A DNA stretch of 64,000 nt, taken from Candidatus Parcubacteria bacterium (GTDB lineage: Bacteria > Patescibacteriota > Minisyncoccia > UBA6257 > HR35). This document shows positions 1 to 64,000 of the stretch, one piece after another (the stretch's first letter is position 1; each line of letters begins with the position of its first letter). A model generated the notes under the pieces. It was given only the letters and a program-made list of their open reading frames with translations, had not been told where the DNA came from and did not search any database. The stretch covers positions 79,915 to 143,914 of the forward strand of contig BPJI01000001.1 of the NCBI GenBank assembly GCA_026004535.1, written 5' to 3'. A program made the translations under genes and the position numbers.

Positions 1-665
1 AAGATTGTCGCTAATTTTTTTCTGGCCTTATTTAAACGATATAAAGTTTCAACAACGTGAACAGGCAATCTGATTGTTCTTGCTTGATCAGATAAAGCTC
101 GAGAAATGGCTTGCCTTATCCACCAGGTAGCAAAAGTTGAAAATTTAAAGCCGCGCCGCCAATCAAAACGATCAACAGCCTTAATCAAGCCAGCATTACC
201 TTCTTGAATCAAATCCAAAAATGTTAAGCCTTTACTTCGGCCGATGTATTTTTTGGCAATACTGACAACCAATCTTAAATTAGATTTAATTAATCTTTCT
301 CTAGCCTCTAAATCTCCCTTAGCTGCTTTTTTAGCTAATTTTTTTTCTTCTTCAGGAGTAAGCAAAGGGTATTTACTGATTTCGCTTAAATATCTTTGAG
401 TTGCGTCAGACAAGCTTTCTTCATCAATTGATTCTCTTTTACCTTCTTCCCAAAGCTCGCCTGTGCTTTTAAGTTCAATACCGCTTGTTTCCAATCTTTC
501 ATAGATTTTATCCAAAATATCAATATTTTCTTCAACATTAGGGAACAAATATAAAATCTCATCTTCAGTCACAAAACCTCTTTCTTTACCTTTGGCAATC
601 AAGGATTTAATTTTCTCTTCAATAATCTCCTCTTTAGTTTTAATTTTTTTTTCTTTTTTATGCAT
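1..665 (-). CDS. rpoD: RNA polymerase sigma-70 factor RpoD; N-terminal ~220 aa inside the window, C-terminus lies beyond position 1
   Basis: Minus-strand translation gives a sigma-70 region 2 block ([55 protein letters not shown]). ATG at 665..663 sits immediately after the dnaG stop, the classic dnaG-rpoD arrangement. Confidence 0.85.
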
Positions 666-2499
666 TTTTACTTATCTTTCTTAATTCCTGAGCTATATTT
701 TTAATCTCATTTAATATTTTAACTGATTCATCCTCATTGGCAAATTTCAATTTTTCATTCAATTGCTTAATATTTTTCTTCAAAAACAATATTTTTAAAT
801 TTTTAACTGTTCTCTCCAGTTCTTTTTTCAAATTTAGATTGGTTGTTAAGTAAAAATTTTTTGTCATTTCTAGATAATTAAATTCTTCTTCGTCGAGTTT
901 ATTTTCTAAAACCTTTAAAAATAATTGTTTAAATTTTTCTGATAGATATAAGGTAAAATCTTTAATATCATGCTGAACAAACAGAACTGACGCTGAACTA
1001 TCTGAATTATTTTTAGACGCAGAACTACACTGAACTGACTCAGAACTGTCGGGACTTTTCTGTGAGTTCTGTGTTAGTTCAGTAAGTTCTGCGGTAGTAC
1101 TTTTTTGTAAGTTCTGTGTGAGTTCTGTATAATTCTGCTTATTTAACAAAGTATAAATTAAAGAAATTGCTCTTAAAGAAAATTTTTCTTCTAATGTCTT
1201 CTCTTCGCTTAAATTACTAATTTTTTCTCGAGGCAAATTGATTTCTCTACGTAAACTATCAGGTAAATTTTTTAGTTCTTTTTCTAAAAATGATTTGTCA
1301 ATGTTTAATTTAACTGAAAGTTGATTTAAATAATTATCAATTTCAATGGCTGAAAGATTTTTTATTTGAGGCAAAAATATGGCTAAAATTTTTCCTTTGT
1401 CTTGATAATTATTTAAAAGATAATTTAATAAATAATCTTCAAACTTTTCTTCACTAATGTCTGCGTTAGTCCGCGTGTAGTCTGTATTAGTCTGGATTTT
1501 GCCAAAATATTCTCCCAAATCCTTTCCTGGATATATCAATCTAAATGTTTTAAAACCTAATTGCTGAGCCATTAAATTAGCTCTTAAACTCGCCTTAAAA
1601 CCAGCTTCATCATTATCAAAAGCTAAAATTAAATTGGATGCATATTTTTTTAGTTTTCTTAAATGATCTTCAGTTAAAGCCGAACCAGAAACAGCAACTA
1701 TATTTTTTAAATTGTTCTGCCAAGCTAAAAGAAAATCAAATTGGCCTTCGACTAAGATTATTTTTTTATCAACTAAGATATATTCCTTAGCAAAATAAAG
1801 ACCATAAAGAAATTGAGATTTCTTAAAAATTAATGTTTCAGGTGTATTTAGGTATTTTGGTCCAGGGAAATTGTCAGGAAAAATTCTACCAGTAAAACCA
1901 ACTAATTTGCCCTTTTCATCTCTTAAAGGGAAAATTATTCTTGATTGAAAACGATCAAAATTTTGGTTATCAATTAGGCCTGCTTTTTTAATTAATTCAT
2001 AACTGTAGCCTTGGGAATATAAATAATCTCTTAATAAAGTATGACCTGGCGAAAAACCAATTTCAAAAAAATTAATTATTTCTTTTTTCAATCCTCGTTT
2101 TAATAAATAATCTAGAACCTCTTCATTTTTCTTTAATTCTTGGCGAAAGAACTTTAAAGCTGAATAATTAATTTCCAAAACTTCTTTTTCCTCCTTTAAA
2201 CTTTTAAACTTTTCTCCTTTTAAACTTCCAGTATCGATACCATATTCTTCTTTGATTTTTTCTAAAACTTGTGCGTAATTTAAATTTTCGATTTGCATTA
2301 AAAATTTAATTACATCACCGCCTACAGAACAACCAAAACATTTAAAAATTTGCATCTCGGGCGAAACATAAAAAGATGGTTTTGTTTCTTTATGAAAAGG
2401 ACAAAGACCACTATAGTACTTACCAGCTCTTTTTAATTTGACATAACGACTGACAACCTCAACGATATCTAATCTGTTTTTAATTTCTTCAATGTTCAT
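658..2499 (-). CDS. dnaG: DNA primase DnaG, carrying an in-frame low-complexity insertion
   Basis: CHC2 zinc finger ([34 protein letters not shown]), Toprim region and synteny with rpoD. Residues ~450-510 are encoded by a repeat element (see the repeat at 963..1140). Confidence 0.85.
963..1140. repeat. ~160-bp palindromic MITE-like element (CAGAACTGA / TCAGTTCTG arms) lying in-frame inside dnaG
   Basis: Sequence gaattatttttagacgcagaactacactgaactgactcagaact...ttttctgtgagttctgtgttagttc closely matches 63881..64000 (gaattatttttaaatgcagaactatgctgagctgacgcagaact...ttttctgtaagttctgtgttggttc). The left and right halves are mutual reverse complements. Confidence 0.75.
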
Positions 2500-3979
2500 T
2501 GCTTAATTTTTTTAAAATGTCGTCTAAATTTTTATTTTTTTGATTTATTTCCTTCTTTTTTTCAATAACTATTTCTGCCTCAATCGCTTTCTTTAAAGAA
2601 ATACCCGTCTTTGTTCTTTCACTACATTCATCACAGATATTTTCACCCGAAGAAAGAAAAGGCTGACGACATTCTAAACAATAAACAACTTCTTTACCTT
2701 CTTTTTTTACTTGAGTAAAAACTTTAGCAATTCTACCTTCAACCAAACTTCTTCTTTTGGTATATTTTAGATGATTGAGATTAATTATTTCATCTTTAAA
2801 AGAAATTTCTGGCTTCATGATTGGAGGTAATGTTTTGGCTAAAAATGGATTAGTTGGTTTACCATCAACCAATAATTTAACATAAACATAATAAGAAGGC
2901 AAATTAACCAAATCGTCAATTTTGACTAAATTAGCAAACTCTTTACTAAAAATTTCAGCATCATTTGCTCCTAGACGAAAAACGATAAAAGTACCAACAT
3001 TACCAAAAACAGCCTTGATAATTTCTTCAGGCACTTGATCTAAATATTGATGAGCTAAAATTAAACTTAGATGATATTTTCTAGCTTCAGATAAAATATT
3101 AATGAACGATTCAGTAGCAAAATTTTGAAATTCATCAATATAAAGGTAAAAGTTTTTTCTTTGTTCTTCAGGGAGATCAACTCGACTCATAGCTGCTAAT
3201 TGAAATTTGGTAATCAAAAGACCACCTAAAAGCCTTGATGTTTCCTCACCAATGGCACCAACAGAAAGATTAGCTAAAAATATTTTGCCTTCATCCATAA
3301 TGTTTCTTAAATCAAAAGCTGACTCTGACTGGCCAATTATATTTCTGATTAAAGGATTGGTAATAAATTGACCAATTTTATTTTGAATTGGAGCAATAGC
3401 TTCAGTTCTAAATTGTAGATGATATTTACTAAATTCTTGTGTCCAAAAAGCTTTAACAACTTCATCTTTCAAATTACCAACAACCTGCTTTCTAAATTTA
3501 TCATCAGCAAGCATTCGGCTAACATCGAGCAAGGTCGAATTTGGCCATTCTAAAAGAGCCAACAAAGTATTGGTCAAAATATATTCCATTCTGGCTGACC
3601 AAGCATCAACCCAAATTTTTTTAAAGATTGAAAGCAAACTAATGGCAGTTACATGTCTATGTTCCCACGCAACTTTTTCTAAAGGATTAAAAGCTATTGG
3701 GTGATTAACATCTGTTGGATTAAAATAGATCACATCATCGATTCTTTCTTTGGGAATATAATCTAAAATTCTTTGAACACTATCACCATGAGGATCTAAA
3801 AAAGCTAAACCATTATTGTTTTGAATATCAAAATTCATCATATTTTCTAATAAAGTAGTCTTTCCTTGACCCGTCTTACCAATAATATAAATATGTCTTA
3901 ATCTATCTTTGTCCTTAATGCCAAATCTTGATTCTTTACCTCTAAAAGTCAAAATACCGAGAGGCAAAATTCTTTCCAT
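2489..3979 (-). CDS. VirD4/TraG/TraD-family P-loop NTPase (type IV coupling-protein-like ATPase domain) with a C-terminal Cys4 zinc ribbon; no N-terminal TM segment
   Basis: Walker A IGKTGQGKTTLL, a DPHGD motif (FLDPHGD), Walker B LYIDEFQNF and a C-terminal CLECRQ...CDECS ribbon. Overlaps dnaG by 11 nt in an operon-like arrangement. Confidence 0.5.
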   Translation of the reverse strand: MERILPLGILTFRGKESRFGIKDKDRLRHIYIIGKTGQGKTTLLENMMNFDIQNNNGLAFLDPHGDSVQRILDYIPKERIDDVIYFNPTDVNHPIAFNPLEKVAWEHRHVTAISLLSIFKKIWVDAWSARMEYILTNTLLALLEWPNSTLLDVSRMLADDKFRKQVVGNLKDEVVKAFWTQEFSKYHLQFRTEAIAPIQNKIGQFITNPLIRNIIGQSESAFDLRNIMDEGKIFLANLSVGAIGEETSRLLGGLLITKFQLAAMSRVDLPEEQRKNFYLYIDEFQNFATESFINILSEARKYHLSLILAHQYLDQVPEEIIKAVFGNVGTFIVFRLGANDAEIFSKEFANLVKIDDLVNLPSYYVYVKLLVDGKPTNPFLAKTLPPIMKPEISFKDEIINLNHLKYTKRRSLVEGRIAKVFTQVKKEGKEVVYCLECRQPFLSSGENICDECSERTKTGISLKKAIEAEIVIEKKKEINQKNKNLDDILKKLSNEH

Positions 3980-3986
3980 AAATTAA

Positions 3987-5309
3987 TTATAATTCTGGTA
4001 AAGGAATCTCGGGCGAGGGCGGTATTTCTCTAACAGGGGTTCTTTCAATACCTGAAGGAGGAACAAATTCCATAGGTGGGTGAAAGAGCGTAGCTAATTC
4101 TTCGCTGTTTAAAATAAAGGCTGAATCCAAATTTTTGGGTTTTAATTTATTTTTAATCCTTTGGGGTAATGCTGGTAGTCGATAACCTTTAAAATAAGCA
4201 TATTCTCTTCTTTTAATAAGAAAAATTCTTTTAGGCGACATTTTGGCCGCAGACATTGTTAAGGGGTAAAGACTGAAACCATTCAAATCTTCGGTTGAGA
4301 AATTTTTCAACGTACTTGAAATTAAAGCAATAATAGATTGTTTTTCTTTGTTAAAAATATCCTTAGTAGCTAAATAGCTTATTCTGAAATTACACCAAAA
4401 ACCCAATTTTCCTAATTTTTGCTGGATTAATTCCAAGACCCTTCTTTCGCCTGGGGTCAATTTTTGAATATTAAATTCTTCTTTGGATTTTTCTTCTTTT
4501 GTTTTCCAAGTAGGTTGACGAAACGGTGCTAACAAAAGATTAAAGATAAATTCTCTAACCTCTTCCCAGATACTTTGTTCTTTTTCTTCTTTTTTACCTA
4601 TCATCTTATTTACTATCTTTTGACCTCTCTCAATCCATTTTTTACCATGTTCTGAATTATCAGGAGTCGTAGGCAAAACAAATATTTGAAAAATTAACCA
4701 TTCTTTATTGGAAATTTGCCAAGCAGCTTCGGAGAAAGTTGTTAAAGGATCAATTTGTTGTTCTTTAGGTAAATATTCTAAAACAGAAAATGTTTTTATG
4801 GGGTAAGCATCTTCTTTATTTAAACGAGCATCGAAAATTTCGCCATCGAAAAGTGAATTAGGAATAGCTGGAGGGAAAAAGCCAAGAGGGTCTTCTGAGT
4901 CAATAAACTGAATCTGTGGATATTGGGAATAAAACCTTGTTTTAATAAATTCCTTTAATTCGCTGGGAAAGCGAATAAAAAATCTTAATTTACCGTCATG
5001 AGCAATAATTAAAAATGTATAACTTACAGGAACGAATCCCTTAATTTTTAGATTATACCAGGTAAGATCAGTTTCTGGATCAGGATGAATTGAATGTAAA
5101 GAATTAAAAACCTCTTCCATAGCTCTGGGATTACGAGTTATGCCTGAAGGGAATTTAATTTCTAAAAAGCTCCATTTCAACTGTTTAAGATATAAAGATC
5201 TTTTATAGCCCGTATATTTATCCCATAAAATTTGGAAAAATAGGATTGGTAAAAAAAACCACCAGAAATCAAAGAGAAATCTTAAAATGAAAGTAATTGG
5301 ATCAATCAT
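3987..5309 (-). CDS. Membrane-anchored protein (one N-terminal TM helix plus ~400-aa soluble domain), function unknown; translationally coupled to the ATPase
   Basis: Hydrophobic N-terminus [29 protein letters not shown]. There is an 8-nt overlap with the upstream gene and a 7-nt gap to the downstream ATPase gene. Confidence 0.4.
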
Positions 5310-6177
5310 TTTTTAAAACATAAACTCCTGGTTTAATTAAAACAAATTCATTATGTTTAATCAGTTCATTTCTGATTGAATTTGGATTATAGGTTTTGTG
5401 CCAGTAGTAATGAATTGATTCATCTTCCACTTTAGCTAATTGATGTAATTTCTGGTAAATTTCTTTAAAATGCATCGGTCTTCTCTCTAATTTAAAAATT
5501 AAATAAATTTTATCTTTTAAACAACGAGGGGTAATAAAATTATGATTCTTAACGCCCCAAAAATTAAACGGGTTTTTGCCAATATTTTTTAAAATTTTTA
5601 AAAAATCAATTAGATCATCATAACCTGGATTTATGTTAAAATGTTTTTTAATTTCCTTTAGAATTAAAGCTAAAATTTTCTCTTCAGGATAAACCTCTCT
5701 GCTGTCTAAAAAGGTAAGATAAATTTTTTTAAGTAAATGGAGACTGAATTGATAAATTTTTTCATTTTCAGCATAAAAATCGTCAAGATAATCATCGTTT
5801 TGATAATAAATTATTTCCTCTGAAAAAAGACTAAAAAATTTAAAGATTTTAATTTCTTGAAAAGAAAAATCAAGTTTTTGATCAAGAAAGTAAAAGAATG
5901 TTTTCCCTCGACGAACTCCAATTGGTTTTAAAAACTTTTTAGATTGTTTAATGATTTTACTTACTTCTTTATTTTTTTTAATTAAAGGGATAATTTTATT
6001 TAAAGCATTTTCTTGAATTTGTCTTATCCTCTCACGGGTTACATTATAATCATTTCCTAACTCTTCTAATGTTTCTTCCTCGCCTTCTAGACCAAATCTT
6101 CTGATAAGAATATCTTTTTCCCTCTGATTTAGACATGAAAAGACATCGCTTAATATTTTTGTCAAGTTCATAATCAT
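5302..6177 (-). CDS. Protein with an N-terminal sigma-70 region-4 HTH and a C-terminal HARE-HTH-like winged helix; not a full sigma factor
   Basis: N-terminus [47 protein letters not shown] matches sigma-70 region 4. C-terminus [15 protein letters not shown]...[24 protein letters not shown] resembles HARE-HTH (RNAP delta-like). First gene of a four- to five-gene minus-strand block. Confidence 0.5.
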
Positions 6178-6206
6178 ATTATATCAAAAATTTTCTTAAA
6201 TTAAAA

Positions 6207-6232
6207 CCCCCGCTGTAAGCGGGGGTTTTAAT
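6207..6232. terminator. Bidirectional rho-independent terminator hairpin
   Basis: aaaacccccgctgtaagcgggggtttt is a perfect 9-bp GC-rich stem flanked by A-run and T-run. It lies between the small PT-rich gene and the sigma-r4 gene. Confidence 0.6.
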
Positions 6233-6251
6233 AATTATTTTTTTGACTAAA

Positions 6252-6467
6252 TTATAGTGTTGGTGTTGCTGATGGTGGTACTTCGGACTCTGGTGTTGGT
6301 GGTAAATCTGGTGTTGGTGGTAATTCAGGTGCTGGTGGTACCATAGGTGTTGGTTCAGGAGTTGGTGTTGTTGAACCTGGCGCTCCACCTCTTTTTACAA
6401 ACCAATAAGTAACTAGACCCAAGACCAAAAGAATAACGACAACAATTATTATATTTTTTTGATTCAT
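6252..6467 (-). CDS. Small membrane-anchored Pro/Thr-rich protein
   Basis: N-terminal TM IIIVVVILLVLGLVTYWF followed by TPEPTPMVPPAPELPPTPDLPPTPE. The overlapping His/Gln-rich ORF 6179..6388 is an alternative-frame artefact. Confidence 0.3.
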   Translation of the reverse strand: MNQKNIIIVVVILLVLGLVTYWFVKRGGAPGSTTPTPEPTPMVPPAPELPPTPDLPPTPESEVPPSATPTL

Positions 6468-6688
6468 TTTAAAGATCCTAATTTTAAATTACGACCATTA
6501 ATTATGTATTATGTTATAATTTTATCATAAATATTTAAAAAGTCAAAATTGAATCTGTGGAAAACTAGTTAATGAAAAATCTGTTTTTATTTATTATTTT
6601 CGTAATTATTATAATTCTATACGTCTGGATCTTTTCCAACCCTACTCTCTATTTTGAATTTTTAAAAATTATTGAAAAAATAAAATAA

Positions 6689-6726
6689 TTATCACTCTTG
6701 ACATTAAGGTGATAATTTGATATAAT
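6689..6726 (+). promoter_or_regulatory. Sigma-70 consensus promoter (TTGACA-17-TATAAT) overlapped by a CIRCE-like inverted repeat, upstream of the hsp20-hrcA-grpE-dnaK operon
   Basis: -35 ttgaca at 6698..6703, 17-nt spacer, -10 tataat at 6721..6726. The inverted repeat TTATCACTC-N9-AGGTGATAA at 6689..6715 resembles CIRCE (TTAGCACTC-N9-GAGTGCTAA), and hrcA is encoded two genes downstream. Confidence 0.55.
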
Positions 6727-6783
6727 ATTAATAAATTTTAAAGCTGACTAAGCTTAAGGTCGCATTAGGATTTAATTTAAAAC

Positions 6784-7191
6784 ATGGCCTTTCTTAGAAA
6801 GTGGGAACCATTCAGAGAATTAATCGAAAGATTCTTCGAGGAAGATTTTGATTTTCCTTTTTCCCCAAGATTAGCTACTGATGTTTATGAAACTGATAAG
6901 GATATTGTTGTTGAAATGAACGTACCTGGGTATAAAAAGGAAGATATTAAAATTTCTTTTCAAGATGGTTATTTAAAGATCGAAGGTAAAGCAAATGAAG
7001 AGAAAGAAGAAAAAGAAAAAAATTATTGGCGCAAAGAAATTAGAAGGGGATCATTTGTTAGGGTCATTCCTTTACCTAAAGAGGTTGATTCTAAAAAAGC
7101 CAAAGCAACATTTAAAGATGGAATTTTAACAATTTCTTTACCGAAGGTTGAAGAGGAAAAAGAGACTGGTGAAGAGATTAAGATCGAATAA
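6784..7191 (+). CDS. Small heat shock protein, Hsp20/alpha-crystallin family
   Basis: Alpha-crystallin domain (DIVVEMNVPGYKKEDIKISFQDGYLKIEGK...GSFVRVIPLP...KATFKDGILTISLPK). First gene after the promoter/CIRCE-like site. Confidence 0.85.
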   Translation: MAFLRKWEPFRELIERFFEEDFDFPFSPRLATDVYETDKDIVVEMNVPGYKKEDIKISFQDGYLKIEGKANEEKEEKEKNYWRKEIRRGSFVRVIPLPKEVDSKKAKATFKDGILTISLPKVEEEKETGEEIKIE

Positions 7192-7808
7192 TGTCATTAA
7201 CAGATATTCAAAAATATCTGTTTTATAAGTTAGTAAGAAGTTGCATTAAGAGAAAAAAACCTATTGGCTCTAAATTGTTGGCTAAAAAATTAAAAAATAA
7301 ACTTTCGCCTCCAAGTTTAAGAATCTATCTTCGGAAAATTGCCCAAAACGGCTATTTGGAAAATGTTGGCAGTGGTAGATTACCAACAGATAAAGGCTGG
7401 TACTATTATTTAGAAAATTTTAAGCTGAAACCTGAAATAAATTTGCCTCAAAATTTTGATCTTACACTTTGGGCTGAATTAACTAAAAATATTGTTTTTC
7501 TTTTCGAAGACAATCTCGTTATTAAAGGCTTGAAAAATGTTATTAATTTTAGGGAAAAGGAAATTGTTGAAGATTTATTAAATTTATGCGAGAATTTAGA
7601 GACAATTATCAAGAATTTAAGGAATGAGTTTAATATTTTAATCGGTCGTGATTTGCCTCAATCGAAAACAAAAAAGTTGTCTTTAATTGCTTATAAAGAT
7701 AAAAAAAGAGTTATTGGTTTTTTAGGTCATAAAATTAATTATTATCATACTAGTTTGGCTTTATTAAAAAAATTAACTGACAATGAACGAGGAAAAATTA
7801 CCAACTGA
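7191..7808 (+). CDS. hrcA: Heat-inducible transcription repressor HrcA (short form)
   Basis: N-terminal winged HTH aligns with HrcA (KKPIGSKLLAKKL...LSPPSLRIYLRKIAQNGYLENVGSGRLPTDKGWYYYL versus PVGSRTLSKK...SSATIRNEM..LEELGFIEK.HSSSGRVPSEKGYRYYV). Position upstream of grpE-dnaK. Confidence 0.6.
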   Translation: MSLTDIQKYLFYKLVRSCIKRKKPIGSKLLAKKLKNKLSPPSLRIYLRKIAQNGYLENVGSGRLPTDKGWYYYLENFKLKPEINLPQNFDLTLWAELTKNIVFLFEDNLVIKGLKNVINFREKEIVEDLLNLCENLETIIKNLRNEFNILIGRDLPQSKTKKLSLIAYKDKKRVIGFLGHKINYYHTSLALLKKLTDNERGKITN

Positions 7809-8280
7809 ACCAGAAACAATCCAAGAATTAATGAAAAAAATCGAGAATTTAGAGAAAGAAAAGAATGAATATTTTGAGAGTTTAAAAAGAGCTAAAGGTG
7901 ATGTTTTGAAAATTCAGAGAGAATTTGAAGAAAAATTTGAAGCAATGAAAGAGATTGCTAATTTTGACTTAATTTATCACTTGCTGTCTGTTCTAGATAG
8001 TTTTGAACTAGCTTTTCAAAAACAAAAAGAAATTGATCAAGGATTTTATTTAATCTATTCTCAATTAAAAGACATCTTAGAAAAATACGGTTTAGAAGAA
8101 ATTGAAACTGAAAATAAAAAATTTGATCCAAATTTTCATGAAGCAATTATAAGTAAAAAATGCGAGAAAGAAAATTGCCAAGGAGATGATGAAGGTTTAA
8201 TTGTTGAAACCCTAAGCAAAGGTTATCTTTATAAAGGTCGAGTTTTAAGACCAGCGAGAGTTAAAATTATTAATCACTAA
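7783..8280 (+). CDS. grpE: Nucleotide exchange factor GrpE
   Basis: Coiled-coil N-terminus and GrpE C-terminal domain (FDPNFHEAI...GYLYKGRVLRPARVKI), directly upstream of dnaK. The start may be the internal Met (MKKIENLEK) to avoid overlap with hrcA. Confidence 0.8.
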   Translation: MNEEKLPTEPETIQELMKKIENLEKEKNEYFESLKRAKGDVLKIQREFEEKFEAMKEIANFDLIYHLLSVLDSFELAFQKQKEIDQGFYLIYSQLKDILEKYGLEEIETENKKFDPNFHEAIISKKCEKENCQGDDEGLIVETLSKGYLYKGRVLRPARVKIINH

Positions 8281-10085
8281 TGGCAAGAGTTTTAGGTATT
8301 GATTTAGGAACAACTAATTCAGTTGCAGCAATTGTTGCTGCTGGTGTTCCAAAAGTCATCGAGAACAGAGAAGGTTCAAGAATAACTCCTTCAGTTGTGG
8401 CTATGTCTAGATCTGGAGAAAGACTTGTTGGTATTTTAGCTAAAAGACAAGCAGTAGCTAATCCTAAAAACACAATTTTTTCCGTCAAAAGATTAATTGG
8501 AAGGAGATTTAATGACCCTGAGGTTCAAAAAGCTAAAACTATTTTGCCCTATGAGATTAGAGAAAGCGAAAATGGAGGCGTTGAGGTAAAAATGGCTGAT
8601 CGATGGTATAAACCCGAAGAAATCTCAGCGATGGTGCTTCAAAAAATCAAATTAGATGTTGAAGAAAAATTAGGCGAAGAAATAAAAGAAGCAGTTATTA
8701 CTTGCCCAGCTTATTTTGACGACTCTCAAAGAGCAGCAACTAAAGCAGCTGGAGAAATTGCTGGGTTTGAAGTTAAAAGATTGTTACCTGAACCAACGGC
8801 AGCTGCTTTAGCCTATGGCCTTGATAAAAATATCAACGCTAAAATTTTAGTTTATGATTTTGGTGGTGGAACTTTTGATATTTCAATCTTAGAAGTTGGC
8901 GAAGGTGTAATTGAAACCAAAGCTATTGGTGGTGATACATTTTTAGGTGGTGATGATTTTGATCAAAGAATTATTCAATTTTTAATTGACTGGTATAAAA
9001 AAGAAGAAGGCGTTGATTTGAGTAATGACATTTTAGCTTTACAAAGATTAAAAGAGGCAGCTGAAAGAGCTAAACAAGAACTTTCAACTTTATACGAAAC
9101 AGAAATTAATTTACCATTTATTACTTCAACTCCTGAAGGGCCAAAACATCTTTATTACAAATTAACTAGAAGCCAATTAGAAGATTTAACTCGAGATTTG
9201 GTTGAAAGATCAATTGAACTTACTAAACAAACATTAAATGAAGCCGGTCTTAAACCAAGTGATATTGATGATATTGTTTTGGTTGGTGGTCAAACAAGAA
9301 TGCCTTTGATTCAACAAAAAGTCAAAGAATTATTCGGCAAAGAACCAAGGAAAGATATTAATCCAGATGAAGTTGTTGCTATTGGTGCCGCTATTCAAGC
9401 TGGCATTATTCAAGGAGAAATAAGAGAAATTTTACTTTTAGATGTTGTGCCTTTAACTTTGAGCATTGAAACCTTGGGTGGTATTGCTCATCCAATGATT
9501 CCCAAAAACACTCCCATCCCCTATTCAAAAAAAGAAATCTTTACTACAGCCGAAGATAATCAAACCGTAGTTGAAATTCACGTTGTTCAAGGAGAAAGAC
9601 CCTTGGCCCAAGATAATAAAACCTTGGCCAGATTTTTACTTGAAGGCATTCCTCCAGCACCAAGAGGCGTGCCTCAAATTGAAGTAACTTTTGATGTTGA
9701 CCAAAATGGAATTTTAACCGTAACTGCCTTAGATAAAGCAACCCAAAAAAGTCAAACTGTTAAAATCACAAATTCAGTCAATATCTCTAAAGAAGAAATT
9801 GAAAAATTAAAAAAGGAAGCTGAAGAGTATGCTGCTCAAGATTTTCAAAAAAGAAAATTAGCTGAAACCAAAAACCAAGCAGACAATTTAATTTATCAAG
9901 CCAAAAAATTACTTCAAGAATATCAAGATAAAATTAATCAAGAAACGAAAAATCAAATTGAAGAAAAAATAAAAGAGCTCGAAAATTTAAAAAATACAAG
10001 CCAAAATTATGAAGAAATTGATGCTAAAATTAAAGAATTAAATCAATTGCTAGCCGAAATTGGCAAAACATTCTATCAACAATAA
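8280..10085 (+). CDS. dnaK: Chaperone DnaK (Hsp70)
   Basis: [17 protein letters not shown] and [11 protein letters not shown] motifs, and the full 601-aa Hsp70 architecture. Confidence 0.95.
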
Positions 10086-10588
10086 TGGATGATTATTATC
10101 AAATTTTAGGCGTGCCAGAAAATGCTGACGAAGAAACAATTAAAAAGGCTTTTCGAGAACTAGCCAAAAAATATCATCCTGACAGAGGTGGTGATGCTGA
10201 AAAATTTAAGAAAATTATTGAAGCTTACAGGGTTTTATCAGACAAAAAATTAAGAGCTGAATATGATCAAAGAAGAAAATGGCAAACAACATTTACTTTT
10301 GATTTTGAGGATATTGGTGATTATTTAAGAAGACAATTTTTTGGTGAAGACTTGTTTGAAGACTTATTTAGAAGCATTTTTACTCATTTCCAAGAACCAA
10401 GAACATATAGTCAGCAAGAAATAGTTTTGGAAATTAATCCCTTAGAAGGCTTAAAAGAAAAAACAATTGAGATTCCTTTTTATGATGGTAAAAGGAAAAT
10501 TTCGCTTAAAATTAATTTTAAATTGCCCAAAAATTTACCTGATAAAATTAAAAAATTAGTCGATGAATTAAAGAAAGAAATTAAATAA
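10085..10588 (+). CDS. J-domain co-chaperone (DnaJ-like, J domain only)
   Basis: DYYQILGV...[17 protein letters not shown]...EAYRVLSD J domain with HPD motif. No zinc-finger or C-terminal domains. Confidence 0.7.
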
Positions 10589-10848
10589 TGCCGAAAACAA
10601 GATCAGCAAAAAAAGCTTTAAGAAAAAGTCAAAAAAGATGGTTAATAAATGAACGCCGAAGAAGAAAAATTAAATTAGCAGTTAAAAATTTTCTTCAAGC
10701 AATCAAAGAAAAAAATAAAGAATTAGCACAAAAAAATCTAAGTTTAGTTTATAAAGAATTGGATAAAGCTGGCAAAACTTTTATGCATCAAAACAAAGTT
10801 GCCCGATTAAAATCAAAATATGCTTCAATGCTAAGCAAATTTAATTAG
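10588..10848 (+). CDS. rpsT: 30S ribosomal protein S20
   Basis: [29 protein letters not shown]...; basic 86-aa protein with the S20 N-terminal signature. Confidence 0.8.
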   Translation: MPKTRSAKKALRKSQKRWLINERRRRKIKLAVKNFLQAIKEKNKELAQKNLSLVYKELDKAGKTFMHQNKVARLKSKYASMLSKFN

Positions 10849-11337
10849 CCTCTCAGGTTTTCAGCTTCTTAGCTTCATAGCTTAAAAGATTATCATTTTC
10901 TAAGGGAAATTTTAATGAGATATGAATTCTTGAGATCTCCCCAAGCCTCTTAAATAATCAATTAAAACATCACTATCTATTAAAATTCTTCTGCCTCCAA
11001 TTTCTTCTAATTTTTCTAACATATGCTCAAGGAACTTTTATTACCAAAATCAGTCTTTAAAACACCAAATGCCTTTCTAATAAAGTAAGATTTATCTAAA
11101 ATTTTTCCTTTTTTAAGTAATTTAGTAACCATAAATTAATTATAACATAAATTAGCTTTCAGGTCTCATGATGATCAGCTTCTTAGCTTCTAAGCTTCTT
11201 AGTTTCTTAATTTGATTAATTTAAATAAAATATAAGATTTTACATACAAACAATATTCTAAATTTGCAGAATGTGAGAATGTTTGGTATTGCTGGAATTT
11301 TATTTTTAAATTTGGTGATTATTTTTATTTAATTTCC
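10849..11337. repeat. Noncoding region carrying 8-bp microsatellites (TAGCTTCT)n and a decayed vapBC-like (PIN toxin/antitoxin) remnant. This is the 3' flank of duplicated module copy 1.
   Basis: cagcttcttagcttcatagc at ~10861 and cagcttcttagcttctaagcttcttagtttc at ~11171. Minus-strand fragments read MLEKLEEIGGRRILIDSDVLIDYLRGLGRSQEFISH* (PIN N-terminus) and MVTKLLKKGKILDKSYFIRKAFGVLK... Related sequence recurs at 52010..52100. Confidence 0.6.
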
Positions 11338-11876
11338 GCGTAGGTCAGCGTGATAATATTAAATATTTGTGCTCTTAAGGCTTTATTTCTTGGTCTGATA
11401 AGGCACGATTATAGATTCGAACTTCATCGATGAAACCTTCATCCAAGTATCCAGGCGACCAGCATATCCTCCAATATAAAATTCCAATATATTTGAATGG
11501 AGTTTGCCTGCTTCCTGATTTTTAACTCTGCATTAAATAAATTTTCATTCCGCCGTATTTTTATCATATGTCCCACTAGTCAAATACCATTGATAACAGA
11601 TATACTACCAGATACACAATTTCGCTAGCTACATTAGTGGCATCATAGAATTAAATCTAAACGATTATCATCTCCAAGCAAACCGCAGTATGCCAACCTA
11701 TTTTGCAAATAAAATTGATGTCATACTTGAATCTGATTATACCAGACATAGTAAATGAGGAGTATTACGTTGAGCTACATCATTAAAGATGGGTTGATTG
11801 GATACTTACATAATCATCACTCCATCAAAACTTAAAGCTTTACCTACTTTACCATCAACACAAGTTGGTCCATTAA
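11338..11876 (-). pseudogene. Frameshifted remnant of a LamG (concanavalin-like) domain, formerly fused to the upstream pilin gene (copy 1)
   Basis: Minus-strand fragments include ...GFIDEVRIYNRALSDQEIKAL..., the canonical LamG C-terminal motif. No ORF of 60 aa or more remains. Homologous to 52741..52935. Confidence 0.55.
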
Positions 11877-12533
11877 CTAAGTTCCATTATTTCCATTTCC
11901 TGATAAATCTTTAGCTGTACAATCATCAAAACTCCAATAACCTACAAGTCCTTGAGCTTGGTCAATTAATCTTTTGTTTGTTCCTGCTGAAAATAGATGA
12001 GGGTAATTATCATTATCATTTTTTGAAGCTTGATTTCTAGAATCTTCTAATTGAGCATAGACAGCATAACTTCCTCCAGCAACAAACGCATAGTAATATG
12101 GAGGTCTATTGATTGGATCAATGAAAAGTCTAGAAAGATTAATGCTTGAAAATTGATTAAAAGGAATAGGAATCCAGCCAGTACCATCAATATTTGTTGG
12201 AGTTGCTGAGCATCTATATGACCAGCCTGAAGGAAGCTGTGGTAATTGACTTATCCATTGACCACAAGTTGATGAAGTATCAGGAAGAGAGATATAGACA
12301 ACATTTGAGGAAGCATATTGAAGTTCAGAAAAGGTGCCTTGAGTTTCAAAAAGAATAAGGTCAAATATTTTTTCAAGATTTTTAAGGTCTGAAGTTCTTT
12401 GACTATCTCTACCTCTTTTAAAGATATCTGCTGGCTTAATGACAACAATTAAGACAGTAGCTAAGATAGCTATTAGAGCTAAGACAACTAAGAGTTCAAC
12501 TAAAGTGAAGGATTTATTCATTTTTTTATTCAT
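11877..12533 (-). CDS. Type IV pilin-like protein (prepilin N-terminal cleavage/methylation domain) truncated at the start of its LamG domain; possibly still expressed as a pilin
   Basis: MNKKMNKSFTLVELLVVLALIAILATVLIV is a class III signal / prepilin motif (FTLVELLVV). The C-terminus ...LVGYWSFDDCTAKDLSGNGNNGT is the typical start of a LamG domain but is followed by a stop. A near-identical copy lies at 53412..53930. Confidence 0.55.
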   Translation of the reverse strand: MNKKMNKSFTLVELLVVLALIAILATVLIVVIKPADIFKRGRDSQRTSDLKNLEKIFDLILFETQGTFSELQYASSNVVYISLPDTSSTCGQWISQLPQLPSGWSYRCSATPTNIDGTGWIPIPFNQFSSINLSRLFIDPINRPPYYYAFVAGGSYAVYAQLEDSRNQASKNDNDNYPHLFSAGTNKRLIDQAQGLVGYWSFDDCTAKDLSGNGNNGT

Positions 12534-12579
12534 AATTCTAACTTCTGACTTCTAATTTTTATATTTTAATTATAACTCG

Positions 12580-13476
12580 TTAACTCTTTGATAATAAATA
12601 ATTTAATGAAATATCTTCGGGTATTTCTTTGATGTTAAGATAAAATTTTTTGAATTTCTTGTCTGTTTTAGCTAAGACTGAGATTAATAATTTTATTTCT
12701 TCTAAGGTTAGATTTTTTGATTTCTCTTTTAATTTTTGTAAATAGTAATCATTAGTTTTAATTTTGCCAATTTTTCCTTTTTTAATTAAATAAATTTTGA
12801 CCAAAGAATGAAAAAGAAGACTTAAAGCTCTTAAAGAATCAGCATTGTCTTTACTTTTATCTTCTAAAATAAATTTTTTAAAGTGGTGAATAAATAATGG
12901 CCAATTCCTTTCTAAGAAATAATCTTGAATCTTAAAAACATTAGTCTTAAAATGTAAAATTTGCTTTAAACTTTTTTGATCTCCTCCTAAAAGAGCTATT
13001 TTTTCTAAATCAGCTAATAATAAATCAATATTGTCTTGATAATTTTCTTTAAGCACTTTAATTATTTCTGGAGATAATTTTAAATTGTGTTCTTGAGCAT
13101 ATTGGGCAATGAAATTTTCTAAGCTTCTTTTGTCAGGCAATCTTAATTGAAAAACTTTAAATTTTAATTTATTTTTTCTTAATAAATCTAAAAATTCTGT
13201 TGGCTCATCAGGAAAAACAAAAATGAAATTTAAGTCAGAATTAGATTTAAGAAATTCAACTAAAATTTGGAGGTCATTTTTTTTAATCTTAGCTAAATTT
13301 TTGAGAACAATGTCATTTTTTTTGCCAAATAAAAATTGATTAGTAATTTTTTGTAATTCTAAAAAAAAATCATGAAAATTATTATTGTAAATTAATTGAC
13401 GAAAATTGGTACTTAATTCTTGAATTTTTCTTTCAATTAAGGATTGATTCTGACCAATAATGACATTGAGGCTCAT
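12580..13476 (-). CDS. DNA polymerase III delta subunit-like (HolA), tentative
   Basis: The ~300-aa size, its helical nature and its position near rpsT (the comEC-holA-rpsT synteny known from Firmicutes) support this. No sharp motif, so the call is low-moderate. Confidence 0.4.
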   Translation of the reverse strand: MSLNVIIGQNQSLIERKIQELSTNFRQLIYNNNFHDFFLELQKITNQFLFGKKNDIVLKNLAKIKKNDLQILVEFLKSNSDLNFIFVFPDEPTEFLDLLRKNKLKFKVFQLRLPDKRSLENFIAQYAQEHNLKLSPEIIKVLKENYQDNIDLLLADLEKIALLGGDQKSLKQILHFKTNVFKIQDYFLERNWPLFIHHFKKFILEDKSKDNADSLRALSLLFHSLVKIYLIKKGKIGKIKTNDYYLQKLKEKSKNLTLEEIKLLISVLAKTDKKFKKFYLNIKEIPEDISLNYLLSKS

Positions 13477-13479
13477 TAA

Positions 13480-13770
13480 TTATTTTATTGCTTCCTTTAG
13501 ATCCTTGGCTGGAGTAAAACGAGGAACTCTTTTACCCGGAACTTCAATTTTTTCTCCTGTTTTAGGATTAATAGCCGTTCTTGCTTTTCTTTCTCTAACT
13601 TTAAAAGTGCCCAAGCCAACGATTTTTACTTGGACTCCCTGTTTTAAATTATTAGTAATTTCTTGAACCAACCAGACTAAAACCTCATTTGCTTCTTTTT
13701 TTGTCATATTAAATTTATCGACCATTTTTTGAGCTAGATCTTTGACTTTAACAATGTTACCCTTTGCCAT
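13480..13770 (-). CDS. hup: Nucleoid protein HU/IHF family
   Basis: MTKKEANEVLVWLVQEITNNLKQGVQVKIVGLGTFKVRERKARTAINPKTGEKIEVPGKRVPRFTPAKDL is the HU fold with an arm motif. Confidence 0.85.
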   Translation of the reverse strand: MAKGNIVKVKDLAQKMVDKFNMTKKEANEVLVWLVQEITNNLKQGVQVKIVGLGTFKVRERKARTAINPKTGEKIEVPGKRVPRFTPAKDLKEAIK

Positions 13771-13841
13771 TTTAAAATAAAGTTTTAAAGACGACCTAAT
13801 TTTAATATCATTTTACAACAAAGATCCTAAAAATCCAAATA

Positions 13842-15350
13842 TCAACGAGCATATTCAACGGCTCTATTTTCCCTAATGACTACTACCTTGATTTCGCCCG
13901 GAAATTTGACCTCTTTTTCTATTTTTTTAGCTATTTCTTTAGCTAAATTATATATTTCCAAGTCACTTACGAGCTCGGCCTTGACAAAAACCCTTAATTC
14001 TCTACCTCCGGCAGTTGCAAAACATTTTTCCACACCCTCAAAAGAACTAGCTATTTTTTCTAATTGTTGTAATCTCTGAAGATAAATTTCAACAGTTTCC
14101 CTCCGAGCACCGGGACGAGCGCCGGATAGAATATCTGCAGCTAGAACTATGTAAGCATAAGGATTGGCAAAAGGATAAGTTTCATGATGAGATCTCATTC
14201 CTAAAATCACTTCCTCCTCAATGCCATATTTTTCCAAAATTCTAATACCTATTTCCAAATGACTTCCTTCAATATCGTGAGTAACCGCTTTACCAATATC
14301 ATGTAAGAAAGCTGCTTTTTTAGCAATATAAGGATCAAGTCCGAGTTCCTCGGCAATCATCTTGGCAATATAAGCCATCTCAATTGAATGCTGTAAAACA
14401 TTCTGCCCATAACTATATCTAAACTTCAATCTACCCATTAACAGAATAATCTCCTCAGGCAAATCAAAAAGACCAACTTCATAAGCAGCATTCCTGCCAG
14501 CTTCCTCAATCATTTTTTCGATTTCTTCTTTACTCTCGGCAACTTTTTCTTCAATTGTTACTGGGTTAATTCTCCCATCTTTCATTAGTTTTTCTAAAGC
14601 TAAACGAGCAATTTCTCTTTTGACTGGGTCAAAAGAAGATAAGACAACAACATCGGGCGTTTCATCAATAATAATTTCAACCCCCGTTAAGTTCTCAAAA
14701 TGCTTAATATTTCTCCCCTCCTTACCAATAATTCTTCCTTTCATCTCCTCGTTCGGTAAATTAACAACAGTTGTTGTGATCTCGTTTACAACTGAACGAG
14801 CATAACGAGGTAATGCCTCTAAAATTATTTTTTTAGCTTCTGCCTCAATTTTCTCCTTTTCCTGCTGTTTTAGCTTCATTAATCTCTCTATAATTTCTAC
14901 CTCATTCTCTTTTTCAATTTTCTGAAACAAAATTTTCAAAGCCTCTTCTTTAGTAAAACCACTGATTTTTTCTAGGCTTTTTTCTAAAAATTTTTCTTTT
15001 TCATTTAAAGCCTGAGTTCTTGCTTCTAGTTCTTTATTTTTTTCAATTAGATCTTTCTCTTTCTCAATCAAAGTCATTTCCTTTTCGTCTAAAATATTTT
15101 CTTTTTGACTAATTCTTTTTTCTTTTTCTAAAATATCTTCTAAAATTCTTTCTTTTTCTTTTTTAGCTTCTTCAATAATGATTAGAGATTTTTCTCTAGC
15201 TTCAGCCAAAATAGACTCGGCCTCTTTCCTTTTTAACTCAAGCTCTTCCTCAATTTCTTTTAGTTTGGCTCCCTCTTTTTTAATAATTAATATTTGTCTT
15301 AAAAAATAACCAATTAAAATACCAATTATAAAAACCAAAAAATTAATCAT
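13842..15350 (-). CDS. rny: Ribonuclease Y
   Basis: N-terminal TM, coiled coil, KH domain (GRIIGKEGRNIKHFENLTGVEIIID) and HD domain (HDIGK). Confidence 0.85.
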   Translation of the reverse strand: MINFLVFIIGILIGYFLRQILIIKKEGAKLKEIEEELELKRKEAESILAEAREKSLIIIEEAKKEKERILEDILEKEKRISQKENILDEKEMTLIEKEKDLIEKNKELEARTQALNEKEKFLEKSLEKISGFTKEEALKILFQKIEKENEVEIIERLMKLKQQEKEKIEAEAKKIILEALPRYARSVVNEITTTVVNLPNEEMKGRIIGKEGRNIKHFENLTGVEIIIDETPDVVVLSSFDPVKREIARLALEKLMKDGRINPVTIEEKVAESKEEIEKMIEEAGRNAAYEVGLFDLPEEIILLMGRLKFRYSYGQNVLQHSIEMAYIAKMIAEELGLDPYIAKKAAFLHDIGKAVTHDIEGSHLEIGIRILEKYGIEEEVILGMRSHHETYPFANPYAYIVLAADILSGARPGARRETVEIYLQRLQQLEKIASSFEGVEKCFATAGGRELRVFVKAELVSDLEIYNLAKEIAKKIEKEVKFPGEIKVVVIRENRAVEYAR

Positions 15351-15408
15351 TGGTTTAAAAATTTTACTGACGACTAAATCTTTTAATATAATAATTTTAA
15401 CCGAGGAA

Positions 15409-16971
15409 ATGCCAAAGAAAAAGATTGTTTTATTAATTTTAGACGGATGGGGAAAGGGTGAAGAAAATATTTCTAATCCTTTTCGTTTTGTTCAAACAAA
15501 AAATTTAGATTATTATCGAAAATTTTTTCCCTTTTGCCTTTTAAACGCTTCTGGTTATGCAGTTGGCTTAGCTTCTGACCAACCAGGTAATTGCGAAAAC
15601 GGACATCTAGTAATTGGCACAGGTATAATTTTTTATCAATTAAATGTCAAAATAAATTTAGCGATTGAATCAGGAGAATTTTTACAAAATCAAAAACTCC
15701 TTGATATTTTTCGTCATTGTCGAGCCTTCAATTCGCGTCTTCATTTAGCTGGACTTTTAAGCCAAAATAATAATTTAGCTGACTTCAATCATTTACTTGC
15801 GTTACTTAAATTAGCTAAACAAGAAAAATTTAACGATGTTTATTTGCATTTTTTTACTGACGGCATTGATTCCCCGCCAAAATCTGCTTTAGATTTAATT
15901 GAAAAATTAGAAAATATAATCCAAAGGGAAAATTTGCCTGGTAAGATTGCTACTTTATGCGGTCGATTTTATGCTCTGGATAGAACAAATGAATATTTTT
16001 TAAGAACTCAAAGGGCTTTTTTACTTATAATTGAGGGTAAAGGTAGTTTTGCTTCTGACCCCAAAGAAATATTAAAAGAAAAATATAAACAGCCAGACTT
16101 TAATGATAGCCTTTTAGAGCCAACTATTTTTGACCGAAACGGTTATCTTCAAGACAATGATGCTCTTTTGTTTTTTCAGCATGAAGGTAAAAGCATTTTC
16201 CAGTTGGCCAATTCATTCTTAAATCCCAATTTTCAGGAATTCAAAAGACCAACAAGAAAAAATTTGTATATTGCCTCTTTAACTCGCTATTTAGAAAATA
16301 TTGATTATCCTGTAATTTTTGAAGAACAAAAAATAATAACCAACTTAAGCCGCATCCTGGCTGAAAATAAATTAAAACAGATAAAAATTATTGATGAATC
16401 AAGAAAAGAATTGTTAAATTTTTATTTTAATGGTTTCATTGCCGAAGAGCATCCAGGAGAAGTTTTTAAAATTCTGCCTCCTTTTGATAGCGATTGGGAA
16501 AATCTTCAAAAACAAACAAGAGAGTTTTTTGATTATTTAAAAATAACAATCAAAGAAGGTGCCTTTGATTTTATTGTTGCCAGCTTGCCAACTTTTGATC
16601 TTATAGGTCATAAAGGTGATTTTAATTTAGCTCTTAAAGGTATCGAAGAAATGGATAAAATCTTGGGAGATTTTACTAATTTTTGTTTAGAGAATAATTA
16701 TACTTTAATTTTAACTTCTGATCATGGCAATATTGAAAAAATGATTGAGCCTAAATCCGGTCAAAAAGAAACATTACATAATTTAAGTCCGGTTTATTTC
16801 TTTTTAATTGACAAAGAATATCAAAAAGAAAAAACAAAGGAAGAAATATCTTTTTTTAATAAAAAAATTTTAGGCTCTTTGGTAGATATTGCACCGACAA
16901 TTCTAGACTTGATGAACATTAAGATTCCTAAAGAATTTAGTGGCAAAAGTCTTTTAAGATATTTATTATGA
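15409..16971 (+). CDS. gpmI: 2,3-bisphosphoglycerate-independent phosphoglycerate mutase
   Basis: N-terminus VLLILDGWG...NTPNLD-like and C-terminal TSDHGN metalloenzyme motif. Length 520 aa. Confidence 0.7.
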   Translation: MPKKKIVLLILDGWGKGEENISNPFRFVQTKNLDYYRKFFPFCLLNASGYAVGLASDQPGNCENGHLVIGTGIIFYQLNVKINLAIESGEFLQNQKLLDIFRHCRAFNSRLHLAGLLSQNNNLADFNHLLALLKLAKQEKFNDVYLHFFTDGIDSPPKSALDLIEKLENIIQRENLPGKIATLCGRFYALDRTNEYFLRTQRAFLLIIEGKGSFASDPKEILKEKYKQPDFNDSLLEPTIFDRNGYLQDNDALLFFQHEGKSIFQLANSFLNPNFQEFKRPTRKNLYIASLTRYLENIDYPVIFEEQKIITNLSRILAENKLKQIKIIDESRKELLNFYFNGFIAEEHPGEVFKILPPFDSDWENLQKQTREFFDYLKITIKEGAFDFIVASLPTFDLIGHKGDFNLALKGIEEMDKILGDFTNFCLENNYTLILTSDHGNIEKMIEPKSGQKETLHNLSPVYFFLIDKEYQKEKTKEEISFFNKKILGSLVDIAPTILDLMNIKIPKEFSGKSLLRYLL

Positions 16972-18221
16972 AAAACATAGAACTTAAAAATATCCCTGAA
17001 AGTCCTGGTGTTTATATTTTTAAAGATAAAAATAATAATGTTTTATATGTTGGTAAAGCAAAAAATCTGCGGAAAAGAATTAAGCAATATTTTAATTTTT
17101 CATCTTTAAAAATTAAAAAACTTTTAGAAGCAGCTCAAGATATTGAAACAATTGAAACAAAAAATGAAGTCGAAGCTATTTTTAAAGAAAGTGATCTAAT
17201 TAAAAAACTTAAACCACCATTTAATCAACTTTTAAGAGACGATAGTCGTTATTTTTATTTAATTTTTACTGACGAAACTCTACCAAGAATTTTCCTTACC
17301 CATCAAATAGAAAAATTTAAAGCTCAGGAGATTATTGGTCCTTTTTCTGAAGGCAGTAGTTTGAAAGAGATTTTAAAAATTATTAGAAAAGAAATTCCTT
17401 TTTGCACTTGTCAAGAAAAACATCTTCGTTTCTGCCTAAATGCTGAATTGGGACTTTGTTTTGGTTGGTGTTGTTTAAAAAATGCCGAATTTGACAAAAA
17501 AAAATTAAGAAATTATCAGCAAAATATTAATTTAATTAAAAAAATATTTGGAGGCAATTTAACTTCACTAAAAAAATCAGTCTTAAAACAAATTAAAATT
17601 CTTTTAAAAAGAAATGAATTAGAAAAAGCTAATAAATTAAAGCAGGCATTTTTAGCAATTGAAAAATTAGAAACCAATCAAGATTTAATTAAGGATGAGA
17701 GTTTATTTTTAGAGCATCAGCAAAGAAAAATTTTGTGGCAACTTAAGGAAATTTTAAATCTTAAAACTTTGCCCCATTTAATTGAAGCTATTGATATCTC
17801 CCATTTGGCTGGTAAAGAAAAAGTTGGTGTCATTGTTTCTTTTTTAGATGGTCTTTATCAACCACATTTACTTAAAAAATTTAAAATTAAAACAATTCTT
17901 AAGCCAGATGATCCGCGAATGATTTACGAAGTCCTTTTAAGAAGATTAAAACATAAAGAATGGGGTTTGCCTGATTTATTTTTGATTGATGGTGGTAAAA
18001 TTCAATTTAAAATGGCAAAGAAAGCTATTACTGAAAACAATTTAGAAATTAATATTATTGCTTTAGCTAAACCAAAAGAAGAACTTTATTTGGCTGAAAA
18101 TAAAAAAATTAACTTAAAAGATTATCCTTTAATTAGAAATTTTATTTTAGCACTTGATAAAAAAACTCATCAAATTGTGTTAAAATATCATCGAAGGGAA
18201 AGAGAGTCGTTGATTATCTAG
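16968..18221 (+). CDS. UvrC-like excinuclease (GIY-YIG nuclease domain), short form
   Basis: GIY-YIG motif GVYIFKDKNNNVLYVGKAKNLRKRIKQYF and a Cys-rich region (CTCQEKHLRFC...CFGWCC). At 417 aa it is much shorter than canonical UvrC (no HhH tail seen). Confidence 0.55.
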   Translation: MKNIELKNIPESPGVYIFKDKNNNVLYVGKAKNLRKRIKQYFNFSSLKIKKLLEAAQDIETIETKNEVEAIFKESDLIKKLKPPFNQLLRDDSRYFYLIFTDETLPRIFLTHQIEKFKAQEIIGPFSEGSSLKEILKIIRKEIPFCTCQEKHLRFCLNAELGLCFGWCCLKNAEFDKKKLRNYQQNINLIKKIFGGNLTSLKKSVLKQIKILLKRNELEKANKLKQAFLAIEKLETNQDLIKDESLFLEHQQRKILWQLKEILNLKTLPHLIEAIDISHLAGKEKVGVIVSFLDGLYQPHLLKKFKIKTILKPDDPRMIYEVLLRRLKHKEWGLPDLFLIDGGKIQFKMAKKAITENNLEINIIALAKPKEELYLAENKKINLKDYPLIRNFILALDKKTHQIVLKYHRRERESLII

Positions 18222-18638
18222 ATAAAACGCTGACAGCTACAGAAAATCACTTCGTGACGCTGACAGCTGCGGGAATGTTTTAACTACACGGACGGTCTAC
18301 CGGATATAGTTACCCGGATAGCTTGCCAGATAATGTTTACCCAGATGATTACTGGGATAGATTACCCGGATAGCCACCTGGATTATTTTACCCGGATGAG
18401 TACAGGATAAAAAATATTTTATAAATCATCCGGTTTATATCTGGTTAAGTATATGCGGTAAAAATCCGGGTAGAAGTTGTTATCCGGTTTATATCCGGGC
18501 AAATTCATCCAGTATGCATCCGGATAATTAATAATACGATTCACATCCGGGTAGTATTATCCGGTGATAATCCAGGTAGAAAATATTTTCTGCGGCTGTC
18601 CGCGGTAATAATACTGTCTGCTGTCCGCGGGAACAAGA
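18222..18638. repeat. GC-rich palindromic array: ~9 direct copies of (T)TACCCGGATAG at ~13-bp phase, an AT-rich centre, then ~11 copies of the reverse-complement box ATCCGG(G)TA. Flanked by GC-rich boxes (GCTGACAGC x2 on the left, GCTGTCCGCGG x2 on the right).
   Basis: Read directly. Left boxes at ~18297, 18311, 18325, 18338, 18352, 18363, 18376, 18389 and 18402. Right boxes at ~18428, 18439, 18464, 18482, 18493, 18507, 18518, 18544, 18559 and 18570. GC content is far above the surrounding sequence. Confidence 0.85.
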
Positions 18639-18845
18639 ATGTTAAGTATAATTCAAATTATTTTATCAATCTTAATAATCATTTTAGTCTTATTACAACA
18701 AAGAGGAATTGAAGGGGGAGCTTTGTTTGGTAGTCAAACACAGGTTTTCCTTAAAAGAAGAGGCTTGGAAAAAAATATTTATTATTTAACTTGGATTTTA
18801 ATCATTGCTTTTATTTTTGTTTCCTTATTAAAAATAATTAAATGA
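18639..18845 (+). CDS. secG: Preprotein translocase subunit SecG
   Basis: 68-aa two-TM protein with LLQQRG...GALFGS (the SecG LLQ.GKG...FG signature). Confidence 0.6.
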   Translation: MLSIIQIILSILIIILVLLQQRGIEGGALFGSQTQVFLKRRGLEKNIYYLTWILIIAFIFVSLLKIIK

Positions 18846-20347
18846 ATTTCTTTTTCTTAAAAATAAGAAAAATTATCTTAGAAAGAAAGATTATTGATTT
18901 TTTAATTTTATTTTTATTTATCTTAGGAGTTGGTTTTTTATTTTATTATTTAAGTTTAACTAAAACAATTAAGCCAAAAATAGGTGGTATTTATCGTGAA
19001 GGTTTGTTTGAAACATTAAACTCATTGAATCCTCTTTTACCAAAAAATGAAAGTGAAAAATCAATTTTAAATATCATTTATCCACCATTAGTTGAGTACG
19101 ATAATGGCGTTTTAATCTCTAAATTTTTAAAATCCTATTATTTTTCCCCCGATTATCTAACTTTAGCTTTTGAGCTTAAAGATTTAAAGTGGAGCGATGG
19201 TAGTGAATTAACAACTGATGATTTGGCTTTTTCTTTTGACTTATTTAAAAAATCTGGGCCATCTGATTTTATCAATAATTTTAGGAATGTTGAAATCAAA
19301 ATTATTGATAAAAAAAGAGCCGAGTTTCATCTTAAGTTCAATGATAATTATTTTTTATCTAGCTTAAAAAATTTTAAAATCTTACCTGCTAAAACCTATG
19401 CTAAAGCTGATTTTGATAATTTTAATCTTGATTTACTTAAAATTGGTAGTGGTCCGTTTGTTTTTGATTCTTTAAAAACTAGAAACGATTTAACCATTAT
19501 TAAACTTAAAAGAAACACTTTCTATCAACCTCAACCCTATTTAGATGAAATCCATTTTTATGTTTTCCCTTCGGCCAAGGCAGCTTTTGATGCTTTAATT
19601 TTAAAGGAAATCGATGGCCTAGCTGGAATTAATTATTTTGATTTGCCTCAAAATGTCTATTTTAATTATCAAATTTATTCCATAACCTTACCTCGGGTTA
19701 TTGGTTTATTTTTTAACAGTCAAAAAGTAAAACCTGAAATTGTTAATGTTTTAAATCAAGCAATTGATCGCCAAAAAATAGTTAAAGACATTTTTAAGGA
19801 CAAAGCCGAAATAAGCTTTGGCGTTTTTTCACCAAAAGTAAGAAAGGTTTTAAATTTAGATAATTTAAATTTTAATTCAACTTCGGCTTCACAAAAATTA
19901 TCTCTTAAAATAATTATTCCTTCTTCTTATTTTTATCCTGACATTGGTCGTTGGCTTAAAGAACATTATGGCTTAGAAACTGAATTTATCAAACCAGAAG
20001 ATTTAAATGAAATTTTAACAGGTAAAGATTACGAAGGAGTTTTGTCTGGCCTAAACTTTAACTATTATCCATCTATTGTTTCTTTCTTTTCTAAATTAGG
20101 TTATAATATTAATAATTTAGATGATGTCGATTTAGAAAGGGGTTTTCAAGATTTAATTACTAATCCCCAAACAAAAATAAATGAAAAATTGATGGCAATT
20201 GAAAAAAAGCTGTTGCGTTTTAACGTTTTTTTGACAAATCCTCATTATCTTTACTTTTTAAATAAAAATATTGCTGGTTTTGATCAATTTTTTTTACCAG
20301 CCCCTGAGTTTCGTTTTATTAAATTAGAATTTTGGTACCAAAAATGA
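18842..20347 (+). CDS. Solute-binding protein family 5 (Opp/Dpp-type peptide/nickel SBP-like) with N-terminal anchor
   Basis: The N-terminal TM, a GGIYREGLFETLNSLNPLL-type start and IGSGPF motifs, with ~500 aa overall, resemble SBP_bac_5. No ABC permease or ATPase is adjacent. Confidence 0.45.
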   Translation: MNFFFLKIRKIILERKIIDFLILFLFILGVGFLFYYLSLTKTIKPKIGGIYREGLFETLNSLNPLLPKNESEKSILNIIYPPLVEYDNGVLISKFLKSYYFSPDYLTLAFELKDLKWSDGSELTTDDLAFSFDLFKKSGPSDFINNFRNVEIKIIDKKRAEFHLKFNDNYFLSSLKNFKILPAKTYAKADFDNFNLDLLKIGSGPFVFDSLKTRNDLTIIKLKRNTFYQPQPYLDEIHFYVFPSAKAAFDALILKEIDGLAGINYFDLPQNVYFNYQIYSITLPRVIGLFFNSQKVKPEIVNVLNQAIDRQKIVKDIFKDKAEISFGVFSPKVRKVLNLDNLNFNSTSASQKLSLKIIIPSSYFYPDIGRWLKEHYGLETEFIKPEDLNEILTGKDYEGVLSGLNFNYYPSIVSFFSKLGYNINNLDDVDLERGFQDLITNPQTKINEKLMAIEKKLLRFNVFLTNPHYLYFLNKNIAGFDQFFLPAPEFRFIKLEFWYQK

Positions 20348-21642
20348 AAATTGATTTATTTAAAGATAAATATCTTGATCTTTTATTTATTAATAATCGA
20401 AGCCTTGCTTATTTTAAAATAACTCAAGAAAAAGCAAAAATAAAAGTTTTAAAAAGTGAAAAAATTGAAGCTGAGATCTATAGCCAGGGCGCTTTTCGTT
20501 TAAGCAATTTAGAATCAGCAGTTCAGACATTGCTTAAAAAACATAAACTAACTGAATTAGGTATAGTTTTAAACATCCCTAATGTTATTTTTCAAAGAAT
20601 TAATTTACCTCGTGGGACTTCGGCTAAAGAGGCTATTATTAATTATTTAAAAACAAACTTTCCCTTAGCTATTGAAAAATATGCTCTTTTCTACAAAGAA
20701 GACAAGTATCGATCTTTACCAACCTTAGCTACTTTCAATATTTTTTTGATATCCAAAGAGATTATTGATCTTATATTATCCATTACTGAAAGATATGGCT
20801 TAACGCCACTTTTCATTACACCAACAGCCGAAATTTTTTATCAATATCTTGTCAACAAAACAATTCTTGATTTTAATGAAGATTATTTGGTTTTTGTCTT
20901 AACCGAAAATAATTTGGTTTCTTTTCTAATTAAAAATTTAAGATTAGAAAAGATTATTTTAGAAGAATATCTACCTGAAAGAATTGATTTAGAATTAGCT
21001 CTTAATAGAATTTATGATTTCTTAAGACCTGAACTTAAACCAACAACAAGAATTCTTCTTTTCTTGGAGCAACAGATAGAACTAACAAACATCGAACAGC
21101 AAAAATTCTTCTTCCCGATAACAATTAATGCTTTACTCGAGGGGGCTTACTTTGCCTTTACCAATATCTTAGCTGATAGGCAAATAGTTGATTTTGTGCC
21201 TTTAAAAAACTACACTATTTATTTTCTTAATCGTTTACCAGCAGCTTTAACTTTTCTTAGTCTTTATGTTCTGCCTTTAATTTTTTTAGCTTCAATTTCC
21301 TTTTTTATTTTACAAAATAAATTTAATAAAGAAATTACTACTCTCTCCGCCCAGATTAAAACAGTTCCTTCAATTCAGAATCAAACCGATTTAGAAAACT
21401 TAATTAAAATTACCTCACTGATTAAACCAGATATCATAGATAGATTTTTGGTTGTAAATAAAATTAAAAAATTTCCGCTTGATAAAATTGAATTTAATCA
21501 CCAAGAAGTCATCTTCTCTTTAAAATTTGACCAAAAAGAGCAAGAAAAAATAAAATTTGAAATTAGCCAAGAATTACCTAAGGCTAAATTAATTGAAGAG
21601 ACTAGTGAGGCAGATATGGTAAAATTAAAATATAGTTTTTAA
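20332..21642 (+). CDS. Hypothetical membrane protein (cytoplasmic ~290 aa + TM + ~110 aa); a PilM/PilN-like fusion is possible but unproven
   Basis: Single internal TM (LPAALTFLSLYVLPLIFLASISFFILQ). The N-terminal hydrophobic pattern faintly resembles the PilM actin-like start. No firm motif. Confidence 0.3.
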   Translation: MVPKMKIDLFKDKYLDLLFINNRSLAYFKITQEKAKIKVLKSEKIEAEIYSQGAFRLSNLESAVQTLLKKHKLTELGIVLNIPNVIFQRINLPRGTSAKEAIINYLKTNFPLAIEKYALFYKEDKYRSLPTLATFNIFLISKEIIDLILSITERYGLTPLFITPTAEIFYQYLVNKTILDFNEDYLVFVLTENNLVSFLIKNLRLEKIILEEYLPERIDLELALNRIYDFLRPELKPTTRILLFLEQQIELTNIEQQKFFFPITINALLEGAYFAFTNILADRQIVDFVPLKNYTIYFLNRLPAALTFLSLYVLPLIFLASISFFILQNKFNKEITTLSAQIKTVPSIQNQTDLENLIKITSLIKPDIIDRFLVVNKIKKFPLDKIEFNHQEVIFSLKFDQKEQEKIKFEISQELPKAKLIEETSEADMVKLKYSF

Positions 21643-21644
21643 AA

Positions 21645-21833
21645 ATGAAAAAGTGTCAAATTTGTGGCAAAGGTAAAAAATCAGCTATTAAAAGAAAGAA
21701 ATTGAGGGGTAAATTTAATCCAGTTAAGAAATACTTCCAAAAGCCCAATCTCCAGTGGTTTAATTTAAACAATAAAAAAGTTTTAGTTTGTAGTGATTGT
21801 CGTCGACTTATTTTACAAGGAAAGGCAAAGTAA
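21645..21833 (+). CDS. rpmB: 50S ribosomal protein L28
   Basis: MKKCQICGKGKKSAIKRKK...FQKPNLQWF...VCSDCRR is an L28-like zinc ribbon with the PNLQ motif. 62 aa. Confidence 0.6.
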   Translation: MKKCQICGKGKKSAIKRKKLRGKFNPVKKYFQKPNLQWFNLNNKKVLVCSDCRRLILQGKAK

Positions 21834-22128
21834 TTGATCTTAATAATTCTTCAGAAATTAAAATAAGCTTTTCCCCCTCTAAAGCTTCACCTAATTTGTC
21901 TTTCTTCTCCTTTTCTAAACTTAAAGGATCTTTTTGGGCTATAATTTGTTTTTGAAAGATCAAACTCTCTTCCTTATTTCTTTTAACTAAAATCTCTAAA
22001 TCTCTTAATTCTTTTTTATAAGGTAAATTTTTTTTATATTCTTTAAAATATTGATAACCAACAAAGATAATTAGGATAAACAAAATAAAACTCGTTAATT
22101 TCCAAATATTAAATCTTGATGTTTTCAT
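21808..22128 (-). CDS. Small TM plus coiled-coil protein (FtsB/DivIC-like septum protein possible)
   Basis: N-terminal TM (LTSFILFILIIFVGYQYF) followed by a charged coiled-coil region. Confidence 0.3.
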   Translation of the reverse strand: MKTSRFNIWKLTSFILFILIIFVGYQYFKEYKKNLPYKKELRDLEILVKRNKEESLIFQKQIIAQKDPLSLEKEKKDKLGEALEGEKLILISEELLRSITLPFLVK

Positions 22129-22453
22129 AATAATTAATTTTTGAATTTTCTAAAACAACGGTGATTAAAGAAATAATCCAATTAGAATAATTAAACTTAT
22201 TAGCATAAAAACTGGCTATTTTCTCAATTTTTTTATATTTTTTTGATGAAAAATGGAATTCGGGAATAAATTCTGATTCTTCGGTTAAAGATTTAACCTC
22301 AACAAAATTGATTAAATTTTTCTTTAAAGCAATAATATCTATTTCACCAAAATTTTTAAACCGAAAATTTCTCTCAATTATTTTATAACCCTGATTTTCT
22401 AAAAATTTAACGGCTAAATCCTCAGCTAAATCACCAACTTCTTTTTTATTCAT
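22109..22453 (-). CDS. UPF0102 / YraN-family endonuclease
   Basis: LAEDLAVKFLENQGYKIIERNFRFKNFGEIDIIALKKNLINFVEVKS is the YraN signature (GEIDII...FVEVK). Confidence 0.7.
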   Translation of the reverse strand: MNKKEVGDLAEDLAVKFLENQGYKIIERNFRFKNFGEIDIIALKKNLINFVEVKSLTEESEFIPEFHFSSKKYKKIEKIASFYANKFNYSNWIISLITVVLENSKINYYENIKI

Positions 22454-24897
22454 TTAACAACAAAATTAATTATTTTGCCCTTAACAAAAATAATTTTACT
22501 TATTTTTTTATTTTTTAAATATTTTTCATATAAAGGCAAGGCTTTGACTTTTTCTTTAATTTCTTTTTCAGTTAATGTTTCTTTATCACTAATCAAAATT
22601 CCTCTTTTCTTGCCATTTATTTGAACAACGATTGAGAATTGTTTTTTCTCTAAAAGTTTAGGATCATACTTTGGCCAGGGTTCAAAATCGAGCAAATTTT
22701 TTTTACCAAACAAACTCCAAATTTCTTGACTCAAATGGGGCGCAAATGGGAAAAGTAACTTAATAAAAGTTAAAAAGGCTTCTCTATCATAGATATTTTC
22801 TTTTTCTATCTTTGCTCTTAACAAATCTTCGAAAACCATCATTTTACTAATAACAACATTAAATCTCATTTTCTTTATTCCTTCAGTTGTTTCATAAATT
22901 AAGCTGTTTAAAGCATATTTAATTTCTTCATCACTTTTTTTACTCTTATCTGGTTTTTCCTTTTTTAACTTTTGTGCTAATGACCAAACTCGATTTAAAA
23001 ATCTAAAAACCCCTTTAATGCCTTCTACTGACCATGGCTTTTCTGCTTCTAAGGGGCCCAAAAACATTTCATACATTCTTAAGGTATCAGCACCATATTC
23101 TTTAACAACCTCATCAGGATTAATAACATTACCTTTTGATTTTGACATTTTTTGACCATCAGGACCTAAAATTAAACCTTGATTAAACAATTTTTGAAAT
23201 GGTTCTTTATTATGAACCCAACCAATATCATAGAGAAATTTGTGCCAGAAACGAGCGTAAAGTAAATGCAAAACAGCATGCTCAGCTCCACCAACATAAA
23301 AATCAACTGGAAGCCAATATTTTAATTTATTTTTATCCCAGACAATTTCGTATTTTCCCTTTGATTTTTGATTTTTTAAAATATAAGCTAAATAATACCA
23401 ACAAGAACCAGCCCATTGAGGCATTGTTTGTGTTTCTCTTTCAGCTGGCCCTTTACATTGAGGACATCTTGTTTTTATCCAAATTTTAATATTTTTTAAT
23501 GGTGACTCGCCAGTACCAGTAGGTTCATAACTTTTAACTTTAGGCAATGTTACAGGCAAATCTTTTTCTTTCAAAGGGACAACGCCACATTGAGGACATC
23601 TAATTAAGGGAATTGGTTCGCCCCAATATCTTTGCCTTGAAAAAATCCAATCTCTTAATTTGTAATAAACAGTTTTCTTGGCTAAGCCTCGGTCAATTAG
23701 ATCTTGGCCAATTTTTTCTCGAGCTTCATCGCTTTTAAAACCAGAATATTCTCCTGAGCTTATCAAGATTCCCTCTTCAACATAAGGTAGTTCAATTTTT
23801 ATTCTCTTTTCGGGTTTAACTACTTGAATAATTTCTAAATCAAACTTTTTAGCAAAATTGAAATCCCTCTCATCATGAGCCGGAACTCCCATAATCGCAC
23901 CAGTACCATAACCAGCTAAAACATAACTACTAATCCAAATAGGAATCTTTTTATTATTTAAAGGATTTATAACGTATGAACCGGTAAAAACGCCTGTTAT
24001 TTCTTTTTCATAAATACCAAATCTTTCCTTCTTAATTTCTTCATAAATATAATTTTCAACATTCAAAAGATAATCTGGTTGAGTAATTTTTAAAGCTAAA
24101 GGATGATGAGGTGAAAGAACAACAAATGTTGCTCCATAAATAGTGTCTAATCTTGTAGTAAAAACTGCTATTTTTTCATTCGAGTTTTCCAAGGAAAACA
24201 AAACTTCATAACCTTCGCTTTTACCAATCCAATTTCTTTGCATTTCTTTAATATTTTCAGGCCAATCAAGGGTTTCTAAGTCATTAAGTAATCTTTCAGC
24301 ATAAAGAGTAATTTTGATATGCCATTGTTTTAAGTATTTTATCTCTGTTTGACTACCGCAACGTTCGCATCTACCACCGATTGCTTCTTCATCAGCTAAA
24401 CCAGTTTTACAAGATGGGCAAAAATTAATTGGCGCTTCCTTTTCATAAACCAATCCTTTTTCATACATTTTTAAAAACATCAACTGTGTCCATTTATAAT
24501 ATTCAGGATCAATTGTGGCTATTTCTCTTGACCAATCATAACTAAAACCAATTGATCTTAATTGCTTACGAAAACGGTCAATATGTTTAGGCACAAAGCT
24601 TAAAGGGTTCTTCTTAATCTTGATGGCAAAATTTTCGGTTGGTAAACCGAAAGCATCGTAGCCCATTGGATGTAAGACGTTATAACCATTCATTCGATAA
24701 AATCTACTTAAAATATCAGTGGCGGTATAACCTTCGACATGGCCAACATGAAGACCTTCGCCAGAAATATAAGGGAACATATCTAAAATATAAATTTTAG
24801 GTTTCTTAACAAAATCGATTGTTCGCCACATTAGAAATTTCTTTTTTTGCCAGACATTTTGCCATTTCTTTTCAATTTTACGAAAATTATACTTCAT
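22450..24897 (-). CDS. leuS: Leucyl-tRNA synthetase
   Basis: Class I HIGH-type motif (LHVGHVEGYTATDILSRFYRMNGYNVLHPMGYDAFGLP), KMSKSKGN, editing and anticodon-binding regions. 815 aa. Confidence 0.95.
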   Translation of the reverse strand: MKYNFRKIEKKWQNVWQKKKFLMWRTIDFVKKPKIYILDMFPYISGEGLHVGHVEGYTATDILSRFYRMNGYNVLHPMGYDAFGLPTENFAIKIKKNPLSFVPKHIDRFRKQLRSIGFSYDWSREIATIDPEYYKWTQLMFLKMYEKGLVYEKEAPINFCPSCKTGLADEEAIGGRCERCGSQTEIKYLKQWHIKITLYAERLLNDLETLDWPENIKEMQRNWIGKSEGYEVLFSLENSNEKIAVFTTRLDTIYGATFVVLSPHHPLALKITQPDYLLNVENYIYEEIKKERFGIYEKEITGVFTGSYVINPLNNKKIPIWISSYVLAGYGTGAIMGVPAHDERDFNFAKKFDLEIIQVVKPEKRIKIELPYVEEGILISSGEYSGFKSDEAREKIGQDLIDRGLAKKTVYYKLRDWIFSRQRYWGEPIPLIRCPQCGVVPLKEKDLPVTLPKVKSYEPTGTGESPLKNIKIWIKTRCPQCKGPAERETQTMPQWAGSCWYYLAYILKNQKSKGKYEIVWDKNKLKYWLPVDFYVGGAEHAVLHLLYARFWHKFLYDIGWVHNKEPFQKLFNQGLILGPDGQKMSKSKGNVINPDEVVKEYGADTLRMYEMFLGPLEAEKPWSVEGIKGVFRFLNRVWSLAQKLKKEKPDKSKKSDEEIKYALNSLIYETTEGIKKMRFNVVISKMMVFEDLLRAKIEKENIYDREAFLTFIKLLFPFAPHLSQEIWSLFGKKNLLDFEPWPKYDPKLLEKKQFSIVVQINGKKRGILISDKETLTEKEIKEKVKALPLYEKYLKNKKISKIIFVKGKIINFVVK

Positions 24898-24918
24898 AAT
24901 ATATAATTATATTACAAG

Positions 24919-25377
24919 ATGGAGATTCATTGGAAAACATATTCTCATATCCAACATCCTTATGGTGATTTATTATGGCATTTATTTTGGGGCATTATTA
25001 TTGGCATTACTTTAATTTGGGCAGTTTTAAATCATGATTTTTGGCTTTTGATTATCTCTTTTATAGCTTTGGTTTTCTTTTTTCATCCAAAATTTTATGA
25101 GCCTAAACTGATGGATATTAAAATTAATGAGCAAGGAATTTATATTGACAAAAAATTTTATCCTTGGAAAAATTTTTATGGCTTTGAAATTTTCGATAAT
25201 GGTTATAGAAAATTTATTTTTCTTTTACCTAATAAATTCTCTTTTGGCTTACATTTTCCTTTAGAAGAATTTTTTATTTCTGAAAAAGAAGTCAAAAATT
25301 TTTTAAAAAAATTTCTCGAAGAATATCAAGGGAAGGTTCCGTTTACTGATAAATTATATAGAAGTTTTTATTTATAA
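24919..25377 (+). CDS. Hypothetical membrane protein
   Basis: Two TM helices (LWHLFWGIIIGITLIWAVL..., LLIISFIALVFFF). No recognisable domain. Confidence 0.35.
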   Translation: MEIHWKTYSHIQHPYGDLLWHLFWGIIIGITLIWAVLNHDFWLLIISFIALVFFFHPKFYEPKLMDIKINEQGIYIDKKFYPWKNFYGFEIFDNGYRKFIFLLPNKFSFGLHFPLEEFFISEKEVKNFLKKFLEEYQGKVPFTDKLYRSFYL

Positions 25378-25388
25378 AAAAATAAATC

Positions 25389-25461
25389 TGCGCTGGGCTG
25401 GATTCGAACCAGCGACCCCCGTCTTATAAGGACGGTGCTCTAACCGCTGAGCTACCAGCGC
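25389..25461 (-). tRNA. tRNA with anticodon UAU (Ile, AUA-decoding), 73 nt
   Basis: Minus strand reads GCGCTGG TA GCTC AGCGGTTA GAGC A CCGTC CTTATAA GACGG GGGTC GCTGG TTCGAAT CCAGC CCAGCGC A. Acceptor, D, anticodon and T arms all pair. Anticodon-loop positions 34-36 are TAT. Confidence 0.8.
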
Positions 25462-25812
25462 TTAAATATCTGTTCTTACCTCAACTCTTTTTACCTGTTT
25501 TGATTCTTTTTTAGGAATTTTAATCATCAAAATGCCATTATGATAATAAGCTCGAATATTTTCTAAATCTAAATCTTTAGGTAAAACAATTGTCCTTGAA
25601 AATGGCCCCCAAAAACATTCTTGATGCTCATATAAAGATGGATCAATATTTTCTGGTGGCATTCTCGTTCCTTTAATTATTAAAACATCTCCCTCAACCA
25701 AAATTTCAATGTTCTCTAAATTTGCACCGGCAATCGGTGAAACAATAACTAATTCATCATCTTTAAAATACACATCAATTGTTAATGTGCCTTCTTTTTT
25801 TTCTTCAGCCAT
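25462..25812 (-). CDS. Small heat shock protein, Hsp20 family (second copy)
   Basis: Alpha-crystallin-like core (LTIDVYFKDDELVIVSPIAG...ENIRAYYHNGILMIKIPKK). Confidence 0.8.
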   Translation of the reverse strand: MAEEKKEGTLTIDVYFKDDELVIVSPIAGANLENIEILVEGDVLIIKGTRMPPENIDPSLYEHQECFWGPFSRTIVLPKDLDLENIRAYYHNGILMIKIPKKESKQVKRVEVRTDI

Positions 25813-26458
25813 TTTCAGCTAAATAATTTAATTTACTAAGAACGACCAAAAAGGCTGTCCATAAAATTGGCAAAACCAAAATGAAGCCGGGTGGTAAACT
25901 AATTATAAGATAATTATAAAAAAAATGCAAAAAAGAACCAGTAGCAAATGAAAAAACAAACGGAAAAATTCTTCTTGTTTTAATTAAAAAAGCATAACCA
26001 TAACCAATCAAGGCTGAGGCTAAAATATGAAGCAAATTAGCTCCTAAAAATCTTAAAAACAAAATTGAAACAGGACTATAAATTGCTAAAGATGAAGGTT
26101 TAGTAATTAAAACAAAATTTTCTAAAAAAGCAAAACCCCAAGCGGCAAACATCATATAGATCATTGCATCAATTGGTTCATCAAAAATTTTTTGCGGGAA
26201 AATAAAAAACCAAATTAAAATAAATTTAAAAAACTCTTCGATAAAAGAAAAAAGTAAAAATTTTAAGAACTTATTTTCGGAAACAAATGGATTCAACAAA
26301 CCCTCAACATAATATGCCAAAAAAGCTGAAATTATACCTAATAAAAAAGCCAGAAAGAGCCAGATCTTTGGTTCGGGATGCCTGTCTTTTTTATAAAAAT
26401 AAAAAATCCAAATAAATGGTAAAAAAAGCGATAAAAAAGAATGATAAACTATTGCCAC
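25805..26458 (-). CDS. Polytopic membrane protein, possibly a PrsW/CPBP-type intramembrane protease
   Basis: Six or more TM helices with EExxK (SFIEEFFKF) and downstream His-containing helices (LHILASALIGYG, FLHFFYNYL), which resemble PrsW/CAAX protease motifs. Overlaps the hsp20 start. Confidence 0.35.
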   Translation of the reverse strand: MAIVYHSFLSLFLPFIWIFYFYKKDRHPEPKIWLFLAFLLGIISAFLAYYVEGLLNPFVSENKFLKFLLFSFIEEFFKFILIWFFIFPQKIFDEPIDAMIYMMFAAWGFAFLENFVLITKPSSLAIYSPVSILFLRFLGANLLHILASALIGYGYAFLIKTRRIFPFVFSFATGSFLHFFYNYLIISLPPGFILVLPILWTAFLVVLSKLNYLAENG

Positions 26459-28536
26459 TTTTCAAAAAACAAAGGTTTTTTCTGACCAAAAGAAAAATAA
26501 ATCAATTGAGTTAAATGAGGGATAAATGGATGTAAAAGTTTTAAGCTTTCTAACATTACTTGACGAAATATCTGGGGGTTGTTTTTTGTTTCTCCTTTCC
26601 AGGTTTCTAAATAAATATCACAAAGTTCGTGCCAAAAAAATTTATAGATCCTTTTTAGGGCTAAACCAAGTTCAAAATCCTCAATTTTTCGATTAACAAA
26701 ATTTTTTGTTATTTTCAAAGAAGCTAAAATTTTTTTATCAGCCGATGATAATGAATTTTCTTTTAAAACCTTGTGTTTAGATATTGTCAAAAAGTAAAAC
26801 CTATAGGCATTCCAGATTTTATTTAAAAATTTTTTACCCTGATCAATTGGTCTTTCGTCAAATCTTAAATCTTGATGAGCTGACATTTGGAACAAAATTC
26901 CAAATCTTAAAGCATCAGTACCATATTTTTCGATCAATTCTAAAGGATCAACACCGATACCTAAACTCTTAGACATTCTTTTTCCTTCTTTAGTTAAAAC
27001 TGTTGGATGAATAAAAACTGTTTTAAATGGTGTTTTTTTCATAAAAAACTTACCTGAAAAAATCATTCTTGCGATCCAAAGTTGAAGTATTTCTCGAGCT
27101 GAAGCAACTAAATCTGCTGGATACCATTTTTTTTCTTTTTGATAATACAAAATGGCAAAAGGCCATAAAGCAGAGGAAAACCAAGTGTCAAAAACCTCTT
27201 CTGTTCTTTGCCAATTAGATTTTTTACACTGAGAACATTTTATTTTGGGTTTTTTAAAACTAACAACATATTTTTCATCGCCACAATTTTGACAATACCA
27301 AACAGGCAATTGTTGTCCCCACCAAATTTTTCTTGAAATACACCAGTCTCTAATATTTCTTAACCAATCAAAATATGGCTTTTTAAATTTGGCTGGATAA
27401 ATTTCAACTTCTTTATTTTTAACAGCCCTAATTGCTAGTTGAGCCAAATCTTTCATTTTTAAAAACCATTCTTTCGAAGGAATAACTTGAAGTTCAGTTT
27501 TGCAACGCTCGCAAACTGGTAAATTGTGTTTTATCTTTTCTATTTTTTCAATTAAATTTAATTCTTTTAATCTATCAACAATTTTTTGTCTTGCGGTTAA
27601 ATAATCTAAACCACTAAATTCACTAACATCAGTCATTTTTGCTTGTGTATCAATAACTGAAATTAATGGTAATTGATGCCTTAAACCAATTTCATAATCA
27701 ACCAAAGAATGTGCTGGCGTAACCTTTAAAATACCTGTTCCAAATTTAGGATCAACTCTTTGATCAACAATAATCGGTAGTTCTCGATTAATTATTGGTA
27801 AAAGAGCAATTTTGCCAACTAAATGAAAATTTTTTTCATCTTTAGGATTAATAGCCAAAGCAACATCAGCTAACATTGTTTCTGGTCGGGTCGTGGCAAT
27901 TATAACAAAACCTCCTAATTTTAGAGGATATTTAATATAATAAAGCTCGCCTTCCGTTTCTTTGTATTCAATTTCTAAATCAGAAAGAGAAGTTTGACAA
28001 CGAGGGCAAAAATTAACTGGTCTCAAATCTCGATAAATATATCCTTTTTTATAATAATCAAGAAAAGCCTTCTCAACCCAAGCAACATACTCTTTATCTA
28101 AAGTAAATTTTACTCTTGACCAATCTAAGGCTAAACCTAACTTTTTAAATTGCTCTAAAATTATGCCGCCGTATTTTTCTTTCCATTGCCAGACTCTGTC
28201 AATAAATTTTTCTCTGCCTAAATCAAATCTTGTCAAGCCTTCTTTTCTTAATTCTTTTTCAACAACATTTTGGGTTGCAATACCTGCATGATCAATCCCA
28301 GGAAACCAAATAGAATCATAACCCTGCATTTTCTTATAACGCCAAATTGTATCTAAAATAACATTTTGTAAAGTATGTCCAAGATGTAAAGAGCCAGTAA
28401 TGTTTGGTGGAGCAATTAAAATAATAAACGGTTTTCCTTTGCCTCTTGGTTTAAAATAAGGAATCCAAAAATTATAAATTTTTTCTTCAAATTCAAAAGG
28501 ATCATATGCTTTTTTTTCAAAGATTTCTTTTTTCAT
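26449..28536 (-). CDS. valS: Valyl-tRNA synthetase (short form)
   Basis: PPNITGSLHLGHTL (ValRS-type HIGH region) and KMSKSLG. At 695 aa it is short compared with canonical ValRS. Confidence 0.8.
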   Translation of the reverse strand: MKKEIFEKKAYDPFEFEEKIYNFWIPYFKPRGKGKPFIILIAPPNITGSLHLGHTLQNVILDTIWRYKKMQGYDSIWFPGIDHAGIATQNVVEKELRKEGLTRFDLGREKFIDRVWQWKEKYGGIILEQFKKLGLALDWSRVKFTLDKEYVAWVEKAFLDYYKKGYIYRDLRPVNFCPRCQTSLSDLEIEYKETEGELYYIKYPLKLGGFVIIATTRPETMLADVALAINPKDEKNFHLVGKIALLPIINRELPIIVDQRVDPKFGTGILKVTPAHSLVDYEIGLRHQLPLISVIDTQAKMTDVSEFSGLDYLTARQKIVDRLKELNLIEKIEKIKHNLPVCERCKTELQVIPSKEWFLKMKDLAQLAIRAVKNKEVEIYPAKFKKPYFDWLRNIRDWCISRKIWWGQQLPVWYCQNCGDEKYVVSFKKPKIKCSQCKKSNWQRTEEVFDTWFSSALWPFAILYYQKEKKWYPADLVASAREILQLWIARMIFSGKFFMKKTPFKTVFIHPTVLTKEGKRMSKSLGIGVDPLELIEKYGTDALRFGILFQMSAHQDLRFDERPIDQGKKFLNKIWNAYRFYFLTISKHKVLKENSLSSADKKILASLKITKNFVNRKIEDFELGLALKRIYKFFWHELCDIYLETWKGETKNNPQIFRQVMLESLKLLHPFIPHLTQLIYFSFGQKKPLFFEKWQ

Positions 28537-28557
28537 TATAATATATTATAACATAAT

Positions 28558-28638
28558 GGTGGGGTGGCAGAATGGGATTGCACACGGCTCGAAACCGTGG
28601 GCCTTACGGCCATGTGGGTTCGAATCCCACCCCCACCG
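28558..28638 (+). tRNA. tRNA-Ser(CGA), type II with long variable arm, 81 nt
   Basis: GGTGGGG T GGCAGAATGGGATTGC A CACGG CTCGAAA CCGTG GGCCTTACGGCC ATG GTGGG TTCGAAT CCCAC CCCCACC G. Anticodon CGA. Variable stem GGCC/GGCC. Confidence 0.85.
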
Positions 28639-28776
28639 CACGCAAACAGTTAAAAATAAGTTTGATAAGTACAAAGCAAAGCAAACAGGTGGTAGGGTGA
28701 GAACCCACAGCAACCCAACAAGCTATAAGCACAAACCAGAAACAAGAGAGTAAAGATGTTTTTGAAATTACTAAAT

Positions 28777-28836
28777 ATGTGGTTTACCGTTTTCGAATCT
28801 CATCCCCACTGCACGCAAACAGGTAAAAACAAGCTT
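28777..28836 (+). pseudogene. Decayed duplicate of the tRNA-Ser 3' end plus ~25 nt of its downstream flank
   Basis: atgtggtttaccgttttcgaatctcatccccactgcacgcaaacaggtaaaaacaagctt aligns with 28612..28664 (catgtgggttcgaatcccacccccaccgcacgcaaacagttaaaaataagttt). Confidence 0.5.
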
Positions 28837-28837
28837 T

Positions 28838-29665
28838 TTAATTCTCATATAGCAAAGGAGTGGCCAAACAGATTGAAGAATAAGTACCAATAAGAATACC
28901 TATTTGAATTGATAAAAGAAATGCTCTTAAATCAGGAATTAAAATTGACAAAGGCAAAATTGCTAAAACAGCCGTTAAAGAGGTAAAAATTGATCTCCTT
29001 AAGGTTTGCTGAATGCTCAAATTAAAAACCTCAATTGTTTTTTTGCCTGTTTTTAAAATATTTTCTCTCAAACGATCAAAAACAACGATTGTATCATGAA
29101 CTGAAAAACCAGCAACAATAAGTAAAGCGGTAATAAATTTAATGTCTAAATCAAAATTAAAGAATTTTGACAGCAAAACATAAAAGCCGGTTGTCGCCAT
29201 AACGTCGTGAAATAAAGTTATGACCACAATAAAACCTAAAAGAAATGGTGAAAATTGATTTTTCAATTGATAAAAAGCAAAGGCAACATAAAGACCAATT
29301 GCTAATAAAACTAGAATAATCATCAACATTGCTTTTTGTCTTAATTCTGAACTCAAACTACTACTAATTGATTCAAATCTTATTCTTTGACTTTGATTAT
29401 CTTGTTTTTGAATTTCTTGCCAGAGAAGATTTAAATTTTCTTGACTTTTAATCAAATAACCATCTTGAGTTTGATAATATACTGCTTTAAGCTTTAAATT
29501 ATTAATAATTGAGGGTACATTAGCTTTGGTTTTAACTTCTAAAATTTGACCACCAATCAAATCAATGCCTAAATTAGGGTTAAAAAAATAAAAACTCAGA
29601 CCACCAAACAGAACCAAAATCAAGCTTAAAAAATAAAAATAATATCTATATTTAATGAAATCCAT
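28838..29665 (-). CDS. secF: Protein translocase subunit SecF
   Basis: N-terminal TM, periplasmic domain and six-TM C-terminal bundle. Follows secD immediately. Confidence 0.85.
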   Translation of the reverse strand: MDFIKYRYYFYFLSLILVLFGGLSFYFFNPNLGIDLIGGQILEVKTKANVPSIINNLKLKAVYYQTQDGYLIKSQENLNLLWQEIQKQDNQSQRIRFESISSSLSSELRQKAMLMIILVLLAIGLYVAFAFYQLKNQFSPFLLGFIVVITLFHDVMATTGFYVLLSKFFNFDLDIKFITALLIVAGFSVHDTIVVFDRLRENILKTGKKTIEVFNLSIQQTLRRSIFTSLTAVLAILPLSILIPDLRAFLLSIQIGILIGTYSSICLATPLLYEN

Positions 29666-29671
29666 TAATTT

Positions 29672-30856
29672 TTATGACGTCGTACGTCGTAAATATATTG
29701 TCTCTAATAAATAATGGGTGAAAAAAACTGCTGTTAAAAAACTAATAACAACCCCTAAAAATAATGTCAGAGCAAATCCTTTAACAAAAGAAACTGCTAA
29801 AAAATAAATCAACAAAGAAGAAATAATTGTTGTTAAATTAGAATCACGAATTGAAGGAAAAGCTCGAGTAAAACCTTCTTTAACTATGTCAATATCTCTG
29901 AGTCCTCTTTTCTTTTCTTCTTTCATTCTTTCAAAAATCAAAATATTAGCATCAACAGCCATCCCAATTGCTAAAACCAGACCACTTAATGAAGCTAAAG
30001 AAATTGTTGCACCTAAAATTTTATAAAGAGCTAGATTAAAAACAAGAAAGAAAATTAAAGCTAAATCAGCAATTAAACCCTGAAAACCATAAAAAATAAT
30101 CATAAACAAAACAACCAAAATTATTCCAGCAATTGAACCTTTTAAGGCTAAATTAAGGGTTTTTTGACTTAAAATTGGATTAACAACTGATTCAGCAATT
30201 AAAATTAATGGCGCAGGTAAAGCTCCTTGATTTAAACGATTAGCTAAAAGTTTTGCTTCGTCTAAAGTAAATTTACCGGTTATTTGAGCTTGGCCATTTT
30301 CAATTACATCTCTAACAATTGGGGCACTAATTAATTTACCGTCTAAATAAATCGCAATTGGTTGATTAAGATACTTTTGGGTTAGATCTTTAAAAATTTT
30401 TGCTCCTTGTGAGTTAAATTGTAAGCTAACAATTGGTTCTAAAGTATTAGGATTTATAACAACATCAGCCCTAACTAAATATTCACCCGTAAGCCCTGAG
30501 GAAACAAAATCTCCATTTTTCGGTATTCTAAATTCTAAAAATGGCGTTTCGCCAATTACTTTTTTAGCTTGGTCTGGATCTTTAATATTAGGGATCTCAA
30601 TTAAAATTCTACCTGACTCAGAAAAACCAATAGAATATTCGCTGACACCTAAAAAATTAATTCTTCTTTCAATTAAATCTTTCGTTTGCTCTAAGATATT
30701 TTTGATATTCTCTTTTTTAACATTCTGAAAATCAATTTGATAAGTTAAAATTGTTCCACCAGCAATATCCATACCCAAAGAAAATGGTTTGCGAAAAATG
30801 AGATACAAGCTTAAGATAAAAAATAATAAGAATAAAACCAAGAACCAATTTTTCAT
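29672..30856 (-). CDS. secD: Protein translocase subunit SecD
   Basis: GMDIAGGT start, large periplasmic domain and C-terminal TM bundle with the SecD/SecF family pattern. Adjacent to secF. Confidence 0.85.
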   Translation of the reverse strand: MKNWFLVLFLLFFILSLYLIFRKPFSLGMDIAGGTILTYQIDFQNVKKENIKNILEQTKDLIERRINFLGVSEYSIGFSESGRILIEIPNIKDPDQAKKVIGETPFLEFRIPKNGDFVSSGLTGEYLVRADVVINPNTLEPIVSLQFNSQGAKIFKDLTQKYLNQPIAIYLDGKLISAPIVRDVIENGQAQITGKFTLDEAKLLANRLNQGALPAPLILIAESVVNPILSQKTLNLALKGSIAGIILVVLFMIIFYGFQGLIADLALIFFLVFNLALYKILGATISLASLSGLVLAIGMAVDANILIFERMKEEKKRGLRDIDIVKEGFTRAFPSIRDSNLTTIISSLLIYFLAVSFVKGFALTLFLGVVISFLTAVFFTHYLLETIYLRRTTS

Positions 30857-31155
30857 CTAAAAATCTTAGCTAATTTTTCAAATAAATTAGCTAAAAAGTT
30901 TTTAATTGTTGTCCAAAACAAAACAATATCAATGCCAAATTTTTCTTTTAATTTTATTGGAATCTGGCTAAAATCAATACCTGTTACTTGTTGAAGAAAA
31001 CTAACTAAGTTTTGCCAACCAGTTTTTAAAGTATTAAAAAAAATATCCCAATTAACAAATTGTTTTATTTTAGCTAAAATATTTTTTGGCAAAATAGCAA
31101 AAACAATCAAAATAACAATCAAATAAAATATCCATTTTAAAATTTTTCCAATCAT
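30853..31155 (-). CDS. Small membrane protein sitting in the yajC position of the secDF operon
   Basis: N-terminal TM (IFYLIVILIVFAILP), 100 aa, start/stop overlap with secD. No YajC C-terminal motif, so only synteny supports an analogous role. Confidence 0.3.
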   Translation of the reverse strand: MIGKILKWIFYLIVILIVFAILPKNILAKIKQFVNWDIFFNTLKTGWQNLVSFLQQVTGIDFSQIPIKLKEKFGIDIVLFWTTIKNFLANLFEKLAKIFR

Positions 31156-32549
31156 AATTTTTCTATTGCTTTATTAATTAAATCAATAGTCTTTTCTTTA
31201 CCAAAAACTTCGGCCAAATCAAATGGCGGTGGCGATGCTTCTTTACCTGAAAGAGCAACCCTTAGAGGCCAAAAATATTCTCCCTTGTTATTACCTGAAA
31301 GTCTATCTAAAATCTCTTTAATCTTTTCAGCTCTGAAATCTTCTTCTTTAATTTTAGCAAATTCTTTTTTAATTTCTTCCAAATTATTTTTAATTTTTTC
31401 TCGAGATGTATTTTTCCATATAAGCATTTCAGCCGAATAGTCAAAATCTTTGAAGAAAAATTCAACTGAGGGTAAAATATCATTTAGAGTTGTCGCTCTT
31501 TCTTTACCAAGTTCAATTATTTTCAAAATTTTTTCATAAGAATAATTATTAATATAAGTAGAGAAATCAAGTAAATCAATTAGTTCTTCTGGTTTTTTGG
31601 TTTTTAAGTAATGACGGTTAAAATAATTTAATTTAGAAATATTAAAAATTGTTGGTGATTTATTTAATTTTTCTAATTTAAATTCTTTAATCATTTCTTC
31701 TAAAGAAATTATTTCTCGATCACCAGCTGGATGCCAGCCCAATAAAGCTACAAAATTCAAAATTGCTTCTGGTAAATAACCTTCCTGACGATACTCATTA
31801 ATACTTTTAGCTCCGTGTCTTTTTGAAAGTTTGCTTCGATCTTGACCTAAAACTAATGGTAAATGAACAAAAATTGGCGGCTGCCAATCTAAATATTGGT
31901 AGATTAATAATTGTTTGGGGGTTGTCAAAATAAATTCTTCGCCTCGGATAACATGAGTAATTCCTTGATAATGATCATCAACTGTATTGGCTAAAACATA
32001 AAGTGGTTCCTTTTCCTTTTTAGCGATAACAAAATCTCCACTTTGACGAAAATCAAATTTTATTTCGCCTCTTAAAAAATCTTTAAAAGTAATAATTTTT
32101 TCTGGAACTTTTAAACGGATAACATAATTCTCTTTTTCTTTTCTCTTTAAGACTGTTTGTTTATCAAGATTCCTACAGGTTCCAGAATATCGTGGTACCT
32201 CTCCTCTTGTTAATTGTTCTTGTTTTCTTAATTCTAATTCTTCTTTTGAACAGAAACAATAATAAGCTAAATCTTTATCAATCAGCTCTTTGATTATTTT
32301 TTCATATAAATCTATTCTTTCACTTTGACGAATTGGGCCTTCGTCCCAAAAGAGACCTAGCCAATTTAAGCTATCAATAATATCCTCTTCAAATTCCCTT
32401 CTCGATCTTTCTTTGTCAGTATCTTCAATTCTTAAAATAAAAACGCCATTTTCAGCTTTAGCAAAAAGATAGTTAAATAAAGCAGTTCGAGCACCACCTA
32501 AATGAAGGTACCCAGTTGGTGATGGCGCAAATCTAACTCTAACTACCAT
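31152..32549 (-). CDS. gltX: Glutamyl-tRNA synthetase
   Basis: VRVRFAPSPTGYLHLGGARTALFNYLFA...ILRIEDTD and KLSKRHG (KMSKS-type). Confidence 0.9.
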   Translation of the reverse strand: MVVRVRFAPSPTGYLHLGGARTALFNYLFAKAENGVFILRIEDTDKERSRREFEEDIIDSLNWLGLFWDEGPIRQSERIDLYEKIIKELIDKDLAYYCFCSKEELELRKQEQLTRGEVPRYSGTCRNLDKQTVLKRKEKENYVIRLKVPEKIITFKDFLRGEIKFDFRQSGDFVIAKKEKEPLYVLANTVDDHYQGITHVIRGEEFILTTPKQLLIYQYLDWQPPIFVHLPLVLGQDRSKLSKRHGAKSINEYRQEGYLPEAILNFVALLGWHPAGDREIISLEEMIKEFKLEKLNKSPTIFNISKLNYFNRHYLKTKKPEELIDLLDFSTYINNYSYEKILKIIELGKERATTLNDILPSVEFFFKDFDYSAEMLIWKNTSREKIKNNLEEIKKEFAKIKEEDFRAEKIKEILDRLSGNNKGEYFWPLRVALSGKEASPPPFDLAEVFGKEKTIDLINKAIEKL

Positions 32550-32568
32550 TTAAATATATTATAAAGCA

Positions 32569-33858
32569 TTATTTAACTAAATAACCAGGAATCAAATTAG
32601 GGTCAAGGGGCAAAATTAAAGTTACTTTTGTTCCTTTATTTTCTTCTGATTCAACCTTAATATCACCGCCATGAAAATTAATCAAATTTTTAGCATTATA
32701 AAGACCGATACCGAAACCTTTGACGTCCAATTCTTTTGCTTTTTCACCTCGATAGTATTTTTTAAACAAATTAGCTAAATCTTTTTTAGTCATCCCAACA
32801 CCAGTATCTTGAATAATTATTTCTAAATATGGTCTTTGAGGCATTTTTTGAATCCTAATATCAACTAAACCTCCTGGTTTATTATATAAAATCGAATTTT
32901 CAATCAAAGCAAATAGAGATAAAGAAATAATACTCTGATCAACATTAACTTTGGTCACCTTTTCTTCGATCTCAACATTTACTTTTAATTTTTTCTCCTC
33001 AATTTTTTCTTTTAAAACATCCAAAATAGTAACAATAATTCTTTCTAAATCAACCTCCTCAATCTTAACTTTTAATTGACCGAATTCAGTCCGGACAAAA
33101 TTCAAAGTTGATTCAGCTAAAAAGATTGTTGATTTAACTATTCTTAAAGCAATTTCAATAAAATCTTTATTCTCTGTTGGAATTTCTTTTAAATTAATTG
33201 CTTCCAAATTCCATCGGATTTCACTTAAGGGCGTTAAAAGATTATGGCTTATCATTTGGATAAACTCTAATCTTTTTTCTGATTCTAAAACATCCTTGGT
33301 TTTATCCGAAATAATTCTCAATTTATATTTTTTATCTAAGTAAACATCGGTATAAGTAATTAGAAAATATTTTTCTTCAGGTAGACTAAATTTAACTTCA
33401 ATTATTTCTGGTTTTTGATTAACGATTTTTAAATTTTCACCTTGCAAAAAAGGGAATAAAATATTAGCCAATGTTTGATAAATTTCACTTTTAATCATCT
33501 CACTTTTAACCTTTAAATTAATCAAATCTTCTTTTTTAATTTTGACTAATTCGGCAAAATATTCATTAACAAAAACAATTTTAAACTCGTCATCATAGAT
33601 GACAATTCCATCCTGAAGATAGTCTAAAAGATTTTGAAATAGATAAAAGAAAGATACTTTTTCTTCTTTTGGCTTTTTTTGAATTTGAAGAAAAAAGTAC
33701 AAAGCAGCTATAACTAAAGTTAGATTAACAAAAATTAAAATCTTTAGAAAATTAAAATTATTAACAAACAATGAAAAAATTGATAATATTAAAGATAAAC
33801 CAAAAAAAACTAAAATTAATCTTTCCTTGACTTGAAAAAATTTTATAATTTTTTTCAT
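32569..33858 (-). CDS. Sensor histidine kinase (membrane anchor, PAS-like, HisKA, HATPase_c); no cognate response regulator in the window
   Basis: H-box ISHNLLTPLSEI, and N/G-boxes (DTGVGMTKKDLANLFKKYYRG, GFGIGLYNAKNLINFHGGDI). Confidence 0.75.
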   Translation of the reverse strand: MKKIIKFFQVKERLILVFFGLSLILSIFSLFVNNFNFLKILIFVNLTLVIAALYFFLQIQKKPKEEKVSFFYLFQNLLDYLQDGIVIYDDEFKIVFVNEYFAELVKIKKEDLINLKVKSEMIKSEIYQTLANILFPFLQGENLKIVNQKPEIIEVKFSLPEEKYFLITYTDVYLDKKYKLRIISDKTKDVLESEKRLEFIQMISHNLLTPLSEIRWNLEAINLKEIPTENKDFIEIALRIVKSTIFLAESTLNFVRTEFGQLKVKIEEVDLERIIVTILDVLKEKIEEKKLKVNVEIEEKVTKVNVDQSIISLSLFALIENSILYNKPGGLVDIRIQKMPQRPYLEIIIQDTGVGMTKKDLANLFKKYYRGEKAKELDVKGFGIGLYNAKNLINFHGGDIKVESEENKGTKVTLILPLDPNLIPGYLVK

Positions 33859-36353
33859 TATGACAAACTCGATCCTTCTTTAAGATTAACCCTTAGGGGG
33901 ACAGTTAGTTTATACATATTTTCCATCTTTTCTTTAATTATAACCTTAATTTCCTCCTTCATCTCTTCCTTAACTTCAAAAACCAATTCATCGTGAATGG
34001 TTAAAATAAAATAGGCGGGTAAATTTTTTTGATAAATTTCCTCATCAATAGTAATCATTGCTTTTTTAAGTAAATCAGCAGCTAAACCCTGAATTGGCAT
34101 ATTAATAGCTATTCTTTCAGCCAAAGCTCTTTCCCGATAGGATTGATAATTAATTTCGGGAATAAACTTTTTGCGACCAAAAAGAGTCTGAGCATAAGAG
34201 TAAGTTTTAGCAAATTCAATTAATTCCTCTTTTAATTTTTTTACTCCTGGATAAAAATAATAAAATTTCTCAATTAATTTACTTGCCAAAGATACAGGCA
34301 GCTGCAGTCTTTCAGCCAATCCTTTAGCAGTTACGCCATAACAAATGCCAAAATTAATTATTTTTGCCTTCCTCCTTGATTCAGACGAATCATCGCCAAA
34401 AACCATTTTGGCTGTTTGGCTGTGAATATCTAAATCATTTTTAAAAGCTGAAATTAAATTTTCATCCTGGCTTAAATGAGCTAGAAGCCTAAGTTCAATT
34501 TGAGAATAATCAACATCAAGGAAAACATAACCTTCTTCAGCAATAAAGACTTTTCTTAAATATTGTGCTAATTCTCCTTCTAAGGGTAAATTTTGTAAAT
34601 TAGGATTTTCCGAAGTAATTCTTCCAGTACTTGTTCCAGTTTGGTTAAAAATGGTATAAATTCTTTTTGTCTGAGGATTATAAGTTTTTAATAATGAATC
34701 AGTATAAGTCGTTAAAAGTTTATTTGTTTTACGATAGTCTAAAATTTTACTGATGATTGGGTGGAGATGAATAATTTTAATTAAATCAGTTTCTTGAGTT
34801 GAAATTTCGCCTTTGCTTGTTTTAGTCAAACCCTTGGTTGGAATTTTTAATTTGGTGAATAAAATTTTTCTTAATTGAAGTGGTGAATTAGGATTAAATT
34901 TTTCTCCGGCTAAATCATAAATTTCTTCTAAAAGTCGATCGCATTTTTCTTTAATTTTTCTCTTAAATTCCTCAAGGGCTTCAATATCGATCTTAATACC
35001 TCTAAGTTCCATTCGCGCTAAAATACCAACCAATGGTAGTTCAATTTCGAAATAAACTTTTTCAAGCTCAAGCTCTTTAAGCTTGTTTAGCAAATTTTTA
35101 GTTGTTTCTAAAGCAGAAATCAGTGGTTGTTTAATATTTGGATTTTGGTAGGCAATAATTTCTTCTAAATTGAGATTACCTTTAGATGGATTTAAAAGCC
35201 AAAAAATTATTTTTAAATCATAAATTTTATTAAGATTTAATTTCTTGTCAAAATAAAAATCATCTTTAAAAATTTCTTTGAAAATGTTCTTTAAATCAAA
35301 AACATATTTTTCTCCATCGGTTAAAAAAATCTCTCTTAAAAAATTTTTAGTTAAAATTTTTATTTCTCCTGAACCATCATCAATTTTTATTTGGTCTTTA
35401 TCTAAAAAAAAGAAAAAAGGTTTTTTTAACTCACATAAAGAAGTAATAGTTTTTGATTCCATTTTTAAAACAGCAAAAAGTCCTTTGTTCTCTTTTTCAG
35501 CTTGAATTCTTTGAATTAAACTCTTAAAACCAAATTCTCGAAAAACAGAAATTAATTCTTCGTTTTTAAAGCCAGAATAAGGTTTTAAAAGACTTTGATC
35601 AATTTCTATATCTTTTCTCAGGGTCACTAATTCACGATTAAATAAAAGTTTTTCTTTATAAGCTAAAATTTTTTCTCTAAATTTTGGCTCAAGTTTTTTT
35701 TCTTCGGCTGCTTTAATTATGCCCTCTAAATTTTGGTATTGCTGCAAAAGTTGACTGGCTGTTTTTGGGCCAATCCCAGAAATACCAATGATATTATCAG
35801 AAGGATCGCCAATTAAGGCTTTATAATCAGGAAGTTGCTGGGGTAAAAGTCCGTATTTTTCTTTAATTTGCTTTTCATCATAAATTATTGTTTGGGTAAT
35901 TCCTTTTTTCATCGTCAAAATCTTTGTTTTCTGATCAACAAGTTGCAAAGTATCTAAATCGCCAGTTAAAATAACGATCTCGTCAGCTGAAGATAAAAAT
36001 TTTTCTTTTAAACTGGCAATCAGATCATCAGCTTCATAACCGATTTTTTCAATTACTGGAATATTAAAAGCAGAGAAAATTTTTTTGGCTAAAGAGATTT
36101 GAATTTTTAAATCATCAGTTATTGGTTGTCGAGTTGCTTTATATTCTTTAAAAACTTGGTGCCTAATGGTTGGCTCAGGCCTATCATATAAAGCAAAAAT
36201 ATAATCTGGTTTTTGCTCCTTTAAAATTTTTAGAAGAATATTGCTCAAACCATAAAGAGCTTGAACTGGTCTTCCTTGAGAATCAACAAGATTAGGCATG
36301 GCATGATAAATCCTATAAATTAAAGCATTAGCATCAATAAGAAAAACCTTCAT
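33858..36353 (-). CDS. polA: DNA polymerase I (5'-3' exonuclease plus polymerase domains)
   Basis: N-terminal FEN-like domain (MKVFLIDANALIYRIYHAMP...), and polymerase motifs (DYSQIELRLLAHLS, QTGTSTGRITSENPNLQNLP). Confidence 0.9.
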   Translation of the reverse strand: MKVFLIDANALIYRIYHAMPNLVDSQGRPVQALYGLSNILLKILKEQKPDYIFALYDRPEPTIRHQVFKEYKATRQPITDDLKIQISLAKKIFSAFNIPVIEKIGYEADDLIASLKEKFLSSADEIVILTGDLDTLQLVDQKTKILTMKKGITQTIIYDEKQIKEKYGLLPQQLPDYKALIGDPSDNIIGISGIGPKTASQLLQQYQNLEGIIKAAEEKKLEPKFREKILAYKEKLLFNRELVTLRKDIEIDQSLLKPYSGFKNEELISVFREFGFKSLIQRIQAEKENKGLFAVLKMESKTITSLCELKKPFFFFLDKDQIKIDDGSGEIKILTKNFLREIFLTDGEKYVFDLKNIFKEIFKDDFYFDKKLNLNKIYDLKIIFWLLNPSKGNLNLEEIIAYQNPNIKQPLISALETTKNLLNKLKELELEKVYFEIELPLVGILARMELRGIKIDIEALEEFKRKIKEKCDRLLEEIYDLAGEKFNPNSPLQLRKILFTKLKIPTKGLTKTSKGEISTQETDLIKIIHLHPIISKILDYRKTNKLLTTYTDSLLKTYNPQTKRIYTIFNQTGTSTGRITSENPNLQNLPLEGELAQYLRKVFIAEEGYVFLDVDYSQIELRLLAHLSQDENLISAFKNDLDIHSQTAKMVFGDDSSESRRKAKIINFGICYGVTAKGLAERLQLPVSLASKLIEKFYYFYPGVKKLKEELIEFAKTYSYAQTLFGRKKFIPEINYQSYRERALAERIAINMPIQGLAADLLKKAMITIDEEIYQKNLPAYFILTIHDELVFEVKEEMKEEIKVIIKEKMENMYKLTVPLRVNLKEGSSLS

Positions 36354-36754
36354 TTTATTAAGTAAATTCTCTTATTTTTTACTATTTTAATCTTAATTTC
36401 TCTAAATTTTATCTTTTTTCTTTTTAAATATGATCTTAATTTCTCCCCCCATTCAATAAAAAAAATATTATTTTTCTTTTTTAACTCATTTTTTAAACCT
36501 ATTTTTAAAATATCCTGCGATCTGATTCGATAAAGATCAATATGATTTAAGAAATATTTTTTCTTTTTTAATTGAAACTGATATTTTTGCCATAAAACAA
36601 AAGTTGGACTAGTTAAGGTTTCTTTAATTTTTAATTTTTTAGCAATCAATTTTGTTAAAGTTGTTTTACCTGCGCCCAAAGGTCCTGAGAGTAAAAATAT
36701 TTTTTGCCGAGGAATTAAATTTAAAATTTTACTTAAAACTTGATTTTGGGTCAT
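36350..36754 (-). CDS. tsaE: tRNA t6A biosynthesis protein TsaE (YjeE)
   Basis: P-loop LSGPLGAGKTTLTKLIAKKL, SPTFVL and HIDLYR motifs. Confidence 0.75.
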   Translation of the reverse strand: MTQNQVLSKILNLIPRQKIFLLSGPLGAGKTTLTKLIAKKLKIKETLTSPTFVLWQKYQFQLKKKKYFLNHIDLYRIRSQDILKIGLKNELKKKNNIFFIEWGEKLRSYLKRKKIKFREIKIKIVKNKRIYLIK

Positions 36755-36774
36755 AAAAATATTATACCAATTTA

Positions 36775-36800
36775 AAACTCCCGCCCTAAGGCGGGAGTTT
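36775..36800. terminator. Rho-independent terminator hairpin immediately after the small acidic ORF
   Basis: aaaactcccgccttagggcgggagtttt is an 8-bp GC stem flanked by A/T runs, placed right after the minus-strand stop at 36802. Confidence 0.6.
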
Positions 36801-36801
36801 T

Positions 36802-36972
36802 TTATGCTTCCTCTTCTTCTAAGGATTCTTCCTCCTCAAACTCTTCCTCTAATGGTTCTTCCCATTCTTCCTCAGGAATGTCTTCTAATTCTTCAAATTC
36901 TTCTTCGGCTGGTTCTTCCATTAAGCCCTCTTCTTCTTCATTCAATTGCTGAACTAATTTTAAATCTTTCAT
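36802..36972 (-). CDS. Small (56-aa) extremely acidic protein, absent from the supplied ORF track because it is under 60 aa
   Basis: Minus-strand ATG at 36972 runs to TAA at 36804..36802 and encodes MKDLKLVQQLNEEEEGLMEEPAEEEFEELEDIPEEEWEEPLEEEFEEEESLEEEEA. It is followed directly by a terminator hairpin and is co-oriented downstream of yebC. The + strand ORF 36804..37046 is its antisense shadow. Confidence 0.45.
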   Translation of the reverse strand: MKDLKLVQQLNEEEEGLMEEPAEEEFEELEDIPEEEWEEPLEEEFEEEESLEEEEA

Positions 36973-37057
36973 TGATTAAAAAAAATTTAATTAACGACAC
37001 TTCTATCTTTAAATTTATTATATTATTTTTCATTATTTTCTTTTAAAAGTCAAGAGT

Positions 37058-37756
37058 TCAGTCTTTAAGATTAGTAAAAACTTCTTCAATGTCATCTAGA
37101 TTTAATAATTCTTCTATTAATTGGTTGGCTTTTGTCTTTAAATTTTCACTAATATTTTCCATAATATTCAAAGGTCTAAACTCAAGATAAGAATCTTTAA
37201 CTACAATTTCATTTTTTTCTAATTTATCTTTTAATTCATTAAGCTGACTTAAGTTTGTTATTAACAAAATATCCCCATCTTTCTCTTGAATATCTTCAAA
37301 TAAATCTGCCAGATCTAAGACTTTTGTTTCGTCTTCTTTTGAAATTACAACAACTCCTTTTTCTTGAAAGTTCCAAATTACAGATCTAGGTTCAGCTAAG
37401 CGACCTCCGTATTTATTTAAAAGATGCCTAATCTCTCCTAGGGTTCTGTTTTTATTGTCAGTAATAGCTTTAATTAAAATTTGCACATCTTCTAAATAAG
37501 CTTCAAAAATTATTTCTTCTAAATTATCCTCTTTTGTTTCTCCTTTTTTAATTGCTCGTTCAATATTTTCTAATGGCACCTGAAATTCTCTAGCTCTTTC
37601 AATGGCTGCTCTCAATTTATAATTAGTTTCTGGGTTATTACCTTCGCGAGCAGCAATTGTAATAGCTCTAATCAATTTCGAAATCAATTGCCCTTTTTTA
37701 GCATCAACAATTGCTTTCTTATGTTTAATCTGTGCCCAATGAGAATGACCAGCCAT
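37058..37756 (-). CDS. yebC: YebC/PmpR-family transcriptional regulator
   Basis: True start MAGHSHWAQIKHKK is the family signature. The 48-aa N-terminal extension in the ORF track reads into rnpB and is spurious. Confidence 0.85.
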   Translation of the reverse strand: MAGHSHWAQIKHKKAIVDAKKGQLISKLIRAITIAAREGNNPETNYKLRAAIERAREFQVPLENIERAIKKGETKEDNLEEIIFEAYLEDVQILIKAITDNKNRTLGEIRHLLNKYGGRLAEPRSVIWNFQEKGVVVISKEDETKVLDLADLFEDIQEKDGDILLITNLSQLNELKDKLEKNEIVVKDSYLEFRPLNIMENISENLKTKANQLIEELLNLDDIEEVFTNLKD

Positions 37757-37799
37757 TTTTGCTAGTTTTACAGCTTCACAGCTTCCAAGCTTCAAAAAG

Positions 37800-38231
37800 A
37801 ATATGGGGAAAGCATAAGCCGGGTTTTGTTTTAGCCAATTATCTGTCTTGCGGAGGAAATCGCTTTCCTCCCCTAGCGGCACTCTCGCAAAAGCGAGCAC
37901 GGCCTTGCACCCAAGAAAAGAGAAAGAAGCATTAGTAAATTGCTTTACTATGCCAAAAGGTAGCCAGAAAAAGGATTTTCTGACACCCTTTTGCTTTTCA
38001 CCTTTCCCTGAATTAGCTTCAGGTAGTATTGTCTCTGTTCTTTCTCTTTAGACTTTTCAGCCTAGCGGATTTTTCCGCTTCCCTTACTGGGTGCCCGGAC
38101 TTTCCTCTCCAACCACAGATAAGCACTGATTTAAATATTTTACTGATCAACACAGATTTAATAATCCGTGTTTATCAGTGAGGTTTTTATATCCGTGTTT
38201 ATCCGTAGTCAGAGCAATTGGCTGCTTTCCC
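37800..38231 (-). ncRNA. rnpB: RNase P RNA (bacterial type A-like), ~430 nt with an extended 5' region
   Basis: Minus strand contains GAGGAAAGUCCGGGCAC (CR-I/P4 5' strand, + coordinates ~38093..38109) and AAACCCGGCUUAU (P4 3' strand, ~37814..37826) about 290 nt apart. P1 pairs 5' GGGAAAGCA (38223..38231) with 3' UGCUUUCCC (37806..37814). GC-rich in an AT-rich genome. A promoter lies just upstream. Confidence 0.8.
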
Positions 38232-38238
38232 TTTGAAT

Positions 38239-38267
38239 ATTATAACATCTTATTCATTAATAATCAA
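38239..38267 (-). promoter_or_regulatory. Candidate sigma-70 promoter for rnpB (TTGATT-17-TATAAT on the minus strand)
   Basis: -35 is the reverse complement of 38262..38267, -10 the reverse complement of 38239..38244. The predicted TSS (~38231) coincides with the P1 5' strand of rnpB. Confidence 0.45.
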
Positions 38268-39041
38268 GGTTTTTTGAATATCTGTTCGCCAGATTACTGA
38301 AGAAAAGTTTTTTAAAACATTTAAAGTCTCTTGATGAGGATGGCCATATAAATTTTGACCAACTTGAATTACTGCTACCAATGGCTTGACTAAAGAATAA
38401 AACCTTTCATCAATTGAATATTTTGAACCATGGTGAGGAACTAAAAAATAATCAGCTTTTAAAAATTTTGCACAACAATTAATTAAATTTTCGATTGCTT
38501 CCCTTTCAATATCACCAGTTAAAAGATAAGAATGTTTGCCAAATATTTTTAAAACCAATGACTCATTATTTTCTTTTTTGTAATCTTTATCGGGATGTAA
38601 AACTAAAAAACTAAAATGATTGTCATAGATCTGACTTCCTTGCCTAAAAACTAAAATCGGGATATTTAACTTTTCCACTAAAGCTAAAAGTTTTTCATAA
38701 TTCTTATCTTGGCTTTGTTTTGTACTTACTCCAATTATTCTTACTTTATATCTCTTTAAAATTTCAAAAGCAGCAAAATAATGATCTTTATCAGGATGAG
38801 ACAAAAATAAAATATCTATTTTTTTACTATAAAAAGGTAAAAATTTATCAATTTCTCTTAGGATTAACGAAGGGTATTTTCCGGTATCATAAAGATAAAT
38901 ATTATTTTTATTTTTTATTAAAACCGCCTTACCTTGGCCAACATCTAAAAAAGAAACAAGTCTTTTTTCGTTTAAAGCCGAAAAAATTATCGCGTAAACA
39001 ACAAAATTAACTAAGATCAAGCCTAAAATCAACCGCCTCAT
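38250..39041 (-). CDS. comEC: ComEC C-terminal part: TM helix plus metallo-beta-lactamase domain
   Basis: VSFLDVGQGKAVLI (ComEC MBL start) and LSHPDKDHYF metal-binding motif. Overlaps the upstream ComEC ORF by 35 nt in another frame. Confidence 0.75.
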   Translation of the reverse strand: MRRLILGLILVNFVVYAIIFSALNEKRLVSFLDVGQGKAVLIKNKNNIYLYDTGKYPSLILREIDKFLPFYSKKIDILFLSHPDKDHYFAAFEILKRYKVRIIGVSTKQSQDKNYEKLLALVEKLNIPILVFRQGSQIYDNHFSFLVLHPDKDYKKENNESLVLKIFGKHSYLLTGDIEREAIENLINCCAKFLKADYFLVPHHGSKYSIDERFYSLVKPLVAVIQVGQNLYGHPHQETLNVLKNFSSVIWRTDIQKTLIINE

Positions 39042-40134
39042 CTTTTATTTGGTAATAAATTTCAATAAAAATTAAAAAATAAATTGCAAAAACTAAAATT
39101 AAAGGAATTTTAAAATAAATGACAAAACTACTAAAAATTTTAGCAACAAAAAGAACATAAATTAAAAATGGAAGCGATAACCAGGCAAGATACTTAATTG
39201 GAAAAAACAAAAATAAACTGACTAAAGTCATGACATAAGGGATAATGGGCAAAACAAAAAGATTACTAATTAAAGAAAAGAAATTAAAATTGCCAAAATA
39301 ATAAAGAATTAAAGGATAAGTAAAAATTTGGGCTGCTAGTGTTTCAGAAAATGTTTTTTGAAAAAATTTAGGTAAAAATTTTAATTTCTTTTCAATTAAT
39401 GGCGCTAAATAAAAAATACCAGTAATTGCTAAAAAAGAAAGCTGAGTACCAATATCTTGAAAAATAAACTTTGGATTAATCAAAGAAAAAAGAATTAAGG
39501 CAAAAAGTAAAATATTTCTTCTAAGCGGTAAGCGACCAAATTTATTTTTAACTAAGATTAATAAAAATCCCATTATTCCCGCTCTTAAGACATTGCCCTC
39601 AAAACCCATAAGTAAAATAAAGAAAACAATCAAGAATGAAGAGAAATAAAAAATCAAATTAGGAGTTAAAATTGGAATATATTTTAAAGCTTCATAAAAG
39701 ATAGAAAACATAATTGTTAAATTTTGACCAGAAACAGCAGTAATATGAATTAGGCCGCTATTTATAAAATTTTCTTTAACTTCTTTATCATCAAATTTTG
39801 AACCTAAAAATATTCCTCGAAAAAGATTTTCATGAGGAAACGGTAAAGATTGTTTAATTTTTTCTTCTAAAAAATTTCGATAATTTTGAATAAATATTGG
39901 AGGTTGAATTTTTGGTAAAATTATTTCTTGTCTTAAAAGATAATAAAAAGAACCCAAAAAAATAAATAATAAAAAGAGAATTGAATATTTTAAATTTTTA
40001 AACTTTAAATAAAAAAGTAAAGCAAAAAGAAAATTGAATAAAAACCAAAATTGAGAAAAATGAACAAAAGCTGTGCCTAGAATAAAAGCCGCACCAAAAA
40101 CAAAAAATAAATTAGCAACCAAAAGCTCGGGCAT
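39007..40134 (-). CDS. comEC: ComEC N-terminal part: polytopic competence (DNA-channel) domain
   Basis: More than eight TM helices and the Competence-domain motif GLIHITAVSGQNLTIM. Ends 35 nt inside the MBL ORF, so comEC is split or frameshifted. Confidence 0.75.
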   Translation of the reverse strand: MPELLVANLFFVFGAAFILGTAFVHFSQFWFLFNFLFALLFYLKFKNLKYSILFLLFIFLGSFYYLLRQEIILPKIQPPIFIQNYRNFLEEKIKQSLPFPHENLFRGIFLGSKFDDKEVKENFINSGLIHITAVSGQNLTIMFSIFYEALKYIPILTPNLIFYFSSFLIVFFILLMGFEGNVLRAGIMGFLLILVKNKFGRLPLRRNILLFALILFSLINPKFIFQDIGTQLSFLAITGIFYLAPLIEKKLKFLPKFFQKTFSETLAAQIFTYPLILYYFGNFNFFSLISNLFVLPIIPYVMTLVSLFLFFPIKYLAWLSLPFLIYVLFVAKIFSSFVIYFKIPLILVFAIYFLIFIEIYYQIKDEAVDFRLDLS

Positions 40135-40136
40135 TA

Positions 40137-40207
40137 TGCCCTCAGGAGGAATCGAACCTCCATCTTCTCCTTAGGACGGAGACGCTCTTCCCTTGAGCTA
40201 TGAGGGC
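40137..40207 (-). tRNA. tRNA-Arg(CCU), 71 nt
   Basis: Minus strand reads GCCCTCA TA GCTC AAGGGAA GAGC G TCTCC GTCCTAA GGAGA AGAT GGAGG TTCGATT CCTCC TGAGGGC A. Anticodon CCT. Confidence 0.85.
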
Positions 40208-40378
40208 ATCTTACTAGAAATATTTTAAAATATATCGTTTTTATGCGGAAACTTTAACATTTTCTTATTACTTAACAACTGCTAAATGATATTTCTTTAA
40301 TTTTTCAAATTTATCTCTTAAAGGAAACCGCTTCAAAAATATATATTTCTTTATATTTTTACATAATATATCTTTACT

Positions 40379-40419
40379 CTGCCAACTGACGGAGACGTAT
40401 TCCTTTGAGCTATGAGTGC
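40379..40419 (-). pseudogene. Partial copy (5' half) of tRNA-Arg abutting the stop of the LTD-protein gene
   Basis: The minus strand GCACTCATAGCTCAAAGGAATACGTCTCCGTCAGTTGGCAG matches the tRNA-Arg acceptor 5' strand, D arm and anticodon stem 5' strand, then diverges. Confidence 0.45.
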
Positions 40420-40424
40420 GAAAA

Positions 40425-42764
40425 TTAGAAAATTACAAATCCTTTAAATCTGGGGTTAGAAATATCTCTATTAATTATACGAGACTCTAAAATAATTTGA
40501 ATTTCTTCTTGTTTAGAAATATATAATGAAGGACTTATGTTTGTTTCTACAACTACATACACCCTATATTGTGTCTCTGGAGTAGAAATTAGAGTAGTTG
40601 TTATTTCTTTATTTATAAATCCCTGAAATAAAGTGGTGGTAGTTGTTGCATTATTTAACGATCTAATTTGTAAGGTTAATCCTGAAGAATCAAAACAAGT
40701 CGCCTTCCCACAATATTGAGCTAAAACTATTATAATCTTTTCAAGATTAATATTGTCGTCTATTTTATAATGCCATGTTGCTTTAACTTCAGGAAAATAG
40801 TCGGGGTTAAGATAGGCATTTTCAAACATTACATCGTCTATTTGCTGAAAACTACTTGTTATATCATTACAATCAATCATTTTTGTCGAGGTGGAGATTG
40901 TTTTTATTGTTTGATTGTCATTTTTTAAGTTAAGTTGAAAATAAATATCTGTGTTAGGAAGAAAATCTAATTGAAGTTGACAAATGTTTAGATTGAATTG
41001 TTGATTTGAAAGAATTGAAAAGGTTGTGGTTGCTATTAATAGATAGTCAGTTGAGGTTGATGAAGTTGAGACTTTAATTTCATAAATTAGATCTTGATCA
41101 TAATAAGCTGGTGAAAACCAAGATAAAAGATAATTTTTGTCTTCTGTTTTAATTTGAAAATCTAAAATATTCTTAATTGTTGATTTAGTGATTAATGAAT
41201 TTTCTGGATTTAAAGGAGCATAAACAAAATCATTTGAAGGATTATTAGTTGAATAAGCATTGCCTAAATTTTGATTAATTATTGTCTCAGATGATGAGGT
41301 TGATGTTTTCTTTCTTTGCAAAGATAAAGATGTTGAAGTTGGGCTGGCGACACAATTAGTAAAATTAGTAATATTTCCCCAACAAACATAGTCTATTTGA
41401 TTATTATCTTTGTCATATAATATTAAACCATTATTTTTAGCTAAATTATGGGATTTGGCATAAATAAAATCTGACTGAGTTGTCATTTCTAAAGAAGTAT
41501 TGTTGTTGACTAATAGAAAATAAGAAAAAGCAGGAATAATACCTTTAAATTTTGATGAAGGAATAATTGTTGTTGATGAACCTGTGCTTTTTATTCTTTC
41601 AATTCTCCAATCTGTTAAATCAATATTAAAGTCATTAGGATTATAAAGTTCAATATATTCACCAGTTGATGTGCCTTCTTTGATATAAATTTCAGAAAAT
41701 AAAATTTTTCCTGTTGAAGGTGTGGCTGTTGAAATGTTTTGAATTAGAATTGGTTCTTGGGGGTTGCATAGATCTTGGGGCAAATCTGTTGAAGAAGTTG
41801 AAAAAGTATAGTTTTCTTCATCTAATTTGTCTTTTAAAAATAAGGCAAAATAATAGATTGTTGAAGTTGTAGGACATTTATTTATTTCAAAAAATAAGGT
41901 TGTAGTTGAATTATTAAATTGTGGTTGAGGAAATGTTGATGAAGTACCAAAGTCTTCTAATTTAAAAGTTGAAAAATTAGTTGAAGTTGAGATTAAAAGA
42001 TCGTAGAAATAATTTGTTGAAGATAGATTTAATAATGGCTCTTGGAAAGTAATATTTAAATATATAGATTCTTCAGTTGATGTAATTTCAACAATAAAAT
42101 TATCTATTTTTACTTGCGAAAGATCAATAAAGTCTTCTCTTAGTTTTCTTGATATTGATTTTGAATTTTCAGGGTTAGGATTTCTTAACCAAAAGTCTTG
42201 TGAGTTATTGTCTGTGTCTTGTAAATTTTTTCTTTGAATTGATTTATTTTCAAAATTTAAAGAAATAAATGGTTCTATTTCAGATTGATAGATTTTTTCT
42301 TTGTTGTCTCCATAACCAACTAAATCTGATATTTCTCCATTTGGTTTTCTTAAAATAATTGTATTATTTTTAGATATTGAATAGCTTTGAGCATAAGTTA
42401 GGTCTGCTTGATAGTTATCTTTAAATTCTTCAGCTGAAATTAAAAAGAATGAATAGGGTTTGATTTTGCCTTGAAATTTTGATTGAGGAATTAAAGTATA
42501 GAGATTAGGAGTTGAGGTTGAATCAGGATTTTTTGAAGAATATTTTTCTAATTTCCAGCAGGTTAAGTCTATTTCTTCGTTGTTTGGATTGTAAAGTTCA
42601 ATATATTCGTCATCAGTACTTGAAGCTGATTCAGATTGAATTTCAGATATTAAGATATTAGGATATTGTTTGTTTTTGTAATTTTCACAAGGATCTTTTA
42701 GTTGAGAAAAAGAATTTGAAGTTCTTATATCTGCTCCACCTCCTATATAAGTTAAATTATTCAT
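40425..42764 (-). CDS. Large Thr/Ser/Asn-rich secreted or surface protein with two lamin-tail domains (LTD); its N-terminal part appears decayed upstream
   Basis: Two LTD signatures: ILISEIQSESASSTDDEYIELYNPNNEEIDLTCWKLEK and ILFSEIYIKEGTSTGEYIELYNPNDFNIDLTDWRIER. No signal peptide at the called Met. Coding-like frameshifted sequence continues upstream (42765..43740). Confidence 0.6.
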   Translation of the reverse strand: MNNLTYIGGGADIRTSNSFSQLKDPCENYKNKQYPNILISEIQSESASSTDDEYIELYNPNNEEIDLTCWKLEKYSSKNPDSTSTPNLYTLIPQSKFQGKIKPYSFFLISAEEFKDNYQADLTYAQSYSISKNNTIILRKPNGEISDLVGYGDNKEKIYQSEIEPFISLNFENKSIQRKNLQDTDNNSQDFWLRNPNPENSKSISRKLREDFIDLSQVKIDNFIVEITSTEESIYLNITFQEPLLNLSSTNYFYDLLISTSTNFSTFKLEDFGTSSTFPQPQFNNSTTTLFFEINKCPTTSTIYYFALFLKDKLDEENYTFSTSSTDLPQDLCNPQEPILIQNISTATPSTGKILFSEIYIKEGTSTGEYIELYNPNDFNIDLTDWRIERIKSTGSSTTIIPSSKFKGIIPAFSYFLLVNNNTSLEMTTQSDFIYAKSHNLAKNNGLILYDKDNNQIDYVCWGNITNFTNCVASPTSTSLSLQRKKTSTSSSETIINQNLGNAYSTNNPSNDFVYAPLNPENSLITKSTIKNILDFQIKTEDKNYLLSWFSPAYYDQDLIYEIKVSTSSTSTDYLLIATTTFSILSNQQFNLNICQLQLDFLPNTDIYFQLNLKNDNQTIKTISTSTKMIDCNDITSSFQQIDDVMFENAYLNPDYFPEVKATWHYKIDDNINLEKIIIVLAQYCGKATCFDSSGLTLQIRSLNNATTTTTLFQGFINKEITTTLISTPETQYRVYVVVETNISPSLYISKQEEIQIILESRIINRDISNPRFKGFVIF

Positions 42765-43740
42765 TGTTGTTGGTACTATTTGTTGTCTTAAAGATGTTGT
42801 TGTTTGAGTTGAGGTTTGAATTTTAATTTGATTTGTTCTATCTGTAGTTGTTGGTAATCTTACGATTTCGTACGTCGTAAATTTGTTTATTTCTCTTTTT
42901 TCTTCTGTGTAAGTGATAATATTTTCTTTCTTTTCTTCTTTATAGGTTATTGTTTGAGTTTGAGTTTGTGGTTGAATATTTAATTGAAGTTTTGAGATTG
43001 AAGTTGAAGTTGGTTGAGAAAAAATTTGACCTAAATATGGGGGTGTTGATTCTTTGTAACCTAAGGCTATAAGTCTTATTTCTAAAGTTTGTTTTTGTTT
43101 TTCAAGATTAGCTAATTTTGTTTGTTTTTGTTTAGCTACTTCTGTTTTAAGACATTCTTTCTTTTGTTTAATTGACCAATTATTTTCTGTACATTGAAGA
43201 AATCTATCTTTAATTACTGAAAGAGCACAAGAATAATTATTAGTTGAACAATCATAAACAAAGATAGTATCTTGAAGTATTTGCTCCCAGTCTTGTTTTT
43301 TAGACTTATAATCATCATAATATTCGCCGGTTTTATCACCATTGTATTTTATTATAGCCAGCGCTCTTCATTCTCATTAATTCCATCTTTAAATAATTTC
43401 AAAGCTGCAGCATATAATGAATCTTCTAGATTCCAAGGATTTTTATTTTTAAGTTCTGGATATAGATATCCAAGTTGTAGGTTGAAATTGAGTGTAACCA
43501 ATACCAAAATCTGGAGAAAAAGGAACTTTGTTGATATCTAAACCTAAATTTTTAGTTATTTTTTCTAAAGCTGAGTATTGCTCTGTACACCAACTTGTTC
43601 GAGCTGTTGTAGAATAGCATTTTGTACCCTCAATAGGCCTGGGTCTACTTCTAAGTACATCACAATACTCTACACATCTCTGAATATTCTTATCTTTATC
43701 GCCCAAATTGTTTCCCATAATTTCTAGTAAATCCACTCTC
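42765..43740 (-). pseudogene. Frameshifted coding remnant, including a lytic transglycosylase (SLT) domain, upstream of and probably once continuous with the LTD protein
   Basis: ORF 43449..43736 encodes ...FGIGYTQFQPTTW (compare the SLT motif GLMQFMPSTW). The next frame continues ...SLYAAALKLFKDG. 42765..43270 is protein-like (Thr/Gln-rich, Cys pairs) but interrupted by stops. Confidence 0.45.
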
Positions 43741-44287
43741 TTTTTCTAAAATGGTTAATAAATAGGAAGGCGTTTTAAGCCCTATTATTTTAGTTACCTC
43801 TATCCACAGCTTCAATAATTTCTTTCCAGGCCAAGAGCAATTACGCCTACAATTATGACAAGAAGGTAAATTAAAAGTAATTAACCGCGCACTCTGCTTC
43901 TTAGTTATTCTAACAATTTAAATGTCTCAATATATTTTTCTAAAGCTTCGTTAGCTATAATTTTGATAATTTTCTTATTTTTAAAGGCTACGTATAAAGT
44001 AGTTTCAAGATACCAATCGCCTCTGTCATCATATTTTTTATAGATAATTGATTTTATAAAAATCATAATTGATTAATTGAAATTTTCGAAGGAACGCTAA
44101 TCGTTTTAAAAGTCGTTATATTATCTCTTTCAATTCCTTCCTCGATGGTAGTAGTGGCTATAGAATCTTTTGGTACTCTTCTAGTTTCTTTCATTATAAA
44201 TTTCGCCATCGTCCGAAGTCCATATATAATAGAAATCACTGTCCAATCTCTTACGGGTGCTCCAAATCTTATTAAGCTCCAAGATCA

Positions 44288-44668
44288 TCAAAATGTAATA
44301 GCATCAGTGTCCTTACTTTGATTCAATATCAATTCCTTGGGTATCTCTATTTGATAACCTTCAGCATGATTAATAACCAATTTTCTGTCTCCTTTATCTA
44401 TTATTTCTACTCCTTCAAGTCGGATGTCAGTTGTGGTGGAAATGTAAGATTCAAAATCTAAAGCTCTTGATACTTTTTCAGCATATTCTTCTTCATTGAA
44501 TTTCTTTGTTTTTTCTATTTCTTGTTCTATTTGTTGAAGCTGTTGTTTAGTTTGCTCTATTTTTTTATTGATTGTTAGTTTTTGATAAAGAAAATAGCCT
44601 CCAACTGATAATAAAAGAAGAAAAACTATAAATAAGGATAAAATATCTTTCTTTGTTAAACTTTGCAT
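44288..44668 (-). CDS. Small TM plus coiled-coil protein, unknown function
   Basis: N-terminal TM (ILSLFIVFLLLLSVGGYFLY), coiled-coil (KQQLQQIEQEIEKTKK), and a small C-terminal domain. Confidence 0.4.
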   Translation of the reverse strand: MQSLTKKDILSLFIVFLLLLSVGGYFLYQKLTINKKIEQTKQQLQQIEQEIEKTKKFNEEEYAEKVSRALDFESYISTTTDIRLEGVEIIDKGDRKLVINHAEGYQIEIPKELILNQSKDTDAITF

Positions 44669-44728
44669 TTTGAGATTATTTTAAAAAATATAAATTAAAA
44701 AATCAATATACCAATTGTGGAAAAGTAA

Positions 44729-44788
44729 TTTGACTTTTAAAAAATTTTGTGGTATAATAAAAGAAATCCCCAGAAATGGGGATTTTTA
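44729..44788 (+). promoter_or_regulatory. Strong promoter (TTGACT-18-TGgTATAAT) followed immediately by a terminator-like hairpin in the 5' leader of the 3D-domain gene
   Basis: -35 at 44729..44734. Extended -10 ggtataat at 44751..44758. Hairpin atcccca-gaaa-tggggat plus ttttt at 44766..44787, ~30 nt before the ATG at 44819. Confidence 0.4.
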
Positions 44789-44818
44789 AATTGGCCGAAA
44801 ATTACCAGTAAAAATTAG

Positions 44819-45247
44819 ATGGGTATTGAGTCGCTACGTAAATTAATACCTGTTATTTTCTTTTTTATTATTTTCAGTTATGCTCTGTCGCCTTCTGGTG
44901 CTGAAATTGAACCCGTTGTCGAGCAAAACTCTTTTGTTAATCCGTTGCCAATAAAGAAGTTTATGATTATGACTATTACCGGTTATTCTTCAAGTCCTGA
45001 CGAAACTGATGACGACCCTTGGATTACTGCCTATAATACATTTGCAAGAGATGGGGTTGTTGCTTCAAATATTTTACCCTTTGGAACTAAAATAAAGATC
45101 CCTGAACTTTTTGGTGATAAAATTTTTGTTGTTGAAGACAAAATGAACCCAAAATATGGCGAAAATTTAGACATTTGGTTTCCAACGAAATGGCAGGCTC
45201 TAAATTTTGGCATCCATTATAATGTTTTAGTTGAAATTTTAGAATAA
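44819..45247 (+). CDS. Secreted 3D-domain protein (MltA-like/RlpA-like peptidoglycan-binding/lytic fold)
   Basis: Signal peptide, then TITGYSSSPDETDDDPWITAYNTFARDGVVASNILPFGTKIKIP...LDIWF is the 3D domain signature. Confidence 0.65.
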   Translation: MGIESLRKLIPVIFFFIIFSYALSPSGAEIEPVVEQNSFVNPLPIKKFMIMTITGYSSSPDETDDDPWITAYNTFARDGVVASNILPFGTKIKIPELFGDKIFVVEDKMNPKYGENLDIWFPTKWQALNFGIHYNVLVEILE

Positions 45248-46566
45248 TTCTTGAGAGCTTCAATAACCACTTCCTTTTCATTCCAAGATATTGTTTTATC
45301 TTTATAAACAATTGACGGTTCATTGCCTTTACCAATTGTTATGACAATGTCTCCTTTCTGGGCTAATTCAATTAATCTGAAAATTGCTCGTTTTCTATCA
45401 GGAATAATTTCTATTGGTTTTTCAATTTCAAATTCAGCTAAATATCTTTTGGCACCCATTTCAATTGCCTTAATAATTTCATTAGGATCTTCATTAAATG
45501 GATCCTCGTCACTAATAACGATATGATTACAATATTTAGCGGCTATTTCACCTATAACAGGTCTTTTCCATTTGTCTCTTAACCCTCCAGCAGAACCAAT
45601 TAAACAAATCATTCTTTTTGGCTTAAATAGTTCAATTACTGTTTTATAAACTTCTTCAATTGAATCAGGGGTATGAGCATAATCAACGATAACTTTAAAA
45701 CCTTTAGCATTAATAATATCAAATCTTCCCGGTAGCCCTTTAAATTCTTTAATTATTTGCTCTAGGCTATTGATTGGCAAACTTAAAGCCTTGATAACAC
45801 TTAAGCCTGCTAAAAGATTATAAAGATTAATTTTGCCCAAAAGTGGAGAAGAAAATTTTTTACCTTCTAAAACGAACTCAATTCCTTTATTATAAATTTT
45901 ATAAGTTGTTGGTTTTAAGAGAGAATACTCGGCTAAACTTGATTCAAGGCTAAAATTAATTTTTTGTTCAGCTCGAAAACTTAAAAAATAATCAGCTTCG
46001 AAATCATCGATATTAACAATAATTGTTTTTTTAACTTTTGTCCCTCTTAAAAATTTTCTCACCTTGCTTTTTTCTAAAGCTTTAAATAATTTACCTTTAG
46101 CATTACGATAGGCTTCATAAGAACCATGATGTTCGATATGCTCAGGATGAAGATTAAGAAAAACAGCAATATCAAAATCAATAAAAGCATGTCTTGATTG
46201 CGCTAAACCTTCGGAGGTAACCTCTAAAACAGCAACCTCGCATTTGTTTTCAACTGCTTGTTTTAAGAATTTTTGCAAAAAGCCACGGCCAGGCATCGTT
46301 AATCTTGATTTATTTTCAATTTTTTTATCATCAATAAAGAAAAATTCAGAAGAAGAAAGAGCAGCTTTAATTCCTAAATTTTTCAAAAGATAATAAACTA
46401 GATATGTAACTGTAGATTTGCCCTTGGTTCCGGTAATACCAATAACAACAATTTTTTTTGAAGGAAAACCATTTAAAACCGCAAAAACGAAAGCCAGAAA
46501 ATAATGGTAAAGATATAAAATTGGCTTGGGGGTTATTTTTCTTAAAAAATCAAAAATTTTTTTCAT
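45217..46566 (-). CDS. Mur ligase family protein (MurE/MurF-like)
   Basis: P-loop VIGITGTKGKSTVTYL, central and C-terminal Mur ligase domains (GG..DKWKRPVIGEIAAKYCNHIVISDEDPFNEDPNEII). Confidence 0.6.
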   Translation of the reverse strand: MKKIFDFLRKITPKPILYLYHYFLAFVFAVLNGFPSKKIVVIGITGTKGKSTVTYLVYYLLKNLGIKAALSSSEFFFIDDKKIENKSRLTMPGRGFLQKFLKQAVENKCEVAVLEVTSEGLAQSRHAFIDFDIAVFLNLHPEHIEHHGSYEAYRNAKGKLFKALEKSKVRKFLRGTKVKKTIIVNIDDFEADYFLSFRAEQKINFSLESSLAEYSLLKPTTYKIYNKGIEFVLEGKKFSSPLLGKINLYNLLAGLSVIKALSLPINSLEQIIKEFKGLPGRFDIINAKGFKVIVDYAHTPDSIEEVYKTVIELFKPKRMICLIGSAGGLRDKWKRPVIGEIAAKYCNHIVISDEDPFNEDPNEIIKAIEMGAKRYLAEFEIEKPIEIIPDRKRAIFRLIELAQKGDIVITIGKGNEPSIVYKDKTISWNEKEVVIEALKNYSKISTKTL

Positions 46567-47468
46567 TGCTTAGTTTTTTCTTTTATTTGCGACTGAATAT
46601 AAAAACTAATTTTGTCATAATTATCAACTCCATCCTTAGGATAGATACCATAGACATTTTGACTATTGTAAATGTTGAAATTTCCAGAAGTTAGAAGACT
46701 ATCTTTGGTTGTCAGAATTATTGGTTCAATTTTTAAATCATTCGGATTGCTTATCTTTAAAATTAAATTTAATAATTCATTTTTACTTAAGTTTGTTTGC
46801 CAATAATATTTCTTTGTTTCTAAAAATTTCATCAAAGCTAATTTCTCTTCAGTATTTAAAGAAATAATTTTTTCCTTTAGGGCCGAAATAACTCTGATTT
46901 GATTTCTCATTCTAAAAAAATCTCCTTCAGGATGATATCTTGATCTTAGAACTAATTCAATTAAATAACCACTAAGTTTTTGTCGGCCAGCAGGAATTGT
47001 ATATAAAGTAACAGCATCCGTTACTGGCTCAGATAAATCAACCTCAATGCCACCAAAAAAATCAACCAAATTTGTAACTAAAGCTAAATCAACAGCTAAA
47101 TAATTTTTTATTTTTAAACCAGTAAAGTCAGAAACTTTTTTTAATAAAAGATTAATTTTGGCTTTTTCATATAAAGCGTTAATTTTTTCTAAATTGCCAT
47201 TGTCATCTTTAACAATCAAATCTCGAGGAATAGGAATCAAAAAAATCTTGTTTACTCTCTGATTATAATGAATAACAATAATTGAATCAGTATTTTCTGA
47301 ACCAATATAGCCTGGTCCTGGTTTACCTAAAAAAAGCAAAGTAAAATCACTAGGATTAATTAATGAAGAAAAATTAGAAATTAAAACAACGTTTCGGGAG
47401 GGAAAGCTAAAAAACAAAATTAACCCTAAAATAAATAATCCCAGTAATAAAAATTTTTTCATTTTCAA
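46563..47468 (-). CDS. LytR-CpsA-Psr (LCP) family cell-envelope phosphotransferase
   Basis: N-terminal TM, then FLGKPG...NTDSIIVIHYN...IPIPRDLIV...KINALY...NYLAVDLALVTNLVDFFGGIEVD is the LCP domain pattern. Confidence 0.65.
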   Translation of the reverse strand: MKMKKFLLLGLFILGLILFFSFPSRNVVLISNFSSLINPSDFTLLFLGKPGPGYIGSENTDSIIVIHYNQRVNKIFLIPIPRDLIVKDDNGNLEKINALYEKAKINLLLKKVSDFTGLKIKNYLAVDLALVTNLVDFFGGIEVDLSEPVTDAVTLYTIPAGRQKLSGYLIELVLRSRYHPEGDFFRMRNQIRVISALKEKIISLNTEEKLALMKFLETKKYYWQTNLSKNELLNLILKISNPNDLKIEPIILTTKDSLLTSGNFNIYNSQNVYGIYPKDGVDNYDKISFYIQSQIKEKTKQ

Positions 47469-49903
47469 ACAACCTGAAACTTAAAATCTTTATCAAAGTC
47501 AATCAAAATTTTATTACCTCGACTCAATTTATTAGCTAAAATTAAATTAGCAATCTCTGATCTAATAATTTCATTGATTTTCCGACCCAAAGGCCGCGCA
47601 CCAAAAATCGGATCAGTACCCAAACGAACAATTTCTTCTAAAGCTCTTTCAGTAATATCTAAATCAATACCTTGTTTTAACAAAAGCTCTGCTTTAAAAT
47701 CATCAATTAAAATTTTGCCAATTTTTAAAAGTTCCTCGTGGCCTAATGGCTTATAGACAATAATACCATCAAAACGGTTCAAAAGCTCAACCGAAAAAAT
47801 TGCTGAGAGCTTACTTTTAAGCTCGTCTTTAATTTTATCAAAATCTTCTCCTTTTTCAATACTTTCTTTAATATATTCTGAATAAGCATTAGAGGTACAA
47901 ATAATTAAACTATTTTGAAAATCTGTTTCTCTACCTAAAGCGTCTTTAATTATGCCTTCATCAAAAATTGGTAAAAATATTTTTAAAATTGTCGGATGGG
48001 TTTTTTCAAATTCATCTAGTAAAATTAAAGAAAATGGGTTTTGTCTTATGGGTTCAGTTAATCTACCCAAAATTGATCCATCTTTGGTACCAATTAATTT
48101 ATCAATATCTTCTGGATTTTGAAACTCAACCATATCTAAACGAATCATATTTTTTTCTGAACCATAATAAATTTTAGCCAAAGCTTTGGCTGTTTCTGTT
48201 TTACCAACGCCAGTTGGACCAACAAACAAAAAAACACCGATTGGTCCTTTTTTCTTTACTAAACCAGCTCGATAAATTTTTAAAACTCTAGCTATTTCTT
48301 TAATTGCTTTATCTTGATTAACAATTCTTTGATGCAGTAAATCCTCCAAATTAAGTAATTTCTCTTTTTCAACCTCAGTAACTTCGCCAACAGGAATTTT
48401 TGTTTTTTCAGCAACTATCTCCTGAATAATTTCTCGATTGATAAATTTATTTTTATTTTTCTTTGCTAAACCAATTGCTTCAACTAGAACTTCCTCAGCT
48501 GATTTTGGTAAAGGCAAAGTGCGAATAAATTTTTTTGCCAAAGTAACAGCTACGGATATAGCTTGAGGCGAAAAAATGATTTTTTCTTGTTTCTCCCAAA
48601 TTAAACTTTTTAAAGTTAATAAATAAACCGCTTCTTCTTCAGAAAGTTCTCTAATCTCAATTTTCTCAAAAAATTGATCTAAATTATAGCGAGCCAGAAC
48701 TTTTTCATAACCAACCGGGGTTATGGTAGCAATTATTGGTATTGATTTAGAAATCAAAATTTCATTTAAAGCCTGCATAATATCTATTTCTTTCTCTAGG
48801 AGAATGTTTTCCAAATAAGGCAAATATAAAATTATATAACCTGAAGTTAAAACATCTTCTAAAATTTTTGTAAGTAATGGTAAAAATTTTTCTTTGTTTT
48901 GAGCATAAACCAAGCCTAAATCCAATTTAACTAAACGAAAATCTAAAAGCTCTTTAGGAACTAAATCATTTTGAATCAACCAAGCTAAGTGCATAATAAT
49001 TGTTTCTTTGCCTGTCCCTTCTTCGCCGATAAGTAAAATATTATCTTTTTGTCTTAAATTACTAATTATTCTTTCTAATTCTTCTTTGTGACCAATTAAA
49101 AAACCTGCCTCTTCTTTATTAGCTAAATAAGTTAAATCAATTGAATAAGTATCTAAAATATTGGTTGCTTGACTTGTTAAAGCTCGATTAATTAATGCTT
49201 TTTTGGCAAATTTGGCTTGGAAAAGGGAAAGATGTTGAACCGAGGGGGATCTCCTTAGTCTTATTTTTTTTGAATAAACCTCCATCAAAATGCCGCTTAA
49301 AAAATATTCTTTCTTTAAATCAAATTTTTCGAAAAGTTCATTTAGCTCTGGCAAAGCACTAATTCTTAAACCATAAAGAAGGAACAAAAAATTAATAAAA
49401 GGATAATTTAAAGATTTAGCTAAATTAAAAGCTGAAATCAAAATTGGTAAAATTTCTTGATTCCTTTCTTTGATTGATTCAAGTTTTAAAATAAAATCTT
49501 TTAAGTTTAGATTAAAACGAAAAAACAAATTTTGATTTTTTTTATTTTTTAATAATTCTTTTAATAAAAAAACTTGGATATTTTCAATTTTTAAAATTTC
49601 GGCTTTGGTTAATGCTTCGATTAAAAAATTTTTTATTGACTTGCTTAAATAATCATCCAAATTAATTTTTGTTTTTTTTATTTCTCTGATATCTTCTTTA
49701 GCTGATTCCTTTCTTAAAAATTGAGTTAAAAATATTAAAAGCAAAAAAGTAGCTAAATATTTTAGATTTTTAATTGGAATAAAAAACAAAGCATAAAGAG
49801 AAAAAATAAAAATAACCAAAACTATACCTTCTCTAAAAATTCTAATTGTTTTCCTTAAATAAGGATTTAAAGCCAAATAACTATTTTGCCAATAAAATTC
49901 CAT
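47465..49903 (-). CDS. ClpB/ClpC-family double AAA+ ATPase in which the usual N-domain is replaced by two TM helices; D1 Walker A is degenerate
   Basis: N-terminus has VLVIFIFSLYALFFIPI and LATFLLLIFLTQFL. D1 reads GEEGTGKE (not GKT). D2 is intact: FLFVGPTGVGKTETAKALA, LILLDEFEKTHP, sensor and GARPL motifs. Confidence 0.65.
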   Translation of the reverse strand: MEFYWQNSYLALNPYLRKTIRIFREGIVLVIFIFSLYALFFIPIKNLKYLATFLLLIFLTQFLRKESAKEDIREIKKTKINLDDYLSKSIKNFLIEALTKAEILKIENIQVFLLKELLKNKKNQNLFFRFNLNLKDFILKLESIKERNQEILPILISAFNLAKSLNYPFINFLFLLYGLRISALPELNELFEKFDLKKEYFLSGILMEVYSKKIRLRRSPSVQHLSLFQAKFAKKALINRALTSQATNILDTYSIDLTYLANKEEAGFLIGHKEELERIISNLRQKDNILLIGEEGTGKETIIMHLAWLIQNDLVPKELLDFRLVKLDLGLVYAQNKEKFLPLLTKILEDVLTSGYIILYLPYLENILLEKEIDIMQALNEILISKSIPIIATITPVGYEKVLARYNLDQFFEKIEIRELSEEEAVYLLTLKSLIWEKQEKIIFSPQAISVAVTLAKKFIRTLPLPKSAEEVLVEAIGLAKKNKNKFINREIIQEIVAEKTKIPVGEVTEVEKEKLLNLEDLLHQRIVNQDKAIKEIARVLKIYRAGLVKKKGPIGVFLFVGPTGVGKTETAKALAKIYYGSEKNMIRLDMVEFQNPEDIDKLIGTKDGSILGRLTEPIRQNPFSLILLDEFEKTHPTILKIFLPIFDEGIIKDALGRETDFQNSLIICTSNAYSEYIKESIEKGEDFDKIKDELKSKLSAIFSVELLNRFDGIIVYKPLGHEELLKIGKILIDDFKAELLLKQGIDLDITERALEEIVRLGTDPIFGARPLGRKINEIIRSEIANLILANKLSRGNKILIDFDKDFKFQVV

Positions 49904-50219
49904 AACCTAAAAGAAATATCGGTAAAAAGACCCAAAAAATAACGAAAAATAAATAAAGAAGGAAAATAAAAAAATAAATCACTAAACCAAAAAATATTCT
50001 TAAAACTCGATAAGGGAAGGCTATTAAATACCCAATAATTGTATGATCACCATAAAGTGGTTTAGTTAAATTTCTTAAATTTGCTTTGACTTTTAAATTT
50101 TTATCAATAAGATAAACCTGGTCAAAGAAATGCCTGATGGTTCTTTGAGGAAAATGATGAAACCAAAAATCTAAAAACTCTATTAAATCATCTAAAATTA
50201 ATGCCCGGAGAATGTTCAT
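49881..50219 (-). CDS. Small membrane protein co-transcribed upstream of the ClpB-like gene
   Basis: Two TM helices (GLVIYFFIFLLYLFFVIFWVFLPIFLLGYGILL). Overlaps the ClpB-like start. Confidence 0.35.
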   Translation of the reverse strand: MNILRALILDDLIEFLDFWFHHFPQRTIRHFFDQVYLIDKNLKVKANLRNLTKPLYGDHTIIGYLIAFPYRVLRIFFGLVIYFFIFLLYLFFVIFWVFLPIFLLGYGILLAK

Positions 50220-51466
50220 TAAAACAATCTTTTTTCTTTTTCTTCGACACTTTCTAATTTAATTATAACTTTACCATATTCACCATCATAACCTGGTTCT
50301 AAAACAATATCTTCACGATCGATTTTTTCTAAAGCTTGAAAAACTAATGGCTCTTGAATTTTCATACTTTCTTTATCATAGTTACCTGTTAAAATTTCCA
50401 ATTCTGGTCCAAAATTTTTAATTAATTCTAAATATTTTATAAAAACTTTTTTTGCTGTTGGTTGAGTATTATAAATTTGAGCCAAAATTTCTAATAAAGG
50501 TGGCGTCCTTTTAAAATTTGGTCTTTGGGTATCATAAAAATCCACTGGTCTTTTAGCTAATTCTTCAACCCTTGACATTACCCCAATAGTTACTTTTTTA
50601 CCACAAACAGGACAAAGATAATTATTTCTCTTTGCTTCCTCTGGAGAAAACCTGATTTTACAAAATCGATGACCATCATAATGATATTTACCTTCCTCTG
50701 GAAAGAATTCGACTGTCAGTAAAATTTTATTTTTATCATCAGGACTCGCCATTGCTTGATAAATATTTTGATAAGATAAATTTTCAACCTCAAATAAGGT
50801 TGCTTCTCTACCTAAACGATGAGTTTGGGGTGAATGAGAATCAGAAAAAGAAACAATAGAAATATTATCAAGTTCAGGAATGCGCCAGTTCATGTTAGGA
50901 TCGCTCGAGAGTCCGGTTTCAACAGCAGTTACATACCTAACATAATCATCAAAAGCATCGTAAATTGAATCAAAACCAGACATTGAACCATATAAAGAAA
51001 ACCATGGAGTCCAAATATGAGCGGGAATGAAAATTGCTTTTTCGTAAATATCAAAGAGAATTTTCATAAAATCAATTACATCTAAACCTAAAATTGGCCT
51101 GCCATCAGAAGCTAAATTACTATAGAGAGAAAGTTTTTTATTTAATTTTTCAACCAAATCAAAACGGGGTAGAATCGCTAAATAATGAATTCTTTTGACT
51201 TTTCCTTGCCGAGAAAAAATTGAACTTATTTCTCCTCCTAAAAGAAAAAAAGTTTCATCATCATTTTTTAATTTATAAACACCATCGCCTGCTTCTTCAA
51301 GTTTTTGCGAAATCTCTTTAAACCACAGAGGGTGAGTAAAATCACCAGTAATTAAAAGTTTTAAGCCTTTAAGTTTGGCGTAGTAATTGAGATTTTCTAA
51401 ATTTAAATCTTTAGAGCAAGCACGAGAATATTTTGAATGTAAATGTAAATCAGCAAAAATTTTCAT
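50219..51466 (-). CDS. PHP-domain protein with internal Cys4 zinc ribbon (TIGR00375-like, EndoQ-like architecture)
   Basis: True start MKIFADLHLHSKYSR (PHP His motif). Later motifs GDFTHP and CPVCGKKVTIGVMSRVEEL. The ORF-track N-terminal extension translates through tRNA-Pro and is spurious. Confidence 0.55.
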   Translation of the reverse strand: MKIFADLHLHSKYSRACSKDLNLENLNYYAKLKGLKLLITGDFTHPLWFKEISQKLEEAGDGVYKLKNDDETFFLLGGEISSIFSRQGKVKRIHYLAILPRFDLVEKLNKKLSLYSNLASDGRPILGLDVIDFMKILFDIYEKAIFIPAHIWTPWFSLYGSMSGFDSIYDAFDDYVRYVTAVETGLSSDPNMNWRIPELDNISIVSFSDSHSPQTHRLGREATLFEVENLSYQNIYQAMASPDDKNKILLTVEFFPEEGKYHYDGHRFCKIRFSPEEAKRNNYLCPVCGKKVTIGVMSRVEELAKRPVDFYDTQRPNFKRTPPLLEILAQIYNTQPTAKKVFIKYLELIKNFGPELEILTGNYDKESMKIQEPLVFQALEKIDREDIVLEPGYDGEYGKVIIKLESVEEKEKRLF

Positions 51467-51470
51467 TTGG

Positions 51471-51544
51471 TCGGGATGGCGGGACTCGAACCCGCAGCCT
51501 CCAGCACCCCATGCTGGTGCGCTAACCAATTGCGCTACATCCCG
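51471..51544 (-). tRNA. tRNA-Pro(GGG), 74 nt
   Basis: Minus strand reads CGGGATG TA GCGC AATTGGTTA GCGC A CCAGC ATGGGGT GCTGG AGGCT GCGGG TTCGAGT CCCGC CATCCCG A. Anticodon GGG. Confidence 0.85.
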
Positions 51545-51756
51545 CATTGAAGTATCTATGGGGACTCGCCCCGAACCAGAGCCTTTGGCACGGTTTCCTG
51601 TACCAGAGTTATCTTCTAACACGATACAGGACCCCAAACCGTGCTCTGCACTGGTTTGGGGCGGGGCGCCCTGCACTGTGCTATGCTCTAGTGCATGGCG
51701 AACCCACAACCTCTGGCACCCCATGCCAGTGCGCTAACCAATTGCGCTATGCCCCG
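51545..51756 (-). other. tRNA-Pro-like 5' two-thirds (58 nt, intact acceptor 5' strand, D and anticodon arms, anticodon GGG) fused to a ~150-nt GC-rich structured element instead of a T arm and acceptor 3' strand
   Basis: Minus strand from 51756 reads CGGGGCA TA GCGC AATTGGTTA GCGC A CTGGC ATGGGGT GCCAG AGGTT GTGGG TTCG, then CCATGCACTAGAGCATAGCACAGTGCAGGGCGCCCCGCCCCAAACCAGTGCAGAGCACGGTTTGGGGTCC... with several mutually exclusive 9-10-bp stems. No matching T-arm or acceptor 3' strand was found. Confidence 0.5.
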
Positions 51757-51990
51757 TTAAAATTTGAATTGGGGTAAATTTTTTAAAATCTCAAGAGATT
51801 GCTTGAAAGAACTAAGATAGGGCTGAACTAATTGGTAACTATAATAAATAATCAAAACTATAACCAACCAATAAAGAATTCTAAAAAAGAAAGAAATTTT
51901 TCGAGCTCGGTTAATGCTTTTCAAAATTCTCAAAGATTCTTTGGAAACTTCCAAATTTTCTTTTAACAACTGCTTTATTTCCTCATCCAT
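51757..51990 (-). CDS. Small TM protein, unknown function
   Basis: 77 aa with a central TM helix (ISFFFRILYWLVIVLIIYYSYQL). Weak support. Confidence 0.3.
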   Translation of the reverse strand: MDEEIKQLLKENLEVSKESLRILKSINRARKISFFFRILYWLVIVLIIYYSYQLVQPYLSSFKQSLEILKNLPQFKF

Positions 51991-52740
51991 TTAAAAATTA
52001 TAACACAATTTAGCTTTCAGGTTTCAGGTTTTTAGCTTCTTAGCTTCAGAGCTTCAAATATTATTATCTTCTAAGGAAAATTTTAATGAGATACGATCTC
52101 GTTAAATTTCTCAATTTTTGAATTTCTTAAGAAATTGAGAAATTAAAATTGATGGGTTTTAAAATAGATTTTTGAGTCATCAAACGACAGTCTAAGATGC
52201 CATAGCGTTTTTTATATAGTCAAATCTTCTCATTTCTACTAACTTAGTGCGGTCGCATCAAGATAGTAGAAGTGGAAATATTCGGACGTACGACGTCCCG
52301 ATATTTATTTTAACACTTGGGTAAGATAATTGTGAAGTCGTTAATTTGTGAACTTGTGAATTTATTAATGAATGAATTTAGTTAATTTTGTATTTTAGCA
52401 AACCTAGGTAAGTTAAAATACGAAAATCTTTAATTTTATCTTTATTAAATGAATGAATTTAAGGTTATCTAATCTCCAAAGTCGTGTTTAGCACGCCATG
52501 GCGTTTTATAGAGGATTATCTAAAATTAGGTTTCGGGTTATTAGCTTCTTAGCTTCTTCATTTTTTAAATTCTACAATCCAAGGTGACGTTTAAAATGCT
52601 ATAGCGTTTTATAGGTAACCTTCTAAAATTAGCTTTTAGGTTTATAGTTTCGAATATTTTTAAAATTTTAAAGCTGAGAAGCTAAGAAGCTGAAAGCTAA
52701 GAAGCTGAAAGCTAAGAAGCTTTTGAATTATTTTGTAGCT
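51991..52740. repeat. Complex repeat region: 8-bp microsatellites (TTCTTAGC / TTTCAGC units), a vapC-like remnant, and three ~150-bp degenerate units sharing GCCATAGCGTTTTATAG. This is the 3' flank of duplicated module copy 2.
   Basis: gctttcaggtttcaggtttttagcttcttagcttcagagcttc at ~52020..52062; a remnant reading ...EIVSH* at ~52065..52100; gccatagcgtttt-type boxes at ~52190, 52492 and 52588; and gctaagaagctgaaa x3 at 52684..52735. Confidence 0.7.
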
Positions 52741-53930
52741 TCATATAAGAGCTTTAATTTCTTGGTCTGATAAGGCACGATTATAGATTCGGACTTCGTC
52801 GATAATACCCTTATAGAATATCCAACAGTTAGCAATTCTGGCTGCAATATACAAATCATTATCCGAAACTTCGTTATTGGTTTGTCCTGTTTGAGTATAG
52901 CTTAAGACCATCCTTATATAAAAACTTCGTACCAAGAGATTTTTTCCAATGTAAATGCCACTAGAATACCATTGGAATTTATATCAGGATATACGGAGGA
53001 TACGAAGAAATAAGGGTTGTACATTATTGGCGTTATTAAAGAATCTTCAAAGGCGTGATGATCCATATATGCCAACCTATATCCTAGACCTGTATTATAT
53101 GCTAGAATAGGATTCACTGTCTTACTTCTGTTGGGTATTCTATCCACACAAATGAAATCATTACTTCGCTACATTTATAGATGGGTTATATAGAATACTT
53201 TCACATAATCATCAACCCCATCAAAACTTAAAGCTTTGCCTACTTTACCATCAACACAGTTAGGCCATTATAAGTGTTCCATTATTTCCATATCCTGATA
53301 ATCTTTAGCTGTACAATCATCAAAACTCCAATAACCTACAAGTCCTTGAGCTTGATCAATTGAAGTCTTTTATTTGTTCCTGCTGCATAAAGATGAGGTA
53401 ATTATCATCCATCATTTTTGAGCTGTGAGACTGAGGATTGCTTCTAATTGAGCTAGTAAGTCATAACTTCCTCCAGCAACAAATGCATAGTAATATGGAG
53501 GTCTATTGATTGGATCAATGAAAAGTCTAGAAAGATTAATGCTTGAAAATTGATTAAAAGGAATAGGAATCCAGCCAGTACCATCAATATTTGTTGGAGT
53601 TGCTGAGCATCTATATGACCAGCCTGAAGGAAGCTGTGGTAATTGACTTATCCATTGACCACAAGTTGATGAAGTATCAGGAAGAGAGATATAGACAACA
53701 TTTGATGAAGCATATTGAAGTTCAGAAAAGGTGCCTTGAGTTTCAAAAAGAATAAGGTCAAATATTTTTTCAAGATTTTTAAGGTCTGAAGTTCTTTGAT
53801 TATCTCTACCTCTTTTAAAGATATCTGCTGGCTTAATGACAACAATTAAGACAGTAGCTAAGATAGCTATTAGAGCTAAGACAACTAAAAGTTCAACTAA
53901 AGTGAAGGATTTATTCATTTTTTTATTCAT
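52741..53930 (-). pseudogene. Type IV pilin-LamG fusion gene, copy 2, more heavily decayed
   Basis: 53412..53930 encodes the same prepilin N-terminus as 11877..12533 (identical over ~150 aa, then diverging). 52741..52935 encodes the LamG C-terminus (IIDEVRIYNRALSDQEIKALI). The middle is broken into 77-aa and 64-aa fragments with indels relative to copy 1. Confidence 0.6.
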
Positions 53931-53971
53931 AATTCTAACTTCTCATCTCTAATTTCCACCTCCAATTTTTG

Positions 53972-54297
53972 TGGAGGCGGTGGGACTCGAACCCACATCA
54001 GAAGAAAAAGGTGGAAAGAGGCTCTCCTGGCACAGTCAGTTTTCTAATTCCTCTTAAAGAAGATAAACTGACAAACTTCTCTAAGAGTAGGCTCAATAAT
54101 TTCACTTATAACCCTTGAGCCAAGAATTATAAGCTATCGAGGATACTTTAAGCCTCTAAGAATTCCCTCGAAAAATTCTTAGAAGCTGCCTTTACGAAAG
54201 AGCAAAGGCTGGAACTCTGTTGGCACTTATTGGCTGTAGGTTGCCAACCTGCCAGCTCCTCTTTCTCTTTTTCTTCTTCAACCTCCTTCTCGCCCCC
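53972..54297 (-). ncRNA. ssrA: tmRNA (SsrA), ~326 nt
   Basis: Minus-strand 5' GGGGGCG... pairs with 3' ...CGCCUCCA (one G.U) in a tRNA-like acceptor. T arm GUGGG UUCGAGU CCCAC. An internal reading frame GCC AAC AGA GUU CCA GCC UUU GCU CUU UCG UAA gives the tag ANRVPAFALS*. GC-rich. Confidence 0.8.
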
Positions 54298-54321
54298 GTT
54301 TAATAATATTATACCACAAAA

Positions 54322-55959
54322 TCAAATCAAACCAGTTACTCTTTCAACTTCTTCAATTGTTGTTATTTTTCTTAAAGCCTTAATTAAAGCATCTTGTTGA
54401 AGAGAGGCAAAATCATTTTTAATTATTTTATAAATTTCAGCTTCAGATGGCTTTTGATAAATTAATTCTTCTAATTCTTTAGTAATTCTTAAAAATTCAA
54501 AGACACCTATCATTCCTTTATAGCCAGTCTCAAAACATTGGGAGCAACCTTTGGCTTTGACTAAACTAAAATTTTCTAAATCAACATCATTTAAATTTAC
54601 TCTTGAAGGTAAGTTTTTTAATTTTTCTCTGATTTTACTTTTTAAATTCTCATCAGGTTGATATTCTTCAAAACAATAAGGACAAACTTTCCTGACTAAT
54701 CTTTGGGCAATAACTAATCTTAGGGCTGAAGGGATTAATTTGGGATCAACTTCTAAACTTATAAGTCTGGGTATTGCTCCTAAAGAATCATTGGTATGTA
54801 AGGTGGATAAAACCAAGTGCCCTGTTAGTGATGCTTGGATAGTTATTTGCGCTGTTTCTTTGTCTCTTATTTCGCCAACTAAAATAACATCTGGATCGTG
54901 TCTTAAAAATGCTCTTAAAGCAACAGCAAAAGTAAAACCTTTTTCTTCTTCAACTTGGCTTTGACTAATGCCTTCAATTTTATATTCAATTGGATCTTCA
55001 ATAGTTAAAATCTTTAATTCTGATTTTTTAATTCTCATTAAAATAGCATATAAAGTAGTTGTTTTACCAGAACCAGTTGGCCCTGTATTTAAAATTAAAC
55101 CATTGGGCAAATGAATTGTTTCTTCTAAGGTTTTTAAATCATCCTCCCTTAAGCCAAGTTCTTCTAATTTTTTAACAATTAGACTAAAAATTAAAAGTCT
55201 TAAAACAATGGCTTCATCTTCAACCGAAGGAATAACCGAGGTTCGGATATCAATATTTTGATCATCAAAAACGATTGAAAATCTACCATCTTGAGGCTTA
55301 TCAGTTATATTAATCATCAACCCAGATAAAATTTTAATCCTATTTTTAATTAAAGGATAAATATTTTTAGGGAAAGAGAAAATATCATACAAAATTCCAT
55401 CAAAACGATAACGAACAAAAATCTTATCCTCATAAGGCTCAAAATGAATATCAGAAGCATTAAATTTTATTGCTCCAGCTAATAAATAATCAAGAATTAA
55501 AAAAGGATCTTGGTTAACTATATTTTTAAGCATATTTTCAATGTCACTTCTCTTTTCAGCTTTTTCTTTAACTTCTAAAAAAACATTTTGATTAATTTCA
55601 AAAGTACCAACGTAAGTAACTTTTTTTTCCTTTAAAAATTTGTATTCTTCTAAGCCAATTTCTAAACTTTTAGGCGAAATTATGCCTATACTAATTTCTA
55701 TTCCTTGTTTCTTTAAAGACTCTTTAAGCTTTTCAAGCTCAGAATTATAAGGATCAATAACTCCCAAAGTTAAAATGTTTTTCTCTTTTTTAATTGGTAT
55801 AACTTTTATTTTTTCAGCCAAATTTTTAGGAACATATTTCAAGGCATCAACTTCAGGATGAACTAGTTGTAAATTAAAATAGGGAACATTTAAAGCTCTA
55901 GCTAATTCTTGAGCAATTCTTTCACTGTCTAACCTAAATTCCTCAAACTCTTTTTCCAT
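54322..55959 (-). CDS. pilB: Type IV pilus assembly ATPase PilB (GspE family)
   Basis: T2SSE N-domain, Walker A GPTGSGKTTTLYA, TIEDPIEY, His box and a CPYC...C..C tetracysteine motif. Confidence 0.8.
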   Translation of the reverse strand: MEKEFEEFRLDSERIAQELARALNVPYFNLQLVHPEVDALKYVPKNLAEKIKVIPIKKEKNILTLGVIDPYNSELEKLKESLKKQGIEISIGIISPKSLEIGLEEYKFLKEKKVTYVGTFEINQNVFLEVKEKAEKRSDIENMLKNIVNQDPFLILDYLLAGAIKFNASDIHFEPYEDKIFVRYRFDGILYDIFSFPKNIYPLIKNRIKILSGLMINITDKPQDGRFSIVFDDQNIDIRTSVIPSVEDEAIVLRLLIFSLIVKKLEELGLREDDLKTLEETIHLPNGLILNTGPTGSGKTTTLYAILMRIKKSELKILTIEDPIEYKIEGISQSQVEEEKGFTFAVALRAFLRHDPDVILVGEIRDKETAQITIQASLTGHLVLSTLHTNDSLGAIPRLISLEVDPKLIPSALRLVIAQRLVRKVCPYCFEEYQPDENLKSKIREKLKNLPSRVNLNDVDLENFSLVKAKGCSQCFETGYKGMIGVFEFLRITKELEELIYQKPSEAEIYKIIKNDFASLQQDALIKALRKITTIEEVERVTGLI

Positions 55960-55973
55960 TATAATTATTATAA

Positions 55974-57977
55974 ATGAGGATAATTAAACTTATTTTAATT
56001 TTACTTTTTATTTTTTTTAGTTTTGCGATTTTCTTATTCACAATTCAGTCTGTTTATCTACCTAGTTCAGATTTAATTGGTGAAAAAATTGTTGGTGGTG
56101 GAACTGAAATTTATGATCGAACAGGAAGGATTCTCTTATATAAAGTTGGTTTTAGACGCTCGTGGGCTAATTTTGAAGATATTCCTGAAAATGTAATTAA
56201 GGCAACTTTAATTGCTGAAGATAAAGATTTTTATTTTCATCGCGGAGTAAGTTTTAAAGGAATAATAAGATCAATTTATCTCAATCTAAAAACAAAAAGT
56301 TTTGGATATGGTGGTTCAACCATTACCCAACAATTGGTTCGTAATTTGTTTTTAACTAAAGAAAAATCTTTATTAAGAAAAATAAACGAAATAATTTTGG
56401 CTTTAAAACTTGAAAGAAAATATTCGAAAAATGAAATTTTAACCTATTATCTAAATTCAATCTATTATGGCGAAGGTAATATAGGTATTAGAGCCGCAGC
56501 TGATTATTATTTCAATAAAAAATTAAAAGATTTAACTTTGTCTGAAGCAATAATTTTAGCTTCAATTCCTAAAGCTCCAGCTTTATATTCACCAATTAAC
56601 GAAGAAAATATTAAAAGATTAAAAATAAGAAGAGATTATTTGCTTTTGAGACTAAAAGAAGAAGGTTGGATTAATGAAGAAGATTATCAAATAGCTATCA
56701 ATGAGGAGATTGAAATTGTCAAAAGCAAGTATGCTGGTATGATTGCTCCTCATTTTGTTATTGAAGTTATTAATCAATTAAAAGAAATGTTTCCCCAAGA
56801 AAGCTTAGAAGAAAAAAATTTAAAAATAATAACCACTCTAGATTATGATTTGCAAAAAATTGCCGAAGAGTCTGTAAGAGAAGGAGCTGAAAGAAATAAA
56901 AAAAACTACGGTGGTAGTAATGCTGCTTTAATGGCAATTAATTCTAAAACTGGCGAGGTTTTAGCTTTAGTTGGTTCAAAAAATTTTTTTGATGAAACAA
57001 TCGATGGTCAAGTTAATGTTCCTTTTAGATTTCGCCAACCTGGTTCTGCTTTTAAACCAATTTCTTATGCTGCCTTATTTGAATTAGGTTATCCTGATAA
57101 TACTATTTTATTTGATGTACCAACTGATTTTAATGGTTATAAACCACAAAATTTTGATAAAGTTTTTAAAGGACCAGTAACCTTAAGACAAGCTTTGACT
57201 GAATCAAGAAATATTCCTTCAGTCAAAGTTTTTTATTTAGCTATACCTGAAAGAGTTATTGATTTGGCTCGAAAAACTATGCCTTATTTAAAAGATTGGC
57301 AAAATTATGGACTTTCTTTAGGCTTAGGAACAGCTGAGGTTAGAATGACTGATTTAATTAGATTTTATGGTGCTTTGGCTAATGATGGTAAATTAGTTTC
57401 TCAAAGTTTAATTTTAAGAATTATTGAAGATAAAAAAGTTATTTATGAATATCAACCACAAGAAGAACAAATTGTTTCTCCAGAAACAGCAAGAATTTTA
57501 AATGATATTTTAAAAGATATTGAAGCTAGAAAAGGTCTTTTGCAAAGAAGCTTAGGGTTGACTATTTTTCCTAATTATGAAGTTGCTTTAAAAACTGGAA
57601 CAACTCAATTTTATCAAGATGCTTGGACTTTTGGTTATACACCGCAAATTGTTGTTGGTGTTTGGGCAGGCAATACTGATGGTCGCCGAATGAATTCTTT
57701 AGGAGCAAGTCTTGTTGCGGCTTTACCAATTTTCCACCAATTTTTATCTCAAACAATTACTTTAAATAAAATTCAACCAGAAAATTTTATCCCTCCGGAA
57801 AAAAGATTTGTTAATAAGCCAATGCTTAATGGCTCTTATATTTCTCAATATGGTATTCATAATATCTTATTTTACATTGACCGTCAAAATCCTTTAGGCG
57901 AAATTCCTGAGGACCCTTATCAAGATCCGCAATTTATTTTTTGGGAAAATGGAGTGAGAAAATGGTTTGGTTATTAA
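55974..57977 (+). CDS. Class A penicillin-binding protein (GT51 glycosyltransferase plus transpeptidase)
   Basis: GT51 motifs EDKDFYFHRGVSFKGIIRS and GGSTITQQL. Transpeptidase motifs SGSAFKP, SRN and KTGTT. Confidence 0.85.
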   Translation: MRIIKLILILLFIFFSFAIFLFTIQSVYLPSSDLIGEKIVGGGTEIYDRTGRILLYKVGFRRSWANFEDIPENVIKATLIAEDKDFYFHRGVSFKGIIRSIYLNLKTKSFGYGGSTITQQLVRNLFLTKEKSLLRKINEIILALKLERKYSKNEILTYYLNSIYYGEGNIGIRAAADYYFNKKLKDLTLSEAIILASIPKAPALYSPINEENIKRLKIRRDYLLLRLKEEGWINEEDYQIAINEEIEIVKSKYAGMIAPHFVIEVINQLKEMFPQESLEEKNLKIITTLDYDLQKIAEESVREGAERNKKNYGGSNAALMAINSKTGEVLALVGSKNFFDETIDGQVNVPFRFRQPGSAFKPISYAALFELGYPDNTILFDVPTDFNGYKPQNFDKVFKGPVTLRQALTESRNIPSVKVFYLAIPERVIDLARKTMPYLKDWQNYGLSLGLGTAEVRMTDLIRFYGALANDGKLVSQSLILRIIEDKKVIYEYQPQEEQIVSPETARILNDILKDIEARKGLLQRSLGLTIFPNYEVALKTGTTQFYQDAWTFGYTPQIVVGVWAGNTDGRRMNSLGASLVAALPIFHQFLSQTITLNKIQPENFIPPEKRFVNKPMLNGSYISQYGIHNILFYIDRQNPLGEIPEDPYQDPQFIFWENGVRKWFGY

Positions 57978-58186
57978 AAATAAAAAACTGAAAATTGATA
58001 ATTAGAATATTTAATTTTAAGCTTTGTTTTAAGTTCCTCAATTTTTAAACGATCAATATTTCGAGGTAAATCAAGAACAATATTTCTTTCGTGTCGATGA
58101 ATAAAAACTTTTATTCCCGGCAGGTGATCTTTAATAATTTTAGCAATTTCTAATAATTCGTTTTGACGCAGATAAATTTTTTTCAT
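57974..58186 (-). CDS. Small basic protein immediately downstream of dnaN (the position occupied by YaaA/RemB/DciA-type proteins in other genomes)
   Basis: 70 aa with start/stop overlap with dnaN. No diagnostic motif. Confidence 0.3.
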   Translation of the reverse strand: MKKIYLRQNELLEIAKIIKDHLPGIKVFIHRHERNIVLDLPRNIDRLKIEELKTKLKIKYSNYQFSVFYF

Positions 58187-59307
58187 CGATGAACTAAAAT
58201 ATAAACAAAGTCCTCTTCAATTGGTGATTTTAAATAAAGAGGTGTACTTGCATTTAAACCGGTAAAAAAACCACCAAATATTTTTTCCGATTCAATAACA
58301 GCCAAACCATCATAAAGAAAATCAAGATGGAATTTAATTTTAAACTCTGTTTCAGTTAAATTATTTTCTTTAACTTCAAATTCTAATTTATTTCTATTTT
58401 CTCCTAAGAGTTCATTATGAGTATAAATTTCAAGTTGATTGTCTTTAAAATTAAAAATTAATTCTGTTTCCTTAAATTGATCTAAAAAAACTCGGGCTAA
58501 TTTTAAAGCTTGTAAAATTTGATTTTTGTCAAGTAAAAAAGTAAATAAAAAACTAGCTGGAGCAATAAATTGTTGATAATTAGGATATTCTAAGGCTAAA
58601 AGCTTGGCAGTTAATAAGTGGTTTAAAATTTCAAAAGTTACTTGATTTTCTTCAAAATAAATTTTTAATTTTCCTGATTTTCTTTTAATTCTTTGGTATT
58701 CTTGAATCAATCTTTTAGGTAATAAAACAGAAATTTTTTCAATATTAGTATCAAAAAATTGAGATTTAACTTTTTGTATACCTAATCGGATGGTATCAGT
58801 AGCAACCAAATTCAAATTTTCTCCATTTAAATCAAAATAAATTCCAGAATATTCAGGTCTAATATCCGAAGTAGTTAAAATTGGTGACAATCTATTAAGA
58901 TATTCTTGAAAAATTTCATTATCAATTTCAAAGTATTTAGTAAAATTTATTTCAGTAAACGTCGGAAATTCTTCATAACTTAAACCAGGTAAAGTTGAAA
59001 CGGAATTTTTACCTCTAATTTCTAAAACAGTATCTCTAATTTCTAAACTAACCTCATCTTCATAAAAGTTATCAATAATTTTTTCAAATTGTCTGGCTGG
59101 AATCAAGACTTCACCTTCTTTTAAAACTTGAGTTAGAAATTTTGTCTGATAGTTTAATTCTAAATCAGTAGCTGAAACATAAATTTCTTGATTTTTAGCT
59201 GAAAGATAAAAATAATTTAAAATACTTAAATCTGTTTTTTGTGAACAAACATTAGTAACAATCTGTAAAATTTCTTTTAATTTTTCTTTTAAGATATTTA
59301 TTTTCAT
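58183..59307 (-). CDS. dnaN: DNA polymerase III beta sliding clamp
   Basis: Three-domain ~370-aa protein with typical N-terminus MKINILKEKLKEILQIVTNV. Immediately downstream of dnaA. Confidence 0.85.
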   Translation of the reverse strand: MKINILKEKLKEILQIVTNVCSQKTDLSILNYFYLSAKNQEIYVSATDLELNYQTKFLTQVLKEGEVLIPARQFEKIIDNFYEDEVSLEIRDTVLEIRGKNSVSTLPGLSYEEFPTFTEINFTKYFEIDNEIFQEYLNRLSPILTTSDIRPEYSGIYFDLNGENLNLVATDTIRLGIQKVKSQFFDTNIEKISVLLPKRLIQEYQRIKRKSGKLKIYFEENQVTFEILNHLLTAKLLALEYPNYQQFIAPASFLFTFLLDKNQILQALKLARVFLDQFKETELIFNFKDNQLEIYTHNELLGENRNKLEFEVKENNLTETEFKIKFHLDFLYDGLAVIESEKIFGGFFTGLNASTPLYLKSPIEEDFVYILVHR

Positions 59308-59405
59308 AGTAGTAATAGTAAGGTTAAAATTGGGGAAAATGTTTTAAACCTTAATATTTCTTAATTTTTTTAATTAACGACACTAAAATTTTGTTAATAA
59401 AATGT

Positions 59406-60776
59406 TTAAACTTCCATGATTTTTGATTTTAAAACTTCTAATTCTTGATTTAATAAAGGGTTTTTCTTCAGTTCTTTAACAATTTTTTCATAAGAGTAAA
59501 TAATCGTTGTATGATCCTTTTTTAAAAATTCACCAATTGAGGTATAAGAAAGTTGTGAAATTTCTCTTAAAAAATAAATTAAAAACTGTCTTGCTCGGAC
59601 TAGATGTTTTGTTCTTGTTTTTTTAAAAACATCTTCATCTTTTATTTCATAATGTTCAGCAATTACTTTAACTATTTTTTTCGGACTAATTTTACGATAA
59701 AAATCTTTGGAGAACTTTTTTAACAGCTCTTCCACTTTTTCTAAAGTTATTTTTTCGCCTTGGTTGTGATGAAAAATGATAAGACTTAAAGCACCTTCTA
59801 GTTCTCTGGTGTTCTTAGTAATTCTTTGGGCAATAAGATCGTAAATTTTATCGTCAAAAACAACACCTTTTTCTTGAGATTTTAGTTTTAAAATCGCCAT
59901 TCTTGTTTCGTAATCAGGGGGATTAATATCAATAACTAAACCGCCTTCAAATCTTGACCTTAAACGAGCTTCAATGTCAGGAATTAGTTTTGGAGGTCTA
60001 TCAGACGAAAAAATAATTTGTTTGGAAAGGTTGAAAAGATAGTTGAAAGTATGGAAAAGTTCCTCTTGAGAAGTTGTTTTACCCGAAAGAAAGTGAACAT
60101 CGTCTAAAATCAAAATATCAATATCTCTAAACTTGGCTCTAAATTCTTCAGTTGTATGATTTTTTAAACTTTGAATAAATTCATTAGTGAACTCCTCGGT
60201 TGTTAAATATTTTAATTTTATGTTTTTGTGAAGTTTTAAAGCTTCATTACCGGTTGCTTGTAAAAGATGAGTTTTGCCAACACCAACTGGTCCATAAACA
60301 AACAATGGATTATGTAATTTGCCATAATTCTTAGCTACTGCTTGACAAGCAGCAAAGGCTAATTCATTACCTTGGCCAACAACAAAATTATCAAAACGAT
60401 AACGAGGATTAAGATTAGTTTGGGGATTAATTTCAAAAATTGTTAATCTTTGCTGATTGATGCTTGAAAATCTTTTAATTATTGTTTTTTGATAATCAAT
60501 TTCTAGACCAGGCTTGTTCGAAACCACAAGTTCAATGCTTTTTATTTCAGGAATAAACTCTTTAATTGTTTTTAAAATTACTTGTTCAAATTTTTTTTCG
60601 AGCCAATCTTTAACAAATTTGCTTGGTACCTCTATTTTTAAAACTCCCTGAGAATAATTTTTTGGTTGAAAATGAGAAAACCAAACCTTAAAAACAGATT
60701 CACCAACGTTATTTTTAATATTAGTTAAAATCTTATCCCATGTTGTTTGGAAATGTTCTAAGGCCATTTTCCCCAA
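59406..60776 (-). CDS. dnaA: Chromosomal replication initiator DnaA
   Basis: AAA+ Walker A GPVGVGKTHLLQA, Walker B ILILDDVHFL, sensor motifs and a C-terminal DNA-binding domain (YSYEKI...). Confidence 0.9.
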   Translation of the reverse strand: MGKMALEHFQTTWDKILTNIKNNVGESVFKVWFSHFQPKNYSQGVLKIEVPSKFVKDWLEKKFEQVILKTIKEFIPEIKSIELVVSNKPGLEIDYQKTIIKRFSSINQQRLTIFEINPQTNLNPRYRFDNFVVGQGNELAFAACQAVAKNYGKLHNPLFVYGPVGVGKTHLLQATGNEALKLHKNIKLKYLTTEEFTNEFIQSLKNHTTEEFRAKFRDIDILILDDVHFLSGKTTSQEELFHTFNYLFNLSKQIIFSSDRPPKLIPDIEARLRSRFEGGLVIDINPPDYETRMAILKLKSQEKGVVFDDKIYDLIAQRITKNTRELEGALSLIIFHHNQGEKITLEKVEELLKKFSKDFYRKISPKKIVKVIAEHYEIKDEDVFKKTRTKHLVRARQFLIYFLREISQLSYTSIGEFLKKDHTTIIYSYEKIVKELKKNPLLNQELEVLKSKIMEV

Positions 60777-60816
60777 TTATATCTAAAAAGCATCAAGAAG
60801 TCAAAAACCTAAAATC

Positions 60817-61254
60817 TTAAATTAATGTGGAAAACTTGTGAAATAGAATTTTTTTAACCAATTTATCAGCTAAGTTTTGTTCCCGGGGAATTAAATTAAT
60901 TTTAATTTCTCCAAAGTCAAGTCTTAAGTTGTGAAATTTAATAAAATAAGGGAAAAGATTAGGTTCAGAAATTTTATACTGATTATCAATTTGTTTAGCC
61001 ACCACTTCGCTGTCTAGATTTAAAATTATTTTTAGATTTTTAATTTTTTCCTTGCCAAAAATTTGTTTTATTTTTTCTAAAGCGAAGATAACAGCCTGGT
61101 ATTCAGCCTGATTATTAGTTTTAATGCCGATATCTTTACTATATTCCTTTATTCGTTGATCAAATTTTAAAACAACCCCAATTGCAGCTTTACCAGGATT
61201 ATTAATTGCACCACCGTCAGTATAAACAATTATTTCTTTCATTTGATTGGCCAT
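60817..61254 (-). CDS. rnhA: Ribonuclease HI-like
   Basis: YTDGGAINNPGKAAIGVVL...TNNQAEYQAVIFALE is the RNase H fold with DEDD residues. Confidence 0.7.
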   Translation of the reverse strand: MANQMKEIIVYTDGGAINNPGKAAIGVVLKFDQRIKEYSKDIGIKTNNQAEYQAVIFALEKIKQIFGKEKIKNLKIILNLDSEVVAKQIDNQYKISEPNLFPYFIKFHNLRLDFGEIKINLIPREQNLADKLVKKILFHKFSTLI

Positions 61255-62342
61255 AATGTTTCATTGGCTAAATAATGAAGCATAGCTCCACCGCCAGTTG
61301 AAATTTTAAATCTCTTTAAGAATTTTTTCTTAGTTAAAAAAGCCAAAGTATCACCACCACCAAATAAAATAAACTTATTCTTAAATTGAGCTAAAAATTT
61401 TATTAACAACAATGTTCCTTTTTCAAATCTTTTGTCTTCAACAAATCCCAAAGTTCCATTGATCACAATATTTTTTGCTTTTTTAATTTCTTTGAAAAAA
61501 ATCTTTAAACTTTCTTCGCCAGCATCGAAAATTTTATCCTCTTTTTGAATTTCGCCTAAATAACGATGATAAATTTTATTTTTGTTTAAAACATAAAAAT
61601 CGAAAGGAGTTAGTATTTTTGCTGAATATAGCTTTTTTATTTTTCTTAAGAGCTCATTTTCAACTAAAGAATTGCCAATCTCAAAACCTTTAGCCTTTAA
61701 AAAAGTATTAGCCAAACCGCCAGCTAAAATAATTAAATCAGCTCGATTTAAAAATTTCTCAATTAATGGTAATTTAGTTGAAATTTTTGCTCCACCTAAA
61801 ATTAAAGTTAAATTTTTTATTTTTAAAACCTTATTTAATAAATTGATTTCCTTTTCAAAATTAAACCCATAAAAAGTTGGTAAAATTTTTGGCAAAAGAT
61901 AAACCGAAGAATGTTTACGATGAGAAACCGAAAAAGCTTCAAAAACAAAAATTTCTCCTAATAAAGATAATTTTTTAGCAAAACCTGGATTACATTCTTT
62001 TTCTTCTTTCCATTTTCTTAAATTTTCTAAAAGAGAGAATTTTTCTTTTGGTTTTGAATTTAAATTTTCTAAAAAACCAATTTTAATTTTTAGAATTTTG
62101 CTTATTTCAGGAATTAGTTTTTTAAAAGATAACTTTTTATCATCGCCTAAATGGCTAATTAAAATAACTTGCCTGGCAGATTTTAAAAAATTTAGAGTTT
62201 GTTTAATAGCCAAAATTCTGTATTGATCAAAAATTTTTCCATTTTTAAAATCCACATTAAAATCAACCCTAACCAAAATATTTTTATTTTTTATTTTATC
62301 TAAATTATTTCTTAATAAAAATTTTTCTTTAATTGCAATCAT
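61239..62342 (-). CDS. pgk: Phosphoglycerate kinase
   Basis: N-terminal ILVRVDFNVDFKNGKIFDQYRI and C-terminal STGGGAMLHYL motifs. Confidence 0.75.
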   Translation of the reverse strand: MIAIKEKFLLRNNLDKIKNKNILVRVDFNVDFKNGKIFDQYRILAIKQTLNFLKSARQVILISHLGDDKKLSFKKLIPEISKILKIKIGFLENLNSKPKEKFSLLENLRKWKEEKECNPGFAKKLSLLGEIFVFEAFSVSHRKHSSVYLLPKILPTFYGFNFEKEINLLNKVLKIKNLTLILGGAKISTKLPLIEKFLNRADLIILAGGLANTFLKAKGFEIGNSLVENELLRKIKKLYSAKILTPFDFYVLNKNKIYHRYLGEIQKEDKIFDAGEESLKIFFKEIKKAKNIVINGTLGFVEDKRFEKGTLLLIKFLAQFKNKFILFGGGDTLAFLTKKKFLKRFKISTGGGAMLHYLANETLWPIK

Positions 62343-62363
62343 AAGATAATTATAAGATAGAGA

Positions 62364-63866
62364 CTAGTTTTCCTTAACTCGATATTGCAAGGCTTCGCCT
62401 ACTTCATTAATATCAATAATATCTTTTTCATTATAATCAGCAATTGTTCGAGCTAATTTTAAAATTTTATGAATGCCTCTTAAAGACAAGCGATGTTTAT
62501 CAATTGCTTTTTTCAAAAAAACTTCAGCTTGATGAGTTAATTTAGCGTAGTCTTTAATTTTTTTAGCTGGGATCTCGCTATTATTTTTAAAGTTTTCGTT
62601 TTTGTACCTTTGATAAATTTTTTCTCTAACTTCAATAATTTTTCCTTTAATTTGTTCAAAATTTCTTTTTTCTAAATTAAAAATTTTTTCACTGTTAATT
62701 CTCGGCACATTTAAATTAATATCAATTCGGTCTAAAAGCGGTCCGGAAATTTTCTTTTGATATCTGTTGATTTCACTAATTGAACATTTGCATTCAATTT
62801 CTGGATCGCCATAAAAACCACAAGGGCAAGGATTGTAAGCACCAACAAATAAAAACCTCGCCGGGTATTTGACTGTTTTTTTGGCTCGAGCAATTGTTAT
62901 TTCGCCTGTTTCTAATGGTTCTCTTATTCCTTCTAAAACATCTCGGCGAAATTCAGGCAATTCATCAAAAAACAAAACACCACGATGAGCCAAAGTTACT
63001 TCTCCTGGTCTGGCATCTTTGCCGCCACCTAAAATACTAACAGCTGAAGCTGAATGATGGGGAGCTCTTAATTGAGGCCGAAAAATTATATTATCTTGTA
63101 AAAGACCTAAAGCACTATAAATAGCAGAAATTTCTAAGGCCGAATCGTAATCTAAATTAGGCAAAAGATGAACAATGTTTTGAGCCATTATTGTTTTACC
63201 TGTTCCTGGTGGTCCATAAAGTAAAAAATTATGATTACCAATAACTCCTAAAATTATTCCTCTTAAAAGATAATCATCAATAACAATAAAATTCAAATCT
63301 AAATCTTGATTTTCAAAAGAAAACTCTTTTGGCTCAACAGGTATCTTTAAAATTCTTTCTTCAATAAAATCAATAACTTCTTGTAAATGGGAAAAACCAT
63401 AAATTTTTATTTCCTTAACAAAACTAACTTCAGCTAAATTTTCTTCGGGCAAAATAATAGCTGAAAAATGTTTAGCTGCTTTTAAAGTGATTGGTAAAGC
63501 TCCTTTAATTTTTCTTAAGCTTCCATCTAAGCCAAGTTCGCCTAAAAACAAATAATCTTTAGGCAAAGTTTTTATTTGTCTCGAAGCAGCTAAATAAGCT
63601 AAAGCAATTGGTAAATCTAATAAAGGTCCTTCTTTTTTTAAATCAGCTGGAGCTAAATTAACAATTACTCGAGCATTGATTTTATTTGGTGGTTTAGCAG
63701 AAACATTTTTTAAAGCTAAACTTATTCTTTCTTTAGCTTCATTAATTGTTTCATCAGGTAAGCCAACAATTTGAAAATTAGGGAAACCGCCGCTTAAACC
63801 AACTTCAATCTCAATTATTTCAGGAAAAATTCCTGATAAAGTTGCACCCTTAATTTTGGCAAACAT
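62364..63866 (-). CDS. comM: Mg-chelatase-like AAA+ protein ComM/YifB
   Basis: N-terminal Lon-like subdomain, AAA+ core (GPPGTGKT, FFDELPEF) and a C-terminal Mg_chelatase domain with a Cys cluster. Confidence 0.85.
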   Translation of the reverse strand: MFAKIKGATLSGIFPEIIEIEVGLSGGFPNFQIVGLPDETINEAKERISLALKNVSAKPPNKINARVIVNLAPADLKKEGPLLDLPIALAYLAASRQIKTLPKDYLFLGELGLDGSLRKIKGALPITLKAAKHFSAIILPEENLAEVSFVKEIKIYGFSHLQEVIDFIEERILKIPVEPKEFSFENQDLDLNFIVIDDYLLRGIILGVIGNHNFLLYGPPGTGKTIMAQNIVHLLPNLDYDSALEISAIYSALGLLQDNIIFRPQLRAPHHSASAVSILGGGKDARPGEVTLAHRGVLFFDELPEFRRDVLEGIREPLETGEITIARAKKTVKYPARFLFVGAYNPCPCGFYGDPEIECKCSISEINRYQKKISGPLLDRIDINLNVPRINSEKIFNLEKRNFEQIKGKIIEVREKIYQRYKNENFKNNSEIPAKKIKDYAKLTHQAEVFLKKAIDKHRLSLRGIHKILKLARTIADYNEKDIIDINEVGEALQYRVKEN

Positions 63867-63880
63867 TATTTTTTAATTTT

Positions 63881-64000
63881 TAATGCAGAACTATTAGAAC
63901 TGACGCAGAACTGACAGAATTATTTTTAAATGCAGAACTATGCTGAGCTGACGCAGAACTTACTGAATTTTTCTGTAAGTTCTGTGTTGGTTCTGTCCTT
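63881..64000. repeat. Second copy of the CAGAACTGA palindromic MITE-like element, truncated by the window edge
   Basis: Aligns with 975..1135 inside dnaG (see the repeat at 963..1140). Confidence 0.7.

Follow-up and report, generated by a model that had tools for sequence, protein, structure and literature searches.

The stretch of DNA analyzed here (the window) comprises 64,000 nucleotides from the genome of a Candidatus Parcubacteria bacterium. Near one end of it, the dnaG gene encoding the DNA primase (positions 658 to 2499, minus strand) forms an open reading frame of 613 amino acids, in which the Pfam domains Zn_ribbon_DnaG, DNAG_N, and Toprim were recognized at residues 3–90, 117–238, and 246–331, respectively. 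The protein is 100% identical to GIW67204.1 from a metagenome-assembled genome (MAG) named 'Candidatus Parcubacteria bacterium'. The sequence was compared with an independent Logan assembly of run DRR290133. No mismatch was found between positions 1 to 3137 of the window and contig L001, or between positions 57278 to 64000 (6723 nt) and contig L002, which extends past the window edge. Since the two assemblies agree without a mismatch, the dnaG insert described below is not an artefact of one assembler.

The dnaG gene contains a lineage-specific in-frame insert

The closest DnaG relatives are 537 to 559 amino acids long, as compared to 613 in the window. Alignment of the orthologues revealed a net in-frame insert of 57 codons (Y457 to K513; positions 961 to 1131, minus strand), with boundaries defined to within ±2 codons. 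This segment was absent from all 14 aligned orthologues, which are 50 to 76% identical to the protein, and both of its flanks, with LYLSEKF on the C-terminal side, aligned cleanly. A codon-level comparison with the orthologue from a JGI relative (L126) gave 84 codons against 27, that is a net gain of 57 codons (171 nt). The C-terminal domain located 3′ of the insert is still conserved and in frame. The insert encodes 57 residues of a hydrophilic peptide rich in Ser, Thr, Gln, and Asn, and it is comparatively recent, being missing from every relative examined. These data bear out two proposals of an earlier note made from the sequence of the window, namely that the segment is an insertion rather than a native linker and that in frame it encodes a low-complexity peptide; the peptide quoted there is present exactly in the 613-amino-acid frame.

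The position of the insert within the protein was analyzed on an AlphaFold model built from a 15-sequence alignment (mean pLDDT of 77.9). The model shows a low-confidence interdomain linker at residues 415–433, then a helix at 436–451, the insert at 457–513, a helix at 512–518, and the rest of a helical bundle. Within the insert, residues 467 to 510 have pLDDT values below 50 and lie between confident helices. In the earlier note, the insert was assigned to the linker that joins the catalytic core to the C-terminal domain. According to the model, the insert is instead a loop within the C-terminal helical domain, following its first helix, and not part of the interdomain linker. It is probably translated as a disordered loop that the primase tolerates, and the enzyme is presumed to be still functional.

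The insert is an inverted array of a short unit

The DNA of the insert consists of copies of an 11-nt unit, RCAGAACTNAC, in inverted arrays, which define a repeat that we call family A. Five units on the plus strand (982–1049) are followed by a center at about 1050–1062 and by five units on the minus strand (1063–1129). Read on the sense strand, family A thus consists of several RCAGAACTNAC units, a short A-rich loop, and inverted units AGTTCTGNGTC in equal number. Folding of the region 955–1145 as single-stranded DNA gave −38.5 kcal/mol, as compared to −15.3 ± 2.9 kcal/mol for dinucleotide shuffles (z = −7.96); not one of 200 shuffles folded as well. Base pairing spans approximately positions 972 to 1139, and together with the unit map this defines the full extent of an imperfect palindrome (972 to 1139), in agreement with the hairpin that had been proposed for this stretch. 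Covariation carries no information on this hairpin, since its units are interchangeable as pairing partners of the inverted ones. The GC content of the family-A stretch in dnaG is 37.6%, versus 29.0% for the window as a whole.

The 5′ part of the element comprises two tandem modules of 45 nt (15 amino acids each), identified by sequence comparison at positions 1084–1128 and 1039–1083 (1039 to 1128, minus strand). When the four full copies of family A described in this work are compared, the number of modules varies: one in an intergenic copy, two in dnaG, about two in the gene of a hypothetical protein (P0122), and three in a phosphomannomutase gene. The copies measure 116 to 207 nt. Their unit strand maps are +++++----- (dnaG), ++++- (intergenic), ++++---- (P0122), and ++++++-- (phosphomannomutase), the last of which lacks the 3′ half. 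The intergenic and P0122 copies also fold as DNA, with z-values of −3.33 and −3.76, respectively. Six occurrences of the octamer GCAGAACT were counted in the window (expected number by chance, 0.84), all of them within the two copies that the window contains.

Translation of the two window copies in all six frames left a single frame open, which is the one used by DnaG; it is open even in the intergenic copy, although there the open frame could reflect a recent common ancestry rather than a property of the family. The three full genic copies (DnaG, phosphomannomutase, and P0122) are read in this same open frame and in the same orientation, and the peptides of the other genic copies are 53 to 67% identical to the DnaG insert.

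A search of Rfam with the dnaG element returned no real match, the sole hit being a chance similarity to mir-4081 (20.9 bits against a gathering threshold of 70, E = 0.48). Scanning the whole window at the gathering thresholds recovered only RNase P RNA, tmRNA, and four tRNAs.

Two other interpretations of the unit were dropped. The GAAC...GTTC motif evokes a LexA/Cheo-box, but the GAAC-N4-GTTC spacing did not occur where element sequences were read. An uptake signal sequence was also considered, but nowhere in the window does the unit occur outside the elements.

Copies of family A are dispersed in unrelated sequence contexts

A second copy lies at the other end of the window, in the spacer between recA and comM (63881 to 63996, minus strand, approximately 116 nt). 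Positions 970–1083 and 63883–63996 are 81% identical over 114 nt, which confirms the homologous noncoding copy that had been noticed there. The same observation had been taken to mean that the copy is cut by the window edge. The extension provided by contig L002 shows, however, that it is essentially complete: its first clear unit is at 63989–63996 and no more than one degenerate unit is truncated there. It is shorter than the dnaG copy because the latter has two of the 45-nt 5′ modules. The gene comM occupies positions 62364–63866, the stop codon of recA is found 10 nt past the window edge in L002, and the copy has the same orientation relative to transcription as the one in dnaG.

Two further copies were found in frame within genes. 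One of them, with 83% identity to the dnaG copy over 126 nt, lies in the phosphomannomutase P0121 (GIW67576.1, locus L122) of the same genome. The other, with 76% identity over 156 nt, lies in the hypothetical protein P0122, encoded by contig BPJH01000002 (locus L123) of another hot-spring Parcubacteria MAG, GCA_026004515.1. A nucleotide profile made from the four copies detected additional fragments in L122 at 284–365 (intergenic) and 1295–1357 (genic), as well as fragments in L123 at 4691–4725 and 5941–6018, where a P-type ATPase gene is involved; nothing else convincing was detected in the 64-kb window. In total, approximately 66 kb of the host genome carries three full copies and two fragments, and L123 carries one full copy plus fragments; the copy number and the termini of the family are based on the four full copies. 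The alternative that the element is absent from the rest of the genome is thus contradicted by the copies in the recA-comM spacer and in the phosphomannomutase gene, by the copy in P0122, and by the fragments. The two contigs of GCA_026004515.1 differ in their GC content (27.3% versus 23.7%). It is thus possible that this second genome is nearer to that of the window than the 51% identity of its DnaG implies, or that the contig was mis-binned.

Wider searches yielded little. A query of concatenated six-frame peptides found P0121 and P0122 and missed DnaG itself, an indication of its poor sensitivity. A pattern of 20 bases from the core of the element had two matches in JGI metagenomes, both due to chance and devoid of extended similarity, and such an exact pattern misses diverged copies. 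Neither a scan of viral contigs nor blastn against phage genomes gave a real family-A match. When a profile of the four peptides was run against 1.84 billion cluster representatives, the phosphomannomutase was the only true hit and three eukaryotic low-complexity proteins were spurious; because clustering at 50% identity can hide lineage-specific inserts, this search bounds the spread of the family only loosely. Finally, a much too unspecific pattern of three CAGAACT motifs with variable gaps was applied to a genome collection: the matches listed included unrelated tandem repeats, and none of them fitted the element profile beyond a simple repeat. These negative results are soft, and they suggest that family A is narrowly distributed.

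A smaller insertion in dnaG belongs to a second repeat family

The gene contains another in-frame insertion just after the Toprim domain (1459 to 1497, minus strand), which alignment with L126 defines as eight extra codons. A second insertion at about 1440–1500 had been noticed in the earlier note, where it was described as a stretch of low complexity. Its sequence, ACAGACTACACGCGGACTAACGCAGACA, closely resembles ACAGACTACACGCAGACTAACGCAGACA, which is found nearly identical in three genes of L123 coding for P0122, a DUF411 protein, and the P-type ATPase, all three copies encoding YTQTNADNIKSQxNA. The insertion is therefore more than low-complexity sequence, as it matches a second dispersed repeat family with the unit CRGACTAACG (family B), of which dnaG carries the forward arm only. 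The phosphomannomutase gene of a JGI relative (L139) contains two complete family-B palindromes, both in frame and made of the units ACGCGGACTA / AGTCTGCGTA (z = −6.5 and −7.1); their arms match the dnaG sequence. Units of families A and B stand side by side in the ATPase gene of L123, and the DnaG protein P0002 has a different insert of nine codons beside the position of the small insertion.

Related palindromes occur in spacers and at hot spots of phosphomannomutase

A palindrome of about 410 nt fills the spacer between uvrC and secG (18222 to 18638; fold z = −6.15). It is composed of inverted arrays of TACCCGGAT / ATCCGGGTA (CCGGAT units, family C) nested within outer CGCKGACAGC units. In another locus (L138), CCGGAT arrays occur five times in 21 kb; they are mostly intergenic, once in frame within a phosphomannomutase gene, and often nested within outer arms made of family-B units.

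Phosphomannomutase varies in length among the orthologues of this clade (383 to 494 amino acids), which contain different lineage-specific in-frame inserts at about six hot spots, the peptide modules of which recur at different sites and in different genomes. Eight inserts from L138 and L139 were folded as DNA. Four were strong palindromes (z from −6.5 to −8.7) consisting of inverted arrays of the short units CCGAAT, CCGGAT, and CGGACTA, and the other four had z-values between +0.6 and −2.7. Of the arrays observed, roughly half are intergenic, and the gene tables of the loci concerned call most of the sequence as genes; this is consistent with a selection against most genic landings.

A relative that co-occurs in the same run (L141; P0126, with a phosphomannomutase 71% identical) carries a degraded family-A copy in frame at the same site of this gene. 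It is identical at 138 of 219 aligned positions, and its hairpin signal is gone (z = −1.8, as compared to −3.6). The phosphomannomutase insert is thus older than the dnaG insert.

We also observed that the repeats give rise to spurious small open reading frames, such as the one at 12342–12620 of L139.

Discussion

We propose that the dnaG element is a non-autonomous dispersed palindromic repeat of the type of the Rickettsia palindromic elements (RPEs), an interpretation to which we attach a probability of approximately 0.78. Four other explanations have been weighed against it. The segment might be a native, fast-evolving low-complexity linker of DnaG that has been expanded locally by replication slippage. 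Slippage does act there, as shown by the tandem duplication of 45 nt in the 5′ part, and the same loops vary in length among orthologues, as exemplified by the nine-codon insert of P0002. However, DNA that is 76 to 83% identical is found between genes as well as within the genes of two unrelated proteins, the 14 orthologues are entirely devoid of the segment, and its GC content departs from that of the window. We therefore hold this explanation to be very improbable: for the origin of the segment it is refuted by the dispersed copies, and it survives only for changes after insertion. It is barely credible that the repeat was wrongly collapsed into dnaG during assembly. The source is a metagenome-assembled genome and repeats are classic sites of misassembly, but the Logan assembly is identical over both of the regions compared, and the insert is exactly 57 codons long and stop-free, the other genic copies being likewise in frame.

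The same behavior of the genic copies bears on the proposal that DnaG is not really lengthened, the segment being an intervening sequence lost before protein maturation, either by intein splicing or by excision of an intron or hairpin from the mRNA. As RNA, the segment would fold into a strong hairpin, and introns and insertions in rRNA genes are known from CPR bacteria. Nevertheless, inteins have at least about 130 amino acids, so that 57 residues are far below the known mini-inteins, and neither splice-junction residues nor intein blocks are present; no intron family scored in Rfam. Moreover, all genic copies keep the frame and use the single open one, which would be needless if they were removed from the RNA, and this makes excision highly improbable. 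More can be said for functional cis-elements maintained by selection, either as arrays of protein-binding sites on one face of the helix (with a period of 10–11 nt) or as RNA hairpins acting in mRNA stability or processing, the genic copies having been domesticated. The period of the unit, about 11 nt, equals the helical repeat of DNA; intergenic copies lie between co-directional genes (recA-comM, and uvrC-secG for family C); all copies have one orientation with respect to local transcription; and several related families retain the same architecture. On the other hand, the position relative to genes is not conserved, the number of modules varies from one to three, the phosphomannomutase copy of the relative is decaying with loss of its hairpin potential, and no Rfam family matches. 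A role of this kind is thus unlikely in our view.

If the dnaG element is indeed a dispersed repeat of the RPE type, its history may have been as follows. Copies have spread at the DNA level to unrelated sites, and most of the landings would hit genes, about 90% of the genome being coding. Since only one frame of the six is stop-free, a genic copy would survive only in that frame and orientation, provided also that its length is a multiple of three and that it falls in a permissive surface loop. The single frame shared by the genic copies is what such a selective filter predicts. The dnaG copy would have inserted C-terminal to the first helix of the helical domain and be read through, and the forward arm of family B in a loop just after Toprim. 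Insertion would then be followed by slippage of the 45-nt module and by decay through point mutations, as shown by the phosphomannomutase copy. Mobilization might involve an enzyme acting in trans that recognizes the 9–11-nt units, or alternatively hairpin-mediated recombination or template switching. The flanks of the four family-A copies are AT-rich and share short strings (TTAAA, TAAG/TTAG) in an inconsistent manner; the empty site was deduced from an orthologue that is 75% identical at the protein level. No transposase-like Pfam family appeared in the gene tables of the compared loci, which amount to a few short contigs, and no RAYT-like gene was seen there.

The repeats described here may extend beyond one family. 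We would give even odds that the dnaG insert represents a hitherto undescribed superfamily of palindromes made of modular unit arrays, found in a small set of related Parcubacteria, which would be the CPR counterpart of the RPEs. Its families (CAGAACT, CRGACTA, CCGGAT/CCGAAT, CCGCGT, and GACAGC) would occupy intergenic regions and permissive loops of essential proteins, could nest within each other, and would perhaps be moved by an enzyme reading the 9–11-nt units. The open-access literature yielded no description of such elements in CPR/Patescibacteria.

In-frame palindromic repeats within essential genes are a textbook rarity, and most known cases come from Rickettsia. Their occurrence in the CPR/Parcubacteria, an unrelated lineage whose members likewise have tiny AT-rich genomes and a presumed dependence on hosts, suggests that a shared population-genetic regime favors such repeats, and that these may be a general route to new protein loops in reduced genomes. 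If the existence of the superfamily is confirmed, it would continually supply ultra-small genomes with new peptide segments. There are consequences for annotation as well: protein lengths are inflated, spurious small open reading frames are created, and domain models can break. The nested architecture of the unit arrays also offers a concrete handle for finding the mobilization machinery.

Comparison with known repeat systems

The closest analogues are the RPEs (RPE-1 to RPE-10; Ogata et al. 2000), ten families of repeats of about 100–150 bp, which are often found in frame within unrelated metabolic genes, with a conserved frame in each family and a placement judged to be compatible with the protein fold (PMC10969869). 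Like them, the elements described here are palindromic and dispersed in the small AT-rich genome of a host-dependent bacterium. They are found both in intergenic regions and in frame in unrelated housekeeping genes with one conserved frame per family, the palindrome of family A being always read in one frame in DnaG, phosphomannomutase, and P0122. Their peptides are thought to spare fold and function, they have no known transposase, and their copies decay. The AlphaFold model of DnaG adds a further likeness, since in it the insert occupies a surface or loop segment that the fold can accommodate. The differences are, however, substantial. The host belongs to the Parcubacteria (CPR) and not to the Rickettsiales, so that the elements are treated as analogues of the RPEs rather than as members, with no sequence relationship expected, and they are known here from sequence alone. 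Their arms are arrays of a 9–11-nt unit, whereas RPE arms are of unique sequence; in addition, the 45-nt module varies in copy number and related unit families combine in nested palindromes.

The earlier note had called the element MITE-like. Bacterial MITEs (Correia/NEMIS, ERIC, BOX, RUP, Nezha; PMC10969869, PMC2229807) are likewise small, dispersed, and devoid of a transposase, with inverted ends and occasional in-frame intragenic fusions. Family A shares their size (116–207 nt, below the limit of about 500 bp), the lack of a transposase gene of its own, the terminal inverted repeats, and the multiple dispersed copies, and the term is appropriate as a description of size, inverted ends, and copies. 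As a class assignment it is only tentative: a MITE is defined by a target-site duplication and a cognate IS or transposase, whereas the flanks of the four copies gave no consistent duplication and the gene tables of the compared loci no transposase-like family; moreover, the whole element and not just its termini is the inverted repeat. The RPE type fits better.

Other systems share single traits. The REP/BIME sequences, which are mobilized by RAYT transposases, are likewise composite mosaics, in which short palindromic units cluster with alternating orientation. However, each REP is a hairpin of 20–40 nt, whereas the units here are not individually palindromic, and REP/BIME sequences are strictly extragenic, whereas three full copies of family A lie within open reading frames. 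The PARCELs resemble family A as dyad-symmetric DNA translated as a part of a protein, but they encode amphipathic tandem domains of 25 residues in accessory or membrane open reading frames, as opposed to hydrophilic inserts in housekeeping enzymes. The coding palindromes of Nematomorpha have only the translated dyad symmetry in common with family A, and they encode conserved parts of proteins rather than lineage-specific insertions. Taken together, these comparisons indicate that family A is best placed with repeats of the RPE/MITE kind, as a variant of distinct architecture that extends them to a new phylum.

Palindromic arrays in spacers and reading frames

The uvrC-secG spacer is entirely taken up by an imperfect palindrome roughly 410 nt long (window 18222-18638). 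The palindrome is made up of about seven TACCCGGAT units followed by about seven ATCCGGGTA units, the whole enclosed by outer CGCKGACAGC units, and folded as DNA it reaches -70.3 kcal/mol (z = -6.15). CCGGAT arrays like those of this palindrome were also found in L138 and L139, two loci of relatives, including in frame inside a phosphomannomutase gene. At these two loci, a small annotated gene of 86 aa (L138 17700-17960) coincides with a CCGGAT unit-array palindrome and another of 92 aa (L139 12342-12620) with a CCGAAT one. Neither product has a Pfam match, and both are probably spurious open reading frames made by the palindromic elements themselves.

The phosphomannomutase P0121, encoded in the same genome as the window, carries a third in-frame insert (L122 701-841), which encodes ISALPSGHTPEAHSPRSAIVRTSAGMTLRQTRR. 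This segment is strongly GC-rich, its ends are complementary (GCGCGTTGCC...GGCAAACGCGCC), and it looks like one more hairpin family. In the DnaG orthologue P0002 (locus L140), from a different lineage, the loop following the Toprim domain holds a GC-rich insert of nine codons, ACCAGTCTCGCCGATAGCGTGTCTAGGCGG (TSLADSVSR), which differs from the family-B fragment (CRGACTAACG units) of the window dnaG and directly adjoins the site of that fragment. The DnaG loop after Toprim is an insertion site used recurrently.

When a peptide query included the exact 57-aa insert of the window DnaG (P0001), that protein was absent from the matches to its own insert; therefore, word-index searches with low-complexity queries can miss even identical sequences.

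Genomic setting of the arrays

In GCA_026004515.1, a metal-homeostasis gene cluster (L123 4600-11500, contig BPJH01000002) comprises a P-type ATPase, a CsoR-like repressor, DUF411 and the hypothetical protein P0122, and contains at least five in-frame arrays of family A (RCAGAACTNAC units) or family B in 7 kb. By contrast, no family A or B array was found in the 21.6 kb examined from contig 1 of this assembly (L135), the GC content of which is 3.6 points below that of BPJH01000002. The latter may have been acquired as an island, or the contig may be mis-binned.

Several other repeats occur in the window. A stretch of about 1.5 kb is present twice, 41.4 kb apart (10853-12343 and 52024-53740; 84-98% identity), and takes in an upstream TCAGCTTCTTAGCTTC short-repeat region; it has the look of a gene that was recently duplicated or that exists in several copies. 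The short-period repeat of GGTGTTGGTGGT type at 6254-6405 (48% GC) is probably a Gly/Val-rich coding repeat. Two tRNAs are partially duplicated: in a second 5′ part resembling tRNA-Pro(GGG) (51560-51756, minus strand; 84% identity to the real gene), GC-rich structured sequence of about 130 nt forms an interruption following the T-arm, and the 3′ end of tRNA-Ser recurs with 25 nt of its downstream flank at 28792-28841 (plus strand). Neither was called by ARAGORN or Rfam; they could be scars left by integration or tRNA genes that have been disrupted.

Mapping of L002, a Logan contig identical to the window over 6723 nt, placed dnaA and dnaN close to the window's right edge (about 59406-60767), where the gene order is recA-comM-pgk-rnhA-dnaA-dnaN. 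It is therefore probable that only a few kb separate the replication origin from the intergenic family-A copy in the recA-comM spacer.

What the first reader, a model, noticed from the sequence alone, without database searches (positions are those of the whole stretch)
10849..12540. ~2-kb module (type IV pilin-LamG fusion gene + 8-bp microsatellites + vapBC-like remnant) duplicated as direct repeats 41 kb apart, both copies decaying; copy 2 abuts ssrA
11877..12533 and 53412..53930 encode the same prepilin-type N-terminus (MNKKMNKSFTLVELLVVLALIAILATVLIV...). Each is followed by the frameshifted remains of a LamG domain (…IDEVRIYNRALSDQEIKAL at 11338..11470 and at 52741..52800). Each is then followed by (TAGCTTCT)n-type microsatellites and by a fragment of a PIN-domain toxin (ILIDSDVLIDYLRG… at ~10930; …EIVSH* at ~52070). 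Copy 2 carries extra indels, and its 5' end sits 42 bp from the 3' end of tmRNA, a classic island-integration site. The interval between the copies is core housekeeping DNA. Long direct repeats like these can drive deletion or amplification of the 41-kb segment. The pilin-LamG architecture is typical of adhesive or DNA-uptake pili. Parallel decay of both copies suggests recent duplication followed by relaxation of selection, or phase-variable inactivation through the adjacent microsatellites.
Basis: seen in the sequence. Interest (0 to 1): 0.65.

Follow-up and report, generated by a model that had tools for sequence, protein, structure and literature searches.

The report
Two decayed lectin-tipped pilin gene copies
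These are two of at least five scattered copies of a pilus gene with a sugar-binding tip in a tiny hot-spring bacterium; copying between the copies keeps their front halves almost identical, while the binding domains and the neighbouring toxin-antitoxin genes have decayed, which makes this a real but fairly ordinary recombining surface-adhesin gene family.

Summary
The repeat is real. 11764-12558 matches 53160-53955 at 93% over 810 nt, and the first 493 nt, starting 25 nt before the ATG, are 99% identical. Both genes encode an intact type IV pilin module followed by a wrecked LamG lectin domain. None of the lesions is shared between the copies.

It is not a recent 2-kb duplication. The window comes from the Patescibacteria MAG KatS3mg096 (PacBio HiFi, 31.6x). 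That MAG has at least five paralogs with this N-terminus, and only one is intact (394 aa). Both loci already hold a pilin gene in related genomes: holA-pilin-TA-rpsT, and pilB-pilin or ssrA-pilin. The pilin modules group by genome, not by locus: c1-c2 97%, against 73-78% to positional orthologs. That is concerted evolution by gene conversion.

The 25 nt shared upstream of both copies is the native 3' flank of ssrA, so the ssrA-linked type was copied into the holA-rpsT locus.

One relative has ssrA directly followed by orf77, so copy 2 is an indel at the ssrA 3' flank. There is no integrase and no att duplication.

The "microsatellites" are imperfect arrays of 8-mers. At copy 2 they form hairpin arms. 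The vapBC remnant is confirmed by homology.

The finding is of moderate interest.

The parts
12534..12558 (-). Copy 1: 25-nt 5' flank shared with copy 2 (AAATTAGAAGTCAGAAGTTAGAATT). It is homologous to the native 3' flank of ssrA.
   Evidence: Homology between the copies starts here. It matches the ssrA flank at 88% over 25 nt. The same flank follows ssrA in L066 (no pilin there) and in L002.
11877..12533 (-). Copy 1 ORF, 218 aa (locus tag KatS3mg096_085). It has an intact class III signal peptide, pilin module and linker, and ends at a TAG inside the first LamG strand.
   Evidence: (N_methyl E 3.6e-7).
11375..11951 (-). Copy 1 LamG-domain remnant, with at least 7 frameshifts and 2 in-frame stops. 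It ends ...IDEVRIYNRALSDQEIKP*.
   Evidence: (Laminin_G_3 E 2.9e-8 on joined frames). The core has only weak similarity to 94 intact cores.
11177..11209 (-). Copy 1: array of four imperfect AGAAGCTN 8-mers just upstream of a TGTTATAAT extended -10-like box (11139-11147) and the vapB start.
   Evidence: The 23 nt around the box and ATG are identical in L025.
10912..11132 (-). Copy 1 vapBC remnant. vapB has one frameshift near its 3' end. vapC (PIN) keeps about 16 N-terminal residues (ILIDSDVLIDYLRG) joined to its last codons (...ISH*).
   Evidence: Homologous to L070 at 77% over 121 nt. Compared with intact vapBC in L025 and with the PIN genes of L016 and L021, which match Pfam PIN at E 4.9e-14 and 4.8e-8. 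The remnant itself gets no Pfam hit.
10853..10939 (-). Copy 1: terminal 87-nt block shared with copy 2 (84%), covering the PIN 3' end and an 8-mer array. Homology ends at the rpsT stop codon (10846-10848, + strand).
   Evidence: D6.
53969..54297 (-). tmRNA (ssrA), directly upstream of copy 2 on the same strand. No promoter-like site lies between it and the pilin ATG.
53931..53955 (-). Copy 2: 25-nt 5' flank. This is the native ssrA 3' flank and is shared with copy 1.
53412..53930 (-). Copy 2 ORF, 172 aa (KatS3mg096_126). The pilin module is intact up to GGSY, after which the frame is lost.
52741..53470 (-). Copy 2: decayed linker and LamG remnant. From GLVGYW onward there are at least 4 frameshifts and 2 stops, with further lesions upstream. 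It ends ...IDEVRIYNRALSDQEIKALI*.
52667..52732 (-). Copy 2: inverted 8-mer array directly after the LamG stop codon. It pairs with the forward array at 52543-52557 to form a long hairpin, and is also an inverted repeat of 51993-52058.
   Evidence: I1: 66-nt arms, 73% complementary; z -4.35.
52284..52298 (.). Palindromic GC hairpin GGACGTCGTACGTCC. The same hairpin recurs downstream of the pilin gene in L016, L021, L023, L024, L035 and L061. It is probably a terminator.
52024..52153 (-). Copy 2: last remains of the TA cassette. It comprises an AT-rich palindrome (52105-52153) that recurs after toxin genes in L019, L030, L057 and L062, the PIN 3' end (...IVSH*), and an 8-mer array.
51757..52005 (-). 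TGTTATAAT box (51997-52005) and orf77, a 77-aa protein with a hydrophobic stretch. orf77 is the first gene after the module. In relative L066 it directly follows ssrA.

Best explanation
What the two regions are. They are two members of a dispersed family of at least five genes for a modular type IV pilin. Each gene encodes a class III signal peptide, a pilin stem, a linker and a C-terminal LamG/ConA-like lectin module, which is probably a tip adhesin. In this lineage each gene is typically followed by a hairpin, short-repeat arrays and a type II toxin-antitoxin (TA) pair. The organism is KatS3mg096, a small-genome Paceibacteria (Patescibacteria) from a 52 degree C hot spring.

What is shown.
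- Both loci are old pilin sites, because related genomes hold a pilin gene at the same places.
- The LamG parts and the vapBC genes of both copies are long-dead pseudogene DNA, and their lesions are independent.
- The 5' 493 nt are 99% identical between the copies and carry no frameshift or stop.
- Pilin modules group by genome rather than by locus.

What is inferred.
- RecA-type gene conversion between paralogs keeps overwriting the 5' half. Conversion tracts stop where homology runs out, in the hypervariable LamG core.
- The shared 25-nt leader is the native ssrA 3' flank, so the ssrA-linked type was the source of the sequence now at the holA-rpsT locus.
- An older event, dated by roughly 84-89% identity, copied or homogenised the whole module, including its 3' array.
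- The one intact paralog (_301, 394 aa) is presumably the working adhesin pilin.
- The truncated copies may still yield LamG-less pilin stems, but this was not tested.
For: Family size. The protein search and cluster look-up give KatS3mg096_085, _126, _171, _293 and _301 on one 556,583-bp contig. Only _301 is full length.

Mosaic identity. There are 7 differences in 493 nt (12558-12066), then 55 differences including 11 gaps in the next 266 nt, then an unalignable stretch, then 84-89% blocks.

Lesions.
- No lesion position is shared.
- All lesions lie 3' of the clean block. The chance of this under uniform decay is 0.001 for copy 1 and 0.004 for copy 2.
- The cores barely resemble any of 94 intact cores: best scores 51-59, against 38-42 for the best shuffled controls.

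Positional orthologs.
- L021: RNase Y-HU-holA-pilin-TA.
- L027 and L061: pilin-(TA)-rpsT-DnaJ-DnaK.
- L022 and L057: pilB-pilin.
- The flanking proteins are 70-90% identical to the window's in single full-length HSPs.

Grouping by genome.
- c1-c2 are 97% identical.
- c1 is 73-78% identical to L021, L027 and L061. c2 is 77% identical to L022.
- L022 and L061, from different loci in the same metagenome, are 93% identical.
- L016 and L017, from the same MAG, are 100% identical over 720 nt and then unalignable.

Direction of copying. The ssrA 3' flank is conserved in L066, where no pilin follows it, and in L002. c1 shares its last 25 nt. Positional orthologs of c1 have a different leader, TGTTATAAT...ATGTCCAAT.

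Fold. The AlphaFold2 model of _301 has pLDDT 92 and shows a long N-terminal helix, a small sheet and a jelly roll. The jelly roll matches lectin or carbohydrate-binding domains: AbnA domain 4 and the tetanus toxin Hc fragment.

Assembly quality. 31.6x HiFi coverage assembled with metaFlye, and the rest of the window has intact ORFs.
Against: - The DNA of the other three paralogs could not be retrieved, so conversion tracts and donors cannot be mapped.
- That L022 and L061 belong to one genome is likely but not proven.
- Classical conversion cannot by itself carry 25 nt of heterologous ssrA flank, or the 3' array, into the holA-rpsT locus. At least one illegitimate or whole-module replacement event is needed, and its mechanism is unknown.
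- Selection on a truncated pilin could add to the protection of the 5' half. Only 4 differences lie in the clean coding block, too few to test this.
- No reads were examined, so population heterogeneity at these loci is unknown.
Confidence: 0.7

Rival explanations
1. A single recent duplicative transfer of the whole ~2-kb module from the ssrA locus to holA-rpsT, followed by relaxed selection and parallel decay.
For: Both ends of copy 1 match the ends of copy 2. This includes 25 nt of ssrA flank at the 5' end and the array with the PIN 3' end at the 3' end. Gene order is the same in both copies.
Against: Identity ranges from 99% to unalignable within one module. The LamG cores are not homologous at the DNA level. 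No lesion is shared. Relatives already have a pilin with a TA pair at holA-rpsT. At least 5 copies share the same N-terminus. An older whole-module event is compatible with the data and is included in the best explanation, but a recent one is not.
Confidence: 0.1
2. Consensus artefact. The LamG regions are hypervariable in the population, and the metaFlye consensus of mixed reads produced garbled, frameshifted sequence. The real cells carry intact genes.
For: Lesions are confined to the variable part. Family members are also disrupted in other assemblies: about 14 of 68 metagenome loci that do not run off their contig, plus L019, L020, L021, L049 and L061. No read data could be examined.
Against: Coverage is 31.6x HiFi with a read N50 of 10.5 kb, so reads span the modules. 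A blend of intact variants should still look LamG-like piece by piece, but the cores score barely above shuffled controls. The non-variable linker and handle of copy 2, and the vapBC genes, are also broken. Some relatives carry clean single nonsense mutations (TGG to TGA in L019, a TAA in L061), which are ordinary mutations. Flanking genes in the same contigs are intact.
Confidence: 0.08
3. The truncated copies are working genes. After losing the lectin module they encode LamG-less pilin stems, for example pilus body subunits. Copy 2 would be expressed by read-through from ssrA. Selection, and not only conversion, keeps them intact.
For: Both ORFs keep the complete signal peptide and pilin fold elements: helix 11-63 and strands up to about residue 161 in the model of the intact paralog. 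There is no lesion in 470-654 nt of coding sequence. Copy 2 lies 38-40 nt behind ssrA on the same strand.
Against: 99% identity between old paralogs still requires homogenisation. There are no expression data. Most members in other genomes are full length, and the short ones checked are broken genes rather than natural short forms. The C-terminal tails are out-of-frame junk.
Confidence: 0.2
4. A programmed adhesin-variation system, like pilE/pilS or MgPar. The constant pilin stem and conserved 'handles' would let LamG cassettes be swapped among copies and between co-resident species. The broken copies would be the silent reservoir or OFF states.
For: The architecture is constant, then variable, then constant. 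In KatS3mg093 two intact paralogs are 100% identical for 720 nt and then carry unrelated cores. The ~300-nt linker and handle is 78-97% identical between KatS3mg096 and KatS3mg095, with third codon positions at 82-95%, while the pilin module is at 46-64%. Short-read contigs of relatives often break at the handle.
Against: In this genome the non-expressed copies have ruined cores, so they cannot donate working cassettes. Unlike pilS, they keep the 5' constant part and the start codon. No recombinase, G4-type initiator or inversion site was found in the window. No variation among reads or strains has been shown.
Confidence: 0.15

Closest known systems
Modular type IV pilins with a ConA-like lectin module (Streptococcus sanguinis PilC; PMC9934059)
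   Same: A class III signal peptide and pilin moiety with a concanavalin A-like/LamG jelly roll grafted on the C-terminus. A glycan-binding adhesin role at the pilus tip is predicted.
   Different: No detectable sequence kinship was tested or claimed, and PilC is not among the top 50 Foldseek hits. PilC has an extra Ig-like module and is a single gene inside the pil locus. Here the gene is multi-copy, dispersed, partly pseudogenised and next to stable-RNA genes and TA pairs.
Neisseria pilE/pilS pilin antigenic variation by gene conversion (own knowledge)
   Same: Several pilin copies in one small genome, with non-reciprocal recombination between them and conserved segments that guide recombination around variable parts.
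   Different: pilS copies lack the promoter and the 5' constant region and hold usable variable cassettes. Here the copies keep the 5' part and start codon, and it is the variable part that is destroyed. What is homogenised is the constant half.
Mycoplasma genitalium MgPa/MgPar adhesin repeats and Helicobacter pylori babA/babB gene conversion (own knowledge)
   Same: Adhesin paralogs or partial copies scattered in a reduced genome. Recombination between them gives mosaic genes and concerted evolution of conserved ends.
   Different: Those systems have experimentally shown exchange of functional variable segments. Here only homogenisation of the constant part and decay of the variable part are shown.
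R64 shufflon (PilV tip adhesin with a constant N-terminus and alternative C-termini; own knowledge)
   Same: A constant pilin N-terminal part combined with alternative C-terminal receptor-binding parts.
   Different: The shufflon uses the Rci site-specific recombinase and sfx repeats within one locus. No recombinase and no clustered invertible segments are present here.
Genomic islands integrated at the ssrA or tRNA 3' end (own knowledge)
   Same: Copy 2 lies directly 3' of ssrA, and a relative lacks it at that site. TA genes accompany the pilin. tRNA fragments are duplicated nearby.
   Different: There is no integrase, no duplicated ssrA 3' end and no other cargo. The ssrA-pilin junction is conserved in a distant genome.
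tRNA-mRNA co-transcription units such as E. coli thrU-tyrU-glyT-thrT-tufB (own knowledge)
   Same: A protein gene placed directly behind stable-RNA genes on the same strand without a promoter of its own. This holds for copy 2, L002, L008, L065 and L069-L075.
   Different: Co-transcription is not shown here.

Membership tests
Type IV pilin (prepilin-type N-terminal cleavage/methylation) | Class III signal peptide: short basic leader, small residue at -1, Phe at +1, Glu at +5, then a hydrophobic helix | tested here: met
   MNKKMNKS|FTLVELLVVLALIAILATVLIV. Pfam N_methyl E 3.6e-7 and 2.2e-7, above the curated cut-off. TIGR02532 E 0.0015, above the cut-off.
Type IV pilin | Pilin fold: long N-terminal helix packed on a beta-sheet | tested here: met
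   AlphaFold2 model of the intact paralog P0123 (pLDDT 92): helix 11-63 and strands 78-161. c1 and c2 are nearly identical to it over residues 1-157.
Modular pilin with ConA-like/LamG lectin module | An intact LamG/ConA-like jelly roll in the same reading frame as the pilin | tested here: not met
   Met by paralog P0123 and by most relatives (PF13385). In c1 and c2 the domain is broken by at least 7 and at least 4 frameshifts plus stops. They are pseudogenes of this family, not working members.
Modular pilin with ConA-like/LamG lectin module | Carbohydrate binding and location at the pilus tip | not testable with these tools
   Only fold resemblance to carbohydrate-binding domains is available.
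VapBC type II toxin-antitoxin | PIN-domain toxin gene preceded by a small antitoxin gene | tested here: inconclusive
   The c1 and c2 remnants get no Pfam hit. c1 keeps ILIDSDVLIDYLRG and a vapB-like ORF with one frameshift. It is homologous to L070 (77% over 121 nt) and lies in the same position as intact vapBC in L016, L021 and L025 (PIN E 4.9e-14 and 4.8e-8). It is a remnant, not a working pair.
ssrA-targeting integrative island | Integrase gene at the island end next to ssrA | tested here: not met
   There is no ORF longer than 77 aa between 51990 and 53412 apart from the pilin itself. The neighbours are pilB and orf77.
ssrA-targeting integrative island | Direct repeat of the ssrA 3' end at the far boundary (attL/attR) | tested here: not met
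   The 24-nt ssrA 3' end occurs once with up to 3 mismatches. BLASTN with word size 7 finds only tRNA T-arm similarity and the 25-nt flank at c1.
ssrA-targeting integrative island | Presence/absence polymorphism at the site among relatives | tested here: met
   L066 has ssrA, then about 100 nt, then orf77, tRNA-Pro and TIGR00375, with no pilin module. L002 has ssrA followed by pilin.
Simple-sequence contingency locus (phase variation) | A long perfect repeat tract inside the ORF or between promoter elements, with unit number varying among cells | tested here: not met
   The arrays have 3-6 imperfect units and lie 3' of the pilin gene. At copy 2 they form hairpin arms. Variation in unit number cannot be tested without reads.
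pilE/pilS-type silent-cassette variation | Silent copies lack the promoter and 5' constant region and carry usable variable segments | tested here: not met
   c1 and c2 keep the start codon and constant region, and their variable cores are degraded.
Diversity-generating retroelement target | Reverse transcriptase and a template/variable repeat pair with adenine-specific differences | tested here: not met
   The window has no RT gene. The only RVT_3 hit is RNase H at 60817-61254. Differences between the copies are indels and mixed substitutions.
Multigene family under concerted evolution (gene conversion) | Paralogs within a genome are more alike than positional orthologs between genomes, with mosaic tract structure | tested here: met
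   Within genomes, identity is 97% (c1-c2), 100% (L016-L017) and 93% (L022-L061). Between c1 or c2 and their positional orthologs it is 73-78%. The mosaic blocks are shown.

The most novel reading that the evidence does not exclude
In these ultrasmall hot-spring Paceibacteria, the lectin tip of the type IV pilus would be a swappable cassette, and that tip is the likely host-recognition organ of an episymbiont. A constant pilin stem and a ~120-300-nt 'handle', conserved at the DNA level, would let LamG cores be exchanged by homologous recombination among dispersed copies. Exchange would also occur between co-resident species, perhaps through the cell's own DNA-uptake pilus. Stable-RNA genes (ssrA, tRNAs) would serve as expression sites or as homology anchors. 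The broken copies in this window would be spent or OFF cassettes of such a system.
Probability: 0.15. Interest if true: 0.7.

Novelty: new member of a known kind. Interest (0 to 1): 0.38.

Why it matters
Type IV pili are the one surface machine that cultivated Patescibacteria are known to need for finding and holding their hosts (PMC9894109 and PMC11623550, titles and abstracts seen).

This window shows that a lectin-tipped pilin in one such lineage is a multi-copy, recombining and fast-decaying family. Its stem is homogenised within genomes, its lectin cores differ between copies, and part of the gene has moved between species in the same spring. This suggests where host-range variation might be encoded.

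There is also a practical point for annotation. Near-identical repeats in a reduced genome need not be recent duplications, and short-read assemblies tend to break at these genes.

For this window itself the outcome is modest: two pseudogenes and their remains.

Tried and rejected
- Generic sequencing error. Rejected: coverage is 31.6x HiFi, ORFs elsewhere in the window are clean, and flanking genes are intact in relatives.
- Alternative genetic code. Rejected: the first stops are TAG (c1) and TGA (c2), several frames are involved, and the rest of the window reads well with table 11.
- DGR, shufflon, integrase island. None of the defining parts is present.
- Known RNA families in the two modules. 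Rfam at E up to 1 gives only the tmRNA, the tRNAs and chance hits.
- Sigma-70 promoter and terminator scan. The counts equal chance and it was not informative.
- DNA of the three other paralogs. Exact-protein look-ups failed, and the genome is not in the genome-contig collection.
- A close intact relative of either LamG core. None was found among 94 cores.
- A test of whether vapBC always accompanies the pilin. It does not. A TA pair or its remains follows the pilin in L016, L019, L020, L021, L025, L061 and L070, but not in L017 or L027.
- My guess that 42764-44288 is a broken lytic transglycosylase got no Pfam support.
- PilC of S. sanguinis is not among the top 50 fold matches.
Full report
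1. Observation

The repeat exists. BLASTN of 9500-14000 against 50500-55500 gives these matches:
- 11764-12558 vs 53160-53955: 93.2% over 810 nt.
- 11366-11453 vs 52732-52824: 84%.
- 10853-10922 vs 52024-52093: 90%, or 87 nt at 84%.

Both copies are on the minus strand, 41.4 kb apart. ORF 11877-12533 (218 aa) and ORF 53412-53930 (172 aa) start MNKKMNKSFTLVELLVV... and match Pfam N_methyl.

Downstream, three-frame translation shows LamG pieces in shifting frames. They end in IDEVRIYNRALSDQEIK. Joined pieces of copy 1 match Laminin_G_3 at E 2.9e-8.

The tmRNA is at 53969/53971-54297, 38-40 nt from the ATG. The 8-mer arrays are real and confined to the two modules: 10 hits against 0.32 expected.

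2. Source and family

The two ORFs, read from their second Met, are KatS3mg096_085 and _126 of a Candidatus Parcubacteria MAG.

The MAG has these properties (PMC9671151):
- Taxonomy: p__Patescibacteria; c__Paceibacteria; o__UBA6257; f__HR35.
- Size: 16 contigs, 844 kb.
- Sequencing: 31.6x PacBio HiFi, assembled with metaFlye 2.8.3.
- Origin: 52 degree C hot-spring sediment.

The same 556,583-bp contig encodes three more proteins with this N-terminus: _171 (304 aa, ends at ...GVDDYV), _293 (223 aa) and _301 (394 aa, intact). So there are at least five copies, and four of them are truncated.

An AlphaFold2 model of _301 (pLDDT 92) shows a pilin helix and sheet followed by a jelly roll. The jelly roll matches carbohydrate-binding domains. 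This is the architecture of modular pilins such as S. sanguinis PilC.

3. Anatomy, read on the minus strand

- Copy 1: holA stop, 22 nt, 25-nt shared leader, pilin ORF, LamG remnant, 8-mer array with a TGTTATAAT box, vapB (one frameshift), vapC (N-terminal 16 residues joined to its last codons), 8-mer array, then the rpsT stop codon (convergent gene).
- Copy 2: pilB, ssrA, the same 25-nt leader, pilin ORF, decayed linker and LamG, inverted 8-mer array, three ~45-nt TATAAAACGC... units, GGACGTCGTACGTCC hairpin, AT-rich palindrome, last codons of vapC, 8-mer array with a TGTTATAAT box, orf77, partial tRNA-Pro, tRNA-Pro.

The vapBC reading rests on homology. L016, L021 and L025 have a VapB-like ORF and a PIN gene at the same place; the L016 and L021 PIN genes match Pfam PIN at E 4.9e-14 and 4.8e-8. 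L070 shares 77% over 121 nt with the copy 1 remnant. Other relatives carry RelE/ParE-type pairs there.

4. Mosaic identity and independent decay

Along the alignment of the two copies:
- The 493 nt from -25 (12558-12066) carry 7 substitutions and no gap.
- The next 266 nt carry 55 differences, 11 of them gaps, and include short blocks at 95-98%.
- The LamG core is at chance level (31-58%).
- The last ~60-90 nt of LamG are at 84-89%.
- Most of the 3' flank is unalignable, except the final 87 nt at 84%.

A frameshift-aware alignment places at least 7 frameshifts and 2 stops in copy 1. In copy 2 it places at least 4 frameshifts and 2 stops, with more lesions upstream. None is at a shared position.

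All lesions lie 3' of the clean block. The probability of that under uniform decay is 0.001 for copy 1 and 0.004 for copy 2.

The cores are barely more similar to 94 intact cores than to shuffled ones. The 3' halves are therefore old wrecks, while the 5' halves look new.

5. Old loci, homogenised genes

Related contigs carry a family member at the same places:
- L021: RNase Y (84% aa), HU (91%), holA (70%), then pilin and TA genes.
- L027 and L061: pilin, with or without a TA pair, then rpsT (82-88%), DnaJ and DnaK (convergent).
- L022: PBP, then pilB (85%), then pilin 28 nt later. L057 also has pilB-pilin.
- L002: ssrA, then pilin.

Yet, for the DNA of residues 68-163, identity follows the genome and not the locus:
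- c1-c2: 97%.
- c1 to L027, L061 and L021: 78, 74 and 73%.
- c2 to L022: 77%.
- L022 to L061 (different loci, same metagenome): 93%.
- L016 to L017 (the two KatS3mg093 paralogs): 100% identical over 720 nt, then unrelated.

Paralogs that are more alike than positional orthologs are the signature of concerted evolution.

The direction of copying can be read from the leader. The sequence after the ssrA 3' end (hairpin, then ATTAGA..AGAAGTTAG) is conserved in c2, in L002, and in L066, where orf77 and not a pilin follows. c1 shares its last 25 nt. The positional orthologs of c1 have a different leader, TGTTATAAT-N12-ATGTCCAAT. So sequence of the ssrA-linked type was written into the holA-rpsT locus.

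Heterologous flank at both ends cannot be carried by simple conversion. An older whole-module replacement, dated by the 84-89% blocks, followed by recent 5' conversion, fits best. This step is inferred.

6. ssrA and tRNA context

L066 reads ssrA, about 100 nt, orf77, tRNA-Pro, TIGR00375, orf112, ClpB. Its flanks are 71-83% identical in protein to the window's. A pilin gene lies divergent on the other side of ssrA. L028 has the same divergent arrangement.

Relative to L066, copy 2 is therefore an insertion between ssrA and orf77, or else a deletion in L066. The island criteria fail: there is no integrase and no duplicated ssrA end.

Across 74 family loci with enough upstream sequence, 14 have a tRNA or tmRNA within 400 nt upstream, and at least 10 different RNA genes are involved. 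About 2-3 would be expected. The binomial P is 1e-6 or lower, and still 1e-3 or lower if only distinct contexts are counted. Some loci are orthologous to each other, so this is indicative only.

Eight of the 14 are co-directional at 6-134 nt. No promoter-like site separates ssrA from copy 2. Read-through expression, or stable-RNA genes acting as recombination anchors, are both possible. Neither is shown.

7. The '8-bp microsatellites'

The arrays are short and imperfect. They lie outside the pilin ORF.

At copy 2, the inverted array directly after the stop codon pairs with a forward array into a long hairpin: -52.7 kcal/mol, z -4.35. Arms 51993-52058 and 52667-52732 are 73% complementary.

Other 8-11-mer arrays with different units, often in inverted pairs, occur at 970-1137, 63876-63996, 37770-37794 and 18300-18578, and downstream of pilins in L016 and L019. 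They look like a lineage-wide class of hairpin-forming intergenic repeats, possibly terminators or mRNA stabilisers (inferred). They do not look like contingency tracts.

8. Artefact?

Generic error is excluded by coverage and by the clean ORFs around the modules. A garbled consensus of a hypervariable population cannot be excluded without reads.

It is unlikely, for these reasons:
- The cores are not LamG-like piece by piece.
- The conserved handle and the vapBC genes are also broken.
- Relatives from other projects show ordinary lesions, while their flanking genes are intact: TGG to TGA in L019, a TAA in L061, a core deletion in L020, and a TA insertion in L021.
- About 14 of 68 metagenome loci that do not run off their contig are disrupted, so the family decays often.

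9. Exchange between species

Between c1 and the KatS3mg095 gene (L018), the pilin module is 46-64% identical in DNA, with third positions of conserved codons at 35-63%. The ~300-nt linker and handle is 78-97% identical, with third positions at 82-95%.

With KatS3mg093, only the ~120-nt handle is 90-92% identical. The family is mosaic between co-resident species as well as within genomes.

10. Verdict

It is wrong on the central point: this is not a recent duplication but concerted evolution of old, dispersed paralogs, most of them dead.

The closest known things are modular lectin pilins, for what the gene is. For how it evolves, they are gene-converting adhesin or pilin families (pilE/pilS, MgPar, babA/babB). 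It fails the defining features of pilS-type cassettes, shufflons, DGR targets, ssrA islands and contingency loci.

It is a new member of known kinds in a lineage where this had not been described. A full-text search for LamG, pilin and Patescibacteria together found one paper, and it is off-topic.

Limits: there is no DNA for three of the paralogs, there are no reads, and there are no expression data.

Noticed in passing
window 51545-51756 (- strand): Between orf77 and tRNA-Pro(GGG) lies a 5' partial tRNA-Pro copy (51756-51688, 84% to the intact gene, with compensatory changes in the anticodon stem). It is followed by a 143-nt spacer of 56% GC in a 29% GC genome. The spacer folds into a multi-branched structure (-70.7 kcal/mol, z -5.6) and has no Rfam match. 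Relative L066 has orf77 directly followed by tRNA-Pro, so this is an insertion. It could be an unknown structured RNA or the scar of an element.
   Followed up: partly
window 28619-28668 and 28792-28841 (+ strand): The 3' end of tRNA-Ser(CGA) plus about 25 nt of its flank is repeated 173 nt downstream at 84%. This is an attL/attR-like scar with nothing recognisable between the repeats. L016 likewise has a partial tRNA-Thr copy about 160 nt from the intact gene, beside its pilin.
   Followed up: partly
window 970-1137 and 63876-63996: An ~115-nt element made of CAGAACT-type 8-11-mers in inverted arrays occurs twice (81% identical). One copy lies inside the dnaG-like ORF 658-2499 and is translated in frame. 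The other lies upstream of the yifB-like gene and folds with z -4.0.
   Followed up: partly
window 42764-44288 (- strand): A 1.5-kb stretch with no long ORF, in which plausible coding pieces continue in shifting frames. It may be a third pseudogene. My impression of a lytic-transglycosylase-like motif got no Pfam support.
   Followed up: partly
window 18300-18578: The intergenic gap between the GIY-YIG/UvrC-like ORF and the next gene is filled with CCGGAT-type repeats of 12-13 nt and three 45-nt units.
   Followed up: no
loci L002, L008, L016, L040, L044, L046, L054, L065, L067, L069, L071, L074, L075, L090; also L018, L028, L033, L055: Genes of this pilin family sit next to tRNA or tmRNA genes far more often than chance. 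14 of 74 have one within 400 nt upstream, involving at least 10 different RNA genes. Several others are followed by tRNAs.
   Followed up: partly
L066 3566-3927 (- strand); L028 1-87: ARAGORN reported no tmRNA in L066. BLASTN with the window's tmRNA finds a full-length homolog there (78.6% over 363 nt) and the 5' part of one at the start of L028.
   Followed up: yes
window 11818-12066 vs L018 10450-10720 (KatS3mg095) and L016 3290-3430 (KatS3mg093): The linker and first LamG strands (...GLVGYWSFDDCTAKDLSGN.NNGTLVNGPTCVDGKVGKALSFDGV) are nearly identical at synonymous sites between different species of the same spring, while the pilin module is saturated. This points to recent inter-species recombination.
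   Followed up: partly
window 52284-52298 and 52105-52153; L016 4078-4096; L019 6206-6251; L021 4958-4987; L030 5945-5986; L057 3326-3361; L061 ~1190; L062 2916-2956: Two small palindromes travel with the pilin-TA arrangement across genomes. One is a GC hairpin, GGACGTCGTACGTCC, after the pilin gene. The other is an AT-rich palindrome, AATTTCTCAATTTCTTAAGAAATTGAGAAATT, after the toxin gene.
   Followed up: partly
window 52174-52620 (- strand); L016 4668-4704: Three ~45-nt units of the form TATAAAACGCyATrGC..TAAAC.. lie in the copy 2 spacer. One similar unit (89% over 37 nt) follows the PIN gene of L016. Their nature is unknown.
   Followed up: no
L010-L014, L003, L006 (genome contigs): Short-read MAG contigs of relatives often start or end within this gene, around residues 184-205 at the boundary between the constant part and the LamG core. 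This is as expected if the constant part is repeated in those genomes.
   Followed up: no

What the first reader, a model, noticed from the sequence alone, without database searches (positions are those of the whole stretch)
40425..43740. Giant lamin-tail-domain surface protein next to comEC, whose upstream lytic-transglycosylase part is broken by frameshifts
The 779-aa ORF carries two clear LTD signatures (DEYIELYNPNNEEIDLTCW and GEYIELYNPNDFNIDLTDW) in a Thr/Ser/Asn-rich context. LTDs occur in extracellular nucleases and DNA-binding surface proteins, so this is an interesting neighbour for a DNA-uptake channel. The called start has no signal peptide. Coding-like sequence continues upstream in other frames for ~1 kb, including an SLT-type lytic transglycosylase motif (FGIGYTQFQPTTW … SLYAAALKLFKDG). 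The ancestral gene was therefore probably a ~1100-aa SLT-LTD fusion that is now interrupted. Region 43740..44290 further upstream also looks like decayed coding sequence. Partial tRNA-Arg copies flank the locus.
Basis: partly seen in the sequence, partly recalled or inferred. Interest (0 to 1): 0.55.

Follow-up and report, generated by a model that had tools for sequence, protein, structure and literature searches.

The report
Broken cell-wall-cutting stalk protein gene
The 779-aa "surface protein" is the intact rear two-thirds of a larger, conserved gene (a membrane-anchored cell-wall-cutting enzyme on a long stalk, encoded between pilus and DNA-uptake genes); its front is split by a tight cluster of tiny insertions that look more like long-read assembly errors than real gene decay.

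Summary
ORF 40425-42764 (-) has two lamin-tail domains, no export signal, and 201 further open codons upstream with no start codon. Upstream, in shifting frames, lies an MltB/Slt35-like lytic transglycosylase (LT) domain.

Dozens of intact orthologues (1060-1250 aa) show the full gene: membrane anchor, LT domain, coiled coil, linker, then an LTD-Ig-LTD-Ig-beta-sandwich stalk. Two relatives keep the whole cluster intact: pilB, a ~230-aa partner gene, LT-LTD, tRNA-Arg(CCT), comEC.

43905-44290 belongs to the partner gene, not to the fusion. The "flanking" tRNA copies are one 5'-half remnant beside the real tRNA.

A ~93%-identical intact relative places 12 small insertions, 1 deletion and ATG>AAG, all within 44299-43363. 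None sits in a homopolymer. The window lineage shows no excess substitutions, and the next 976 codons are untouched.

Two similar tracts hit paralogous pilin-LamG genes. The record is a low-coverage PacBio HiFi metagenome bin (KatS3mg096) with a second copy of this locus.

I judge consensus artefact about 0.55 and real recent inactivation about 0.33. Only the reads can decide.

The parts
44288..44668 (-). 126-aa ORF (NCBI KatS3mg096_117). It is the intact N-terminal ~119 codons (membrane helix plus coiled coil) of the ~230-aa partner gene. It is cut short by a +1 insertion at 44299 that brings TGATGA into frame.
   Evidence: Intact 228-247-aa homologues sit directly upstream of the LT-LTD gene in L001, L002, L003, L004, L085, L087 and L096. 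Frameshift-aware alignment. DNA alignment to L088. Identity of the record.
43905..44305 (-). Broken C-terminal half of the partner gene. Indels against L088: +1 at 44299, +2 at 44286, -1 at 44229, +3 at 44186, +1 at 44167, +1 at 44071, +1 at 44043. The original stop TAA is at 43907-43905.
43900..43902 (-). Former start codon of the LT-LTD gene. It reads AAG here and ATG in L088; L001 and L002 also have an ATG start nearby.
43359..43899 (-). Broken 5' part of the LT-LTD gene: the membrane anchor (LLLIYLLVIIVGVIA) and the core of the MltB/Slt35-like lytic transglycosylase domain. The catalytic-type Glu of EKES is at 43740-43738, followed by GIGYTQFQPTTW and NPWNLEDSLYAAALKL. Reading needs the frame path f1>f2>f0>f1>f2>f0>f2. 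Insertions: +1 at 43877, 43832, 43800, 43724 and 43463, and +2 at 43364.
   Evidence: Family profile against Slt35 (1d0k): E=2e-22. 36 of 55 relatives match Pfam SLT_2. The reconstructed window sequence itself reaches only E=0.005.
42765..43358 (-). In-frame upstream continuation of the 779-aa ORF with no start codon (198 codons). It holds the end of the LT domain (AIIKYNG), a Cys-rich segment, a coiled coil and a Thr/Ser/Asn/Gln-rich linker.
   Evidence: It aligns collinearly with P0006, P0007 and P0161.
40425..42764 (-). The 779-aa ORF (NCBI GIW67245.1, KatS3mg096_113): the stalk of five beta-sandwich domains. LTD1 is at 42183-42653, LTD2 at 41214-41702, and the variable C-terminal domain at 40428-40850.
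   Evidence: Pfam LTD E=4.4e-30. AlphaFold model pLDDT 86.5, all-beta. Fold matches are generic Ig/FN3 ectodomain strings. Identity of the record.
40388..40419 (-). Degenerate copy of the 5' half of tRNA-Arg, starting 6 nt after the LTD stop codon. The intact tRNA occupies this position in L087 and L096.
   Evidence: blastn 27/30 identical; sequence; position of the tRNA in relatives
40136..40208 (-). tRNA-Arg(CCT), a conserved member of the cluster, abutting comEC.
   Evidence: Same gene at the same place in L087 and L096.
38250..40134 (-). comEC as two ORFs that overlap by 35 nt: Competence domain 39007-40134 and metallo-beta-lactamase domain 38250-39041.
   Evidence: Pfam. The same two-ORF layout with a 35-nt overlap occurs in L087 and L096 and in an independent Logan contig.
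52731..53930 (-). Type IV pilin-like gene with a LamG domain, paralogue 2. The N-terminal 172 codons are intact, then about 9 frameshifts fall between 53438 and 52749. It lies just downstream of pilB (54322-55959).
11357..12533 (-). Type IV pilin-like gene with a LamG domain, paralogue 1. The N-terminal 218 codons are intact, then about 9 frameshifts fall between 11878 and 11546.

Best explanation
What the gene is (shown). The 779-aa ORF is the C-terminal two-thirds of the local orthologue of a conserved Parcubacteria gene of 1060-1250 aa. The full protein has:
- an N-terminal membrane anchor or signal;
- an MltB/Slt35-type lytic transglycosylase (LT) domain;
- a Cys-rich segment and a coiled coil;
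- a low-complexity linker;
- a rigid stalk of five beta-sandwich domains (LTD-Ig-LTD-Ig-variable tip).

The gene sits in the conserved order pilB, ~230-aa membrane partner, LT-LTD, tRNA-Arg(CCT), comEC.

How it most likely works (inferred). The protein is anchored in the membrane and holds a peptidoglycan-cleaving head and a long stalk outside the cell. It opens the cell wall locally, either for the type IV pilus/ComEC DNA-uptake apparatus or against a neighbouring host cell. The variable tip and the LTDs would do the binding.

State in this record (shown). A 950-bp tract (44305-43359) spans the 3' half of the partner gene and the 5' end of the LT-LTD gene. It carries 12 small insertions, 1 deletion and ATG>AAG. 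As written, the gene has no start, no anchor and no readable catalytic domain.

Cause of the breaks (inferred, my preferred reading). They are not in the organism. They are consensus errors of a low-coverage PacBio HiFi metagenome assembly, arising where intragenomic paralogues or strains diverge. On this reading the real gene is intact.

The confidence of 0.55 refers to this last step. The gene identity itself I hold at about 0.95.
For: Gene identity:
- Intact orthologues P0005-P0008 (1060-1210 aa) and about 40 more have anchor + LT + LTD in one ORF.
- The family profile hits Slt35 at E=2e-22, with the Glu of the ES motif aligned to Slt35's ET motif.
- Whole clusters are intact in L096 and L087.
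- The stalk model has pLDDT 86.5.

The breaks are evolutionarily very recent or not real:
- L088 is ~93% identical in DNA and reads in one frame.
- All 13 indels lie between 44299 and 43363. There are none in 335 bp upstream or 299 bp downstream of that alignment, and the next 976 codons are open.
- 12 of the 13 indels are insertions and none extends a homopolymer. 7 of the 9 single-base insertions are G or C in a ~28% GC genome.
- Window-specific substitutions match L088-specific ones inside the tract: 14 vs 13 and 24 vs 21.
- The reconstructed LT segment is as similar to intact orthologues (59-67%) as they are to each other.
- Its differences keep the codon-position pattern of a gene under selection: 0.29/0.18/0.44.

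Source and context:
- The window is MAG KatS3mg096.
- It is 100% identical to Logan contigs of run DRR290133, a PacBio HiFi metagenome (PMC11646566).
- The Katase hot-spring HiFi study (PMC9671151) assembled its reads with metaFlye 2.8.3 and numbers its bins mgNNN. That this record and DRR290133 come from that study is inferred, not shown.
- Only 6 of 13 ordinary window proteins are complete in Logan, which suggests low coverage.
- Two further frameshift tracts lie in two paralogous pilin-LamG genes, and they begin where the two copies stop being identical.
- The genome has a second copy of this locus.
- 50 other genes in the window are intact.
Against: - I could not see any reads, so the artefact reading is an inference from the mutation spectrum and the provenance.
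- The second locus copy (KatS3mg096_526/_527) shows the same 126-aa truncation of the partner, with two amino-acid differences only a few codons away. Its LTD ORF starts at the same Met. Independent random errors would not repeat like that. It needs either a shared collapsed-repeat consensus or a real mutation older than the duplication.
- The start codon is lost by substitution, not by an indel.
- All three tracts hit genes of one functional module (pilin-LamG twice, partner/LT). That would also fit a real coordinated loss.
- Other assemblies of this family show one or two real-looking splits: L004 in an A8 run, L001 and L003 in the A-rich linker, and L002 a TGA.
- No full-length copy from this genome appeared in the protein search.
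- The proposed role in wall opening is untested.
Confidence: 0.55

Rival explanations
1. The breaks are real. This strain has recently inactivated its partner and LT-LTD genes and both pilin-LamG paralogues, so its pilus-associated wall-cutting and adhesion module is being lost. The damaged locus was then duplicated, or homogenised by gene conversion, which gives the second copy _526/_527 with a different C-terminal tip.
For: - Both copies share the same truncation and the same Met, despite nearby sequence differences.
- The start codon is lost by substitution.
- All three tracts are in one functional module, while the ~50 other genes in the window, mostly housekeeping, are intact.
- Splits of this gene occur in other, short-read assemblies.
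- P0140 and P0146 start in the linker.
Against: - Ordinary decay should bring many substitutions, a deletion bias, homopolymer indels, and hits along the whole gene.
- What is seen is 12 insertions to 1 deletion, none in runs, no substitution excess (14 vs 13, 24 vs 21), and zero breaks in the following 2.9 kb.
- At the tract's rate of 5-6 frameshifts per ~550 bp, about 27 or more breaks would be expected in the downstream 2.9 kb if decay were uniform.
- Two long stalk ORFs (976 and at least 765 codons) are still open in an AT-rich genome, which argues that they are under selection and therefore exported.
Confidence: 0.33
2. The 779-aa ORF is a functional stand-alone protein translated from the Met at 42764, and the upstream LT part is a discarded remnant.
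For: - The ORF is long and intact, and a second copy starts at the same Met.
- Stand-alone LTD-stalk proteins without an LT domain exist, for example the 766-aa protein in L006.
Against: - Complete stand-alone homologues have their own N-terminal membrane helix or another N-terminal domain. The remaining ones without an anchor start inside the protein and look like fragments or splits. This ORF has no anchor, and its first 21 residues are disordered.
- 201 open codons with no start, collinear with the orthologues' LT, coiled coil and linker, precede the Met.
- A stalk of Ig-like domains has no plausible cytoplasmic role.
Confidence: 0.04
3. The frameshifts are real and are read through or used: programmed frameshifting, an alternative genetic code, or silent cassettes for surface variation produced by a localised, insertion-prone process.
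For: - The tracts are confined to duplicated surface or pilus genes with variable tips.
- The amino-acid sequence is conserved in every frame segment.
Against: - TGA ends 19 of 51 ORFs, so the standard code 11 applies.
- The shift sites share no slippery motif.
- Six shifts in 550 bp has no precedent for programmed frameshifting.
- No reverse transcriptase gene is in the window.
- No intact expression copy from this genome turned up.
Confidence: 0.05

Closest known systems
MltB / Slt35 of E. coli (family 3 lytic transglycosylases; Pfam SLT_2 PF13406)
   Same: - The family profile matches Slt35 chains at E=2e-22.
- The match runs across the catalytic Glu motif (ES here, ET in Slt35) and the 'S-x-AGA-x-G-x-x-QF-x-P-x-T' motif, which here reads PDFGIGYTQFQPTTW.
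- 36 of 55 relatives match SLT_2.
   Different: - The domain is very divergent; Pfam scores for the close family fall below the curated cut-off.
- It carries a Cys-rich insertion.
- It is held by an N-terminal membrane helix rather than a lipid anchor.
- It is fused to a ~800-aa LTD/Ig stalk.
- No activity has been tested.
Specialised peptidoglycan hydrolases of trans-envelope machines (VirB1, PrgK, TraG of type IV secretion; PleA of Caulobacter pili and flagella, the last from my own knowledge)
   Same: It is an LT encoded inside the gene cluster of an envelope-spanning apparatus, here pilB...comEC. The general idea of local wall opening is described in PMC12102498.
   Different: - The association is with type IV pilus/ComEC genes, not type IV secretion.
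- The protein is far larger and has a long stalk.
- Distant relatives of the LT domain do carry T4SS_pilin domains (P0010, P0021).
- A requirement for pilus assembly or DNA uptake has not been shown.
Bacterial LTD-containing extracellular or membrane-associated hydrolases (described by Mans, Anantharaman, Aravind and Koonin 2004; from my own knowledge)
   Same: - There are two clear LTDs joined to a hydrolase domain.
- The family swaps its N-terminal domain: LT, a weak zinc-phospholipase-C-like domain (E=0.007), or only a membrane helix.
   Different: - The partner here is a lytic transglycosylase. It is not one of the nuclease, phosphatase or metallo-beta-lactamase partners usually listed.
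- What the LTDs bind is unknown.
Frameshift-truncated genes in long-read metagenome assemblies
   Same: Proteins are shortened by small indels in a PacBio metagenome bin. The literature treats most such cases as errors (PMC13087279).
   Different: The indels are not spread over the contig. They are packed into three short tracts in paralogous surface-protein genes, and one of them is shared by two copies.

Membership tests
Lamin tail domain (Pfam PF00932) proteins | Sequence match above the curated Pfam cut-off | tested here: met
   E=4.4e-30, 104.7 bits against a cut-off of 34.3, two stretches
Lamin tail domain (Pfam PF00932) proteins | Ig-like beta-sandwich fold | tested here: met
   The AlphaFold model has pLDDT 86.5 and is all-beta, with LTD1 at residues 38-194 and LTD2 at 355-517. 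Fold matches are Ig/FN3 strings only.
Family 3 lytic transglycosylases (MltB/Slt35, Pfam SLT_2) | Sequence match above the curated Pfam cut-off | tested here: not met
   Window reconstruction: 16.5 bits against 24.3. P0001 reaches 23.3 and P0005 reaches 23.0. More distant relatives do pass, with a best E of 8e-25.
Family 3 lytic transglycosylases (MltB/Slt35, Pfam SLT_2) | Profile-level homology to a solved family member across the catalytic core | tested here: met
   Profile of 55 relatives against Slt35 1d0k/1ltm: E=2e-22, covering 141 profile positions
Family 3 lytic transglycosylases (MltB/Slt35, Pfam SLT_2) | Catalytic Glu in the E-S/T motif | tested here: met
   The Glu of the family ES motif (EKES in this window) aligns with the Glu of Slt35's VETRWG. 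It is present in the window at 43740-43738. That this Glu is Slt35's catalytic residue is from my own knowledge.
Family 3 lytic transglycosylases (MltB/Slt35, Pfam SLT_2) | Cleaves peptidoglycan to give 1,6-anhydro-MurNAc products | not testable with these tools
   This needs an enzyme assay.
Specialised wall hydrolase of a pilus or DNA-uptake machine | Conserved genetic linkage to the machine's genes | tested here: met
   pilB-partner-LT/LTD-tRNA-Arg-comEC in L087 and L096. pilB is upstream in L001, and pilin-LamG is upstream in L003. The linkage is absent in L085, L002 and L004.
Specialised wall hydrolase of a pilus or DNA-uptake machine | Required for assembly or function of the machine | not testable with these tools
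   This needs genetics in a cultivable relative.
Pseudogene (real gene decay) | Reading frame disrupted relative to intact orthologues | tested here: met
   13 indels plus a lost start
Pseudogene (real gene decay) | Signs of relaxed selection (excess substitutions, loss of codon-position bias) | tested here: not met
   14 vs 13 and 24 vs 21 lineage-specific substitutions. Codon-position differences are 0.29/0.18/0.44.
Pseudogene (real gene decay) | The disruptions are present in the organism's DNA | not testable with these tools
   No access to reads. The Logan look-ups were uninformative.
Phase-variable contingency gene (slippage in simple repeats) | Frameshifts lie in homopolymers or short tandem repeats | tested here: not met
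   None of the 13 window indels extends a run. Only the relative L004 breaks in an A8 run.
tRNA-targeted integrated element | Island bounded by the tRNA gene and a direct repeat of part of it, with an integrase | tested here: not met
   The single 5'-half copy lies 180 nt from the tRNA, on the same side of the LTD gene. The tRNA is a conserved part of the cluster in L087 and L096. No integrase is seen nearby.

The most novel reading that the evidence does not exclude
The three indel tracts are real. On this reading a Parcubacteria cell carries duplicated cassettes of its pilus-associated adhesion and wall-cutting module: pilin-LamG twice, and partner + LT-LTD twice, with alternative tips. Their 5' or variable parts have been scrambled by a localised, insertion-only mutational process, while the long stalk ORFs are kept open. 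That would be a silent-cassette or on/off system for surface variation in an ultrasmall episymbiont, driven by a mutation mechanism not described in bacteria.
Probability: 0.07. Interest if true: 0.7.

Novelty: new variant of a known kind. Interest (0 to 1): 0.3.

Why it matters
For this window, the practical point is caution. The "779-aa LTD surface protein" in the public record (GIW67245.1) is a fragment. The frameshifts that create it should not be read as gene decay until the reads are checked. The same applies to two pilin genes in the window.

For biology, the intact family is worth noting. It is a membrane-anchored MltB-like lytic transglycosylase on a long LTD/Ig stalk. It is always paired with a small membrane protein, and in several Parcubacteria it sits between pilB and comEC.

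That makes it a concrete candidate for the component that gets a pilus or DNA-uptake machine through a cell wall, either the cell's own or a host's. Little is known about how ultrasmall episymbionts do this.

The N-terminal enzyme head is swapped between family members: LT, a possible phospholipase-C-like domain, or none. This suggests the stalk is a general delivery scaffold.

Tried and rejected
- **Alternative genetic code (TGA = Gly).** Two relatives have in-frame TGAs, one of them at a conserved Gly in L002. Rejected for the window, because 19 of 51 ORFs end in TGA and the long housekeeping ORFs are intact under code 11.
- **Programmed frameshifting.** Rejected: six or seven shifts with no shared slippery motif.
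- **Phase variation by homopolymer slippage.** Rejected for the window.
- **Diversity-generating retroelement.** No reverse transcriptase was found in the ~30 larger ORFs scanned, and the differences are not A-specific.
- **tRNA-flanked island.** Rejected.
- **A repeat of the tract inside the window as a cause of mis-assembly.** None was found. The repeat is elsewhere in the genome.
- **Structure prediction of the LT domain.** The four-sequence alignment gave a poor model (pLDDT 53.7), which I did not use.
- **Direct PDB and Pfam searches with single fragments.** They found nothing.
- **Exact look-ups to find the tract in an independent Logan assembly of the same reads.** They failed. Only about half of the ordinary genes are complete there, so the absence says nothing.
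- **The first protein search.** It missed the long orthologues that were found later. I therefore do not use its lack of hits as evidence.
- **Whether each inserted base sits next to its transition partner,** which would suggest two alleles merged into one consensus. 6 of 9 do, which is not significant by my own rough estimate.


Full report
**What is at the coordinates**

The window is AT-rich (~29% GC) and densely packed with genes that read correctly under the standard code. TGA ends 19 of 51 ORFs. On the minus strand, 40425-42764 is a 779-aa ORF with two lamin-tail domains: Pfam PF00932, E=4.4e-30, 104.7 bits against a cut-off of 34.3.

Its frame stays open for 201 more codons upstream without a single ATG, GTG or TTG. 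No other ORF in the window comes close to that. Further upstream, pieces of conserved protein sequence appear in changing frames. These include EKESGF, FGIGYTQFQPTTW and NPWNLEDSLYAAALKL.

Downstream lie tRNA-Arg(CCT) at 40136-40208 and comEC as two ORFs.

**What the gene is**

A search with the stitched upstream sequence found intact short relatives. An exhaustive search with one of them found full-length proteins of 1060-1210 aa (P0005-P0008). Each has a hydrophobic N-terminus, the same conserved domain, and two LTDs.

A search with the 779-aa ORF found about 110 relatives. About 40 of the 75 closest carry this N-terminal domain in one ORF of 1000-1270 aa. Apart from the second copy in the same genome, none starts at the window's Met.

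The N-terminal domain is a divergent MltB/Slt35-type lytic transglycosylase (LT):
- Single sequences score just under Pfam's SLT_2 cut-off.
- A profile of 55 relatives matches the Slt35 structure sequences at E=2e-22. The match runs across the catalytic Glu motif and the QF-P-T motif.
- 36 of the 55 relatives match SLT_2 on their own.

The 779-aa part models confidently (pLDDT 86.5) as five beta-sandwich domains in a row: LTD, Ig-like, LTD, Ig-like and a C-terminal domain. Structural matches are only to generic Ig/FN3 ectodomain strings.

**Surroundings and synteny**

Every related locus has a ~230-aa gene directly upstream, overlapping the LT-LTD start by a few bases. It encodes a membrane helix, a coiled coil and a domain with no family match. 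The window's 126-aa ORF (44288-44668) is the intact first half of that gene, and 43905-44305 is its broken second half.

Two relatives keep the entire neighbourhood intact and in the same order as the window: pilB, partner, LT-LTD (1182 and 1064 aa), tRNA-Arg(CCT), comEC Competence ORF, comEC beta-lactamase ORF (L096 and L087). In L001 pilB is upstream, and in L003 a type IV pilin with a LamG domain is upstream.

The neighbourhood with comEC and the pilus genes is therefore conserved in part of the family. It is not universal, since L085, L002 and L004 differ. In the window, pilB (54322-55959) and a pilin-LamG gene are separated from the locus by about 8 kb of other genes.

**The tRNA claim**

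There is only one partial copy. It is about 30 nt of the tRNA's 5' half at 40388-40419, starting 6 nt after the LTD stop. The intact tRNA occupies that position in L087 and L096. About 180 nt separate the remnant from the real tRNA, which abuts comEC as in L087. This marks a small rearrangement at the gene's 3' end. It does not mark the borders of an island.

**Mapping the breaks**

A 1753-nt metagenome contig (L088) is ~93% identical in DNA to window 44640-43060 and reads in one frame. A 1235-aa Logan protein (P0161) has the same N-terminus.

Against L088 the window has:
- +1 at 44299, 44167, 44071, 44043, 43877, 43832, 43800, 43724 and 43463;
- +2 at 44286 and 43364;
- +3 at 44186;
- -1 at 44229;
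- ATG>AAG at the LT-LTD start, 43902-43900.

Which base of a pair is the extra one is ambiguous at some sites. For example, the shift near 43724 could equally be an extra A at about 43712.

All of these lie between 44299 and 43363. The 335 aligned bases upstream and the 299 downstream have no indel, and the following 976 codons are open.

**Why this does not look like ordinary decay**

- Twelve insertions against one deletion.
- No indel extends a homopolymer.
- Seven of the nine single inserted bases are G or C in a ~28% GC genome (my estimate: about 0.3% by chance at that composition).
- Substitutions private to the window lineage inside the tract equal those private to L088: 14 vs 13 in the LT part and 24 vs 21 in the partner part.
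- With the indels removed, the LT segment is as close to intact orthologues (59-67%) as they are to each other.
- Its differences from L085 keep the pos2 < pos1 < pos3 pattern of a gene under selection.

If the tract's frameshift rate applied to the whole gene, about 27 or more breaks would be expected in the downstream 2.9 kb. There are none. Whatever produced the indels made almost nothing but small insertions, very recently, inside sharp borders.

**Two more tracts**

The window holds two paralogous pilin-LamG genes, starting at 12533 and at 53930 on the minus strand. Their first ~510 nt differ at only 5 positions. From the point where the copies diverge, each shows about nine frameshifts against the intact 417-aa homologue of L003. 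About 50 other genes in the window are intact, including DnaG, DnaK, LeuRS, a second class I aminoacyl-tRNA synthetase, PolA, SecDF and PilB.

**Source of the sequence**

Exact look-ups identify the window as the NCBI bin "Candidatus Parcubacteria bacterium" KatS3mg096, a single 556,583-bp contig. The 779-aa ORF is GIW67245.1 (_113) and the 126-aa ORF is _117.

Two Logan contigs assembled from run DRR290133 are 100% identical to window 50992-44640 and to about 39280-35340. That run consists of PacBio HiFi metagenome reads (PMC11646566).

The Katase hot-spring HiFi study assembled its reads with metaFlye 2.8.3 and numbers its bins mgNNN (PMC9671151). That this record and DRR290133 belong to that study is my inference. 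Only 6 of 13 ordinary window proteins are complete in Logan, which points to low coverage. It also means that the absence of tract ORFs there says nothing.

**A second copy of the locus**

The same genome encodes KatS3mg096_526. It is 765 aa, starts at the same Met, and is identical to the window ORF over residues 1-642 apart from three residues. It then continues with a different C-terminal domain.

Next to it is _527, a 126-aa protein that is 124/126 identical to the window's truncated partner and ends at the same place. No full-length copy from this genome appeared.

**Weighing artefact against real inactivation**

For an artefact:
- the insertion-only, substitution-free spectrum;
- the sharp borders;
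- the recurrence exactly where intragenomic paralogues begin to differ;
- a low-coverage long-read metagenome assembly;
- two long stalk ORFs kept open in an AT-rich genome, which implies that they are still selected and therefore still exported.

A consensus built from reads of two diverged copies or strains would produce such tracts and would put the same residual errors into both copies.

For real inactivation:
- the shared truncation in two copies that differ a few codons away;
- the substitution that removes the start codon;
- all three tracts hitting one functional module;
- one or two breaks in this gene in several other assemblies (L004 in an A8 run, L001 and L003 in the A-rich linker, L002 with a TGA).

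I put the artefact at about 0.55, real recent inactivation at about 0.33, and the rest on a stand-alone product or something exotic. Reads decide this, and I had no access to them.

**How the intact protein most likely works (inference)**

The N-terminal helix anchors it in the membrane. The LT head, stabilised by conserved cysteines, cleaves glycan strands. The coiled coil, linker and five-domain stalk would extend from the anchor, with a variable tip.

The conserved position between pilB and comEC, and the obligatory small membrane partner, suggest it opens the wall for the type IV pilus/DNA-uptake apparatus. Alternatively, given the long stalk and the episymbiotic lifestyle of cultivated relatives (PMC12102498, PMC11623550), it may act on a host's wall.

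The family swaps its head. About 40 of the 75 closest have the LT. About 16 have a ~480-aa domain with a weak zinc-phospholipase-C match (E=0.007). About a dozen have a membrane helix with either a short linker or a ~300-aa region of unknown type. This fits a scaffold that presents different hydrolases.

That the LTDs bind DNA is not supported by anything I could test.

**Verdict**

The extras are wrong or need correcting: the flanking tRNA copies, and a single decayed gene reaching up to 44290.

The instance in this window is either a sequencing-consensus casualty or a very young pseudogene. The gene family and its cluster are a modest new variant of known kinds, namely specialised lytic transglycosylases and LTD-hydrolase fusions.

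Noticed in passing
window 11357-12533 (-) and 52731-53930 (-): Two paralogous type IV pilin-like genes with a LamG domain. They differ at only 5 of their first ~510 nt. Each then breaks into about 9 frameshifts from the point where the copies diverge. The intact homologue is 417 aa (L003 161-1414).
   Followed up: partly
window 38250-40134 (-); L087 9291-11175; L096 9719-11603: comEC is encoded as two ORFs, the Competence domain and the metallo-beta-lactamase domain, that overlap by exactly 35 nt in a different frame. The layout is the same in three lineages at ~70-75% identity and in an independent Logan contig. It is therefore a conserved split (or a programmed shift), not an error.
   Followed up: partly
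outside the window: KatS3mg096_526/_527 (NCBI GIW67658.1, GIW67659.1): A second copy of the partner/LTD locus in the same genome. The stalk is identical over 642 residues apart from 3, it has a different C-terminal tip domain, and the partner shows the same 126-aa truncation.
   Followed up: partly
window 40388-40419: A degenerate 5' half of tRNA-Arg starting 6 nt after the LTD stop, 180 nt from the real tRNA. It is probably the scar of a rearrangement at the 3' end of the gene, perhaps linked to exchange of the C-terminal tip.
   Followed up: partly
relatives P0125-P0127, P0137, P0139, P0160, P0193 (L007 4423-8307) and others: The LTD stalk family swaps its N-terminal domain. Instead of the LT, some members carry a ~480-aa domain starting FAFD..THP.LTEEIV, with a weak match to zinc-dependent phospholipase C (E=0.007). 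Others have a membrane helix with either a short linker or a ~300-aa region of unknown type.
   Followed up: partly
L001 ~10950-11010; L002 1651-1653 and ~3360; L003 ~3350; L004 ~1320: Other assemblies of this gene also carry one or two breaks, each at a different place. There are frameshifts in the A-rich linker, an A8 run in L004, and a TGA at a conserved Gly codon in L002. These could be real slippage or phase variation, or assembly errors.
   Followed up: partly
window 37800-38154 (-) and 53969-54297 (-): RNase P RNA (class A, 102.5 bits) and tmRNA (tag AASKNFSREFLEA). The spurious ORFs listed over 37732-38181 lie on the RNase P gene.
   Followed up: yes
window 2489-3979 (-): A 496-aa protein with type IV secretion coupling-protein domains (TrwB_AAD_bind, T4SS-DNA_transf), next to DNA primase. 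Distant relatives of the LT domain carry T4SS_pilin domains (P0010, P0021).
   Followed up: no
window 50219-51724 (-): The listed 501-aa ORF runs over tRNA-Pro (51468-51544, same strand). Its true start must therefore lie further downstream, after the tRNA. The N-terminal GC-rich 'protein' sequence is the tRNA region read as codons.
   Followed up: no
window 44819-45247 (+): A 142-aa secreted-looking protein facing the locus. By eye its C-terminal half resembles a 3D/RlpA-like wall-binding domain, but it has no Pfam match at E<=0.1.
   Followed up: no
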